From: Balanoglossus misakiensis
Taxonomy: Eukaryota > Animalia > Hemichordata
NCBI GenBank assembly: GCA_040954595.2
Contig: CM082596.2
Location: 9,568,461-9,632,460 of the forward strand
Length of the DNA stretch: 64,000 nt
Reading direction: 5' to 3'
Numbering within the stretch: position 1 is the stretch's first letter; every line of letters starts with the position of its first letter. A model generated the notes under the pieces. The model did no database searches, had not been told where the DNA came from, and was given only the letters and a program-made list of their open reading frames with translations. The translations under genes were made by a program, and so were the position numbers. Of the stretch, positions 1-64,000 are shown in pieces.

Positions 1-329
1 TCACGAGTAAGCCAAGCCCACATCCGTGTGCAAATCGGATATATCGGTGATCTGTTTATATGATTATCATTAGCTAAGGTGGTAAACTGTTGTGATTCAT
101 ATGTGTAATTTACGTACTGCAAGTTAAATATCGCAATTAGCCTAATGTTTGACCATAGACAGTATATGGTTTGATTTCTAGAGGAGCACCTATTAATCCG
201 AGAACAAAAGGATTAAAAGTTGCGCCGTTAAATTGTGTTTTAATAACTTACTTACCACTATAAGTAGTTTAGTAACCATAATATCTTTGAAAATCATTCT
301 TTCCACAGTTCCTTGTATCAAATATAGAA

Positions 330-1082
330 ATCTAAATTTATTTTGGTGTTCACAGATGTTATTTGGTGGGTGAAATTATCTGTATTGGTGGCCATTTTGA
401 AAAATTGGTTGCCATGGAAACTCATCAACAGATATTTAGTGGCTCGCTATCTGAATTTGTTTAGTACACATTAACACACATCTGAGCCAAGTTTGGTGCT
501 TTTATCACAAAATGCACAATCGCTATGAAAATTAGGGTTTGGCCGCTCCACTACAGGGCTTTTGAATTGAATTGCCACATCGAGGCTCTTATCTCATAAT
601 GAACTTTACACTTGAAGTATTGTTTTGAACAAGGTTTAAGTCCTTTATTAAAATAAAGAAACGGTAATTTTTTCCAATGGTTGTGAGTTTTCAGTACATG
701 TACTGTTACACCTAGCTTTATTATTATTTGGTAGCCAAAATTCAACGAATTATTCATACAATATGCAAATTTGTGCATAATTATTGTTTTATTATTGCTA
801 TTTTGTGTTTATCCAACCAAAAAAGTTGTTGATGTAAACATGTAGTTTATTTTCATTGTTTAAGGAGGTACGTGAACATTTCTTTGATGCTATTCATGTG
901 AGAACTGCGATCCTTGGCGGCCATATTTGATTTGCCAAAACGAGGCTCTTATCTCAAAAAGATCTTTTGGGAACAGGCATTTTCGAAATCAGCGTAGTCG
1001 AATTAACCAAAAAACATATTTGGTTTGCTTGTACCAAAAAATGCCAGAGGGGGTCACAATTTCTCAAATCTCCACCTGACTA
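330..1082. mobile_element. Two adjacent DNA-transposon right ends terminating in ...ACTA (553, 1082), possibly Academ-like
   Basis: gccgctccacta and ctccacctgacta termini (TAGT on the minus strand); partner ends not in view. Confidence 0.3.
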
Positions 1083-1333
1083 TACCCAAACAACATGAAA
1101 ATCACGCACCCTTTTTTAAAACTCTAGACCTAGGTAAAATAATTGCCTGAACATTTTTCATCAGATCCCTTCTATATTTCCAAACACTTCTTGAACACAA
1201 ATCCAAAAATCCAATGGTCACATAATCTAATCCAAACACACCCTTCAAATAAATCTATGTCATATAATCCAATCAAAGCACATATTTCAAATACATTTAC
1301 ATCCAACAATTGTCAGGAAAATGTGGAATTGAA

Positions 1334-1660
1334 AGTCTCTAGAGCTGCCACTTTTTAGCATTAATTTCCATCTTAAATTAGTCCATCTAAATAAGCTTAC
1401 TTAGGTATACATGAACACCTTATCAATGCCCGATTATGACTGCATGTTGCAATTTGAACACTTTTGTATTAAAACGGTGCCGCACCCATTTCATCGGCCT
1501 CCATACAAACAGTACGCAGCTATCGTGGTATGCGTCGCCAAAAGATGACAAACTGATTCAAATGCAAGTAATATGGCTTAAGTTGAGGATTTAGAGGATA
1601 GGGAATATATTTGAAGTATTTTATTGTTGAAAAATGTGAAATTTGGCAGCTATACAGGCT
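1334..1660. mobile_element. Kolobok-like MITE
   Basis: tgaa|agtctctagagctgcca ... tggcagctatacaggct|ttaa (imperfect TIR). Confidence 0.5.
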
Positions 1661-4600
1661 TTAATAGACAGGCATTGAAATGACTTTACAAACAAATTTT
1701 TCTTGAATGTTTAAGGCAGACAGAATCAACCCACAGTCAGCCTAAAATATATAAACTATTACAAAATGTTAATTAAATGGAAAATTTTGAAAAAATTTGC
1801 TTGGCCACTCATTTGATTGCATTTTTTCCATTTCATATGTTAGGCATGGTATATCATATAATTTGTTGTGTTGTGTATATATTATGCTTGAAAACCAATT
1901 GACGGAAATATTAATTTAGAATAATGGTTATATTTTGAGAAATCACAAATATTTCTACATCACTCCCACATCATTGGTTGCTTAGCAACAGACATTCACC
2001 CTCCAAGCAAATTAATATCCTTTGAGAAGTATCATGTGGAGAGGATCATGCAGTCACATAATCTTTGATTTGTACCATCCACCATTTCATTGTAGGCTTT
2101 ATCATAAAGGTGTTGTTTGGATTTCTGGCAGTTTGTAAGGTGATATGAGAAATGCATTCCTTTCTGGCAAAAGACAACAACGTGTACTGCAAATTAATAG
2201 CTGGAATCATGATGATGATGATGATGATAATAAATATTATTTTTTTTAAAAACAATATTTTGAAAATAAATGTAAAAGAGATCGCCCAGCGTCTCTCTCA
2301 TATACAGGAGTGACGTCGTAAAGACACACAGCTCTGCCCAGCATAGCTCTGGACTTATACGCTGTTTGGGTCAACGCTGCTCTCCCTCCCCACAGCTATG
2401 GAGCCATCCATAGGAAAATCCGTTGGGTGCGGAGCAAAATGATACGCACCGATTTTCAAACAATAAACTACATGAACATGTACATAATGTTGTCAGAAAT
2501 AAAGATCGAACGAAAATTTCACAAATGGGAACCTACTTGACGTGTTTGTCGCCGAATCGTAAACGTCGTTAATGCAGCGCCGTAAAACTGGTGACCCTCC
2601 CATACAAACATGGACGTTCGCCTTCATTTAAGTCATGTGATCAACACGTGACACGTGTTTTACTATGCCAAGCAGAGCTACATGGCGCCTGCAATCTGCA
2701 TGTGGCTAAAACGGCACATATTCTAAGTTGTGCGTTTAATGTATCAGTGGAACAATACCTTCATTTTGCAGCTGTGTTGTTTTCATGTTCGCGGAAAACT
2801 TCTTTGCCACCATCGGTTTAAAACCATTGCATCAGGTGAATCTCAATTTTTAAGAGCGATACTTCAAACATGCAGCACTGTTTACAAATCGGGGTCAAAG
2901 GTTATATAAGAATAACCATGTACAGTTGGTATTTTTCGGATGTACCTCTGGCCATGGCCTTGGTCTATAAATTGTTCTTGACAACATATATTTTTAAAGA
3001 TTTTGGTTTACTGAATTACATCTATAGCTTATAGTGATGGCTGTTTACCTAATAATTATTTTAAAAACGCCAACTTAGCTGGCGCTGGATCGAGGGTACA
3101 GGACTATCGTAGGTCAAGGGTCAATCGTGAATGTTTTGGTCGCGAATCAGCTGATCTTTTACAACAGCGTGTTACGCCCCTTTTTTAAATTTCTCATGAG
3201 TGGAGACGTCAGTGAAAGAACATATTTCGGATAATGGAGCATTCTTGGCAGTGTTTTCAAAGGGTTTCGCAACCTTTCTACATGGGACGCGGCGGCGCTT
3301 GGCAGAACTTTGCGAGGTGGTCGTCATCACAGGTCGCACCGTAGTTGAGAGAGAGAGCCATGACACTGACAGAGCCGGGTGAGTGATTGAGATCCTGGAT
3401 CAGTTGCCGTCACTCAGATCACTAGACATTCTCTCTCATTAGGGTGTAGCTACGGTGTTGCCACGGGACCTACGACGTTTTATCGTGACGTCGGTGTTGC
3501 CCCGACCGGCTAGGGAAGTATATCAGATATGATGAGTCCGGTGATGACTTGGCTTTATGGCAGTCGCTGTGCCTGTCGATAAAGGAAAGGAACATGAGTA
3601 CGACGCGCCGCCAGTGTGATTAGCATCGCTTGGAGCAAGACTAGATGACAGACATCGCCAGGGTCGTTGGCAAGACCTTGGCGGGCAGAGATGTGTGACA
3701 CAGGTCCTCCTACAGGTAAGCCAGTCTTAATTCTTTTACATGCTTTTCAGAGTCAGCTTTTTGAGATGGTGAGATCTCTGTCGTGTGGTTTCTCTGTGTG
3801 ACCTTTAGCTCTGCATACAGCCGGGAACACACAGACCTGTACGCAGAGCTATGTGACCTTCTGAGTCATATAATAATGTCACATTTAGTACTACATTATC
3901 TCTATGGAAACACAGCTAGGGGGAGGGTGGGGGCGGGGGGGGTTCTATGCTGGTTTCCCCCATCATAGACCCACCCGTGACCCCCACCACAAAAATCTGT
4001 AGTGAAACAACAGCCAAACCAGTGCACTATATCACAGTCCCTCTATTACATACTGTGACTGTATAAGCTAAAAAATAAGACATTCACTTTTTGAAATAAA
4101 CATTTCTCTGTTAATTATCTCTGAAAGCTTGATATAGGAGAACATTTCGGTTACTTCAATGTCACCATTGTTTTCACTACTATCACGTAACAAGCAATTT
4201 AAATTACCTTCGCAAAAACAGTATGCTCTATGTTTTTTTGTTAACGCTTTGAGATGTCTGGCTCAAATCTGCGTGAATGCAAGCTGTCATAACTATTGTA
4301 CAAAGTAGTGTCTCATTTTTTTTTAAAGCAACTAGCTTGATTTTTAAAATGAAAAAAAATTCTGATAGACTAGGAATAGTAGGATTTATTCACTGCTCCA
4401 GAAGTTTTCTGAATTACAATGCACTTAACGGGACATTAGCTGTAACTTTTGGCTTTAATTGATGTACATATATTTTTGTTCTGAGTATCAATGGGAATTT
4501 CTTGTTCTACTCCAAACAGCATGCTAATGTACCCATTTATACTTCACTTGTCAACATAGCCCGTGAATGTGTAATGTTATCATTCACAGTTTTTTACTAC

Positions 4601-5300
4601 TGTTACGTAAATATGCAACATGTCTAAAAAATATGTTTTTATAGAATATATTTATTTATTTAGAGTAAAATGTTTTTGGTGACATTTAAATATTTAGTGG
4701 ATGGTATTTTATACATCAATTGTGGGTTTCAACATATTGTTGGGAGTAGCACAAGAATCTTCAGTGGCCACATAGAATTAATTTTCAACCTTCAGTAAAA
4801 CCTGTCAAAACCAAACCCTGTCTAATCTGGAAACCTGTCTATACTGAACACCTTTTCAGTACCTTCGACATAGAATCACATGTTAAAAGAACCTTTACAA
4901 ACTGGAAATGTCTGTAAACTGAACAATTTCTTCAGTGCCTTCAGTGTTCGGTTCACACAGGTTTTACTGTATTTAATTTCTCACACTCCTGGCCGCTGGG
5001 AGTGTGGGATAGGATATCCCCGACGAGTGTGAGAAATACGATCTCAGGTCCTTGGGAGTGTGAGATTCTATTATTCTCACACTCTCACTGAATCGAAAGC
5101 TGTATATGACCCGAGCGCTGATTGGTTGACAAAGAGTTCTTTCTCTTCGCGCACTAAATGTTATCCAATGGCGCGATGTGTATTACAGGCACAGAACTAT
5201 AACGTGCCCCCAGACGATAGTTCCAGAGTCATTTATTCAATGTTTTAACGAATTTGGCTAATTTGTGACTGTGTGAGAAAAATAATCTCACACACCAAGG

Positions 5301-8300
5301 TATGGGGTGAGAACACCGCCAAAAATAGCTGATGTCTTTATTTGGTAGTTTTCTCATCATTATTATGCTATTATGTCATTATTTGGCCATTACCTTGGCC
5401 ATTATTATGCCGTTATTTGGTTCTTTGGTATTTATGTCATGGTCTCGACATTACCTCGACCATTACCTCGGCCATTATTTGGTTCGCTCGACATTACCTC
5501 GGTCATTATTATGCCGTTATTTGGTTATTTGGCCGTTATTATGTCATTTTTCAGTACTGATGTCTTTATTTGGAAGTTTTCTCATCATCATTATGCTATT
5601 ATGTCATTATTTGGCCATTATTTGGTTATTTGGTATTTATGTCGTGGTCTCGACATTACCTCGGCCATTATTTGGTTCGCTCGACATTATTTGACCTGCT
5701 TTATTATTTGAACTCTTGCTCGGTACCCAGAATTCATTGCACAAAATGGCGACGGTATGAAAGTTTCGCGGGCCGTGGCCGACGACAGTCTTGTAAACAG
5801 CACGCGTGGGTAAACAGTCAGGCCTCGAACTTAACGCCGGCCCACCGGCCCCGGGCCGGTAAATATTTATAGTGGGCTGGTTATTTTCACATCTTGTCGG
5901 CCCAATTGGGCCGGTGAATATACACAAATAAATCAGTAAAACATACTGCAGAATCAATATTCTATTGTAAAAGTTATATAGAAAGAAAGATTTCAAGAAA
6001 AAAAACAAAGTTTTGTGTCTTTATATGCCGTTTTTTCTTATTTTATCGAAGATATAATCGGCCGTCAACGCGCTGGCAGGGTTACGCGATTAAAGTTCAT
6101 TGATTGATATGTAAATTAGGAGAAGCCAACGTACGCGCGCGTTGGTGAACCCGACCTGACCCCTTCCACCCCATGCCCAGGCCATGCGCTCACTGCGTAA
6201 GCGTGTCTAAATATAGCTCGGATATATTTGTATAAATTACTGCTTTGTTCTTCTGAAGTTTGCCTGATAGAATAAAAATGCGTCTTAAAGTTTGGGTTTA
6301 CTAAAACTTAGAAGGAAGTTTGTAGTTAGTGTGCCATCAAAGTGGGAAAGGAAAGGAAAGACAAGGACACTGCCAGGAGTCTAATACATCAAAGATGGAC
6401 CAGAGAGCAGTGAATAATTCATGTATTTTGCCAGAACACCTATAGTCAGCACATGACATTACATACTTGAAAAGGGAAAATTTTTAAATCAAAACATTTC
6501 AGCTGATCCTGCTGATATTTTTTTTCAAAATAGATTTCTCTCATAACTTCTACTGGTGAACCGATTTTTTTTTTCAAAATGCATTTCTCATACCTTGCAC
6601 TGGTGCGATTTGATATAATACACAATAAATTCCATCACCAATATAGCAGTAAAACACGGGATACAAAATCTGAGATGTCTTAGGATGTTTTTGAACTAAT
6701 CCGTAACCATTTAGACACTCAATAGACACTCCGTTTAAATTTAGTATTAAAATTTGGCCCCACACACATAAATGGCCCACCACAAATATATTCTGTATTT
6801 TCCCCAGGATGACCAAATTCAGAATTTCAGTTTCAGATCTATTATTCTTAGAAAATGGTTACGGATTAGTTTTGAAAAAAAATATCAGCAGGATCAGCTG
6901 AAATGTTTTGATTTAAAAATTTTCCCTTTTCAAGTATGTAATGTCATGTGCTGACTATAGGTGTTCTGGCAAAATACATGAATTATTCACTGCTCTCTGG
7001 TCCATCTTGGATGTATTAGACTCCTGGCAGTGTCCTTGTCTTTCCTTTCCTTTCCTTTCCCACTTTGATGGCACACTAAGTACAAACTTCCTTCTAAGTT
7101 TTAGTAAACCCAAACTTTAAGACTCATTTTTATTCTATCAGGCAAACTTCAGAAGAACAAAGCAGTAATTTATACAAATATATCCGAGCTATATTTAGAC
7201 ACGCTTACGGAGTGAGCGCATGGCCTGGGCATGGGGTGGAAGGGGTCAGGTCGGGTTCACCAACGCGCGCGTACGTTGGCTTCTCCTAATTTACATATCA
7301 ATCAATGAACTTTAATCGCGTAACCCTGCCAGCGCGTTGACGGCCGATTATATCTTCGATAAAATAAGAAAAAACGGCATATAAAGACACAAAACTTTGT
7401 TTTTTTTCTTGAAATCTTTCTTTCTATATAACTTTTACAATAGAATATTGATTCTGCAGTATGTTTTACTGATTTATTTGTGTATATTCACCGGCCCAAT
7501 TGGGCCGACAAGATGTGAAAATAACCAGCCCACTATAAATATTTACCGGCCCGGGGCCGGTGGGCCGGCGTTAAGTTCGAGGCCTGACTGTTCACCCACG
7601 CGTGCTGTTGACAAGACTGTCGTCGGCCACGGCCCGCGAAACTTTCATACCGTCGCCATTTTGTGCAATGAATTCTGGGTACCGAGCAAGAGTTCAAATA
7701 ATAAAGCAGGTCAAATAATGTCGAGCGAACCAAATAATGGCCGAGGTAATGTCGAGACCACGACATAAATACCAAATAACCAAATAATGGCCAAATAATG
7801 ACATAATAGCATAATGATGATGAGAAAACTTCCAAATAAAGACATCAGTACTGAAAAATGACATAATAACGGCCAAATAACCAAATAACGGCATAATAAT
7901 GACCGAGGTAATGTCGAGCGAACCAAATAATGGCCGAGGTAATGGTCGAGGTAATGTCGAGACCACGACATAAATAGCAAATAACCAAATAATGGCCAAA
8001 TAATGACATAATAGCATAATGATGATGAGAAAACTTCCAAATAAAGACATCAGTACTGAAAAATGACATAATAACGGCCAAATAACCAAATAACGGCATA
8101 ATAATGACCGAGGTAATGTCGAGCGAACCAAATAATGGCCGAGGTAATGGTCGAGGTAATGTCGAGACCATGACATAAATACCAAAGAACCAAATAACGG
8201 CATAATAATGGCCAAGGTAATGGCCAAATAATGACATAATAGCATAATAATGATGAGAAAACTACCAAATAAAGACATCAGCTATTTTTGGCGGTGTTCT

Positions 8301-8309
8301 CACCCCATA
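5301..8309. mobile_element. Foldback/TU-like element: inverted arms 5301-6530 and 6870-8309, 339-bp loop, CCAAGG duplication
   Basis: Arms are near-identical reverse complements. The outer domain is tandem repeats (one extra 205-bp unit in the right arm). ccaagg at 5295-5300 and 8310-8315; the paralogous empty site near 29284 has a single copy. Confidence 0.92.
5330..5695 (+). repeat. Complex minisatellite (~205-228 bp units of CATTATTTGG/CATTACCTCG subunits), left arm
   Basis: Direct reading; mirrored at 7710-8280. Confidence 0.9.
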
Positions 8310-8578
8310 CCAAGGACCTGGGATCGTATTTCTCACACTCGTCGGGGATATTTTGTCCCACACTCGCCTGCGGCTCGTGTGGGAGAGAAAATCCCCAACT
8401 CGTGTGAGAAATACGATCCCAGGTCCCTGGGAGTGTGAGATTCTATTAATCCCAAATGTCATAGCAGCTGCCCCTTTAAAACAATTTCTTTAAAAAATGT
8501 GTTTCTAATAGATTTGGTCAGGTGGAAAAGTATGTCACATACTGTTTTCACTGAACACTGATGTGGTTGCAATTTTAT

Positions 8579-10017
8579 CAGGGCTCGAAATTCGCGGTAG
8601 CCCCGCGTCCACAGACTACCAATGTTTGCGATCGGGCTACCAATTTGACACCAGTGGTAGCCCGATTGGGCTACCATGCGTGCGACGTATCTTGGACTTG
8701 TTACAGTTTATAATGATACAACCAGCAGTGTTTTCTCCAGGACGCGCGATTCCCCCTCTTTTACACTTGAATCGCCCCTTGTAACAAGTTCAAGGGGCGA
8801 CCATCGCCCCTTCGTGAGCAGCCCACCCGGCCAGTACATGCGCGTCCAAGCCTCCGTAGCATGCACCGTCAGTCAAAACACTGGGAAAACGGCCGATATT
8901 ACTGCGTGCTGGCCTATACATTTTAACTTCCCACCCCCCAAAACTATGTTGTAGATGACTTTCACATTCATTCACGTGTAATTTAGCTCCAGGGCTATAG
9001 TGTGCAATTGTTGGAACAGCCTATCTGGACACCATCTAAATTTAGAGCACACACTCTGCACTCAAGTGATGGCTGAACGTAACAATTTTATGCAAATTAA
9101 AAGAACTGCGTTCATCTCAGTTTTCCATGACCTTGTTTGGAAGGAAAGTCATTCAATATGTACAGAGACTGTCCATTTGAGTAGTGTGCTTAGCCACAGA
9201 TGGGAAGTGTTGGCAGAAATCTGAAGGAATATATACTACTTCAATTTATTTCACTATAATAATGGTTTCAAAATCTATTATTTTGGCAGCTAAAAAAACT
9301 GAAACTTTTAAAATCAAACAAGAATTTTTTTACCGGGTATAGTATTAAAGAAAGACACTATTGTTTTTGCAGTTGCATTTATTTTATTCATTTCACTCTC
9401 CTTGCCAGGGGAGCAGTTAGTCACTCTCCTACCACTTGTGTAATTAATTTCAGGAGAGTTATTTTCAGCTCTCCAGGCTTTTTTAAATTACATGCCCTGA
9501 AAGTTATGCAAGTTGGTGTCTTCCTCTGCAAAACCTACTAATTTAAAGAAGAAAAAACTGTAACTGTTAATTTGTTGTCAAGTTCACATGTAAAATGTTG
9601 TAATTTACTAATACTGTTTTTAATATGGAATGAAGGCAGTTAGTAAGTTAACGTTCAAAATTGTCAATCGTGACATTTACTTCGACCAAATCCCCCTTAA
9701 TTTTGGACTAAGGGGGGGACATTCCCCCTTCTCTCAACATCCTGGAGAAAACACTGGGTTCAACCGGCCGCGGACTCGTGTGCATTTTGACACGTGTCAA
9801 TCAACAATATAATTGTTCACCATAGCAGTATGTATATTAAAAATTTACCAACGTTCTCAAACAGATATAGACCTGCTACCGTACATGTAGCAGTATACAA
9901 TGTACATTGATTTATCATTGTATTATGTGGACTACCAGCTATTGCTCTTGGGCTACCAACTTTAGAAAATGGTAGCCCACTGAGGCTACCAAGAAAAAAA
10001 ACGAATTTCGAGCCCTG
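8579..10017. mobile_element. hAT-like non-autonomous element with a nested second hAT-like element (8726-9756)
   Basis: CAGGGCTCGAAATTCG ... CGAATTTCGAGCCCTG with ggtagccc/gggctacc subterminal motifs; inner CAGTGTTTTCTCCAGG ... CCTGGAGAAAACACTG; no clean 8-bp TSDs. Confidence 0.7.
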
Positions 10018-11097
10018 TTTATTGACACAAATTAAATCACACTATGCATCACATTAGACTTAGGGGTAAACCATTTTATATTTAGGAGAGTGCAGTTTAG
10101 TTTCTACTCTGCCTATTCTCTGATGTTTTTTCTTTACTATTTGGCAGAGGCAAAATGCAGACTAGTTATGGAAGTGTTCCTAAGTAACTATGCATAAATT
10201 ATTTCTATTAATCTAAGCACAACATGTAAAATATAAATCAACCAGGTAGACTCATGTCTCCCCCTACAGTAATAGTGACAATTCCTTTTATAGTACCCAA
10301 CTTACTCAAGTAAACACACGTGATGTTAGCAAACAGTCCTACAGGTATAGCCTGGACCCCTGTCCCATTCCTGCTGCTGGTAGTGACAGCAGGGTTAGAA
10401 AGTGGGCAGAGAACAAGAGTATCTTACAGGCCTCTTTCATGACCCCTGTGTGACCTTACATCCTGGTGGTTTGTAGGTATGACATCATTCATCATTCAAT
10501 GTTGAACAGCTAACCTTTTCTAACAGGCAATGTTCACCAGTTTTGTTCAAGGATGAGAAAAAATGCATTGATTCAATAGCATGGTTGGTAAACTCGAAAT
10601 TGTATACTCACACCGACAAAAAGCCAGGATGTAGAGGTCAAAAGGGGTCATAAAAGTGGCATGATATAGCACAGTTGCCAGTGGTGTAATGTTTATATGA
10701 ACTGTGCAACTTCATTCATATTTCTTAGTGGCAGTAATGTTATTATAAATATAAACTGACATCTGAAATCACTTTGCGATGTCGAAATTCAGTGGGAAGA
10801 AACAAACGCCAAAAGTTACCACATTTTATACTGACACTTACATGTATTTGTTTTGTACAGTTTACCCTATGGATCCAGCTATCATAGGAATAGGTGCAAT
10901 AATTGTAGCTTTGGTGGGCTGGTTGATCGCTTATGGGCTTGATCAATCATCCCATCTAGGCTACAATTATTGCAGATATCATAGGAAGGGCACATTGGGA
11001 ACACCCCCCTCCCCCCCCCCCCCCCTCACACACACACACAATTTGGGTGACAACACAATATATATATGATGCAGTCTACAAGTTGCACCCAAATATC

Positions 11098-12410
11098 TTT
11101 AGGTCCCATTTGTATATACTGGTGGTACCTTATGAGATCGGTTGCGTCTGTATGGATGTATGTCCGTTCACATCAAAAACTTGAAAACCGCTGAGCATAT
11201 AACCTCGATATTTGGTGTGCAGATGCAGGCAGGGCTGTAGATGGGAGTTTGTTCAAATGAAGTTGTTGGGAAAAACGTAAATTTGGCCAAAACTCAGAAA
11301 CTCAACAACCACTGGTCATATTGATTTGAAAATTGGTATGCATGTACCTTATATTAACGTCACACAGTTGTGTATGTTTTGAACTAATAGTTTGAATTTT
11401 CTATAATTTATGTATTTTTTTGTCTTTTTCCAAATTTTTGGTAAAAAATCTACTTTTCTGGAATTGATGATCTGACTTCTTTGAAATTTAGTATGGGGCT
11501 TCATATAGGTGATGTGAGTTATCAAAGTTTTGTTTAAATTTGCTGCAAAATTTGCAAATTTATAATTTTGGTGCAAATTTTGCCTTTTTGATCAATTTTT
11601 TTTCTGTAAAACCACTTGTCAGATTGCTTTGAAATTTGGTAGGCATAGAGATGTGTGTTTGTCAAATCAACTTGTAGAATTCAATAGTATATTTTTGGGG
11701 TGATTTTTGCCATTTTTGGTCAAAACTCTTTCTCAGAACCCTCTACCCCATTGCTTTGAAATTTGATTTGAAGGTTCCATGGTGAGTTGTCATGATGATT
11801 TACAAAACCTATGATGAAAGTGTCAATGTTTTGTGGGGGCAATGTCTTGTATTTTGGGGGTATATTTACAGTCAAACCTGTGTATAGTGGCCAGTCAAGG
11901 GACCTTCATAAACTGGTCTTTATAGACAGGTGGTCTTTATAGACAGGTCAATTAATGCACATGTAAGTTGCACAGGGACTGTAACATAGAGGTGGTCACT
12001 ATATAGAGGTGGTCACTAACACAGGTTTGACTGTACCAATTTTGATAAAACATTATATTTCCCTGACTGTATGGCTGATTTCTATAAATTTGAGTTGTAA
12101 GTTAATGGGATTGGCTTCTTTAGAATTATTATGAAATCATATCATAGGTAATTTGGAATTTCTACTGGGCTTGCGTATGATATTTTATTTTTTACGCGCA
12201 GTGCACGCAAAGAGCCAATTTTTTTTCGTGAAATTGTATTTGAATTACGTGCAACAAAATAGCGATAGACAAGCAGGCTTTCAGATAAACATACTTGAAT
12301 GAGTTCTCCCTTCATGTCTAGATGGCCCAACACAAAAAATATCATTTAGAATGTAGCGAATAAAGTACATAAACATCATGAAAGAGACTGTTTACAGTGG
12401 TCCCCCCCCC
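11098..12410 (+). mobile_element. Helentron-associated (DINE-1/HINE-like) element; partial inverted copy ~14150-14522; related arrays ~43520-44200 and ~47240-47730
   Basis: T-rich start, short IR aggtccca..ggtacctt, TGTA/GGAT microsatellite, internal repeats of cttgtcagattgctttgaaatttggt; right boundary approximate. Confidence 0.55.
11869..12033. mobile_element. Tc1/mariner MITE (CAGTCAAACCTG family; relatives at 4793-4969, ~13533-14670, ~18231-18392, ~23288-23449)
   Basis: ta|CAGTCAAACCTGTGT ... ACACAGGTTTGACTG|ta. Confidence 0.85.
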
Positions 12411-13039
12411 CATACATATTAGTACAGACAAGGTATGGAATTCTTGTGTTATATCATCAAGGAAAATGACCCAGAAGCCCTACTTGCTTTGTTATATCTA
12501 ATGGCTTCTGTGTGCATAAATTATAGCCCCGACACGTGTCAAGTTTGTGGCCTAGGTTACCGCACGTACATCACTGTGCGTCCTGCTACAGCATACAAGC
12601 GCGCGTACGCGTACATGTGTACAGGGCGCCTGACCGGCCAACCTTGACAAGGCGCCCCAGATAGCCTCGCCCGCTGTTATCTTTCAATGGATTTTTTTTT
12701 GTGCGCATGTCACGCAACTGTGACAAAATATTTGCGCGCACACATTGTAGTTTTGTGTTATTTAGTGTTATTTTAAATGGGTGTCACACCGATTTAATCA
12801 GCCTCCATTCAAAGAGTACACAACAGTCGTGTTATGCATTAGCAAAAGATGATAAACTGATGCGGATACAATCAATATAGCTTAATGGTGATGATTCTAA
12901 AGCAGAAGGGTAATTGTCATTATTATCATACATGCAGAGCCTGAATTTGCCACTTTCTATTGTTCTCACCAAATTTAGTGTAATAACCCCTAAGTACACC
13001 CTCTAATTTTAAAGAACACTAATTATGGAAGCCCATTAA

Positions 13040-13124
13040 CCCTTTCACAACCAAGGTTCAGTCCAAACCCATTGATTTCCATTAAAAGGTTCGACCTGTA
13101 TAGAAGGAACTTGGGGTGAAAGGG
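13040..13124. mobile_element. 85-bp piggyBac-like mini-MITE (related copies ~15441-15525, ~19667-19751, ~30712-30790)
   Basis: ttaa|CCCTTTCAC ... GTGAAAGGG|ttaa. Confidence 0.8.
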
Positions 13125-13285
13125 TTAAAGGGACAAAGTCGCTCTTTTTGACTTTTGACTCACTTGCTTTTATTAGAGGTTCCTACCTTTAAATGTTTCA
13201 TAAAATGTTTAATCAAATCTGTCTACAATCAGAGCAGACGTTGTTTACATATACCTTTTGTTAAATGATTGTTGTTGTATTTCAG

Positions 13286-13384
13286 ATTGTTGTCAGGAGC
13301 AGGTGAGAAATATGGTATGATTTCTGAAGGTCTGAGTACTGCATTGCAGTTATTTGACGATATGAAGAGTTTACGATATTCAAG
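13286..13384 (+). pseudogene. MED25: MED25 VWA exon (99 bp, phase 2-2, open)
   Basis: tttcag acceptor, gtaatt donor; LLSGAGEKYGMISEGLSTALQLFDDMKSLRYS. Confidence 0.9.
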
Positions 13385-13602
13385 GTAATTATGGTAAAAT
13401 TCTGAGTTTCAAGATCATTCTCTACATATGGCCCTGACTTTTTTTGGTGGTTTATCTGTTTTTGTAAAGCTCACCATGTCAACCAGGAAATGATTCCATA
13501 CAGACAGTGGAGTACAACTGACATGTGAAGTACATTGAAACCTGCCTAGGAAGGACACCTCTGGGACCACAAAATGTGTCCTTAATAGAGAGGTGTCCTT
13601 AA

Positions 13603-13998
13603 AGGGACAAATTCTCTCTCTCGCTGCCCCTTTTCCATGAATTAGGTTTGTTACAGGGCACCATTTCTGTTATTCTACATGTGGATATATAGTGAATCAA
13701 TGTTTCACCACACACAACTTCAACCCTGCTTGTAGCCACCAGAGTGATAAAAAACACACGCCAATAATCGGTCTCTATCATTTATTCATTTTATGCGAGT
13801 TTTTATGCTCATATCATTCAAGTGGGATGGAAATTGTGTATGATTGATCGTTCATTAACTACATATACACATGTACATTAATATAAAATGTCTCTTGTAT
13901 CAAACATAATGGAAAAAATCGCGTCAAGGACACAGTGGTCCCATTGAGGGAATACACAAGAAAAAGTCTACACCGGAGTACATGGTGATATACTGACA

Positions 13999-14041
<43 letters not shown>

Positions 14042-14549
14042 CAAGAGATCAATGGGCAAACACTGACTGACCGGTGACCCATAAGCTGCCAATGGCATAT
14101 GTACTATACATACACTATATAGAACAGCTGGCCTCTTTAAAACTTAGCCAGTTATGTAATCATTCAGGAATTTCCTGTGTATATAAACAACTCAATAAAG
14201 TAAATACACACCACTTCGCAAAGCAATCTGACCAGTAGTTCTTGAGTTACTGAGTTTTGACTAAATTCACATTTTTCCAGCTAATTTGCATATTTTTGGC
14301 AACGACAACTTCATTTGAACAAACTCCCATCTACAGCCCAGCCTGCATCTGCACACCAAATATCAAGGTGATACACACAGTGGTTTTCAAGTTTTTGATG
14401 TGGACGGACATACATCCACACATCCATACAATGATACATCCATCCATACATACATACATACAGACGAGACCAATCCCATAAGGTCCCATGGTATATAGGC
14501 CTATACCAATGGGACCTAAAAAGGGCAGCGAGAGAGAGACTTTGTCCCT
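13603..14549. mobile_element. Kolobok-like non-autonomous element (TTAA TSD) with nested repeats
   Basis: ttaa|AGGGACAAAttctctctctcgctgccc ... gggcagcgagagagagacTTTGTCCCT|ttaa. Confidence 0.75.
13918..14140 (+). repeat. Dispersed repeat with (CA)n tract; inverted copy 28868-29050
   Basis: aagaaaaagtctacaccggagtac..(CA)n..gctgccaatggcat matches the reverse complement at 28.9 kb. Confidence 0.8.
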
Positions 14550-14990
14550 TTAACAGAAATGTGCATGTAATATTCTATTCAAACCATTACTCTTGTCTTG
14601 AACAATCTTTCCTTAATAGAGAGGTGTCCTGATTAGAGAGATGTCTGTATTAATTGACAGGTTTCACTGTATTATCAACATTTTCAGTTTCATAATCCTT
14701 CTGGATGTCTTTGTCAGAAAATTTTGACAGCAGCCAAAACTTTCTCTGCCATACTCACAATAAGAGAAAGCTTGCACCTGTGTGTAAAACGGGTGTATTT
14801 TCGCAAGCAATTAATTTTTTGCGAAATAGGCGAGAGCCAACAAAATGTGAAAAGAAAAAGTTGCGTAAAATGTTTTTCGGAGATAAAGATGCAATGAAAT
14901 ACAAGAACATGAAAATTAATCCTCGCATAACAGTTGCCTCTTTTAATATTGCGAACATTTCCTGTCACGAAAATAATCCGTTTTACAGTA

Positions 14991-15140
14991 ATATTGAAGG
15001 TCAGAATGCTTTTGATGAGAGAACAATACACCAGTTGCAAAGTATCTTGACAAACATGAAATGATTGAATTCTCCGAAGAAGATATAATCTCGCAGTTGG
15101 TGTTTTGTTTCCTCATCAAAAGCATTCTGACCTTCAATAT
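14991..15140. mobile_element. 150-bp MITE with ~30-bp TIR (second copy 19226-19375)
   Basis: ta|ATATTGAAGGTCAGAATGCTTTTGATGAG ... CTCATCAAAAGCATTCTGACCTTCAATAT|ta. Confidence 0.8.
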
Positions 15141-15594
15141 TATTCTGTTGAGCTATACATGCAATCTAGTCTGATCAGAGATGATTATATCATCGACAAT
15201 AGATCCTGGATACTAAAAGAGCATAAAATGACTGCGACAGATACCTTGTTAGTTGTAACAGGTGTGAAATAAGAATTTGGATAACACTGACAGTATTTTG
15301 GCTATTGTTGGGGGGGGGGGGGGGTGGAGCAATAAGTGATTTTGAAACCCCATGTAACACCTGTCTTACCATTAATATGACTGCATTTATGGTACCATAA
15401 GGAATGCTAACAAAATGACTGGGGAACCCTGGTTACATTACCCTGATCACCACAATGGTTCAGTCCAACTGCATTGTTTTCTACGTTAAGGTTGGAGCTC
15501 TGAAGAGGAAATTGGGGTGGAAGGGTTAAAAAAAAACACTGACTGACAATACTGCCAATCACGAAATATTGTTTTATCTTCTTTTTGTATACCG

Positions 15595-15714
15595 CACACC
15601 AATACAGAAACATTGTATATTGATCTGAACTCTCCTCCATATCCCTTGCCAAGTCAAGATAGTATTAATTACAGTGGAGTTACTGCAGAACAATTGGCTG
15701 CCATGTTGGGTGAG
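15595..15714 (+). pseudogene. MED25: MED25 VWA exon A, copy 1 (acceptor AG>CG, 1-bp deletion)
   Basis: tataccg here vs catacag in copy 2; atctgaac vs atctgcaac; 120 bp vs 121 bp. Confidence 0.85.
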
Positions 15715-16134
15715 GTAAGTAAGCGATGTAAAACATTTCATACAACACTGCATACTAACAATAGTCATATCAACCTGACAAGGGAAGATGAAAAAAAAAT
15801 ACTAAGCCCCTTTGAACAGCTGTATTTTCTTGGAATCTGGTTTTATAATAAACTTTGATTGATTGAAATGTGTTTTACATCTAAATGCATCGTTTTGGGA
15901 ACATTTTCTAGTATGTATGTGATTATTAAATTGAACTTGTATATTTGCTGGGGCAACTAAATTTTCAGTAAAGATGAGGAATGCCCAATGTTCGGATTGT
16001 CTTCAAAAAGATGACAACAACTCAAGTCCCAAAAACTCTTTTGTTTTAAAGTTTGAATTGTAGTTGTCGCATCATTAACGACTTCACATGTGAATGCCAA
16101 ATTTCGATTCTTAGCAAATGTTGTATTTTCACAG

Positions 16135-16288
16135 AGAGGAGTCCATTTCTCAATCATATCACCCCGCAAACTGCCTGAACTCCAAAAACTTAACTTCAAA
16201 GCATATGGTGAAGTACAGATGGTACCAATGAAGGATTATGCGGCTGATCCACACCACATGATACTTCTCAAAGGTTATCAACTTGCAG
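16135..16288 (+). pseudogene. MED25: MED25 VWA exon B, copy 1 (open)
   Basis: ttttcacag acceptor, gtaggt donor; RGVHFSIISPRKLPELQKLNFKAYGEVQMVPMKDYAADPHHMILLKGYQL. Confidence 0.9.
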
Positions 16289-16831
16289 GTAGGTATCTGT
16301 TGCTACGCAAATATTTGCAATCATACCATGATCTAGATTCTAAAGTTCACTGGTCAAATATATAACTTGTTTACATGGTCATTTACAACCAATTCATCAT
16401 TTTGTGGTTTGTTAAGATTTTCATTACTCTAAATTGGTACTTCAATAAAATGGTTGTAATATATTTATTAATATTTATTACACATCACGTATTATTATGC
16501 GCTCCTGGTTGGCTAATACTAAATATGACAGAAATTCATGACCTGTGCACACGATCTGAGGCTTATGGAAGTTATTGTCGTGAGTGATGCAGTGTATTCT
16601 GTTGCAGTACTTTCGCAAGCCAGCCTATTATTCCCCATCATTTCATTGCATGGCCAATTAATTACACATCCTCCTGAAAATTGTTGGAAGGTGGGCAATC
16701 AATTTCCATGGTCACATCCTGGATGAAACACTGGTACAGGTTCAAGACAAGTTTAGTGACATTGTGTGAATCCACAGCAGAATTTCACATAAACTGTATA
16801 ATCCTCCATTTTTGTAATGATTGTGTTTTAG

Positions 16832-18223
16832 AAAAATCTGTGTCAAGTGGTGATACAAAAGAGGTTGCCATAGTGAAACCTACAACCATAGTAACCACTT
16901 CAGTGTCTACAACCACTACCACAACACAGCCACTGAAACCTGCAAACAGTTACCATGGTTACAAGGGCCTAGCTCTGGTATGACCTCAAATCCTCTTAAA
17001 TCAACTGTTGGAAGTTCATCTCCAGGTAAAGTCTCCAGTGTTGCTTCCCAGCCATTGTCAAATTAAGTCCACACACAATTAGACCACCAAGTGTAGTGTG
17101 AGATATAGTAGAATTATTAAGAGTATTGCCGTGTTGATCTTCAGTACAATATGAGTTAAAGTTATATAGCACTTTGTGATCAGAAACTGACTCAACCAAG
17201 TCAACCCCAGATGCAGGGCCAAGGTAGAGGATATTGGTGCAGTTAGTGAAATATGAGAATGCAAAATTTAAGTGTAGCGTAACAGCTGTCTCCTTTGATA
17301 TGCGAACATTTCCTGTCACAGAAATTTTCCGTTTTACAGTATATAAATAAATCAACTAGATATTTTTACTGCAGGTGCCACACCAAGTCATCTGTCACCT
17401 GGACAACCAAGTCAAATTGGAAGTCCGTCTCCACAACATCTGTCATCCTCTCAACAGAAACTGAGTCAGTCCCAGATGCAGGGCCAAGGTCAAAGGTCAT
17501 CAATGCCTTTTGCCCAGCCTACCAGTTTACCAAACCAACCAGTATCCACTGTCACAGCAAACAGGACACAACAACCCAATGTGACTGTTTCAAGTATCCC
17601 CATGAGACAATTTTGTCCACCCAGGTACAGTTGTGGTCTACCTTCTACTTTATGAGATTCAAATTAGCTGTTTCTAGTTACCCATCCTGTGAATTGAAAG
17701 CTTTTTATGACTGTTTCACATAGCCTTGTGTTACCATTTTCTATACAGTAAACTATTATTTCAAAACACATTCAAAACTTCTGTTTTGGTTGCTAGAAAC
17801 CCACTCTGTGAATGCAAAGACTCTTTTGGATAATGCCAGAGACTCAGTGATCAATTTCAATTTTTAATGAGATTAATGTTGATAAGCTCTAATGTGGGTA
17901 TGTGTGTTGAAAATAGGACTTTGAGAGTTGCAAGCTCAACATCGAATCAAAAATTGAAGTCATGAATTTAAAATGGGGTTTTGAATACTGGCCTTGATAA
18001 TGCTTCATATTAAGTAGGTTTGTTACTCTTTTTGGACAGGCAACTTCACCACCAAAGATGACTTCCCAGCATGCACCAGCTGCTGCACTGAAAGCCACAG
18101 AGGGTGTCATGCAAATGGCAAATGCTAGTCAGTTCAGTAAGGCACCACCAATTGCTGCTGTGAATTCTATCAACTCACAGCCACAGCAGAGATGGCCAGG
18201 TACAGATTCACAGCCACAAAGAG
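16832..18223 (+). pseudogene. MED25: MED25 S/T/P/Q-rich linker exons C (16832-17025, frameshifted), D (17375-17624), E (18040-18223), copy 1
   Basis: AG/GT-bounded low-complexity coding blocks directly after the VWA exons; exon E APAAALKATEGVMQMA loosely resembles the MED25 AAQxAVEAAK segment. Confidence 0.7.
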
Positions 18224-19820
18224 GTAGGTACAGTCAAACCTGTCTATACTGGCCAGTCAAGGGACTTCCAAAACTGACATTTATAGACAGGTGGCTTCTA
18301 TAGACAGGTCAATAAATGTGCAATGTACATGTACATGAAATGAAACAAAGTTGCCACTACATAGAGGTTGCCACAAACACATAGTTGACTGTCATATATG
18401 TTATGTTGCCATGGCAGTCATTTACCATGAGTTCGATTATACATTGCCAAAACCGGAGGAAAAAAATATTCAAGTTCCCCTTTTCATATTCTCCATCAAT
18501 GGTATAATACGCCAGTGTCATGACCACACACAACTTCCACCCTGCTTGTAGCCACGAGAGTGAAAAAACCTCACCAATATGAACAATCGGTCTCTATCAT
18601 TTATTCATTTTGGGCGAGTTCTTATGCTCATATCATTCAAGCGGGATGGAAATTGTGTATGGTTGAACATTCATTCACTACATATACATATGTACATTAA
18701 TATAAAATGTCTCTTGTATCAAACATAATGGAAAAAAGGGCAGCGAGAGAGAGACTTTGTCCCTTTAATAGAAATGTGCATGTAATATTTTATTCAAACC
18801 ATCACTTCTGTCTTGAACAATCTTTCCTTAATAGAGTGGTGTACTGATTAGAGAGATGTCTTATTGACAGGTTTCACTGTATTACCAACATTTTCAGTTC
18901 CATAATCCTTCAGTGTTTGCCAGAGAATTTGACAGCAGTCAAAAACTTTCTCTGCCATACTCACAATAAGAGAAAGCTTGCACCTGTGTTTTACTGTTAA
19001 ATTACCATACCACAAAAAAACAGGTTGTTTTTGCGAGCAATAAATTTTTCGCGAAATATGCGAGAACCAACAAACGTGAAAATAAAAAGTCGCGTAAAAT
19101 GTTTTTCGGAGATAAAGATGCAATGAAATACGAGAATGTGAAAATTAATCCTCGCGTAACAGTTTGGTCTTTTAATGTCGCGAAAAATTTCCTTTCATGA
19201 AAATAATCTGTTTTACAGTCCGGTAATATTGAAGGTCAGAATGCTTTTGATGAGAGAACAATACACCAGTTGCAAAGTATCTTGACAAACATGAAATGAT
19301 TGAATTCTCCGAAGAAGATATAATCTCGCAGTTGGTGTGTTGTTTCCTCATCAAAAGCATTCTGACCTTCAATATTATTCTGTTGAGCTATAGATGCAAT
19401 CTAGTCTATATATGTTCAGAGGTGATTATATCATCCATAATAGATCCTAAATACTAAAAGAGCATAAAATGACTGCGACAGATACTTTGTAAGTTGTAAC
19501 AGGTGGGAAATAAGAATTTGGATAACACAGTATTTTGGCTATTGTTGGGGAGCATGAATAAGTGATTTTGGAACCCCATGTAACACCTGTCTTACCATAA
19601 ATATGACTGCATTGATGGTACCATGAGGAATGCTAGTAAAATGACTGGGGAACCCTGGTTACATTACCCTGATCATCACTATGGTTCAGTCCAACAGCAT
19701 TGTTTTCTATGTTAAGGTTGGACCTCTGAAGAGGAAATTGGGGTGGAAGGGTAAGAAAAAACACTGACTGACAATACTGCCAATAACGAAATATTGTTTT
19801 TCTCTTCTCTTTGCATACAG

Positions 19821-19941
19821 CACACAAGAACAGAAACCTTGTATATTGATCTGCAACTCTCCTCCACATCCCTTGCCAAGTCAAGATAGTATTAATTACA
19901 GTGGATTGACTGCAGATCAATTGACTGCCATGTTGGGTGAG
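19821..19941 (+). pseudogene. MED25: MED25 VWA exon A, copy 2 (open, 121 bp)
   Basis: ttgcatacag acceptor, gtaagt donor; TQEQKPCILICNSPPHPLPSQDSINYSGLTADQLTAMLGE. Confidence 0.9.
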
Positions 19942-20384
19942 GTAAGTAAGCGATGTAAAACATTTCATACAACACTGCCTACTAACAATAGTCATATCAA
20001 TCTGACAAGGGAAGATGAAAACAAAACATCTTTTCAAACTAGCTTACTGTGCGGACCAATTTCATTAAGCCCCATTTAACAGGAATTCTGGTTTTATAAT
20101 TAACTTTGATTGATTGACATGTGTTTTACATCTAAATGCATCGCTTTGGGAACATTTTCTAGTATGTATGAGATTATTAAATTGAACTTGTATATTTGCT
20201 GAGGGCAACTAAATTTTCAGTAAAGATGAGGAATGCTCAATGTTTTGATTGTCTTCAAAATGATGACAACAACTCAAGTCTCAAAAACTCTTTGTTTTGA
20301 ATTTTGAATTGTTTTTGTTGCATCAGTAACGACTTCACATGTGGATGCCACATTTGATTCTTAGCAAATGTTGTATTTTGACAG

Positions 20385-20533
20385 AGAGGAGTCCATTCCT
20401 CAATCATATCACCCCGCAAACGGCCTGAACTCCAAAAACTTAGCGACAAAGCGTAAAATACAGATGGTACCAATGAAGGATTATGCGGCTGATCCACACC
20501 ACATGATACTTCTCAAAGGTTATCAACTTGCTG
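20385..20533 (+). pseudogene. MED25: MED25 VWA exon B, copy 2 (5 bp shorter, frameshift/stop)
   Basis: RGVHSSIISPRKRPELQKLSDKA* ; 149 bp vs 154 bp in copy 1. Confidence 0.85.
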
Positions 20534-21233
20534 GTAGGTATCTGTTGCTATGCAAATATTTGCAATCATACCATCCAGATTATAAAGTTCACAGGTCAAA
20601 TATATAACTTGTTTACGTGGCCATTTACAACCAATTCATCATTTTGTGGTTTGTTAAGATTTTCATTACTCTAAATTGGTACTTCCATAAAATGGTTGTA
20701 ATATTTATTACACATCACGTATTGTTATGCGCTCCTGGTTGGCTAATACTAAATATGACAGAACTTCATGACCTCTGCACACGATCTGAGGCTTATGGAA
20801 GTTATTGTCGCGAGTGATGCAGTGTATTCTGTTGCAGTACTTTCACAAGCCAGCCTATTATTTCCCATCGTGTCAATGCCTGGCCAATTAATTACACATC
20901 CTCCTGAAAATTGTTGGTAGGTGGGCAATCAATTTCCTTGGTTACATCCTGGATGAAACACTGGTACAGGTTCAAGGCAAGTTTAGTGACATTTTGTGAT
21001 TCCACATCAGAATTTCACATCAACTGTATAATCCTCCATTTTTGTGTTTCAGAAAAATCGGTGTCCAGTGGTGATACAAAAGAGGTTGCCATAGTAAAAC
21101 CTACAACCATAGCAACCACTTCAGTGTCTACAACCACTACCACAACACAGCCACTGAAACCCGCATCAACAGTTACCATATTGTTTACAGCATCTAACTC
21201 CAGTATGACCTCAAATCCTCTTAAATCAACTGT

Positions 21234-21694
21234 TAGTCTCGGTTACCCAGACGCCTTTGCTTCTTCCGATGCTCTCCAGAAAAGGGTCTGGGGAAATGCT
21301 ATTGAAAGCTTTGTAAAACAAAATGGCCGATGTCAGGATTTTGATCATCACCTGATTGGCTGAGCTGTCAGTATGATTGACCCGGGTCACTGACTCTCAA
21401 CAATGTGTGATTTTTTGTCCTCTCTTCATATCAAGAGACCGGTACTTGTTGGTTGATGCGAAAGGCAAAAGGCGTCCTCTGTAGCATTGTTGGAGAAATT
21501 ATACGAAATATCTTTGGTAGACGATTGTCGAAACTATTGCGGTGACCTGGGTCATACTGACAGCTCAGCCAATCAGGCGATGATCAAAATCCTGACATCG
21601 GCCATTTTGTTTTACAAAGCTTTCAATAGCATTTCCCCAGACCCTTTTCTGGAGAGCATCGGAAGAAGCAAAGGCGTCTGGGTAACCGAGACTA
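21234..21694. mobile_element. MITE with ~150-bp TIRs, TAG...CTA termini and 9-bp TSD (AcademH- or MULE-type)
   Basis: atcaactgt at 21225-21233 and 21695-21703; single atcaactgt at the empty paralogous site near 17000. Confidence 0.92.
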
Positions 21695-22039
21695 ATCAAC
21701 TGTTGGAAGTTCATCCCCAGGTAAAGTCTCCAGTGTTGCTTCCCAGCCATTGTCAATTTAAGTCCGCGCATAATTAGACCACCAAGTGAAGTGTGAGATA
21801 TAGTAGAATATTGCCATGTTGATCTTCACTACAATATTAGTTAAAGTTATATAGCACTCTGTGATCAACGAGTTGAAAATACAGCATGAGTTTTCGGGGA
21901 CATGTAGTCCCCTTCATCAGATGCACACGTGGAATGAACAGAGAAACAGAGAATCATGGGGTATTCAAAGTAGGAAATATGTGCAGGACCAGGTGCATCA
22001 GAAATATTTCCTGCAGTGGATTTTCTATCTGAGGATGGT

Positions 22040-22140
22040 GACTTCATGACTGGAATATTGTGTTCGTGAGCAAGGCACTTTACTTCTCATTGCTCTGAGG
22101 AGACTCATGGCTTTGTGTAGGTGATTTGCACCTTTTCTAG
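22040..22140 (+). mobile_element. Possible SINE core fragment
   Basis: gtgagcaaggcacttta motif typical of tRNA-derived SINE bodies; no A/B boxes seen. Confidence 0.3.
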
Positions 22141-23760
22141 TCTTTCTACTAGACATATTTTCTGTGTTTGTGATAGATGAATTACTGTCTTACAGGAAAT
22201 TTTTGTGATCTTCGTGAGAACCAAAAAATGCGAATTAAAAAGTCATGTAAAAATATTTTTCAGGGATATTGGTGCAGTTAGTGAAATATGAGAATGCGAA
22301 ATTTAATTGTAGCATAACAGCTGTCTCTTAGGATTATGCGAACATTTCCTGTCACAGAAATTTTCTGTTTTACAGTATATAAATAAATCAAGTAGATCTT
22401 TTTACTGCAGATGCTACACCAACAATTCATCTGTTACCTGGACGACCAAGTCAAATTGGAAGTCAGTCTCCACAACAACTATCGTCCTCTCAACAGAAAC
22501 TGATTCAACCAAGTCAGCCCCAGATGCAGGGCCAAGGTCAAAGGTCATCAATGCCTTTTGCCCAGCCTACCAGTTTACCAAACCAACCAGTATCCACTGT
22601 CACAGCAAACAGGACTCAACAACCCAATGTGACTGTTTCAAGTATCCCCATGAGACAATTTTGTCCACCCAGGTACAGTTGTGGTCTACCTTCTACTTTA
22701 TGAGATTCAAATTAGCTGTTTCTAGTTACCCATCCTGTGAATTGAAAGCTTTTTATGACTGTATCGCATAGCCTTGTCTTACCATTGTCTACACAGTAGA
22801 CTATTTATTTTCAAAACACATTCAAAACTTCTGTTTTGGTTGCAAAAAAGCCACTCTGTAAATGGAAAGACTCTTTGGATAATGCCACAGACTCATTAAT
22901 CAAATTCAATTTTTAATGTGATTAATGTTGATAAGCCCTAAAACCTGATCCCTTCCAAATGTGAGTATGTGTGTTGAAAATAGGACTTTGAGAGTTGTAA
23001 GCTCAACATCGAAGTCATGAATTAAAAAATGTGGTTTTGAATACTGGCCTTGATAATGCTTCATATTAACTAGGTTTGTTACTCTTTTTGGACAGGCAAC
23101 TTCACCACCAAAGATGACTTCCCAGCATGTGCCAGCTGCTGCACTGAAAGCCACAGAGGGTGTCATGCAAATGGCAAATGCTAGTCAGTTCAGTTAGATG
23201 CCACAAATTGCTGCTGTGAATTCTATCAACTCACAGCCACAGCAGAGATGGCCAGGTACAGATTCAAAGCCACAACGAGGTAGGTACAGTCAAACCTGTC
23301 TACAGTGGCCAGTCAAGGGACTTTCCTAAACTGGCATTTATAGACAGGTGGCTTCTATAGATAGGTCAGTTAATGTGCAATGTACATGTACATGAAATGA
23401 AACAAAGTTGCCACTATAATAGAGGTGGCCACAAACACAGATTTGACTGTCATATATGTTATGTTGCCATGGCAGTCATTTACCATTAGTTTGAATATAC
23501 TTTGCCAAAACCTGAGGAAAAAATATTCAAGTTCCCCTTTTCATATTCCCCTATCAATGGTATAATACAACAGTGTCATGGTAAAATTTTGTGACATTTT
23601 TGCTAACTGCTAAAGCCCAAGTAACATTGTTTTTTTCAGTATTTTTCAGCGAAGGAATTAACCCTAGTTTCTTGTTCTGCTATGGATAGCTTTATGAAAT
23701 GTTCAGTCTTTAGCTTCTATACAAAACTTGTACATGAGTAATGGCCATTGTGAATATTAA

Positions 23761-24938
23761 CCCTAACGCTGTCGAGTCCGTAGCAGAGCGCCCGATTTCC
23801 GGTGTGGGTAGAAGTCGAACGTTGGCGAGTGATGAATGACCTAATCGGTATGGATCGATATGATTCACCGACCCGCTGGAGTCTCTAGGCGTTTGCATGC
23901 GGTTCGCTATAACGGGTTGACTTTGAACTACCGTTTTGAGGGCAATATCTGTTAGGACAGGAAAGTCTCGACAGGCTTCTTTGCCTTGAACTACAAAGAG
24001 CACACTATCCTAAGAGGCACATTCCGCCGGTCATTCCCGACCCTGGGGAGACCGTTTTTTTGCGTCCGTCAAAAACGTACTTGGCATCGATGCATTGTTT
24101 ACTATTACAGACGGTTCCACAACGACATAGGGTATCGACCTTTTCGATGGCCAGCGGTGTCGGATGCACTCGTGGGTAGCACTGTTTGGGAAAGTGCGTT
24201 TTGGGATCGACTCGGGAAACATGACGAAATGGTGCAATGGGGCCCGCAGAGCTTGCGGGATACAACCCTGTGCCGTAAAAAATTTATAGCGTATTAACAC
24301 CGTACTGAACGTCAGTTTGCCGTGCGTAAGTAACCAACGTGTCGTTATCACAACGTCCGTGTGTGTCTCGTCTGAAGAAATGAGTCGTTATCACAACGTC
24401 CGTGTGTGTCTGGTCTGAAGAAATGAGTCGTTGTCAGGCGGCTGTAGAGTGGGACACTGTGCGCCATTGTCTAGTCGTTCGCATTACGTGTCGAACTAAC
24501 TCGTACCCTACGGGAAAGTGGCAGGGGAAGGGGTGCCCGAACACCCCTGGCGGTACACCCTGGGTCCCCTACTGACAACTAATGGTGTCGTCGTTGTGAC
24601 GTGATATGGCGTGTGCTAACACACTAACTTTATTTTCGTAAAAGTAAGCCTCGAAACGACGTTGACAGACGCTCCCCTCCCAGGGGAACGAACCCGATGA
24701 CCCCACAACTTTTACCCGGTTAATTGTTGTTTGAGGTCCCGCCAACACGGGACTGTGCCAAACTTGAAGTCTAGCACGTTCAAAAGCAGCTAAAATGACC
24801 CTCCAAAAACCCGATTTTCAGGCAAAAAGCCTGGTAATCCAGCGGGTGTAGAATGCCGGATTCTACATACACCGAAAAGGAGGCGGTCTCATTAAGACTC
24901 GGCAGCCCAACGGGTTATGACCCCCGGTAGCAAGAGGG
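23761..24938. mobile_element. piggyBac-like non-autonomous element
   Basis: ttaa|CCCT ... AGGG|ttaa; CpG-rich interior; internal 43-bp tandem duplication 24341-24433. Confidence 0.65.
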
Positions 24939-25130
24939 TTAAATGAACTCAGACGAGAATTCATTTTTCAACAATAACAATGCTGATCAATATATAAAAC
25001 GCCTTTGTTTGAAAACCAAACTCTGAATAAATTCTTAATGTTTTACAGAGTAGAATAAAGTCTTACAGCTGATATCCAAAGTTAACGTTGAAGTTATTGA
25101 CGTTTTAATACTACTGTGTTTACTTATCAG

Positions 25131-25282
25131 CAGGTATGCAGTCAACGATGCGAACAGGAGTGCAGTCAACACAACCGACAGTACCTAATGTGAGCGACAG
25201 CAAAAATCCACCTGTCACCACTGGCACCAATGTTGTTCCAACTCTGACACAGCCACAAGTACATGTACAAAACCAGTCATTG
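25131..25282 (+). pseudogene. MED25: Probable next MED25 linker exon (single copy, open)
   Basis: ttatcag(cag) acceptor, gtatgt donor; GMQSTMRTGVQSTQPTVPNVSDSKNPPVTTGTNVVPTLTQPQVHVQNQSL; phase compatible with exon E. Confidence 0.55.
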
Positions 25283-25804
25283 GTATGTTATGTTATGAGC
25301 TGAGTTATAATACCCACCTATCCCTTTTGCCTGGCAAGTGACAGTTTATCACTTTTCAGTATTTCAATGGAACTGTATTTGGATAATTTGTTACCTAACA
25401 TGACATCAGAAGATGGCAGCTTGATGTCTTAACTGAGGACATTGGATGACCAGTAGATAAAGATTTTCTTTGATATCAATGACATCAGACGCAGTTCCGT
25501 TGGCATTCAAATTTCCAGCTGACGGGGAATTTCAGCAACGTGGTGCAAATGACGACTGTGCAGATGAATACCAAGATGCTGTTGAGGCACCATGCCTGAT
25601 ACATATTACCTGTCTGGTGGTTCTAAAGTATAAACACATCCGGAAAAAAATATTTTACGGGATACCAATTGAGACAAATTATTCCCATCTTGTTATAAAT
25701 CTGAGCCCAGGTGTCTTTGGTGTGAGATTCCAGTAGTCAAGAGTAGGCTTATCTTGAATAATGTAATGCTTGTAAATAATTTCTAATTTCTTCTTACCCT
25801 CCAG

Positions 25805-25927
25805 ATATGAATGAATGTCACAGTGGTGGGAATGCGTGTCAACACTGTTGTCAGAATACCCATGGTAGTTATCTCTGCGCTTGCAGACCAGGATTCTATC
25901 AGCTGGAGGATGGCCATGCATGTGCCG
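25805..25927 (+). CDS. Calcium-binding EGF-like domain exon (phase 1-1, open; fibulin/fibrillin-type module)
   Basis: DMNECHSGGNACQHCCQNTHGSYLCACRPGFYQLEDGHACA; D-x-N-E-C and C-x-N-T-x-G-S-Y-x-C-x-C consensus; ctccag/gtatgt splice sites. Confidence 0.85.
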
Positions 25928-26299
25928 GTATGTAACTGTGGATATTGATCTCTTCTGTGGCTACACTGTTTGGGGATTGTATATTGCTATGGTTACAATC
26001 AGCTAAACACACATCCTGTCTATCCATTGCACACATTTTAAAATTTGAAATCAAGCGCACACTCGTACTGAACACATGTTTGTTGAGATTGTATCTCAGA
26101 AGTTTTCCAGTTATAATTATGCATAATATAAACAAATTAACAAATGTGAAAACTTATCTTTGAAAATTTGTTTGCAAGTGTGAAAAAGTACTCTGTATTT
26201 TAAAAATCAGACAAAGTTTTGCTGACAGGGTACATGAGTTTCAGGGGATTTTGTTAAAATGAGAATGATAGAGAGTGTTAAAATTCCTAGGAAGAGATC

Positions 26300-26955
26300 G
26301 CCATAGATATTGAGGACTTTGGTGTAAAAACAATTAATTGATCAAGAAATATGTGGTTAAGAATATGTGTCATCAACCTCACACGATACCATAAGACTGT
26401 CTGATATATTCATGCACAAGTATTTTCACTACTTATATGCATAACTCAATCAAATTAACATAATTTATCAACCTATGGCTAAATAAATTACCTCTGCAAA
26501 GAATAAATATACACTTAGAAAATTCATATAGTTTTCATCTCATTTTGAAAACATTACAAAATGCTTCTCCGAGGGGTACAGTAATTTTTTAACTGGTATA
26601 TTGTCGATAACTCATCACCATGAATGATCATTTCAAAACTTAACAAGGCATATGGCTAAACAGGATTCAGTGTTTGTGCACCTTCTATCTGCTATGCTGG
26701 ATCTATTATTGACAGTTTTCAAAGGGGTTTAATGACTCACCTTTTTATTCAGCACTATCTATTTTATTCCATTGCTTTTTTGGTTTATAGGGACTGTCTT
26801 TCAGAACTTTTTGGTTTGTTTCGTGTTTCAAGTGTAATTTATTATCCTTTAAGCTTTCACTTGTTTTCTAATTTTATTATTTTCTGTAGAAAATTCACTG
26901 AGATGTATGTGTATTACATTTGGTAGGAAATCAATAATAATAAAATTAAAAATAA
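26300..26955 (+). mobile_element. Degraded CR1/L2 LINE 3' end
   Basis: IDSFQRGLMTHLF resembles the FKxxLKTHLF terminus, followed by a T-rich UTR and (TAA)/A tail; left boundary approximate. Confidence 0.4.
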
Positions 26956-26975
26956 TACACTATCTTTGATTTCAG

Positions 26976-27092
26976 ATGTCAATGAATGTATGGAGAGAGC
27001 AGATCTTTGTGAAGGCCAGTGTGTGAATACAGAAGGCTCTTTTTATTGCACTTGTGCTGTGGGATATTGATTGGTCAATTGAGATTGTACAG
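26976..27092 (+). pseudogene. Second cbEGF exon with two TGA stops
   Basis: DVNECMERADLCEGQCVNTEGSFYCTCAVGY*LVN*DCT; tttcag/gtaaga; stops at 27068 and 27080. Confidence 0.85.
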
Positions 27093-27326
27093 GTAAGACC
27101 AGCACAATATTTGGGCAACGAAAGGTCCTGTATCTGTAACTTTTGAATTTTTATTCAGTATTATTCTGGTTATCAACCATAATTTCTTGTTCAGCTCGAT
27201 GAAGCAGGGTAAGCAATGTTGTTATGTTTAAACATTGTATTCAAGCCTGGGTCTGGACTTGGATGCAATTTGTCAATAATAACAGTGATTGGTAACAGCA
27301 TGTTTACATAACTGGCTAACTGTTAA

Positions 27327-28864
27327 GGGAGCCGTCATTATTTACGGCCTGGGGGGGGGGGGGTCGGAGGAATTACACTAGAAACTCCAAAATTTTGAGA
27401 AACCCCCCCTGCCAAGCATGCAGATTTTGAGAAACCCCCCCTTCCAACACAGAAATTTCGACTGCCCCCCCCCTAAAACCGGAACAACTACATATCAATA
27501 CATGTATCTGTATTGAACACCTATTGCCTGGCCATGAGGGCCATAGTGGCCGTTTATTACACCCGAGGGGTTGTGAGTTACCAGAATCATATGCTTTTTC
27601 CCGAGGCCGCAGGCCGAGGGAAATAGCATATGATTCTGGTAACTCACAGTCACGAGGGGGTAAAAACGGCTGCTATGGCCCGAATATAGGCCAGGCTATA
27701 GGTGTTTTATAATAAACCTCATGCTAACAGCTGGGAAAATCTTGCAATTTTCTCTTGAGGTTGGCAGACGACATCTTCAGCGGTGGCCATTGTGTCAGAT
27801 GACGCGACACCGATTGACGTGACCGAGTCTGCGCACTATTATAATGATAAAAATCATTATAATATACCTCATGCTAATACTGTGCCGTGATTCGCCAGAA
27901 TCCGTCACGTGATAGGAAAATAGAATCGACTATGAACCGCTAGGGAAATAGCAGAAAAAATATAAACCGGTCACGTGACCAACGTGGTCACGTCAATCAG
28001 CGTCGCGTCGTCTGACACAATGGCCACCGCTGAAGATGTCGTCCTGCCAGCCTCAAGAGAAAATTGCAAGATTTTCCCAACTGTTAGGATGAGGTTTATT
28101 ATAAAAACACCTATAGCCTGGCCTATATTCGGGCCATAGCAGCCGTTTTTACCCCCTCGTGACTGTAAGTTACCAGATTCATATGCTATTTCCCTCGGCC
28201 TGCGGCCTCGGGAAATAGCATATGATTCTGGTAACTCACAGCCCCTCGGGTGTAATAAACGGCCGCTATGGCCCTCATGGCCAGGCAATAGGTGTTCACT
28301 ATTAAAGTAGTGTAGTAAAAGACCTTCCTACTCCAGGTTCACCCTGCTACATTGTAGGTGATCATCAGTTGCATCATGATGGATTGAAAAGGGTGAAACA
28401 ACAAAACAATCTCAAAGTCACAACTAAATAATGATTACCGTAAAAGCTCACCCATAACCAGTAACCATCAAGTAGCATTGTGTAATTTGGACAGGCATCG
28501 TTAAAAGTCAAAATGATTATCAAACTTTGTTGATATAATAAGGAGTAATGTTATTTATGCATGATCAGGCAAGCATGCCAATCCTTTATCAGCAAATTTT
28601 GGGAAAAATACTTTGATAGTGCAGTGTGGACACTCTGGTGTTCCGCGACCAGAGGTCGCGGAGCGCTGCAGCACTTGCACAGCACACAACTAAATCTTTC
28701 AGTTGAAAAACTTTGATACATTTCCCAAAAATGAGTGACCCCCCTCTTCATCTACAATTTTTGAGAAACCCCCCCCTGCAGCCTTCCAATTTTTGAGAAA
28801 CCCCCCCCCCCCTTGATTCCTCCGACCCCCCCCCCCCCCCAGGCCATAAATAATGACGGCTCCC
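27327..28864. mobile_element. PIF/Harbinger-type MITE (TAA TSD), host of the family 2 pair
   Basis: taa|GGGAGCCGTCATTATTTACGGCCT ... AGGCCATAAATAATGACGGCTCCC|taa; subterminal ttttgagaaaccccccc repeats. Confidence 0.85.
27514..28298. mobile_element. Two head-to-head copies of hairpin-terminated element family 2 (27514-27845 minus, internally shortened; 27856-28298 plus)
   Basis: ~200-bp imperfect palindromes centred on cccgaggccgcaggccgaggg; internal IR cctcatgct...agcatgagg. Confidence 0.85.
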
Positions 28865-29048
28865 TAAAGAGACCAGCTGTTCTATTTGGTGTGTGTACAG
28901 TACACATGCCATTGGCAGCTTATGGGTCAGCCAATGTTTGCCTGTTGATCTCTTGATGTGTGTGTGTGTGTGTCTGTCTGTATATGTACTCCGGTGTAGA
29001 CTTTTTTCTTGTATTATCCGTGAATGGGATCACCGTGTACTTAACGCA

Positions 29049-29478
29049 ATTTCTTACACTCATCAGGGATATTTTGGCTTGTCTAACACGAGCTAAAAAT
29101 ATCCCCAACTCGTCTGAGAAATCTTATACCAGGTCCTAAGGTTGTGAGACTAATAGAATCTCACACTCCCAAGGACTTGGGATCATATTTCTCACATGTG
29201 TTGAGGATTTTCTGTCCCAAACAAGCTGCAGGCGAGTGTGGGACAAAATATCCCTGACGAGTGTGAGAAATATGATCCCAGGTCCTTGGTGTGTGAGATT
29301 ATATTTCTCACACGGCCACAAATTAGCCAAATTCGTTTTAAAACATTAAATAAATGACTCTTGAACTGTCATCTGGCACGTTGTAGTTTCTGTATCATAG
29401 GATAACATTTAGCTTTGTCATCCAATCTGAATCAGCGCTCGTGTCATATACAGCTTTTGATTCAGTGAGAATGTGTGA
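29049..29478 (-). mobile_element. Hairpin-terminated element family 1, second locus (body + hairpin + adjacent partial hairpin)
   Basis: Reverse-complement similarity to 5090-5300 and 8316-8447. Confidence 0.8.
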
Positions 29479-29479
29479 T

Positions 29480-30645
29480 TGATTTGTTGTTCATTGTTCA
29501 GGTGCACAACAGTGCACGTTAATTGATTGTCAAGGCCTCCAGCCCATAGGTAAGAGGGCATAAAGGTAATCAGAATTTTGTACGAAAATGAAATAAATAA
29601 TACATGTACTCAAATAATACAAATGACAACATCAAGCAGCACTTGTGTGGAAGTATGTACTCGGGATACAAAGTGAGGAACTTAGCAGATTAAGTTTTTT
29701 AACACATTTTCTTTAAGTTTAAAGGCATTGTAAACATAAATACTTGAGGATTCTGATGCGCTCATGATATTAACAAACATTTGAATGTGGGGAATTTTAG
29801 TGTAACCAATATATTGTTTTCTAAGACATATACGGGGCAAACAAGTAAAAAGTGATACTCGTCTTCTATTTGTTCACCAGAGCATAGCCTACAGTGTCTC
29901 TCTGAAACGTCCACGTTCTGATCTCTTCCCTCCTCTATTGCAAGAGGAAGGGCAGAACAGCGAAAACATGCAAAAATGTCTTTGACATTACGTGTACAGT
30001 TGACATCAACTTCTTTTCAGGCTGTAACAATGATTTAAAATGTGTGTATGTACGGAGTTTGGTTTTGGACGGACAGTGTGATTTCCATTGTTGCTTCAAA
30101 ATATCTGAAATTCTTGTCTCAAATGCTGAAAGGAACAAACACTTATCGCCTATTTCCTGAGAAATCCAGGCGAAAATAAAATGTGTTTCACCGATGTTGC
30201 CCAAGTGTGACGGCCTAAACAGTCAAGATTACGTATGTAGCATTAAATATGCTTGCCTAGGGAGTCTTTCCTGTTGCATCTCTATAAGTTTCACCCAGTA
30301 ACGAATACAACGTTTCATTGTGTGAACATACACTGGCAACCGCCCACATTCTCCAATTACAGCTTCATTGGTAGTGCTCCTTGGCACACCTAGAAAAATT
30401 CTGCACCATGTTCTTTGCACTTTTTCTATGATGTCATAAAACTCAAGTCTCCGATCCATAACAAAGAATGAGTAAGATCATGGCATCAAACACCTTGAAG
30501 TGACATTCAAATGGCATATACCCTAGTTTCCACCTGGCAACTGAGAGTAGAGACAACACCTTGCTGGCTTGATTAGCCAATGTTTGCACTGCTCTGGACC
30601 AGGTGTTGCGATTAAACAAAAGTGAACCTAGGAGTTTGAACAATG
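29480..30645 (-). mobile_element. 5'-truncated non-LTR retrotransposon (CR1/L2-group) ORF2 C-terminal part, frameshifted
   Basis: FKVFDAMILLILCYGSE, FLGVPRSTTNEAVIGECGRLP, RCIRYWVKLIEMQQERLPRQAY, KTKLRTYTHFK, CRLC...EDEYHFLLVCP; short-repeat 3' tail near 29480. Confidence 0.85.
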
Positions 30646-33621
30646 TCCTTGTAATAGACAGGTTTTGGTTGAGACAGGTTTTACTGTATTTTGATACATG
30701 CTCTGGCTTAACCATTTCACCACCATGGTACAGTCCGAACCCGTTGTTTTCTATGGTAAGGTTGGACCTCTAAAAAGGGAACTGGGAGGTTCTTTCTGGG
30801 AATCTCTTTATTTATTCTGTCACAAAAATTGCATGGGAGTTCTAATTCTAAAAGGAGCACTGATTTGATAAAATATCTCAAAGTCAAGTTTTGGATGTGG
30901 CTCCAGTTCAAGTATTGTAGGTGACTAGTTTTCCGGAGTTCAAGTCTGTATACTTGCAGTAGAGTTGGTCACATGGACTTGGGTAATCTGAGTGTGGTCA
31001 GAAATTGAACTTACACACACACATTGATTGAGTTAAGAACATGTCTGGTGTATTACTGTAATATGACTAGATACTGCAAATGCATAAACAATAAGTGTAT
31101 GTTAAAATACACAGTTTTCATTGATATATCTGATTCATGAAATTAAATACACATGTTCATTAAAACCCACTATGATAGAGCGCCCCCACTGTTCAGAATG
31201 TCAGTTTTGAAGTCCTACATCTATGACGTCATGCCTAGCTGTCAATGTTAACTGATGTGTACTTGTACTACTTGTAAATGGAAGTACTTTAAAGTAAAGC
31301 TCAGATGTAAGGGTTTTGTAAAATAAATATAATATTAAAACATTGCAATCATTTTAGTCCTTCGGAACAGCGGTCCAATTGACTAATGTGATCACTCTGT
31401 GTGCGGCATATGGCATATTAAGCATTTAGTATTTTTCAATCAGAAGCCATTAATCCTGTGATTAATTCTGCTTCTTGCAACACTGATTTTAAATCACCAC
31501 ACATGAATATTTTTATCCAAAGGACTGTGGTGCCCAAGTTTTTATGATAAGATAAACAAACAGTGAAATTCACTGAAGAAGTGAGTGAGCACTTGCCCAT
31601 TCATTGTTCAATGAAATGTGACCACCAATTCATTGACGCCTTGAGCATAGCAACAACAACCTGTGTATTGACAATACTGCCTGTAGCCTTTCAGTTGATG
31701 TTGCTTGATGTACATATATGACTGGAGTCGATCATTTGTGTTTTTTGTTGCATTGTTATTTTTAACAGCGTATTAAGCAATTTTTTGTTTGAGTTCATCA
31801 TTCAGTGATAGTAGCTGACTAAAATCAGTGATGGTCGTCAGGTTGTGTATTTCAATTTTCAGGATGACTGCTTTTGTAATAAATTCACAAGTTCTGTGAC
31901 CGTCACAAGAGTGTTCTGAATTATTGGTTTGTTTTCCTGTAGTGTGCATTTACATGTTCCCAGATAGGAAGTTTTAATGGGTATTAGTGTCAACATCCAC
32001 AAGTGACTTGAGGCCAGTGAACTTGTAGTTGTGTGTAGTTTGGATATTAGCTTGTGGTGATATTAACATGGCGAATATCAAAATAGTACAAACAAATGTT
32101 TAAAACAGGACATATCCATAGCTTTCCCTTTCATAATTGGACTGTATTGTTATTGAAGTACAAAGACTTTCCAGCAACATGACATGGCTGGATTTTTTTG
32201 TAGGAAACAAGTCCGGCTGCTATTTGCTGTCTTTGTATTACACTACTAGTAACATCTCCATTTCTAGCTTTGCACCTCACATTCAATGAATAGACCTGTG
32301 GATGTTTTGACACTTCTCGTCAATGAATGTGTATGGCTGCAGTTTATCAAATGATACACAAATCAAAGGAACAAACAGTGACTTTTATTTCTTTTGAGAA
32401 CCTTGCATTCTTATATTTAAATGCTCACTCACTGGCCCCAATTGCAAAATAGCAACATTTAATACATGCGATATTCAATGCGTTTACAGTATTCAAAAAT
32501 GTTTGAAATTGAATATTGTGCCAAAGAGTGGTGTTGTCAGTCCAAATATCAAAGCATTGAATGATTGTTCACAGTTTCCTGTATGGTTTGGCCCACCTCT
32601 TCTGAAAAGATGACTTGTGATATAGTGTTGTACATTGAAAAGAAATTCATATACATGTATTTTAAATAATTCATATTTTCAATCTAGAGGTGGGAGCTGC
32701 TTCCTCAAAATATATTTGACTGTCAGAATGAAAGGCAAGCGATTCACACAAGTTAACTCCAACACAACAACTCTTCAATTAAATAATTGACATCAGATAA
32801 CCACAAAGGCATTATTCAAATAAATTGTATAAATACAAATGCAGTTACAAGATTTGATGTCTGAAATTTACTGATAGGTGTAGATTTTGTAGGCATTTCC
32901 CTTCCTGGGTTACTTTGCGATTAGTTGTTTTGCGTAGTAGAATGGAACAGTGCCCGGTCTGGATTGGTCACATTAATGTTCAGAGAGAAAGTTAATTTGG
33001 CAACTGCTCATTGTATGAAAGGTCATAGGGTTAAGATGTCTTATGTCAAAGTCACTTATGAATCCCTTAAAGATAAATGTAACCTATCTTATTGACAGAT
33101 AAGCCAGCAACAACAGAGAAATGTTATACACCCAAATGCTATCAACGAGGTGAGCTTCTGTCTATCTAGGAAATGGTGCCACACTGCTACTGATAAGGAC
33201 AAAAAAAGAGTTTTGTTTAGCGCGTATGAAAATGTCAAAAATTTTAGTTATGGTAAACAACCAACACGCAAACATTTCTTTTCTTTTCAATTGTTTGATA
33301 AAATTATTATAACTATCCCAAAATTTGCAGCTTGTGTGCCTTTAAAATTCAAATTCCTGTCCAAAGGGTGTCTACCCCTGCTGGTCAACTGTTATATAGG
33401 CAATTTACACAAACACGTACCAGTATAGATTCGACCACAGTCCTGTTGGCAAACATGCTCCAATGGTCTTAGCAGACAACCATCATAAATGCATGAAACG
33501 CAGCACGCTCATTCAGTCCGATAATAGGTGCTAAAACATAACATTTTGACATCACTAACATTTTTCCCAGTGACCAAATTTTCTCAGTTTGAATCGACTG
33601 TTGATTTTGTGGAAACATTAA

Positions 33622-34791
33622 AGTGGAACGTTGTGATCCGTTTTTGAGCCAATTCTGCGAAATGCGATTAAAAAGTACTATGAAAAACGTTGGTTTCATT
33701 CACTTTCACTTACGCATAACAGACCTACAGCCAGCCAAAAACTGCGCGAACCCGGAAGTGAGTGACGTCAGCAACTTGTGGTACCGTTGTCCGCTGCCGA
33801 CGCGTTGGAGCGAGCGCCTGCACTCACGCGACCGACGACGTTAGCATGGCAACATATTCTCGGGTAGTAGGCTACAATTTTGAACCAGAGATTCCCTTCT
33901 ACGACCAAGAGACTGAATTTTACAGGGGACAAAAGTTCATGCAGTTCTGATCATCTCCGATGTGTCCTGTTTGTCAAGGCTTACACTTGGTGTGGTTTCA
34001 GTGAAACCATAGACCCTAGGGTCTATGGTGAAACAGACAATGCTGTTAACAATACCCTCCCTTGTTGTCTCTCCCTCGTTGTCACCTTTTCGAACCACTT
34101 TTCTTACAAAAATACTTTGTCACCTTTTATGGAGTTGAAAAGAACGCAGGTGCATCGTCCTGCTCTCCAGGTGTAGTACGTCCGTAGTATAATGGAAGCC
34201 AATACCATAGTTATTCTATGCATGCTTCGTCTCTTGAAATGTATTAAAACTGCCCTTTTTAGTTGCTTTCATTTGATAACTATGCGATCGTCAATAAATG
34301 GAAATTAAACCCAAATACGTGTACCAAAAAACGTGCAGGAAGGATTTAAAACGGTACGTTTATTATTATCAGCGGCAGTTAGAACAACTTTGTATAGGCC
34401 TTACGGTTTGTTCATAAACGTCGACATGCATGGCATCGTGGACATTGCAGGGTCTATGTCTGCACGCATCGACAAATACAATACACGTAGAGCATTGCCT
34501 TTGAAAGAAACTTATCCCCGTCGATTTTCCGAATATGTTTTTAAAATCATGAACTTGACATTTCGCCATGTCAGATCCGCGCAAAATGTGTCTGTTTATT
34601 GGAAATGACACGTCGAACGTGTAAGAGCGCTGCGCGTCGACTGCAACGCAAGTTGCTGACGTCACTGTAGTATTTTCAACTCGCGTCTTCTGCTTGCACA
34701 GGAAGTGAAAGTGAATTAACCCATCGGAACGTTGCCGTTTTTGACACCCGGTTTGTACTTTGAAGCCCAAAATTGTGGGTGTCGTTCCTCT
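33622..34791. mobile_element. Kolobok-like internally deleted DNA transposon (TTAA TSD)
   Basis: ttaa|AGTGGAACG ... CGTTCCTCT|ttaa; convergent ORF stubs MATYSRVVGYNFEPE (+, 33846) and THAP-like MAKCQVHDFKNIFGKSTGISFFQ (-, 34569). Confidence 0.75.
34008..34027. mobile_element. 20-bp palindromic P-like mini-insertion with 7-bp TSD
   Basis: gtgaaac|CATAGACCCTAGGGTCTATG|gtgaaac. Confidence 0.7.
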
Positions 34792-36317
34792 TTAACATGG
34801 CCAGTTTTGTCCAGTGGCTGTGATTGAAACCATCTCCAATACCAGAAAAATGCTGATCCAAAACAAACGTTAAGCACAAATTGTCATTTTGACTCGTGTA
34901 CTCAGAGTTTCGGAAACTTGATCAAGTAATATGACTTCAGAGAGGGGGGGGGGAGCAGTATCCGCTTCCATTTATTGGCTGTTTAAACAGATGTGTCAGT
35001 TATGTTGAAGCATTCTTCTTGCTTTATGCAGATGCAATTTGCGCCCCCATCCTCTACATACTGTAATCAGTCTCAGTGTTTGCCTGCTCGAGATTGTCAG
35101 TTTTTCATAAAAAGGAAATATTCATTTAAATTAAGCTTTGAATAATCTTATATATGATTTTAATTATGTCTATTAAATGACATTTCATAATATATCAAGA
35201 TCAACACTTATGTATGACAAAACAGGCCAAAAATGAAAGAAAATCTAAAATTGCTGTATTTTTTAAAAAGTGCAATTTTGCAATGAAAAATGAAAATCTA
35301 ATGTCTCAGCGGTGTACATTTACTTGCATGAGTTCTAGTGGAGGAGATCATGTTTTGTTTATGAAGTTCAATAGTCAGAAATGCAACGTTTTCATTGTTT
35401 CTTGCATTTCCCACGGTGGCAGCCATATTCCTTTATGGCAAAGCTTTATTATTTATCTGGTTAAAACTTGCAAATGCGCTCATATTTAGGGTTAAAAATA
35501 CTTGTATACAGTTCAGTGCCTACATCTGCATGGACTAATACTAGTACAGTTTGAAAAAAATGATAATTATCCCTAAAGTTTCAACTTATATGCCTGTAAG
35601 CGACATACCTTGTATTTGCATAAATTTGTCGTCAACCGGAAACGGATTACTTGTATGAAAATGTTTGGAGTTCTCGCAGCGATTTTAAATTCACCACTAT
35701 TTTCTTGGGCTGGCCATCTGAAAGGCAGCATGGTTGTCAAAGGATAAATCTTTTATGTCAACCGAGCAACATATTTAATATCATGAAGTGTACACAACAT
35801 TTGCACTGCTGGAACTATCATGACCACAATACTTGTTTACTCACCATGGAGGTCAACTGGACCCCTATAAAAACGGTAGAACCGTTTTAATCCAGCTGAC
35901 TTTCGAATTGCAAAGTACCGTAACAATAAAATTTGATAAGCCTATTTATATGCATTAATTCAAGTTTAAAGGAAAACTCATGAAAAAATGTGCGTTTTGG
36001 CAGCTATGGAGGTTTACCCCACTGTGTTCACTGATCAGGTTTGCAAAATACATTCAACCTTATGTAGTATGGTAATCAAACACTTAAAAATGTGATGTCA
36101 TATAACAAAGGCCTGTTGAAATACCCTGAAAGAAATAAAGTGTCTGTTTTACTTCTTACAATATACCATGCCAACAATTCTGCTGATGCAAAATTCAGTT
36201 GATGCAACACTTACAGATGTATGCACAGAACATAAAATCAGTATGGGAACCCTCCATTAAAACTTCTGCACTTTGTACCTGACTTGGCTATTGTCAAGTT
36301 GTGTCACTTAATATGTA

Positions 36318-37258
36318 CCGTATATTCTCACAAATAAGCGCCACTTTTTAACCATTTCAAATTTTGGTGGCGCCTAAACAAAGGCAGAAATGAGTCTTTT
36401 CAAGAACCGGTGGCGCTTATTCATGGATCGCCCGGTATACTGTACCCTGTTGATTCATATGCAAATGATTTGGGACGTTCCAATCAGTGTTCTCATAAGG
36501 GAGTGTCCGTAGTGAATGAATGGCTGTTTCAAATTCATATGTAAAGTTTTAACATTTTCTATTCAAATACAGTCAGTTCAATGTATTATCTAATAAATAT
36601 TCCAGAAATAAAAAGTTGTCAACGAAGTGAATACTACGAGCAGCATTACAGTATGCTGGCTGAACCATCAACAAAATCTACTGACGTATAGTGGTTTAGT
36701 CCAAGTGCGTCTTTGTCATCATGCTCTCATACATGTAAGGTCAGGCAAGGTTGCGTGAATACATGTACTCACGTTGCGTGAATATTCACGAGAAAATTAA
36801 TACCGCAAACATATTCACAACTTGAAACTAGTCCTATTATTTCAAAGCCCTGGCCATATGGTCAAACTTGGGTGGTAGTGCCGGTAACGTAAGCGGCTGC
36901 CGATCGATCGACAGGAAAAAGACGAGTGTCTAGACGCCCGGCACCTGTGTCTTTTGCAGTGTGATAATTTACATAAATTAGGAGGTTGACACGTGCCCGA
37001 TTTCATCTTGTAAATAAATAGCACATCAGCCCAAAGCATGCATTGTCTGCTCAGGTCAATTATTATTCACACAGCAAGCCCCCCGTTGTTTTTGACGAGA
37101 CCCCTAAACAGGTGTTACCTCGGTAGCACTTGTCATGATTCACGTACGTCCACACACCTCAAAAAAAATTCCTGGCGCTTAATTTTAAGTAAAAAGTAGC
37201 AAAGTCAGGTATCACTGGCGCCTAATCATGGGTGGCGCTTATTTGTGAGAATATACGG
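36318..37258. mobile_element. Tc1/mariner-pogo-type non-autonomous element (TA TSD)
   Basis: ta|CCGTATATTCTCACAAATAAGCGCCAC ... GTGGCGCTTATTTGTGAGAATATACGG|ta, perfect 27-bp TIR. Confidence 0.9.
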
Positions 37259-38309
37259 TAATATTACCTGTAATCTGTTTGGTTTTGTTATTATTTTGTT
37301 AGTTCATGCGTCCTTGTGCTTGCTGGGTGACACACTTTACACACCTGCTTGTTGCATGCATGGCACTATTTTTTGACTAAAAATGTTCCTTCCAGGCCAT
37401 TAAATTACCTATATTGGGATATATCTTCATTTTGGCAATTTGTACGATGGGTAAACACTATTTGACGGGCGGAGAAGACCTGCTTATCGATATGTATTCT
37501 ATTGCAAACAGTCAGTACACATAGTTAGAGACTGCTCAGCACTCCAGATCTTATATCGAGAATGGCCACTGTTTCGCGAGTATAAATTTTCGCGTTCTCT
37601 TATTTCATTCACTGCATCGTTATCTTCAAAAAAATTCACGTGACACTTTATTTTTACACTATTTTGGCACTTGCGTATTTGGCGAAAATTTATTGCTCGC
37701 GAAAAATTAAAGCCGCTTGCACACGTGCCATTGTTAGGGCGCCCTTTTTGGGATTATAAAATTTGGTAAACATTTCTTATCAGTGACTCAAATACTTTTG
37801 CATGCACATGTGTATAAAAGGGACAGGGTCATCGCCCTCTACGCGCGTCCACAGCAGCGTGGCTAAAGGTCACAATGTTCACACGTGATTTGAGTCGCTG
37901 TTTAGTGCAGCGCCCCGACCCAGGTCCCACCCCTCAACACCGTCCCCCAAAAAGCCGCTCTCACCTTTTCACACGTGGCACTTACAAATTAACGCCGCCC
38001 TAGGGCTGCTGCTGGGGCGGCGTTGATGGCACGTGTGAAAGGCACTAAAGTGTTTTACAGTATGTACTTTTTAATCCCTTCAAATATTTGAATATGATTA
38101 ATTCCATGATAAGTGGGACAAGAAACCACAGTTGATACCCCAAAAAAATATTGAGAAAATAACCCGAAGTTGGAGTTACTGAGCTTTAAATTGATTTCAA
38201 TAATCTCCCAAGTGAAAATTGGCTGAAGCTCCTGTAGTCAGTTACCTGTTGGTAGATTGACACATGACAATGATTGACTGTTTACACTTTTCTTTGTTTG
38301 ATCTTTTAG

Positions 38310-38528
38310 AGGAATATTCAAGCACTGCAGGAGAATCTAGAGATGGCACAGAAAATAAGAACTTGAATTGAAGAATCAGCAAGATCAACATGCACGACAA
38401 AATCAACTCATAACACAAAGACAACAACAAAAGCAATTACAAAGATAGCCCAACAACAACAACAAGCAGTGCAAGCACAGCCATCCAATATACAATCAAC
38501 AAATCAACAACTAAGACACCACTTTCAA
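38310..38528 (+). pseudogene. MED25: MED25 C-terminal Gln-rich exon (two compensating indels; degenerate LxxLL box)
   Basis: RNIQALQENLEMAQK..ELELKNQQ...NQQLRHHFQ; ttttag/gtaagt; the straight reading hits TGA. Confidence 0.65.
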
Positions 38529-39015
38529 GTAAGTTGTCACAATAATGTGAACAGTGAATATTTTGAAAACCAAGACTGATACCCGTGTCACTCCTGGGAA
38601 TTGTTATGTGGGGAAAAATAAAATCATTTTTCTCAAAAAAGGAGCTTTCTTGATGTTACAAATAACATGGTCTGTGCCATTCCCGAAATTATCTTAATGT
38701 ATTTGGGACCTGACAGTCACACAGAATAAATTCAAAGCACTATTTGCCCAAAGCAGACCTAAATTACAGACAGAGGAATACAACAAATCTTGTCTCATTC
38801 TTATTTTCAATTCTTCTAGTTTTTCCATGGTATCAGTGTGGAAGCACTGATGATAACCTCCGTCAGACAGTTTTAAATGCACAATCGTCTTACTCTTATG
38901 CACATATGTGTAATTTTGTGCGTACAAAATAAGATCAAATCCAAATATCTGCAAATTTTATGTGCATGCATTCAAATAGTGGACTGCCTTCACTTCCTTT
39001 CATATTTCTTGCCCA

Positions 39016-39018
<3 letters not shown>

Positions 39019-39046
<28 letters not shown>
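39019..39046. repeat. (TA)n microsatellite
   Basis: Direct reading. Confidence 0.9.
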
Positions 39047-39049
<3 letters not shown>

Positions 39050-39684
39050 AAGACTTTCATTTTGTCTCTTCTTTTCACTCAATTTGCTGTTTTTTTCTCC
39101 TAATTTACGACACAGAGTATGGTTGCCGCCATCTTGTCTGTTGTATAGACAGAATTGTGTCATTGATAAAGTTTTTGTAACCAGAATCTCTGCTTTGGCA
39201 CATGCGCATTAGACGATCATAACCCTTTAACAAAAGTCAGCTTAGAATTTAAATCACATTGTTTTCAAAATGTCTGCATCTGATTACATGGTGAATTAAA
39301 GCTGAAAGCAGTGTTCACTGGGCCCAAGCGATTCCCAGGGTTTCTACAGAATGCCAAGGATTATCTGCTGTGGATACCAGAAATTTTGTCAAAAAGTTTT
39401 GATCCTAAACTGATTTATGTCCTACAAAATCCAAACTTCTAGATCTATTGGTAAGCCTAGAATTAGGCGTGTACATAATTAATTAGGTCAATGGGGGTCC
39501 TGAAATTAACCATCAAATAGTAGACACGACACGACTATACCCGAAATTACAGTTACTTTATGCCTCCCTAAATTTCAGTCTGATTGACAAATGTGAAGAA
39601 CGTTAAAGAGAGCTGTCTCCTGATACATTGCCGCTTTCTGTGAAGTGACTTTAAAAAGAAAACCATTTTGTTTGCATTCAACAG

Positions 39685-39969
39685 CAACAACAAAAACAAC
39701 AAGCTAGCGGTACACAACCAACCATTCCACCACCACCACCACAACAACAACAACCAGCAGCAACACAACAAACATGGCAACAACAACAGCAGTTCTTACA
39801 ACAACAGCAATCACAACAACAACAACAGCTGTTACTAGGACAACAGCCACGGCCGCGACCACAGGTACCTCAGATGGGCTTGGCACCCAGCATGCAACAA
39901 ACACAGCAACAATCAAGTAGTAGTCTGCTGGCTGATGACATGAGTCTTTTTGATATTCTGAATCAATAA
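39685..39969 (+). pseudogene. MED25: MED25 terminal exon (poly-Q/P, open to TAA)
   Basis: ttcaacag acceptor; QQQKQQASG...SSSLLADDMSLFDILNQ*. Confidence 0.75.
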
Positions 39970-40257
39970 ATTCATACAGGAAACTGACTATAATGAACAC
40001 GAGACTGTAGACTTTAATTAAACAGATCAAATAACACAGAATGGTTATTCCAGTGTAGTAACAGAATAGACTTGTTCTGTACTAATTCTTGCATTAGCTT
40101 TACTTTGTTTCCATCGTAATACCTTATTTCAATATGACCATATTTGTATGCGAGACAGATGTAACTGGTTGTCAGTGTCTATCGTAATACAAAGTCTGCC
40201 ATACACAAAGCAACTATGCATTGTCTTCTGGTGTGAAAAAAAGATACTTAGGATGTA

Positions 40258-40465
40258 CTGTAAAACAGGAAATTTTCACGAGCGATAAATTTGCATGAAT
40301 CATGCAAGAGCCAAAATAACCTGAAAACTAAAAAGTCGCAAAAAAAATGTTTTTCTGAAATAATGATGAATTGAAATTCGAGAATGCGAAAATTAATCAT
40401 TACATAACAGTCGCCACTTTTGATATTGCGAAAATTTCCTGTTGGGAAAATTTCATGTTTTACAG
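40258..40465. mobile_element. Tc1/mariner MITE (CTGTAAAAC family; relatives ~14783-14988, ~17230-17339, ~19010-19218, ~22185-22375, ~37570-38060)
   Basis: ta|CTGTAAAACA ... TGTTTTACAG|ta. Confidence 0.8.
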
Positions 40466-40483
40466 TATATACCCATTTTTTCT

Positions 40484-40803
40484 GCTTCCAAAACGAACAT
40501 TTAGAGTCATGCCACTGGCCCAATAAAACCTGATAGCCCTTGCTGGGAATTGTGATGTAACTAGCATCCCCCTCGAAGTCACGCACATAAACTGATCAAT
40601 GGTGATTGTGTGTAAAGATACAGTGAAGGCAAGTTTAATCTAAAGTCAAAATGGTACTCATCCTTAACAACACATGTATCCTTTGACCAATCAACGGAAA
40701 AAAAAGTCTGTGATTGACTTCAAAGTGATATTAATTACATCACAATTCCCAGCAAGGGGTATCGTGCTTTATTGGGGCAGTGGCATGCATAGTTTTTGGA
40801 AGC
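40484..40803. mobile_element. MITE with ~70-bp imperfect TIRs
   Basis: catgccactggcccaataaa..cccttgctgggaattgtgatgtaa vs ttacatcacaattcccagcaagggg..tttattggggcagtggcatg. Confidence 0.7.
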
Positions 40804-43800
40804 AAAGCTGACAAAATACAGCTATATACTAGACTAATATTTCATTAATGCCTGATCATTAAACTGAAGAACGTATCTCTAAAATTGCTCTCTATTTCTC
40901 CCTCAGGGAAAAGAGCAATAGACAAAACTTTGAGTGACAGATCTTCCAGTTGTGTACTTATCATTTGTATTACCCAATCACAGACTTTGTGTTATTGGTC
41001 ATTTATCTGTCCAATTTTAATACTCTTGTGTTCAGTGGAGCATTACACCAAAGAAGTCACACTATGACAGTGACAATAAAACACTTGCAAAAACATGGAT
41101 TGCTCAGGTCAGCCTATCTGGTTACAGATTACCTGTGAACCAACTAATCCAGCTATAATGAATGTGTTTCATTATATACAGAGAATTGTAGGTTGTTTGA
41201 GACGTGTTAATATCACACTCTAGCATGGGGCAATGTTCACACGTTTATATTTATCATGTGAAAGCCACAAAGTCACCAGCTCTTGATGTTCATTTTTTTT
41301 GGAATAATTTGTTATGATCTGATTGCTGAAAATTGAATTGAAGCTGAACCTACAGCATATGTGTGGACATAACATGTTTATACTTCCATGTAGTAATTTG
41401 TGTTACAGCCAAACAATTAAATAACACCATTATAACAAAATTAACGAAACTCACCCCAGGGCTATCACTAATTTGAAGGGATGCTGATCCAGAGTTAATG
41501 GTTCATTGGGGAGTCTAACAGTGTTTTGAAATGTCACATTGTAATTTGAAAGTTAGGCTTGGGTAGTGACAATGTTATTACATTGTTGTGTACAAAATTT
41601 GAATGGAGCTCTATGAAAAGAGAAAAGTGGTGTGTGGAAAAAATCTGTGCTAATATCAAGTGCCTTCATTCGACTCTCAAGGAAAGTTTGGTAAAACAAT
41701 GACCTTTTTGTGTGTCAGCATTATTGGGAAAGATTAAGCCCACACATGTATTCAATTTAGATAAAAATGGAAAATTACCATCAGCCTTTTTTCTTAGCAC
41801 TCTCACCTTTCACCCAATTCCCTGTGTAGACATCCAACTTTCCAGCAGGAAACAATGGATTTGGACCGAACCATTCGTTCACTTGAATATATATGTAATA
41901 TCTGTATGTATGTAACACCTGTATTCTTTGCAGTCATCATTTAATCATTTATTCATGAGAACACCTTTCTAGTAATGATAGAACTTACAGTCTATTTGAT
42001 GATCTCAATTATATGCAAACCACCAGGATGTTTCATTTGACTAATGAACTCAAGGTAATGCGCCACCATAGTGTAGATTGCTGATATAAAAGGACACCAT
42101 GCATATACTTAGTCAGTTCATCTCTGTATCCAGACCGGCCACATGTATGAACTGAAGATGTCTATGTTCAATTTCAGGTTAGTTTTCCTTGTACTTTACC
42201 TGTAGCTTGAAGCATTTTTATATAGGTGCATTCTACTGGCTCATTTTAGCACAAGTAATTGGTGTCTGAACTTGCGTCAAGTCTTCAATTGTACTTCTGT
42301 ATTTTTCACTTGCATGAATTTTTGTGTATTCTGCTGTAGGTGAACTCCCATACATGTGCGTAATTTAGCAGTTCACCTGTGTAGCCAGACCGGCCACACA
42401 TATGAACTGATGATGTCCCTGTTCAATTTCAGTTAAGAAATGTTATAGGCCTATGTCTTGTGAAACCTTTAAACCATGTTGGTGTGTTTTGTGGTGAACG
42501 GCGACACCCGTGACAAGTATGTTAGAATCAAACTATTAGATGCATGTGAAGAAATATAGTCTGTTATAAGGAAGTGACTGGAGTGAAGGAGACCTCGTAC
42601 GACGAAAAGTACTTTAATAGACTCGAAATGCACTCAAATTACAATCGAGATATAATGCATTTATATATGCTTAAAAAGGTAAATTAATGAATGGTGTCAA
42701 CAAAATAAACGTTCATGATACATTTAGATCATTTTCTCGTCCAGCTAGGGGGTTCAACGTCAAAAGGAAAGTTCACTATTCAAATGCAAATAAAGTCATT
42801 AAAGAGTCCTAATCTCTTCTATCCAGTGACCATAGTAGCCAAACAATTAAAATCACATGTTTTTAATATCAATATTCACATACATTGCTTTTTACTTTTC
42901 TTGAATTTCCTAACATTTTTTTATTTTAACAAAAACAAGAGCCTTTCATGACCACTTATTGACTTTCGAAAATATTCCATGTAATCAGCCATTCATTTTG
43001 TGTGTTTGTGAAGAATGACCCTCTGAGGCTGTTGAATCATGTATAGTGCTGAAGGGGAGGGGGGACACCATTCCTCAATTTTGTTGATTTTGCATAAGAT
43101 GCTAAGTTGGTATTTTCCACACATTGCTTTTTGTACTGAGAATTACTCAGTTCTTAAGAAGAGCTTTTGACTAACATTTCATTGTATTTACAAGACTGCC
43201 AGAGTATGTAAATATTATATGCAGCATTAGGAAGGAATATCTTTGATATTTTTATTCCAACAATTTTCCTATCATGATAAATAAGTAGACAGATATATCA
43301 TGTTAGGATTTTTGCATACTTAAAATAAATATTCTGATAAAATGAGTGCTTTTGTCTGTCTCTTTGATTTCAGGTGAGGATCAGTATTTGTTGTTGCTTT
43401 TCCTGCACAGATTCCAATCAGAAGGCAATTGTGATTACCAGTATGTTCTATCTGATTGAAGTGTGAGTTTTCTTAGGACCTGAATATCGCTCTAACAAAT
43501 GGTTTGCTTTCAGATGTGGAGTTAAGCGCTGGTGATAGTTTTGGCTATTCTGTTCTCTCACTTTGGCTGTTCTGTTCTCTGTTTTTGTCTGATCTCGGAC
43601 ACATTAGCTGAAAACTACTGGTCAGATTTCTTTGAAAATTGGTATGCATATATCTTCTGCCAACATCACAGAGCTCTATAAGTTTTGACCTTATATCGTG
43701 AATTTTCTACTTTTTATGACTTTTGTCATTTTTTCCACATCTTCTATGAAAGTGATTGGTCGATTTCTCTAAAAAAAAATTCAGTATAATTATAAAGCTT

Positions 43801-46800
43801 CCTATAGGTGATCTTTGTTTTTTTTTCAAATTGTTGCTAAGTTTGCGTATTTGTAATTATGGGCCAAATTTTGCAATTTTTGGTCAAAATTCGTTTTCTC
43901 GGAAATCGCTTGTCAGATTGCTTTGAAAATTGGTAGGCATGTTTTCAGGGTTAAGCAATTGTGAGTTGTGTTAAATTTTTGCTGAAATGTGCATATTTAT
44001 GTTCTTGAGGTAGGGCCTAACTGTTGCAATTTTTCGTCAGAAGTTTTTGTCCTTGAAACCACTTGTTAGATTGCTTTGAACTTCGGTAAGCATGTTCCTT
44101 ATACTGATTGATGTAAGATATTGTACAATTATGGTGATGTTTGAATATTTGAGTTTGGCAGTTTTGGGACAGTTTTTTGAAATTAGGTCATATCAGCTCG
44201 TGTGGTATTAGGTCAATAACAACAAATTAAGTCCAAACGTTGGCCACGCTTCCTACTTTAATATAGCACAAGTATGAAAAAACGACCAGTTTGTGTTACG
44301 TTACCTGCTTTCATTGAGAGCAGCGCCCGCAAGTGAGTTTTTTAAAAAATTTGATCAAATTCATGATGAATCGAATTGAATCGACGTTTATTCCAGCTGG
44401 GAGCACTTTATAGACTACAAAGTTGTTTTGTTAGATGGGTAAAATTTAAGACCACTCGACCAATGCAGAGCGAAGTTGTCAAAATCGACGAAACAAAGCG
44501 AGAAAATGGCAATTTGCGCTGTCGACATATTTCTTCTCCTGCCTCGAATTATCAATCCCATGGAACCCCCCCCCCCCCCCCCGGCGCGCCCGAAAAAAAT
44601 ATATATCAATCAGGGATCATCATAAAACTCGACTATGAATCGGACATGAAATCAAACTCGACGATGGAAAAGCAGCCGATTCCGAGATAAACGCATCCCG
44701 ATAGGATGAGAACTCCGCCATGTGACTCCATCTAATTTCTCTGCAAACATGGAGGGGTTGTACGTTGGTAATGTGTTTACAAAGCAAAGTTAAGACATAA
44801 GTCCGAACATGACCGTGGTCCGAAGCTTGGACACTCTTATCAAACAGAGCAGTACAGTGTGTGGAGACATCGCCCGTAAGACACACCACCGGCCCTGCCA
44901 CACTGAGCTGCAATATGCTCTTGGCTCGTAGCCGTCCCAGTCGGTAACAAGTCGTTACGGCACTTATTCTTATCGGTTCGGCCTTTAATGTACGCGACCC
45001 CGGCCGTTTCGTCCTAGGTGCAAACCGATTCTTCAATTTGCAGTTCAGTAAAGTTGGCGAACGGGATAGTCTGTTAACGGAAAACGCAGGCCTATACACA
45101 GTGCTGGCGAACGGGACAAAATGCCACAATAAAAGCGAGCGTGTTGTCAGATCAGTGGGACTATCATAACACGAATACATAACATGTGGAAGGGCTAGGC
45201 CTAATTTTCTCCTGAGAAAGTTCAATTCGTGTTCTGTCGATGTGAAATTGCGTTTATTTAATGCTTTTTGTAATAACATTTATGACTTTCATTTATGGTG
45301 CGATTATAATATCCGGAATATCATCGTATGTCACAAGAATGCACTTCGAAGACTTCTTGGTCACCCGGACACGAAAGTGCCTCTAAAATATTTGTTCTAA
45401 ACGCCGTAAACTGCTTCTCCGTCATGAGAAGAAAAGTCGCTTTTAATTTTTCTGTTCGTCTCTGTACTAGTCCCAATGTTTTGATCAATCGTCTTGTCTC
45501 ATGAGATATGCGCTTTTATGGACTACATACCCACTGGATTGACATTTTACATTGATTCTTAAAACTATTATATTTTTTACATTTATTTTATTTATTACTT
45601 TTCTAGTGTTTTTGTCAGTTTTTGTAACCTATTTCTATGGACGGTTGTGTCTGAAATAAAGATAAATAATAATCATAATAATAATAAAATAATAATTACG
45701 ATCCCGAGATTACGATAAGCATAGGGACATTATAACGAGCCAACGTGAAACTGACATGGAAACGATCGACAGTACGGTAGAGCACAGTGACTGCTGGTAG
45801 AGCGAGCGTGTTGCTGTGCGGGAGGCATTTACCATGTTTGTTTACAACACACACCGACATGACCTGTGGCCGCAGTTGCAGCCTCCTAAGCGACCTAACC
45901 CAAGCAATTTACGATCTCGGGTATCGTGGTCTGACTGACCAAAATGACACAAAAAGAGAAACACATTAGGAAGTATTATAGCTCTGTTTCCTCGAAGTCG
46001 AATAAGTGTTCACAACACAAGGCACATCAAACCCGTTGCTCAGACATCGGAAGTTTGCAGTTCGCTTGCCTGGTTTGAAATGCGTGGCTGTGGTAGAAAT
46101 TACCCACTGTGCCCCCCCCCCCCCCCCGATTTTATTGTGTAGACAATGAGGCACTCACACTCAAAAAGCAAATGAGATATTCTTTCGAATGCGAGCATGT
46201 TCCAGAGCGTTCTAAAGAAATAAAATATGCAGCTGTAGCATGTATGCATATTCATTAGTGTGTCGTAATGCTAACTTTGGTCTGTGATTGGGTAACACGT
46301 TCTACTCACCATAACAACAGGTGATCATTGATCCGTTTCCGGTGTGCGACGCCGGGTTTCGACCACTTTCCTTCTACTTGCCGCGGGATCAAGACGTCTT
46401 TTCGGTAGGCTCATAATCGAATCATTGCTTTTAGTACAATAGCCTATTTAGCTATGTTACCGTCACTCGATTGTTTTGTCTGGTATTGGGTGACTTGCAG
46501 CTATCCGTACAACACCTTGTAGTTGAACAGAAGTAGGTTTAATTCCAGAAACAATTCCGAGCTACGGGCGTGCAGCCAGCCTCTCGGCTATTCTGGGTAT
46601 GGCTGCGTTGGCTCCCGAATCAGGAGACCAGGAAGTCATAATCGAGAAAGTCTAGTCATATTTATAGGGTTATATTTTGTGAGAATTTTATTGCTAGGCC
46701 TCTTGCCTAAGCGCACGTAGGGCCAGTTTGTGAGATTGAAAAGGATGGCAGCGCTGCAGGATGTTTAGTGTCAAAATAGTCGACCATACTGTCGAACGGT

Positions 46801-49800
46801 TGTGGCAAAATGGCACGTCACTGTGGCGACATAAGGTATGGGTAGAACGTTTTTCTCTGGAAAGTCTCTTTGCTGGTGGACGGAACGATAGTTCCATACG
46901 TATAGTCTTTGTTTAGCGGAAGGTCAGGAAACCACGGTATTTTTCCATACATAATTCCATACGTTCTTTGAGGTTTTTATATGAGTCACCTCGGTGTTTG
47001 CAGGTGTTTTTTTTTTTAATTTTACGGTTTAAACGTGGTTGGTGTATTTTCGCTTTTCTGGTGAGATTTCCACCTCTCCGTTGGCATACTTAAAAAATTA
47101 TCCTAATTTTTATTGGGAAAACCGATAAAACCAAAACCACAACTAAAGAAAATGTCTTAAACATTTTAACTTAGGCATTGTAATTTGTTTGGTGATAACC
47201 CTTTTAGCTTTGAGAGATAACCGATTTGATGTTTTAGTATAAGCCAATTTTTTGACCAGGGCGACAAGGATTTTTTCTCCTAGAGTCGTGTTGCTTGGAA
47301 GCATACTTTTGTATGTGTGGTCCCAGTTGATGAAAACCTGGTTGATGAAAAATGTGCATATTTATAATTTTGTAGCAATTTTTGCCATTTTTGGTCAAAA
47401 ATTGTTTCGTCTAAAACCGCTTGTGAGATTGCTTTCAAATTTGGTAGGCTTGTTCCTTGGGGATAATCAAATGAGATGTTTAAAAAAAATACTTGAAATT
47501 TACATATTTGCGTTTTGTGTGTGAAAGTTGTGGAATTTTTCATCAAAAATTATTTTCTTTCAAACTGCATGTCAGATCGCCTTGAGCTTTGGTAGGCATG
47601 TTCCCTGAAGCGATTGAAGTAAGATATTATACAATTTTGGAGAAAATACTGATTTTTCTGAAACTGCATATGGGATTGCTTTGAAATTTGATAGGAATAT
47701 TCCAATGGGTAACCCAAGTTTTGTCTGATTGTGTTGATTACCCTATACTGAGACTCACTAAGTACACTATATGTTTATATTACTAGGGAGTTCAGAATCC
47801 AATATGGCCACCATTCAAAGTGGGACATGCTGTATAATCTGATTGATTTCTAAACTTGTCATATTTTAATTTCTCGGTCTTGCAAATAAAAATAAAATGC
47901 CAAAAACTGAGTAACTTTCGTTTCTTCCCGCTTGTTAACGTCATATGTTGGTGTTGTCCATTACAACGATTATCATCTAAGCGTCCCGAAACACTGATAA
48001 GAACTCCAATATAATTAGCCAGAGTAAACTGAGATTTTTATGCTGAAGTCGGCATATGGTCTTTTTCCTCCTACTGGGAAAGTGGCTAGAGTCAATCAGT
48101 GCATAATGGCAGCATTACATGGCACTGAATAAATGGCTGGGGTATTTACATCTCTGTATTTTTTCACTTAAACCATTATAAATCTCTAATAGTATATTAT
48201 AATATTGTGTATGCAACTTGGAGATGCGTTTTACTTCAGAGTTGGAAGTATTTTTTAGTAAAGTCTGGGAAGTGACATGTCTTCAAAGTGATTGATGTTA
48301 TCTGCTAAGAGCTGAATGCCCATGGGTGTTCTTTCCTAGATTTTACATTTTCTTAGCATTTCATAGACCTGTGTATAATTATAATTTCAGTTATATATTC
48401 TAATTTGAGTTTAGGAAGGGTATGCATGGAATTAAAGTAATTATTCTGTAATTACCCAACCAAATATGTTGTCTAACTAATGGATATTTTGATTGTCAAT
48501 TTGCACAGGCAACATTATTGAAGTAGCATTAAGAGTAGTTGATAATATAGCAGAGCTTCTAACTGGAAAGAAGAGCTTAGTAAATTTATCAGCTCATAAT
48601 ATTCCTTTTACCAATGAACTTTATATGAACTTGCACACCTGCGTTAAAGATACAGGGATTAATGTTCAGGAAACCTTACCAGCTCTAGTAAATTTATTTG
48701 AGCCAGAAATTGAATTACCAAAAAAAAATCAGTAATTTCATAAAGACACAGTCAGAAAAGAAACATAGAAAGCCAGCAAGGAAGGGAGAAAAGTGGAATA
48801 CATGAACGACACAGTTTGCTTAAAATACGTGTGTGTGCTGTAAAAACTGTATGGTGCAACGGCGTCAATTTTTATGATTTATAAGCAGCCAGTCTTTCCA
48901 TGCATATCATACCAAAATTTAATATGAAATTCTTGTTAATGTTAATAGTCTACAAGGATAGTACAGGTAACATGTTGAAATTAAACTATCAAACTTTCTC
49001 CACTTTTGATATCCGCTCGACACAGGCAAGCAAAAGGGCCAATCTGAGACTATGACTTGAATGATGGCAATTTTTGCTGTCCAGAAGTAACTGTATAGCA
49101 TTTATTTGGTAGTAATATCAGCTTTATGATTGCTAAAAATACATCAGAATTTAAATATTTCCACTTACTACAGTGATTGAACTGATTTTCAGCAAATTGC
49201 AGTGTATAAACAAATATTGCCATCTAATGAAATGTCAACCCAATTAAGGCCGCCTATTTGCAATGGTAAAATGCTAGGTTTACCATATTTGAGCGCCTGG
49301 GAATTTAAATTATAATCCAGATATCAAAAACTTAAGTCACTATCTGTATCTGCACATATATTGTAATATAATCTGAAAATTTCGTGAAAATTAGATCAAA
49401 CATGATCGAGACACAGAAGATCAGACATTGCAAATTTTCATATTTTACCATGGTGCCATGCAAAAAATAGAGAGATTTTTTTTACAAGTTTAGATGATCT
49501 CCTGTAAAACTGAAAGAAGTAATCTTCTGTGAATCTTGCATTTTTATGTTGGAACCATGCAAACCACTTTGGCCCCTGCAATGCAGCATGTTGCTTTAAT
49601 TGTCTTCTTCATGGTTGCCATATTGGATTTTTTGGAGATGCGTTTCACTTCAGAGTTTGAAGTTTTTTTTAGTAAAGTCTGGGAAGTGACATGTCTTCAA
49701 AGTGACTGATGTTATCTGCTAAGAGCTGAATGCCCATGGGTGTTCTTTCCTAGATTTTACATTTTCTTAGCATTTCATAGACCTGTTTATAATTATAATT

Positions 49801-50775
49801 TCAGTTATATATTCTAATTTGAGTTTAGGTAGAGTATGCATGGAATTAAAGTAATTATTCTGTAATTACCCAACCAAATATGTTGTCTAACTAATGGATA
49901 TTTTGATTGTCAATTTGCACAGGCAACATTATTGAAGTAGCATTGAGAGTAGTTGATAATATAGCAGAGCTTCTAACTGGAAAGAAGAGCTTAGTAAATT
50001 TATCAGCTCATAATATTCCTTTAACCAATGAACTTTATATGAACTTGCACACCTGCGTTAAAGATACAGGGATTAATGTTCAGGAAACCTTACCAGCTCT
50101 AGTACATTTATTTGAGCCAGAAGTTGAATTACCAAAAAAAATCAGTAATTTCATAAAGACACAGTCAGAAAAGAAATAGACAAAGCCAGCAAGGAAGGGA
50201 GAAAAGTGGAATACATGAAAGACACAGTGTGCTTAAAATACATGTGTGTGCAGTAAAAACTGTATGGTGCAACGGCGTCCATTTTCATGATTTATAGCCA
50301 GCCAGTCTTTCCATGCATATCATACCAAAATTTAATATGAAATTCTTGTTAATGTTAATAGTCTACAAGGATAGTACAGGTAACATGTAGAAATTAAACT
50401 ATCCAACTTTCTCCACTTTTGATATCCACTCGACACAGGCAAGCAAAAGGGCCGATCTGAGACTTTGACTTGAATGATGGCAATTTTTGCTGTTCAGAAG
50501 TAACTGTATAAAATGTTTTTGGTAGTAATATCAGCTTTATGATTGCTAAAATACACAAGACTTTAAATATTTCCACTTACTACAGTGATTGAACTGATTT
50601 TCAGCAAATTGCAGTGTATAAAAAAATATTGCCATCTAATGAAATGTCAACCCAATATGGCCGCCCATTTGCAATGGTAAAATGCTAGGTTTACCATATT
50701 TGAGCGCCTGGGAATTTAAATTATAATCCAGATATCAAAAACTTAAGTCACTATCTGTATCTGCACATATATTGT

Positions 50776-51212
50776 ATTATAATATACCTCATGCTAATAC
50801 TGTGCCGTGATTCGCCAGAATCCGTCACGTGATAGGAAAATAGAATCGACTATGAACCGTTAGGGAAATAGCAGAAAAAATATAAACTGGTCACATGACA
50901 AACGTGGTCACGTCAATCAGCGTCGCGTCTGACACAATGGCCACCGCTGAAGATGTCGTCTGCCAACCTCAAGAGAAAATTGCATGATTTTCCAAACTGT
51001 CAGCATGAGGTTTATTATAAAACACCTATAGCCTGGCCTATATTCGGGCCATAGCAGCCGTTTTTACCCCCACGTGGCTGTGAGTTACCAGAATCATACG
51101 CTATTTCCCTTGGCCTACAGCCTCGGGAAATAGAATGTGATTCTGGTAACTCACAACCCCTCCGGTGTAATAAACGGCCGCTATGGCCCTCATGGCCAGG
51201 CAATAGGTGTTC
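50776..51212 (+). mobile_element. Hairpin-terminated element family 2, full copy inserted in a tandem-array unit without TSD
   Basis: Sister units read attgtaatataatctg; here attgt[attataatatacc...ggtgttc]aatataatctg. Confidence 0.9.
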
Positions 51213-54200
51213 AATATAATCTGGAAATTTCGTGAAAATTAGATAAAACATGATTGAGACACGGAACATCAAACATTGCAAATTTTCATATCTTACCATG
51301 GTGCCATGCAAAAAATAGAGAGATTTTTTTACAAGTTTAGATGATCTCCTGTAAAACTGAAAGAAGTAATCTTCTGTGAATCTTGCATTTTTATGTTGGA
51401 ACCATGTTAACCGCTTTGGTCCCTCAAATGCTGCTTTTAGTAAATGTTTTAATTGTCTTCTTCATGGCGGCCATATTGGATTTTTGGATAACCTTTAAAA
51501 GTTGACATTTTTTTCAAAAACTACAGGGCCAATCAAGTTCTAATTTACTGTGCGGTTCAATGTTTGACAATAATATCATTAGTGGTCATGTGGCTTTGGA
51601 TTTTTGAAAAAATATCATTAAAAAATTTCAAAAATCTATTTCTAATCAAGTTTTCAAGTAAATTGTGATTGGGTAAACCTTATTGAAGCCAAATTGGATT
51701 TTCTGATCTCCAATAAAAGACTAAAATTTCCTATTTCTAGCCTGCTCATTGAAACCACACAAATTCTTTTTATGGATATGAGTCACCATATGACCAGAAT
51801 ATATCACAATTATTAGACTACTTTCACATGTTCTTTGATCAAGTTTTTACAGAACTTGATTAAACAATGTGTTTGCGACTCTCGCATGTCCTTTGATCCA
51901 GTAATTCCAGAACTTATTTTATGTGGATATGCCTCTTGTTAAAAAGCACAACAGTCATGATTTTGTTCACATGAGTACTGCTGCTGCCAGGAAATAACCA
52001 AAATATTTTGCTTATTATGGCAATGACCTTTGATCTACTTTTCCATAAGTTGGCATGCACAGCAGATACAGTCTTCAAATTTGGAGGACTGAAACAACTA
52101 ATGAAGTATTAAACCTTAACACAATAATTTTGTACATAAGCTATTTCAAGTAAACAAATGGAGCTTACAAGTCTGGTTTTTGTTGGACACTGATCAGTTT
52201 AAGATCAAAAATTTGTGTCACAATTTTGCGTGACCTCTGGCTTACTTTACCATTTCTTGGCATCCACAACAAAACAGCCTTTGCTTTCTGTTGGAACCAT
52301 GCTAACCGCTTGGGCCTGTCCCATTTCTTCTTAATGGTGGCCATATTGGATATTCTGATAACCCTTAAAAATTGACATCTTTTCAACAACTACAAGGCAA
52401 ATCAAGTTCTAATTTACTGTGCGGTTCAATGTTTGACAACAATATCATTAGTGGTCATGTCACTTTGGTTGCCATATTGGATTTTTGAAAAATCTCATGA
52501 AAAATTTCACAAATCTTTTTCTAATCAAGTTTTCAAGTAAATTGTGATTGGGTAAACCTTATTGAGCCAAATTGGATTTTCTGATCTCCGATAAAAGACT
52601 AATATTTCCTATTTCTAGCCTGCTAATAGAAACCACACAAATTCTTTTTATGGATATGAGTCACCATATGACCAGAATATATCACAATTATTAGACTACT
52701 TTCACATGTTCTTTGATCAAGTTTTTACAGAACTTGATTTAAACAATTTATTTGCGACTCTCGCTTGTCCTTTGATCCAGTTATTCCAGAACTTATTTTA
52801 TGTGGATATGCCTCTTGTTAAAAAGCACAGCAGTCATGATTTTGTTCACACGAGTACTACTGCTGCCAGGACAAAACCCAAATCTTTTGATAATTTTGGC
52901 AATGACCTTTGATCTACTATCCCATGCCTTGGAATGTACAGCAGATACAGCCTTCAAATTTGGTGGACTGGAACACCTAATGAAGTATTAAACTTTAACA
53001 CAATAATTATGTACATAAGCTATTTCAAGTTAACCAATAGAGCTTAGAAGTCTGGTTTTTTGTTGGACACTGATCAGATTGATATCAAATTTTGTTAGCA
53101 CAATTTTGCATGACCTCTGGCTTACTTTACCATTTCTTGGCATCCACAACAGAAACAGCCTTTGCTTTCTTTTGGAACCATGCTTACCACTTTGGTCCCT
53201 CCAATGCAGCATGTTGCTTTAATTGTCTTCTTCATGGTTGCCATATTGGATTTTTTGGAGATGCGTTTAACGTCAGAGTTGGAAGTATTTTTAGTAAAGT
53301 CTGGGAAGTGACATGTCTTCAAAGTGACTGATGTTATCTGCTAAGAGCTGAATGCCCATGGGTGTTCTTTCCTAGATTTTACATTTTCTTAGCATTTTAT
53401 AGACCTGTGTATAACTATAATTTTAGTTATATATTCTAATTTGAGTTTAGGTAGAGTATGCATGGAATTATAGTTATTATTCTGTAATTACCCAACCAAA
53501 TATGTTGTCTAACTAATGGATATTTTGATTGTCAATTTGCACAGGCAACATTATTGAAGTAGCATTGAGAGTAGTTGTTAATATAGCAGAGCTTCTAACT
53601 GGAAAGAAGAGCTTAGTAAATTTATCAGCTCATAATATTCCTTTAACCAATGAACTTTATATGAACTTGCACACCTGCGTTAAAGATACAGGGATTAATT
53701 TTCAGGAAACCTTACCAGCTCTAGTACAATTTTTGGAGCCAGAAATTGAATCCCCCCCCCAAAAAAAAATAAAAAAATAAAAAAAAATAAAAAATAATAG
53801 TAATTTTATAAAGACACAGTCAGAAAAAAAACAGAGAAAGCCAGCAAGGAAGGGAGAAAAGTGGAATACATGAAAGGCACAGTTTGCTTAAAATACGTGT
53901 GTATGCAGTAAAACTGTATGGTGCAACGGCGTCCATTTTTATGATTTATAGCCAGCCAGTCTTTCCATGCATATCATACCAGAATTTAATATGAAATTCT
54001 TGTTAATGTTAATAGTCTACAAGGATAGTACAGGTAACATGTAGAAATTAAACTATCCAACTTTCTCCACTTTTGATATCTGCTCGACACAGGCAAGCAA
54101 AAGGGCCGATCTGAGACTTTGACTTGAATGATGGCAATTTTTGCTGTCCAGAAGCAACTGTATAACATTTTTTTGATAGTAATATCAGCTTTATGATTGC

Positions 54201-56074
54201 TAAAATACACAAGAATTTAAATATTTCCACTTACTACAGTGATTGAACTGATTTTCAGCAAATTGCAATGTATAAACAAATATTGCCATCTAATGAAATG
54301 TCAACCCAATATGGCCGCCCATTTGCAATGGTAAAATGCTAGGTTTACCATATTTGAGCGCCTGGGAATTTAAATTATAATCCAGATATCAAAAACATAA
54401 GTCACTATCTGTATCTGCACATATATTGTAATATAATCTGAAAATTTCGTGAAAATTAGATCAAACATGATTTAGACACGGAACATCAAACATTGCAAAT
54501 TTTCATATTTTACCATGGTGCCATGCAAAAAATAGAGAGATTTTTTTTACAAGTTTAGATGATCTCCTGTAAAACTGAAAGAAGTAATCTTCTGTGAATC
54601 TTACATTTTTATATAATTTGGTAAAATTCTTTGAAAAATGGTGAAGATACTTGAGAATCTCAGTATTATTTGATGCGTTTGTACGCTGAAATCCGGTGAA
54701 CCGATTTTGATAATTTTCTTTGTTATAACCTACTAAGATGTATAAACATTTTTATCAGAAAAATAAACGACAATCTTGGAGTAAATTTTTAACTGATCTT
54801 CCTTATATAATTTTAATGGTCCAGCTGTTACAGGGACCACCAGCTATTTTATTATAAACTGGTGGTAGGTCAGTGAATGCCTCTGTCTGATTGGACTAAT
54901 TAATTTGTCATACTCGCATGTATTTTTACAGACAGTTTTTGGACAAAAATCAGTTGTTGTTTTTTTAGTGTAGCTTGTAAGATTGCTGTGACACATAACA
55001 CTTTATTTGGCATAGTTAATTTTTTTATGTTTCCATAGTATTTAAATATTAATGCCATATATGCTTGCCAATGTCGCCCCTGAATTTAATTCTGGTGAAT
55101 ACCTAATTTCTGAGTAATCCCCAAAGGGCACCACAGTGTCCTTTACATTATTTTATAAGAAGTAAATTATACATAGATATGCATCTTGTTAAAAAGCCCA
55201 ACAGTCATGATTTTGTTCACATGAGTACTACTGCTGCCAGGACATAACCCAAATCTTTTGATAATTTTGGCAATGACCTTTGATCTACTATCCCATGCCT
55301 TGGCATGTACAGCAGATACAGCCTTCAAATTTGGTGTTCTTATTGACTGTGCGGTTCAATGTTTGACAATAATATCATTAGTGGTCATGTGGCTTTGGAT
55401 TTTTGAAAAATATCATAAAAAAATTCAAAAAATCTATTTCTAATCAAGTTTTCAAGTAAATTGTGATTGGGTAAACCTTATTGGAGGCAAATTGGATTTT
55501 CTGATCTCCGATAAAAGACTAAAATTTCCTATTTCTAGCGTGCTCCTTGAAACCACACAAATTCTTTTTACGGATATGAGTCACCATAGGACCAGAATAT
55601 ATCAAAATTATTAGACTACTTTCAGATGTTCTTTGATCAAATTTTTACAAAACTTGATTGAACAACTTGTTTGTGACTCTCGCATGTCCTTTGATCCAGT
55701 AATTCCAGAACTTATTTTATGTGGATATGCCTCTTGTTAAAAAGCACATCTGTCATGATTTTGTTCACATGAGTACTACTGCGGCCAGGACATAACCCAA
55801 ATCTTTTAGATAATTTTGGCAATGACTTTTAATCTACTATCCCATGCCTTGGCAAGTACAGCAGATACAGCCTTCAAATTTGGTGGACTGCAACACCCAA
55901 TAAAGTATTAAACTTTTACACAATAATTTTGTACATAATCTATTTCAAGTTAACCAATAGAGCTTAGAAATCTGGTTTTTTGTTTGACACTGATCAGTTT
56001 AAGATCAAACATTTGTGTCACAATTTTGCGTGACCTCTGGCTTACTTTACCATTTCTTTGCATCCACAACAAAA

Positions 56075-56205
56075 TCAAATCAAATCAATCAAGCAAAAAA
56101 GTTTATATAGCGCCAAAATCCAAAAAGAAATTTTGCCCAATGACGCTCACGGTTAAACCACACTGTATGCTCTTTCGAACATATGAGTTTTCATATGATT
56201 TTTTT
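56075..56205 (-). mobile_element. Extreme 3' end of an L2-type LINE with AACAAAA TSD (duplicated at ~60377-60507)
   Basis: Minus strand KTHMFERAYSVV*, gcgctatataaa and (GATTT)n tail; absent from sister array units. Confidence 0.75.
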
Positions 56206-59200
56206 AACAAAACATCCTTTGCTTTCTGTTGGAACCATGCTAACTGCTTGGGCCCATCCCATTTCTTCTTAATGGCGGCCATATTGGATATTATGATAAC
56301 ACTTAAAAATTGAGCCAGAAATTGAATTACCCCCCCCCCCCAAAAAAAAAAATAAAAAATAAAAAAAATAAAAAAAAATAGTAATTTTATAAAGACACAG
56401 TCAGAAAAAAACAGAGAAAGCCAGCAAGGAAGGAAGAAAAGTGGAATACATGAAAGGCACAGTTTGCTTAAAATACGTGTGTATGCAGTAAAACTGTATG
56501 GTGCAACGGCGTCCATTTTTATGATTTATAGCCAGCCAGTCTTTCCATGCATATCATACCAGAATTTAATATGAAATTCTTGTTAATGTTAATAGTCTAC
56601 AAGGATAGTACAGGTAACATGTAGAAATTAAACTATCCAACTTTCTCCACTTTTGATATCTGCTCGACACAGGCAAGCAAAAGGGCCGATCTGAGACTTT
56701 GACTTGAATGATGGCAATTTTTGCTGTCCAGAAGCAACTGTATAACATTTTTTTGATAGTAATATCAGCTTTATGATTGCTAAAATACACAAGAATTTAA
56801 ATATTTCCACTTACTACAGTGATTGAACTGATTTTCAGCAAATTGCAATGTATAAACAAATATTGCCATCTAATGAAATGTCAACCCAATATGGCCGCCC
56901 TTTTGCAATGGTAAAATGCTAGGTTTACCATATTTGAGCGCCTGGGAATTTAAATTATAATCCAGATATCAAAAACATAAGTCACTATCTGTATCTGCAC
57001 ATATATTGTAATATAATCTGAAAATTTCGTGAAAATTAGATCAAACATGATTTAAACACGGAACATCAAACATTGCAAATTTTCATATTTTACCATGGTG
57101 CCATGCAAAAAATAGAGAGATTTTTTTTACAAGTTTAGATGATCTCCTGTAAAACTGAAAGAAGTAATCTTCTGTGAATCTTACATTTTTATATAATTTG
57201 GTAAAATTCTTTGAAAAATGGTGAAGATACTTGAGAATCTCAGTATTATTTGATGCGTTTGTACGCTGAAATCCGGTGAACCGATTTTGATAATTTTCTT
57301 TGTTATAACCTACTAAGATGTATAAACATTTTTATCAGAAAAATAAACGGCAATCTTGGAGTAAATTTTTAACTGATCTTCCTTATATAATTTTAATGGT
57401 CCAGCTGTTACAGGGACCACCAGCTATTTTATTATAAACTGGTGGTAGGTCAGTGAATGCCTCTGTCTGATTGGACTAATTAATTTGTCATACTCGCATG
57501 TATTTTTACAGACAGTTTTTGGACAAAAATCAGTTGTTGTTTTTTTAGTGTAGCTTGTAAGATTGCTGTGACACATAACACTTTATTTGGCATAGTTAAT
57601 TTTTTTATGTTTCCATAGTATTTAAATATTAATGCCATATATGCTTGCCAATGTCGCCCCTGAATTTAATTCTGGTGAATACCTAATTTCTGAGTAATCC
57701 CCAAAGGGCACCACAGTGTCCTTTACATTATTTTATAAGAAGTAAATTATACATAGATATGCATCTTGTTAAAAAGCCCAACAGTCATGATTTTGTTCAC
57801 ATGAGTACTACTGCTGCCAGGACATAACCCAAATCTTTTGATAATTTTGGCAATGACCTTTGATCTACTATCCCATGCCTTGGCATGTACAGCAGATACA
57901 GCCTTCAAATTTGGTGTTCTTATTGACTGTGCGGTTCAATGTTTGACAATAATATCATTAGTGGTCATGTGGCTTTGGATTTTTGAAAAATATCATTAAA
58001 AAAATTCAAAAAATCTATTTCTAATCAAGTTTTCAAGTAAATTGTGATTGGGTAAACCTTATTGGAGGCAAATTGGATTTTCTGATCTCCGATAAAAGAC
58101 TAAAATTTCCTATTTCTAGCGTGCTCCTTGAAACCACACAAATTCTTTTTATGGATATGAGTCACCATAGGACCAGAATATATCAAAATTATTAGACTAC
58201 TTTCAGATGTTCTTTGATCAAATTTTTACAAAACTTGATTGAACAACTTGTTTGCGACTCTCGCATGTCCTTTGATCCAGTAATTCCAGAACTTATTTTA
58301 TGTGGATATGCCTCTTGTTAAAAAGCACATCTGTCATGATTTTGTTCACATGAGTACTACTGCTGCCAGGACATAACCCAAATCTTTTAGATAATTTTGG
58401 CAATGACCTTTGATCTACTATCCCATGCCTTGGCATGTACAGCAGATACAGCCTTCAAATTTGGTGGACTGGAACACCTTATGAAGAATTAAACTTTAAC
58501 ACAATAATTATGTACATAAGCTATTTCAAGTTAACCAATAGAGCTTAGAAGTCTGTTTTCTGTTGGACACAGCTCAGTTTGATATCAAAATTTGTTGGCC
58601 CAAATTTGCGTGACCTCTGGCTTACTTACAATTTCTCAGCATCAATAACAGATACAGCCTTTGCTTTCTGTTGGAACCATGCTAACCACTTTGGTCCCTC
58701 CAATGCTGCTTTTAGTTGTAATTGTCTTGTTCATGGCGGCCGTATTGGATTTTCGGTTAACCTTTAAAAGGTGACATTTTTTTCAAAAACTACAGGGCCA
58801 ATCAAGTTCAAATTGACTGTGCGGTTCAATGTTTGACATTAATATTGTTAGTGGTCATGTGGCTTTGGATTTTTGAAAAATAGAATAAAGAAAATTCAAA
58901 ACATTTATTTCTAATCAAGTTTTCAAGTAAAATGTGATTGGGTAAACCTTATTGGAGCCAAATTGGATTTTCTGATCTCCGATAAAAGACTAAAATTTCC
59001 TATTTCTAGCGTGTTCATTGAAACCACACAAATTCTTTTTATGGATATGAGTCACCATAGGACCAGAATATATCAAAATTATTAGACTACTTTCAGATGT
59101 TCTTTGATCAAATTTTTACAAAACTTGATTGAACAACTTGTTTGCGACTCTCGCATGTCCTTTGATCCATTAATTCCAGAACTTATTTTATGTGGATATG

Positions 59201-62200
59201 CCTCTTGTTAAAAAGCACATCTGTCATGATTTTGTTCACATGAGTACTACTGCTGCCAGGACATAACCCAAATCTTTTAGATAATTTTGGCAATGACCTT
59301 TGATCTACTATCCCATGCCTTGGCATGTACAGCAGATACAGCCTTCAAATTTGGTGGACTGGAACACCTTATGAAGAATTAAACTTTAACACAATAATTA
59401 TGTACATAAGCTATTTCAAGTTAACCAATAGAGCTTAGAAGTCTGTTTTCTGTTGGACACAGCTCAGTTTGATATCAAAATTTGTTGGCCCAAATTTGCG
59501 TGACCTCTGGCTTACTTACAATTTCTTAGCATCAATAACAGATACAGCCTTTGCTTTCTGTTGGAACCATGCTAACCACTTTGGTCCCTCCAATGCTGCT
59601 TTTAGTTGTAATTGTCTTGTTCATGGCGGCCATATTGGATTTTCGGTTAACCTTTAAAAGGTGACATTTTTTTCAAAAACTACAGGGCCAATCAAGTTCA
59701 AATTGACTGTGCGGTTCAATGTTTGACAATAATATCGTTAGTGGTCATGTGGCTTTGGATTTTTGAAAAATAGAATAAAAAAAATTCAAAACATTTATTT
59801 CTAATCAAGTTTTCAAGTAAAATGTGATTGGGTAAACCTTATTGGAGCCAAATTGGATTTTCTGATCTCCGATAAAAGACTAAAATTTCCTATTTCTAGC
59901 GTGCTCATTGAAACCACACAAATTCTTTTTATGGATACGAGTCACCATAGGACCAGAATATATCATAATTATTAGACTACTTCCACATGTTCTTTGATCC
60001 AGTAATTCCAGAACTTTTTTTATGTGGATATGCCTCTTGTTAAAAAGCACAACAGTCATGATTTTGTTCACATGAGTACTACTGCTGCCAGGACATAACC
60101 CAAATCTTTTGATAATTTTGGCAATGACTTTTGATCTACTATCCCATGCCTTGGCATGTACAGCAGATACAGCCTTCAAATTTGGTGGACTGCAACACCC
60201 AATAAAGTATTAAACTTTTACACAATAATTTTGTACATAATCTATTTCAAGTTAACCAATAGAGCTTAGAAATCTGGTTTTTTGTTTGACACTGATCAGT
60301 TTAAGATCAAACATTTGTGTCACAATTTTGCGTGACCTCTGGCTTACTTTACCATTTCTTTGCATCCACAACACAATCAAATCAAATCAATCAAGCAAAA
60401 AAGTTTATATAGCGCCAAAATCCAAAAAGAAATTTTGCCCAATGACGCTCACGGTTAAACCACACTGTATGCTCTTTCGAACATATGAGTTTTCATATGA
60501 TTTTTTTAACAAAACATCCTTTGCTTTCTGTTGGAACCATGCTAACTGCTTGGGCCCATCCCATTTCTTCTTAATGGCGGCCATATTGGATATTATGATA
60601 ACACTTAAAAATTTACATCTTTTCAACAACTACAAGGCAAATCAAGTTCTAATTTACTGTGCGGTTTAATGTTTGACAATAATATCATTAGTGGTCATGT
60701 CACTTTGGTTGCCATATTGGATTTTTGAAAAATCTCATGAAAAATTTCACAAATCTTTTCCTAATCACGTTTTCAAGTGAATTGTGATTGGTTTATCCTA
60801 ATTAAAGCCAAATCAGATTTTCTAAACACACGATTTAAAAAAAATCCTATTTCTAGCCTACCCAAATTCTTTTAATAGATATGAGTCACCACATGACCAG
60901 ATTATATTACAATTTTTGGGCAATTTTCGAATGTCCTTTGATCCATTTTTTCCAGAACTTAATTGTGCATGGATATGCTTCTTGTCAAAAAGCACACCAG
61001 TCATGATTTTGTTCACAGGAGTTTTGCATCTATAACAGATGCAGCCTTTGCTTTCTGCTGCCAGGAAATAAACAAAATATTTGGAGGACTGAAACACCTA
61101 ATGAAGTATTAAACTTTAACACAATAATTATGTACATAAGCAATTTCAAGTTAACCAATAGAGCTGAGAAGTATGTTTTCTGTTGGACACAGCTCAGTTT
61201 GATATCGAAATTTGTTGGCCCAAATTTGCGTGACCTCTCGCTTACTTACCATTTCTCAGCATCCATAACAGATACAGCCTTTGCTTTCTGTTCGAACCAT
61301 GCTAACCGCTTTGGTCCCTCCAATGCTGCTTTTAGTATTAATTGTCTTCTTCATGGTGGCCATATTGGATTTTCGGATAACCTTTAAAACTTGACATTTT
61401 TTTTCAAAAAATACAGGGCTAATCAAGTTCTAATTTACTGTGCGGTTCAATGTTTGACAATAATAGTATCAGTAGTGGTCATGTGGCTTTGGATGCATAA
61501 TTGAATTTTTGAAAAATATCATAAAAAAAATCAAAAATCTATTTCTAATCAAGTTTTCAAGTAAATTTTGATTGGTTAAAACTAATTGGACCCATATTGG
61601 ATTTTCTGATCTCCGATTAAAAACTAAAATTTCCTATTTCTAGCCTACTCATTGAAAGCACACAAATAATTTTTATGGATATGAGTCACCATATGACAAG
61701 AATATATTTCAATTTGCTGGTGACTCTCGCATCTCCTTTGATACAGTAATTCCAGAACTAAATTTTATGTGGATATGCCTCTTGTTAAAAGCACAACGGT
61801 CATGATTTTGTTCACATTAGTACTACTGCTGCCAGGACATAACACATATATTTTGATAATTTTGGCAATTACCTTTGATGTACTTCCCCATAACTTGGCA
61901 TGCACAGCAGATACATTCTTCAAATTTGGAGGACTTAAACACCTAATGAAGTTTAAACTTGAACACAATATTTATGTACATAAGCTTTTTCAAATTAACC
62001 AATAGAGTTAGAAGTCTGGCTTTTTGTTGGATACGGATCAGTGTGATATCAAATTTTGTTAGCACAATTTTGCATGACCTCTGACTTACTTAACCATTTC
62101 TCAGCATCCATAACAGATACAGCCTTTGCTTTGTGTTGGAACCATGCTAACCACTTTGGCCCCTGCAATGCTGCATGTTGCTTTAATTGTCTCCTTCATG

Positions 62201-64000
62201 GTTGCCATATAGGATATTCTGATAATCTATAAAAGTTGACTTTCTTCAAAACTGCAGGGCGAATCAAGTTCTAATTTACTGTTCACAAAGTTTGACAATA
62301 ATATCATTAGTGGTCATGTGACTTTGGATGCCTTATTGGATTTTTGAAAATCTCATTAAAAAATCTCATTTATTTTTCCTAATCATGTTCTCAAGTGAAT
62401 TGTGATTGGTTTAACCTTATTGGAGCCAAATTGAATTTTCTAAAATCCGATTAACAAATACATTTTCCTATTTCTTGCCTACTAATTGATAGCACACAAC
62501 TATTTTTTATGGATACGAGTCACCATATGACTAGAATATGTTACATTTTTTGGCAACTTTCACACATTCTCTAATCCATTTTTGTTCACTACTTAATTTT
62601 ATGTGGATATGCCTCTTGTTAAAAAGCACAACAGTCATGATTTTGTTCACATGAGTACTACTGCTGCCAGGACATAACCCAAATCTTTTGATAACTTTGG
62701 CAATGACATTTGATCTACTATCCCATGCCTTGGAATGTACAGCAGATACAGCCTTCAAATTTTTAGGACTGGAATACCTAATGAAGTATTAAACGTTAAC
62801 ACAATAATTATGTACATAAGCAATTTCAAGTTAACCAATATAGCTTAGAAGTCTGGATTTTGTTGGACACTGATCAGTTTGATATCAAAATTTGTTGGCA
62901 CAATTTTGCATGACATCTGGCTTACTTTACCATTTCTCGGCATCTGCTACAGATACAGCCTTTGCTTTCTGTTGGAACCATGCTAACCACATTCGTCCCT
63001 CCAATGCTGCTTTTAGCTTTGTCTTCGTCATGGCAGCCATATTGGATTTTCTGATAACCTTTAAAAATTGACTCTTTTCAAAAATTACAAGGCCAATAAA
63101 GTTCTGATTTACTGTGCGGTTCCAATTTTTTCAATAATAATGTTAGTGGTCATGTGACTTTGGATTTATTATGGATTTTTGAAAAATCTCATTAAAAATG
63201 TCAAAAATCTTTTTCTACTTAAGTTTTCAAGTGAATTGTGATTGGTTCAACCTTATTGGATAAAACTTTTGTATGGATACGAGTCGCCATATGACCAGAA
63301 TACATGTTTTTGATCCAGTTTTCTCAGAACTTGATTATACAAAATTTTGACAACTACACATGTCCTTTGATCCAGTGTTTTCTGAACTTAATTGTATGTG
63401 GATACGATTCTTGTTAAAAAGCACAACAGTCATGATTTTGTTTACATGAGTACTGCTGCTGCCGGAACATAACCTTATTTTTTGATAATTTTGGCAATGA
63501 CCTTTGATCTACGTTCCCATAACCTGGCATGCACAGCAGATGCATGTTTCAAATTTAGAGGACTGGAACACCTAATGAAGTACTTTACCATTTCTTGGCA
63601 TCCACAACAGATACAGCCTTTGCTTTCTTTTGAAACCATGCTAACCAGTTTAGCCCCTGCAATCCTGCTTGTAAGTTTAATTGTCTTCTTCATGACGGCC
63701 ATATTGGATTTTCTGATAATTTCTACAAGTTGACATATTTTTTCAAAACTGCAGGGCAAATCAATTACTAATTGACTGTCCGGTTCAAAGTTTGACAATA
63801 ATATCATTAGTGGTCATGTGACTTTTGATGCCTTATTGGATTTTTGAAAATCTCATTATAATTGTCATTTTTTTATCTAATCAAGTTTTCAAGTGAATTT
63901 TGATTGGTTAAATCTCATTGGAGCCAAATTAGATTTTCTAAACTCCGATTAAGAACTAAATTTTCCTATTTTTAGCCTATGCATTGATTGCATACAAATT

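What the first reader, a model, noticed from the sequence alone, without database searches (positions are those of the whole stretch)
27514..28298. Two unrelated element families share a strand-specific DNA hairpin with GCA triloop and periodic tandem GA/GA mismatches: candidate ssDNA (attC-like) recombination sites
Seen: the family 2 hairpin centre reads CCC-GA-GGCC-GCA-GGCC-GA-GGG (27600-27620). Further GA/GA oppositions occur outward (cccGAgggg/cacGAgggg; catGAgggcc/ggcccGAata). Family 1 (8316-8447, 29157-29300) has no obvious sequence similarity, yet on the equivalent strand reads CACAC-GA-GCC-GCA-GGC-GA-GTGTG plus a second GA/GA pair (cacacGAgttgg/ccgacGAgtgtg). In both families the GA strand is the bottom strand relative to body->hairpin. 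Established: d(GNA) triloops and tandem sheared G.A pairs stabilise DNA hairpins, whereas the complementary TC/TC strand gains nothing. Integron attC sites and IS200/IS605 ends are recognised as folded single strands. Inference: these mismatches are selected structure, not decay, and the elements move via a folded single strand, acted on by a tyrosine recombinase (Crypton-like) or an HUH nuclease.
Basis: partly seen in the sequence, partly recalled or inferred. Interest (0 to 1): 0.8.

Follow-up and report, generated by a model that had tools for sequence, protein, structure and literature searches.

The report
Transposons that fold one DNA strand
Two unrelated families of small, gene-less jumping DNA in an animal genome end in a long hairpin with G-A mismatches on one strand only, carry an internal mirror of their own joined ends and leave no target duplication, which suggests they likely move as a folded single DNA strand, probably cut by a Crypton-type recombinase that was not found in this window.

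Summary
Family 2 (three copies) and family 1 have unrelated stems but share a C(GCA)G loop and tandem GA/GA mismatches on one strand. The spacing is not periodic, and the 29157 copy has lost its left-arm GAs.

Both are high-copy, non-coding mobile elements of an animal genome. Three in-window empty sites show a precise insertion, with no target duplication and no terminal inverted repeats. In both families the hairpin is followed by a mirror of the other end, so the folded strand brings both ends together, with 1-2 extra bases at the joint (like the DIRS internal complementary region). Host bases 5' of the left end resemble the element's right end.

Best reading: non-autonomous Crypton-type elements whose tyrosine recombinase exchanges one folded strand (about 0.55). 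No autonomous partner was found here, so the enzyme is inferred; an HUH enzyme remains possible. The scan noted this design before: 15 findings in at least 9 genomes, mostly filed as CryptonA and unverified. The same 21-base cap is a bacterial REP-like repeat.

The parts
27514..27844 (+). Family 2 copy A (GA strand = +): left end, 195-nt hairpin, end mirror, part of body; rest of body and most of right end deleted or rearranged
   Evidence: the 13 nt at 27825-27837 also occur in other family contigs (loose ends at 27986)
27600..27620 (+). Hairpin cap of copy A: CCC-GA-GGCC-GCA-GGCC-GA-GGG
27707..27727 (+). Internal mirror of the right end, directly after the hairpin foot (with the hairpin's 3' arm it is the complement of the joined ends)
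27845..27856 (.). Spacer between copies A and B; 27851-27856 are host bases kept from the empty site
   Evidence: joint 27513->28296 with AAA between
27857..28298 (-). Family 2 copy B, full length 442 nt (GA strand = -): left end 28298, hairpin 28104-28298, cap 28192-28212, mirror about 28084-28105, right end 27857
50777..51213 (-). Family 2 copy C, full length, decayed cap; precise insertion into a satellite-like unit
49329..49409 (.). Paralogous empty site for copy C (others at 54394-54474 and 56974-57054)
8312..8448 (-). Family 1 copy a, left end and hairpin with intact cap and two GA/GA pairs
5074..5298 (-). Family 1 copy a, mirror, body and right end, separated from its head by a 3-kb foldback insertion
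4992..5073 (-). Family 1 copy c, joined head-to-tail to the right end of copy a (a genomic right-end/left-end joint); truncated, left arm has TC instead of GA
29151..29479 (+). Family 1 copy b, full length, decayed left-arm GAs and right end
29049..29150 (-). Older, decayed family 1 hairpin in the opposite orientation; copy b starts at its end
27327..28864 (.). Host MITE with TIRs and TAA direct repeats, into which copies A and B are inserted

Best explanation
These are high-copy, non-coding mobile elements whose G.A-rich strand is predicted to fold so that both element ends pair side by side on an internal mirror, and they are likely non-autonomous Crypton-type transposons whose tyrosine recombinase, encoded elsewhere, would cut and rejoin only that folded strand. 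Shown: the architecture (left end - hairpin - mirror of right end - body - right end), 1-2 extra bases at the joined ends, precise insertion without TSD, and a one-sided target likeness to the right end. Inferred: (1) the GA strand folds when single-stranded or extruded, and the GNA loop and sheared GA/GA pairs bias folding to that strand; (2) cuts at flank/left end and right end/flank, whose 5' neighbours look alike, as expected if the catalytic monomers sit 5' of the cut (3'-phosphotyrosine chemistry, established for tyrosine recombinases); (3) one exchange releases a single-stranded circle while the other strand keeps the element; (4) the folded circle junction recombines with a target resembling the right end, and replication resolves the Holliday-type junction, as for integron attC x attI.
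For: Design shared by two families with unrelated stems. Predicted DNA folding favours the GA strand: full F2B -120.8 vs -106.7 kcal/mol. Across 712 and 628 laid contigs of one sample, the only cap position varying at 2% or more is the loop middle (GCA to GTA, 14.6%/13.6% of depth). A single A.G and a G.T opposition show pair-restoring variants (16%/5%, 18%/16%), but none of 12 GA positions shows a change to TC. Joined ends match the mirror with 2 extra nt (F2C, F1) or 1 extra nt plus a G.T (F2B); both mirror lengths occur in the family (28103). Empty sites: copy C is precise in 3 of 3 paralogs. Bases -2 and -3 of the left flank equal those of the family's own right end in 5 of 5 non-tandem junctions, and -1 differs in all 5; the sixth junction is a head-to-tail joint. 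Loose ends put the right boundary at 27857 (12+8 contigs) but extend 4 nt past the left end (30+18 contigs). Literature: animal Cryptons lack terminal repeats, have abundant non-autonomous derivatives and occur in hemichordates, echinoderms and molluscs (PMC3212892). Active Cryptons target a sequence like their own terminus and gain copies despite excising (bioRxiv 2022.05.23.493040). A YR acting on one folded strand is established for integrons (PMC2727003).
Against: No autonomous partner found: 0 YR or HUH hits among 218 of 237 stop-free window segments of 62 aa or more; DUF3504 in 0 of 401 prokaryote genomes and 0 of 1 viral record. The Crypton link therefore rests on literature fit and on unverified earlier AI notes. 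GA positions vary at about the background rate in F2 (1 of 12 GA positions; 6 of 195 hairpin positions overall), so extra conservation is not shown, and no compensatory double change was seen. In F1 one GA position is G in only 55%/37% of depth. F1c has TC arms. In decayed F1a, F1b and F2C the predicted strand preference is small (3.7, 1.2 and 8.8 kcal/mol). The end and target grammar fits an IS200/IS605-type HUH enzyme as well (recalled).
Confidence: 0.55

Rival explanations
1. Same folded single-strand substrate, but the enzyme is an HUH nuclease: a Helitron2/Helentron-like Rep or an IS200/IS605-like Y1 transposase using the mirror as a DNA guide for the target.
For: Read body->hairpin, the layout resembles Helitron2: a terminal 5' inverted repeat starting with T and its partner immediately upstream of a 3' hairpin (PMC3627910). 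No TSD. A target motif 5' of one end that resembles the other end recalls IS608 (recalled).
Against: The partner repeat lies 195 nt from the end, not 20-30 or 38-60 nt. The hairpin runs to within 2 nt of the terminus. The ends lack T runs, and the resolved target is A^A, not TT. In Helitron orientation the stabilised strand would be the bottom strand.
Confidence: 0.2
2. A Crypton-type YR moves a conventional double-stranded circle; the hairpin and mirror serve another single-strand step, such as restoring the ends, priming or ending copy synthesis, as the DIRS internal complementary region does.
For: The DIRS ICR is complementary to both ends and is essential downstream of first-strand synthesis (PMC7192593). 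The standard Crypton model of a short donor and a near-identical target fits observed insertions. Starships use circles (title only).
Against: Crossover homology is only 0-3 nt and the likeness to the target lies on one side. Extra bases at the joint in both families look like a recognition feature of a folded site.
Confidence: 0.15
3. The structure works at RNA level (non-autonomous DIRS-like retroelement or hairpin RNA).
For: An ICR-like mirror is known from DIRS retrotransposons. The GA strand is also the more stable one with RNA parameters.
Against: GNA triloop stability is a DNA property, and RNA counterparts are much weaker (PMC13037366). The two ends are not inverted repeats of each other as in DIRS. 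No Rfam match.
Confidence: 0.06
4. Ordinary palindromic MITEs whose mismatches are founder accidents or decay, moved by a DDE transposase.
For: Young families conserve most positions by default.
Against: 5 of 5 tandem mismatches in F2B and F1a are GA/GA on the loop's GNA strand. No TIR or TSD. Among 120 hairpins with the same stems from metagenomes, 99 are Watson-Crick at those positions and 0 are GA/GA.
Confidence: 0.04

Closest known systems
CryptonA DNA transposons and non-autonomous derivatives (Kojima & Jurka 2011, PMC3212892: abstract, Results parts 1-2 of 3, supplement 1 read; Glomhopper PMC13465315 and Kojima 2018 PMC5753468: passages)
   Same: Animal, non-autonomous size range (353-709 bp there; about 330-440 here), no terminal repeats, no true TSD, target like one terminus.
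   Different: The passages read describe no hairpin, GA/GA design or internal mirror ('hairpin' and 'palindrom' occur 0 times in PMC13465315). No YR ORF is linked to these two families here.
DIRS-1 internal complementary region (PMC7192593, passages)
   Same: An internal stretch complementary to the two joined ends; YR element with single-stranded DNA intermediates.
   Different: DIRS is a retroelement with inverted LTRs at both ends; here the ends are not inverted repeats of each other, one mirror half is a 95-bp hairpin arm, and the joint has extra bases.
Integron attC sites (PMC2727003, abstract and first part of Introduction)
   Same: Imperfect palindrome, predicted one-strand preference, extrahelical bases, minimal crossover homology.
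   Different: attC strand choice depends on extrahelical bases and not on the terminal structure; here the site would form from the two element ends on a mirror, with GA/GA pairs and a conserved GNA tip. No R/L boxes were identified.
Helitron2 / Helentron / HINE (PMC3627910, PMC4067079, passages)
   Same: Asymmetric inverted repeat with partner just upstream of a terminal hairpin; no TSD.
   Different: Hairpin of 150-195 nt reaching the terminus, no T runs, target not TT.
Bacterial REP-like repeats of the Ssn-related type (PMC11893778, passages)
   Same: The identical 21-nt cap occurs as a dispersed repeat in Alphaproteobacteria and Acidobacteriota genomes: 48 of 49 unbiased matches have GA/GA and 41 of 49 a GNA loop. 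Similar repeats are cut as single-stranded hairpins by SsnA.
   Different: 28-nt repeats without long stem, body or mirror; most likely convergence. Membership in the published motif and a neighbouring ssnA were not tested.
d(GNA) mini-hairpins and sheared GA-AG tandems (PMC13037366, PMC8163305, passages)
   Same: Only GNA triloops give the extra-stable DNA mini-hairpin; GA-AG steps stack strongly.
   Different: Measured on short oligos, not on these elements.

Membership tests
CryptonA | Autonomous partner encodes a DUF3504-type tyrosine recombinase and shares these ends | tested here: inconclusive
   None in window ORFs or searchable collections; no animal genome was searchable
CryptonA | No terminal inverted or direct repeats | tested here: met
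   Ends differ; 0-3 nt shared with target
CryptonA | Target resembles one terminus, no true TSD | tested here: met
CryptonA | Terminal sequence similarity to named Repbase/Dfam Cryptons | not testable with these tools
   No Repbase or Dfam library; the figure alignments of PMC5753468 are not held
Helitron2/Helentron | Asymmetric inverted repeat, 5' copy terminal, 3' copy upstream of hairpin | tested here: met
Helitron2/Helentron | 3' repeat 20-60 nt from the end with a short 5-10 bp palindrome | tested here: not met
   195 nt from the end, about 95-bp stem
Helitron2/Helentron | Insertion in TT or T-rich target, T runs at the ends | tested here: not met
   Copy C sits between A and A on that strand; copy B between A and C
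Helitron2/Helentron | Rep/helicase partner | tested here: inconclusive
   None in window
DDE MITE | TIRs and TSD | tested here: not met
DIRS retroelement | Internal region complementary to both ends | tested here: met
DIRS retroelement | Inverted terminal repeats at the two ends; RT and YR coding | tested here: not met
   Ends are not inverted copies; no coding
Integron attC | R'/R'' and L boxes, cassette array, IntI | tested here: not met
   No cassette ORFs or integrase in window; boxes not identified by eye
Folded single-strand substrate (any enzyme) | Strand-specific binding or cleavage | not testable with these tools
   Needs biochemistry

The most novel reading that the evidence does not exclude
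Animal Crypton-type transposons move by a one-strand, copy-out recombination not described for eukaryotes: the element's own internal mirror splints its two ends into a recombinase site with extrahelical bases, may guide target choice by pairing, and GA/GA plus GNA motifs select the strand. It would be a eukaryotic counterpart of integron attC recombination.
Probability: 0.4. Interest if true: 0.85.

Novelty: new variant of a known kind. Interest (0 to 1): 0.6.

Why it matters
How Cryptons increase in copy number while excising is an open question. This architecture names a substrate (folded GA strand, ends on a mirror, 1-2 extra bases), a strand and a target rule, all testable with oligos and one recombinase. 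If right, eukaryotes have a tyrosine-recombinase route on folded single strands like bacterial integrons, and a structural signature would exist for classifying many unnamed palindromic repeats. The identical cap in bacterial repeats points to a convergent design for single-stranded DNA signals.

Tried and rejected
No whole genome is held, so no genome-wide consensus or search for long copies was possible.

Pfam scan of 218 of 237 stop-free segments of 62 aa or more (19 left out as repeat copies): only MED25 exons passed. Rfam: 0 matches.

Viral scans: 0, 3, 0, 0, 77, 4 and 0 loci. None of those inspected had a long palindrome.

The single metagenome scan used an unbiased pattern and was swamped by bacterial terminator-like hairpins (120 of about 650 seen). 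It served only as a control. Three AT-rich hits with long palindromes (L052, L091, L108) could not be extended.

The genome scan returned bacterial repeats only. DUF3504 was found in 0 of 401 genomes; the controls did not ring, so this shows nothing about absence.

No RNA holder was listed; this is not used as evidence. Runs X1 and X2 are one sample and may be the window's source; contig depth is not copy number.

'Periodic' spacing was rejected. A window-wide hairpin scan found 5 hairpins: 4 of these families and one at about 10934 without GA/GA; it missed decayed F1b.

Literature searches showed no paper, by listing, describing this design for Cryptons. Most listed papers were not opened, one search was too loose to count, and Repbase reports and subscription papers are not covered.

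Full report
Setting. The window is 37-41% GC for most of its length, holds MED25 exons, MITEs and a satellite-like block, and so comes from an animal. Earlier notes on the same genome suggest an acorn worm (not tested). No whole genome was available.

Observation. The cited cap is at 27600-27620. The 27514-28298 span is two copies of family 2 lying right end to right end: a truncated copy A (+) and a full 442-nt copy B (-). A third copy C lies at 50777-51213. Each intact hairpin has three GA/GA tandems, two single G.A, several G.T, and no C.A, C.T or C.C oppositions on the GA strand. Family 1 has the same loop and two GA/GA tandems in copy a. Copy b has lost both left-arm GAs, and copy c has TC there. 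Spacing is 38, 29 and 25 nt, so it is not periodic. The motif class occurs 3 times in the window, only in these families.

Family-level variation. Contigs of runs X1 and X2 (one sample) show both families are abundant. On copy B, 712 and 628 contigs were laid. Besides two changes private to B, six hairpin positions vary at 2% or more of depth in X1 or X2. These are the loop middle (GCA to GTA, about 14%), a single A.G restored to C-G (16%/5%), a G.T restored to A-T (18%/16%), two pair-breaking changes, and one outer GA position (0.4%/4%, a CpG transition). No GA position changes to TC. This fits selection but does not prove it, because most positions are invariant anyway and no compensatory pair was seen. 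In family 1 the majority restores the outer GA (A in 85%/85%), but the inner left G is present in only 55%/37%; that table was cut by 74 rows.

Controls. Of 120 metagenome hairpins with the same stems and free letters at the GA and loop positions, 99 are Watson-Crick and 0 are GA/GA. One AT-rich hit, L108, has a decayed cap with a GTA loop and two outward GA/GA tandems, and may be a third family. In five bacterial genomes picked for having the cap, 48 of 49 matches have GA/GA and 41 of 49 a GNA loop. So the cap is a recurring design. Published data show that only GNA triloops give extra-stable DNA mini-hairpins, that RNA counterparts are weak (PMC13037366), and that GA-AG tandems stack strongly (PMC8163305).

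Ends and targets. Copy C has three empty paralogs in the window: the insertion is precise, with one shared T and no duplication. The A+B composite has an empty site in one X1 contig. It places B at a 3-nt identity with the host and A at a site with none, 6 nt apart on opposite strands. The ends are not inverted repeats. The host bases before the left end resemble the family's own right end: -2 and -3 match in 5 of 5 non-tandem junctions, with different letters in the two families, and -1 differs in all 5. The sixth junction is a direct right-end/left-end joint at 5073/5074. Loose ends agree with a one-sided preference.

Mirror. Following a lead from earlier notes, I tested whether the joined ends match an internal stretch. 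They do in both families: the hairpin's 3' arm plus the next 9-21 nt is the reverse complement of right end + left end, with 2 extra nt at the joint, or 1 plus a G.T in B. Folding of full copy B pairs both ends this way and leaves the first two bases free, at -120.8 kcal/mol on the GA strand versus -106.7 on the other. This is the layout of the DIRS ICR (PMC7192593) without DIRS's inverted LTRs.

Mechanism (inferred). The folded GA strand presents left flank, left stem, right stem and right flank around one continuous mirror. One strand exchange would release a single-stranded circle and leave the element on the other strand, giving copy gain. The reverse reaction with a target resembling the right end would give a four-way junction resolved by replication, with no TSD, as in integrons (PMC2727003). 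Likeness of the two sequences 5' of the cuts fits tyrosine-recombinase polarity (own knowledge). It also fits IS200/IS605-type guide pairing (recalled), so the enzyme is not settled by sequence.

Enzyme. Animal Cryptons fit on ends, size and host range (PMC3212892), and active Cryptons target their own terminal motif and gain copies. Helitron2/Helentron fits the topology but fails on hairpin size, position and target. I found no partner ORF. Earlier AI notes report this design on DUF3504-encoding elements in other genomes and once in this one. I could not check that link, and one note favours Helitrons. I therefore file the elements as working like single-strand YR elements, with CryptonA membership likely but not shown.

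Verdict. A real and non-random structure, a new variant of a known kind, already noted many times by this scan. This window adds clean empty sites and the same end grammar in two families, but not the enzyme. Interest 0.6.

Noticed in passing
window 5299-8311: A 3-kb foldback element with about 1-kb, 99% complementary arms containing a 205-nt tandem unit is inserted in family 1 copy a; the duplication at its ends can be read as 2 to 6 nt.
   Followed up: partly
window 15547-18300 and 19768-23184: MED25 VWA exons and following exon-like ORFs appear twice, about 4.2-5 kb apart: a partial tandem duplication of the gene.
   Followed up: no
window 48200-64000: Satellite-like block of about 830-890-nt units interleaved with a longer repeat; holds copy C and its three empty sites. 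Earlier notes describe nested Helentron stacks in this genome; not tested here.
   Followed up: partly
window 27327-28864: MITE with TIRs and TAA direct repeats (Harbinger-like by recall), itself inside another repeat also found at about 14010-14150.
   Followed up: partly
window 10895-10974: Another long imperfect hairpin, single copy in the window, without GA/GA.
   Followed up: partly
L124-L244, L322-L351: The family 2 cap is a dispersed REP-like repeat in Reyranella-like, Acidobacteriota and other bacterial genomes; neighbouring nuclease genes were not checked.
   Followed up: partly
L002:5001-5019; L245-L321: Isolated GA/GA-GNA mini-caps occur in phage contigs, including AT-rich ones and a four-copy tandem in L273; possible single-strand signals.
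   Followed up: no
L108, L052, L091: AT-rich metagenome contigs with long palindromes and decayed caps; L108 has two outward GA/GA tandems.
   Followed up: partly
window 27982-27983 (loose ends): Contigs in X1, X2 and X3 leave the family 2 body here for the same different sequence: a longer or sister element worth fetching.
   Followed up: no
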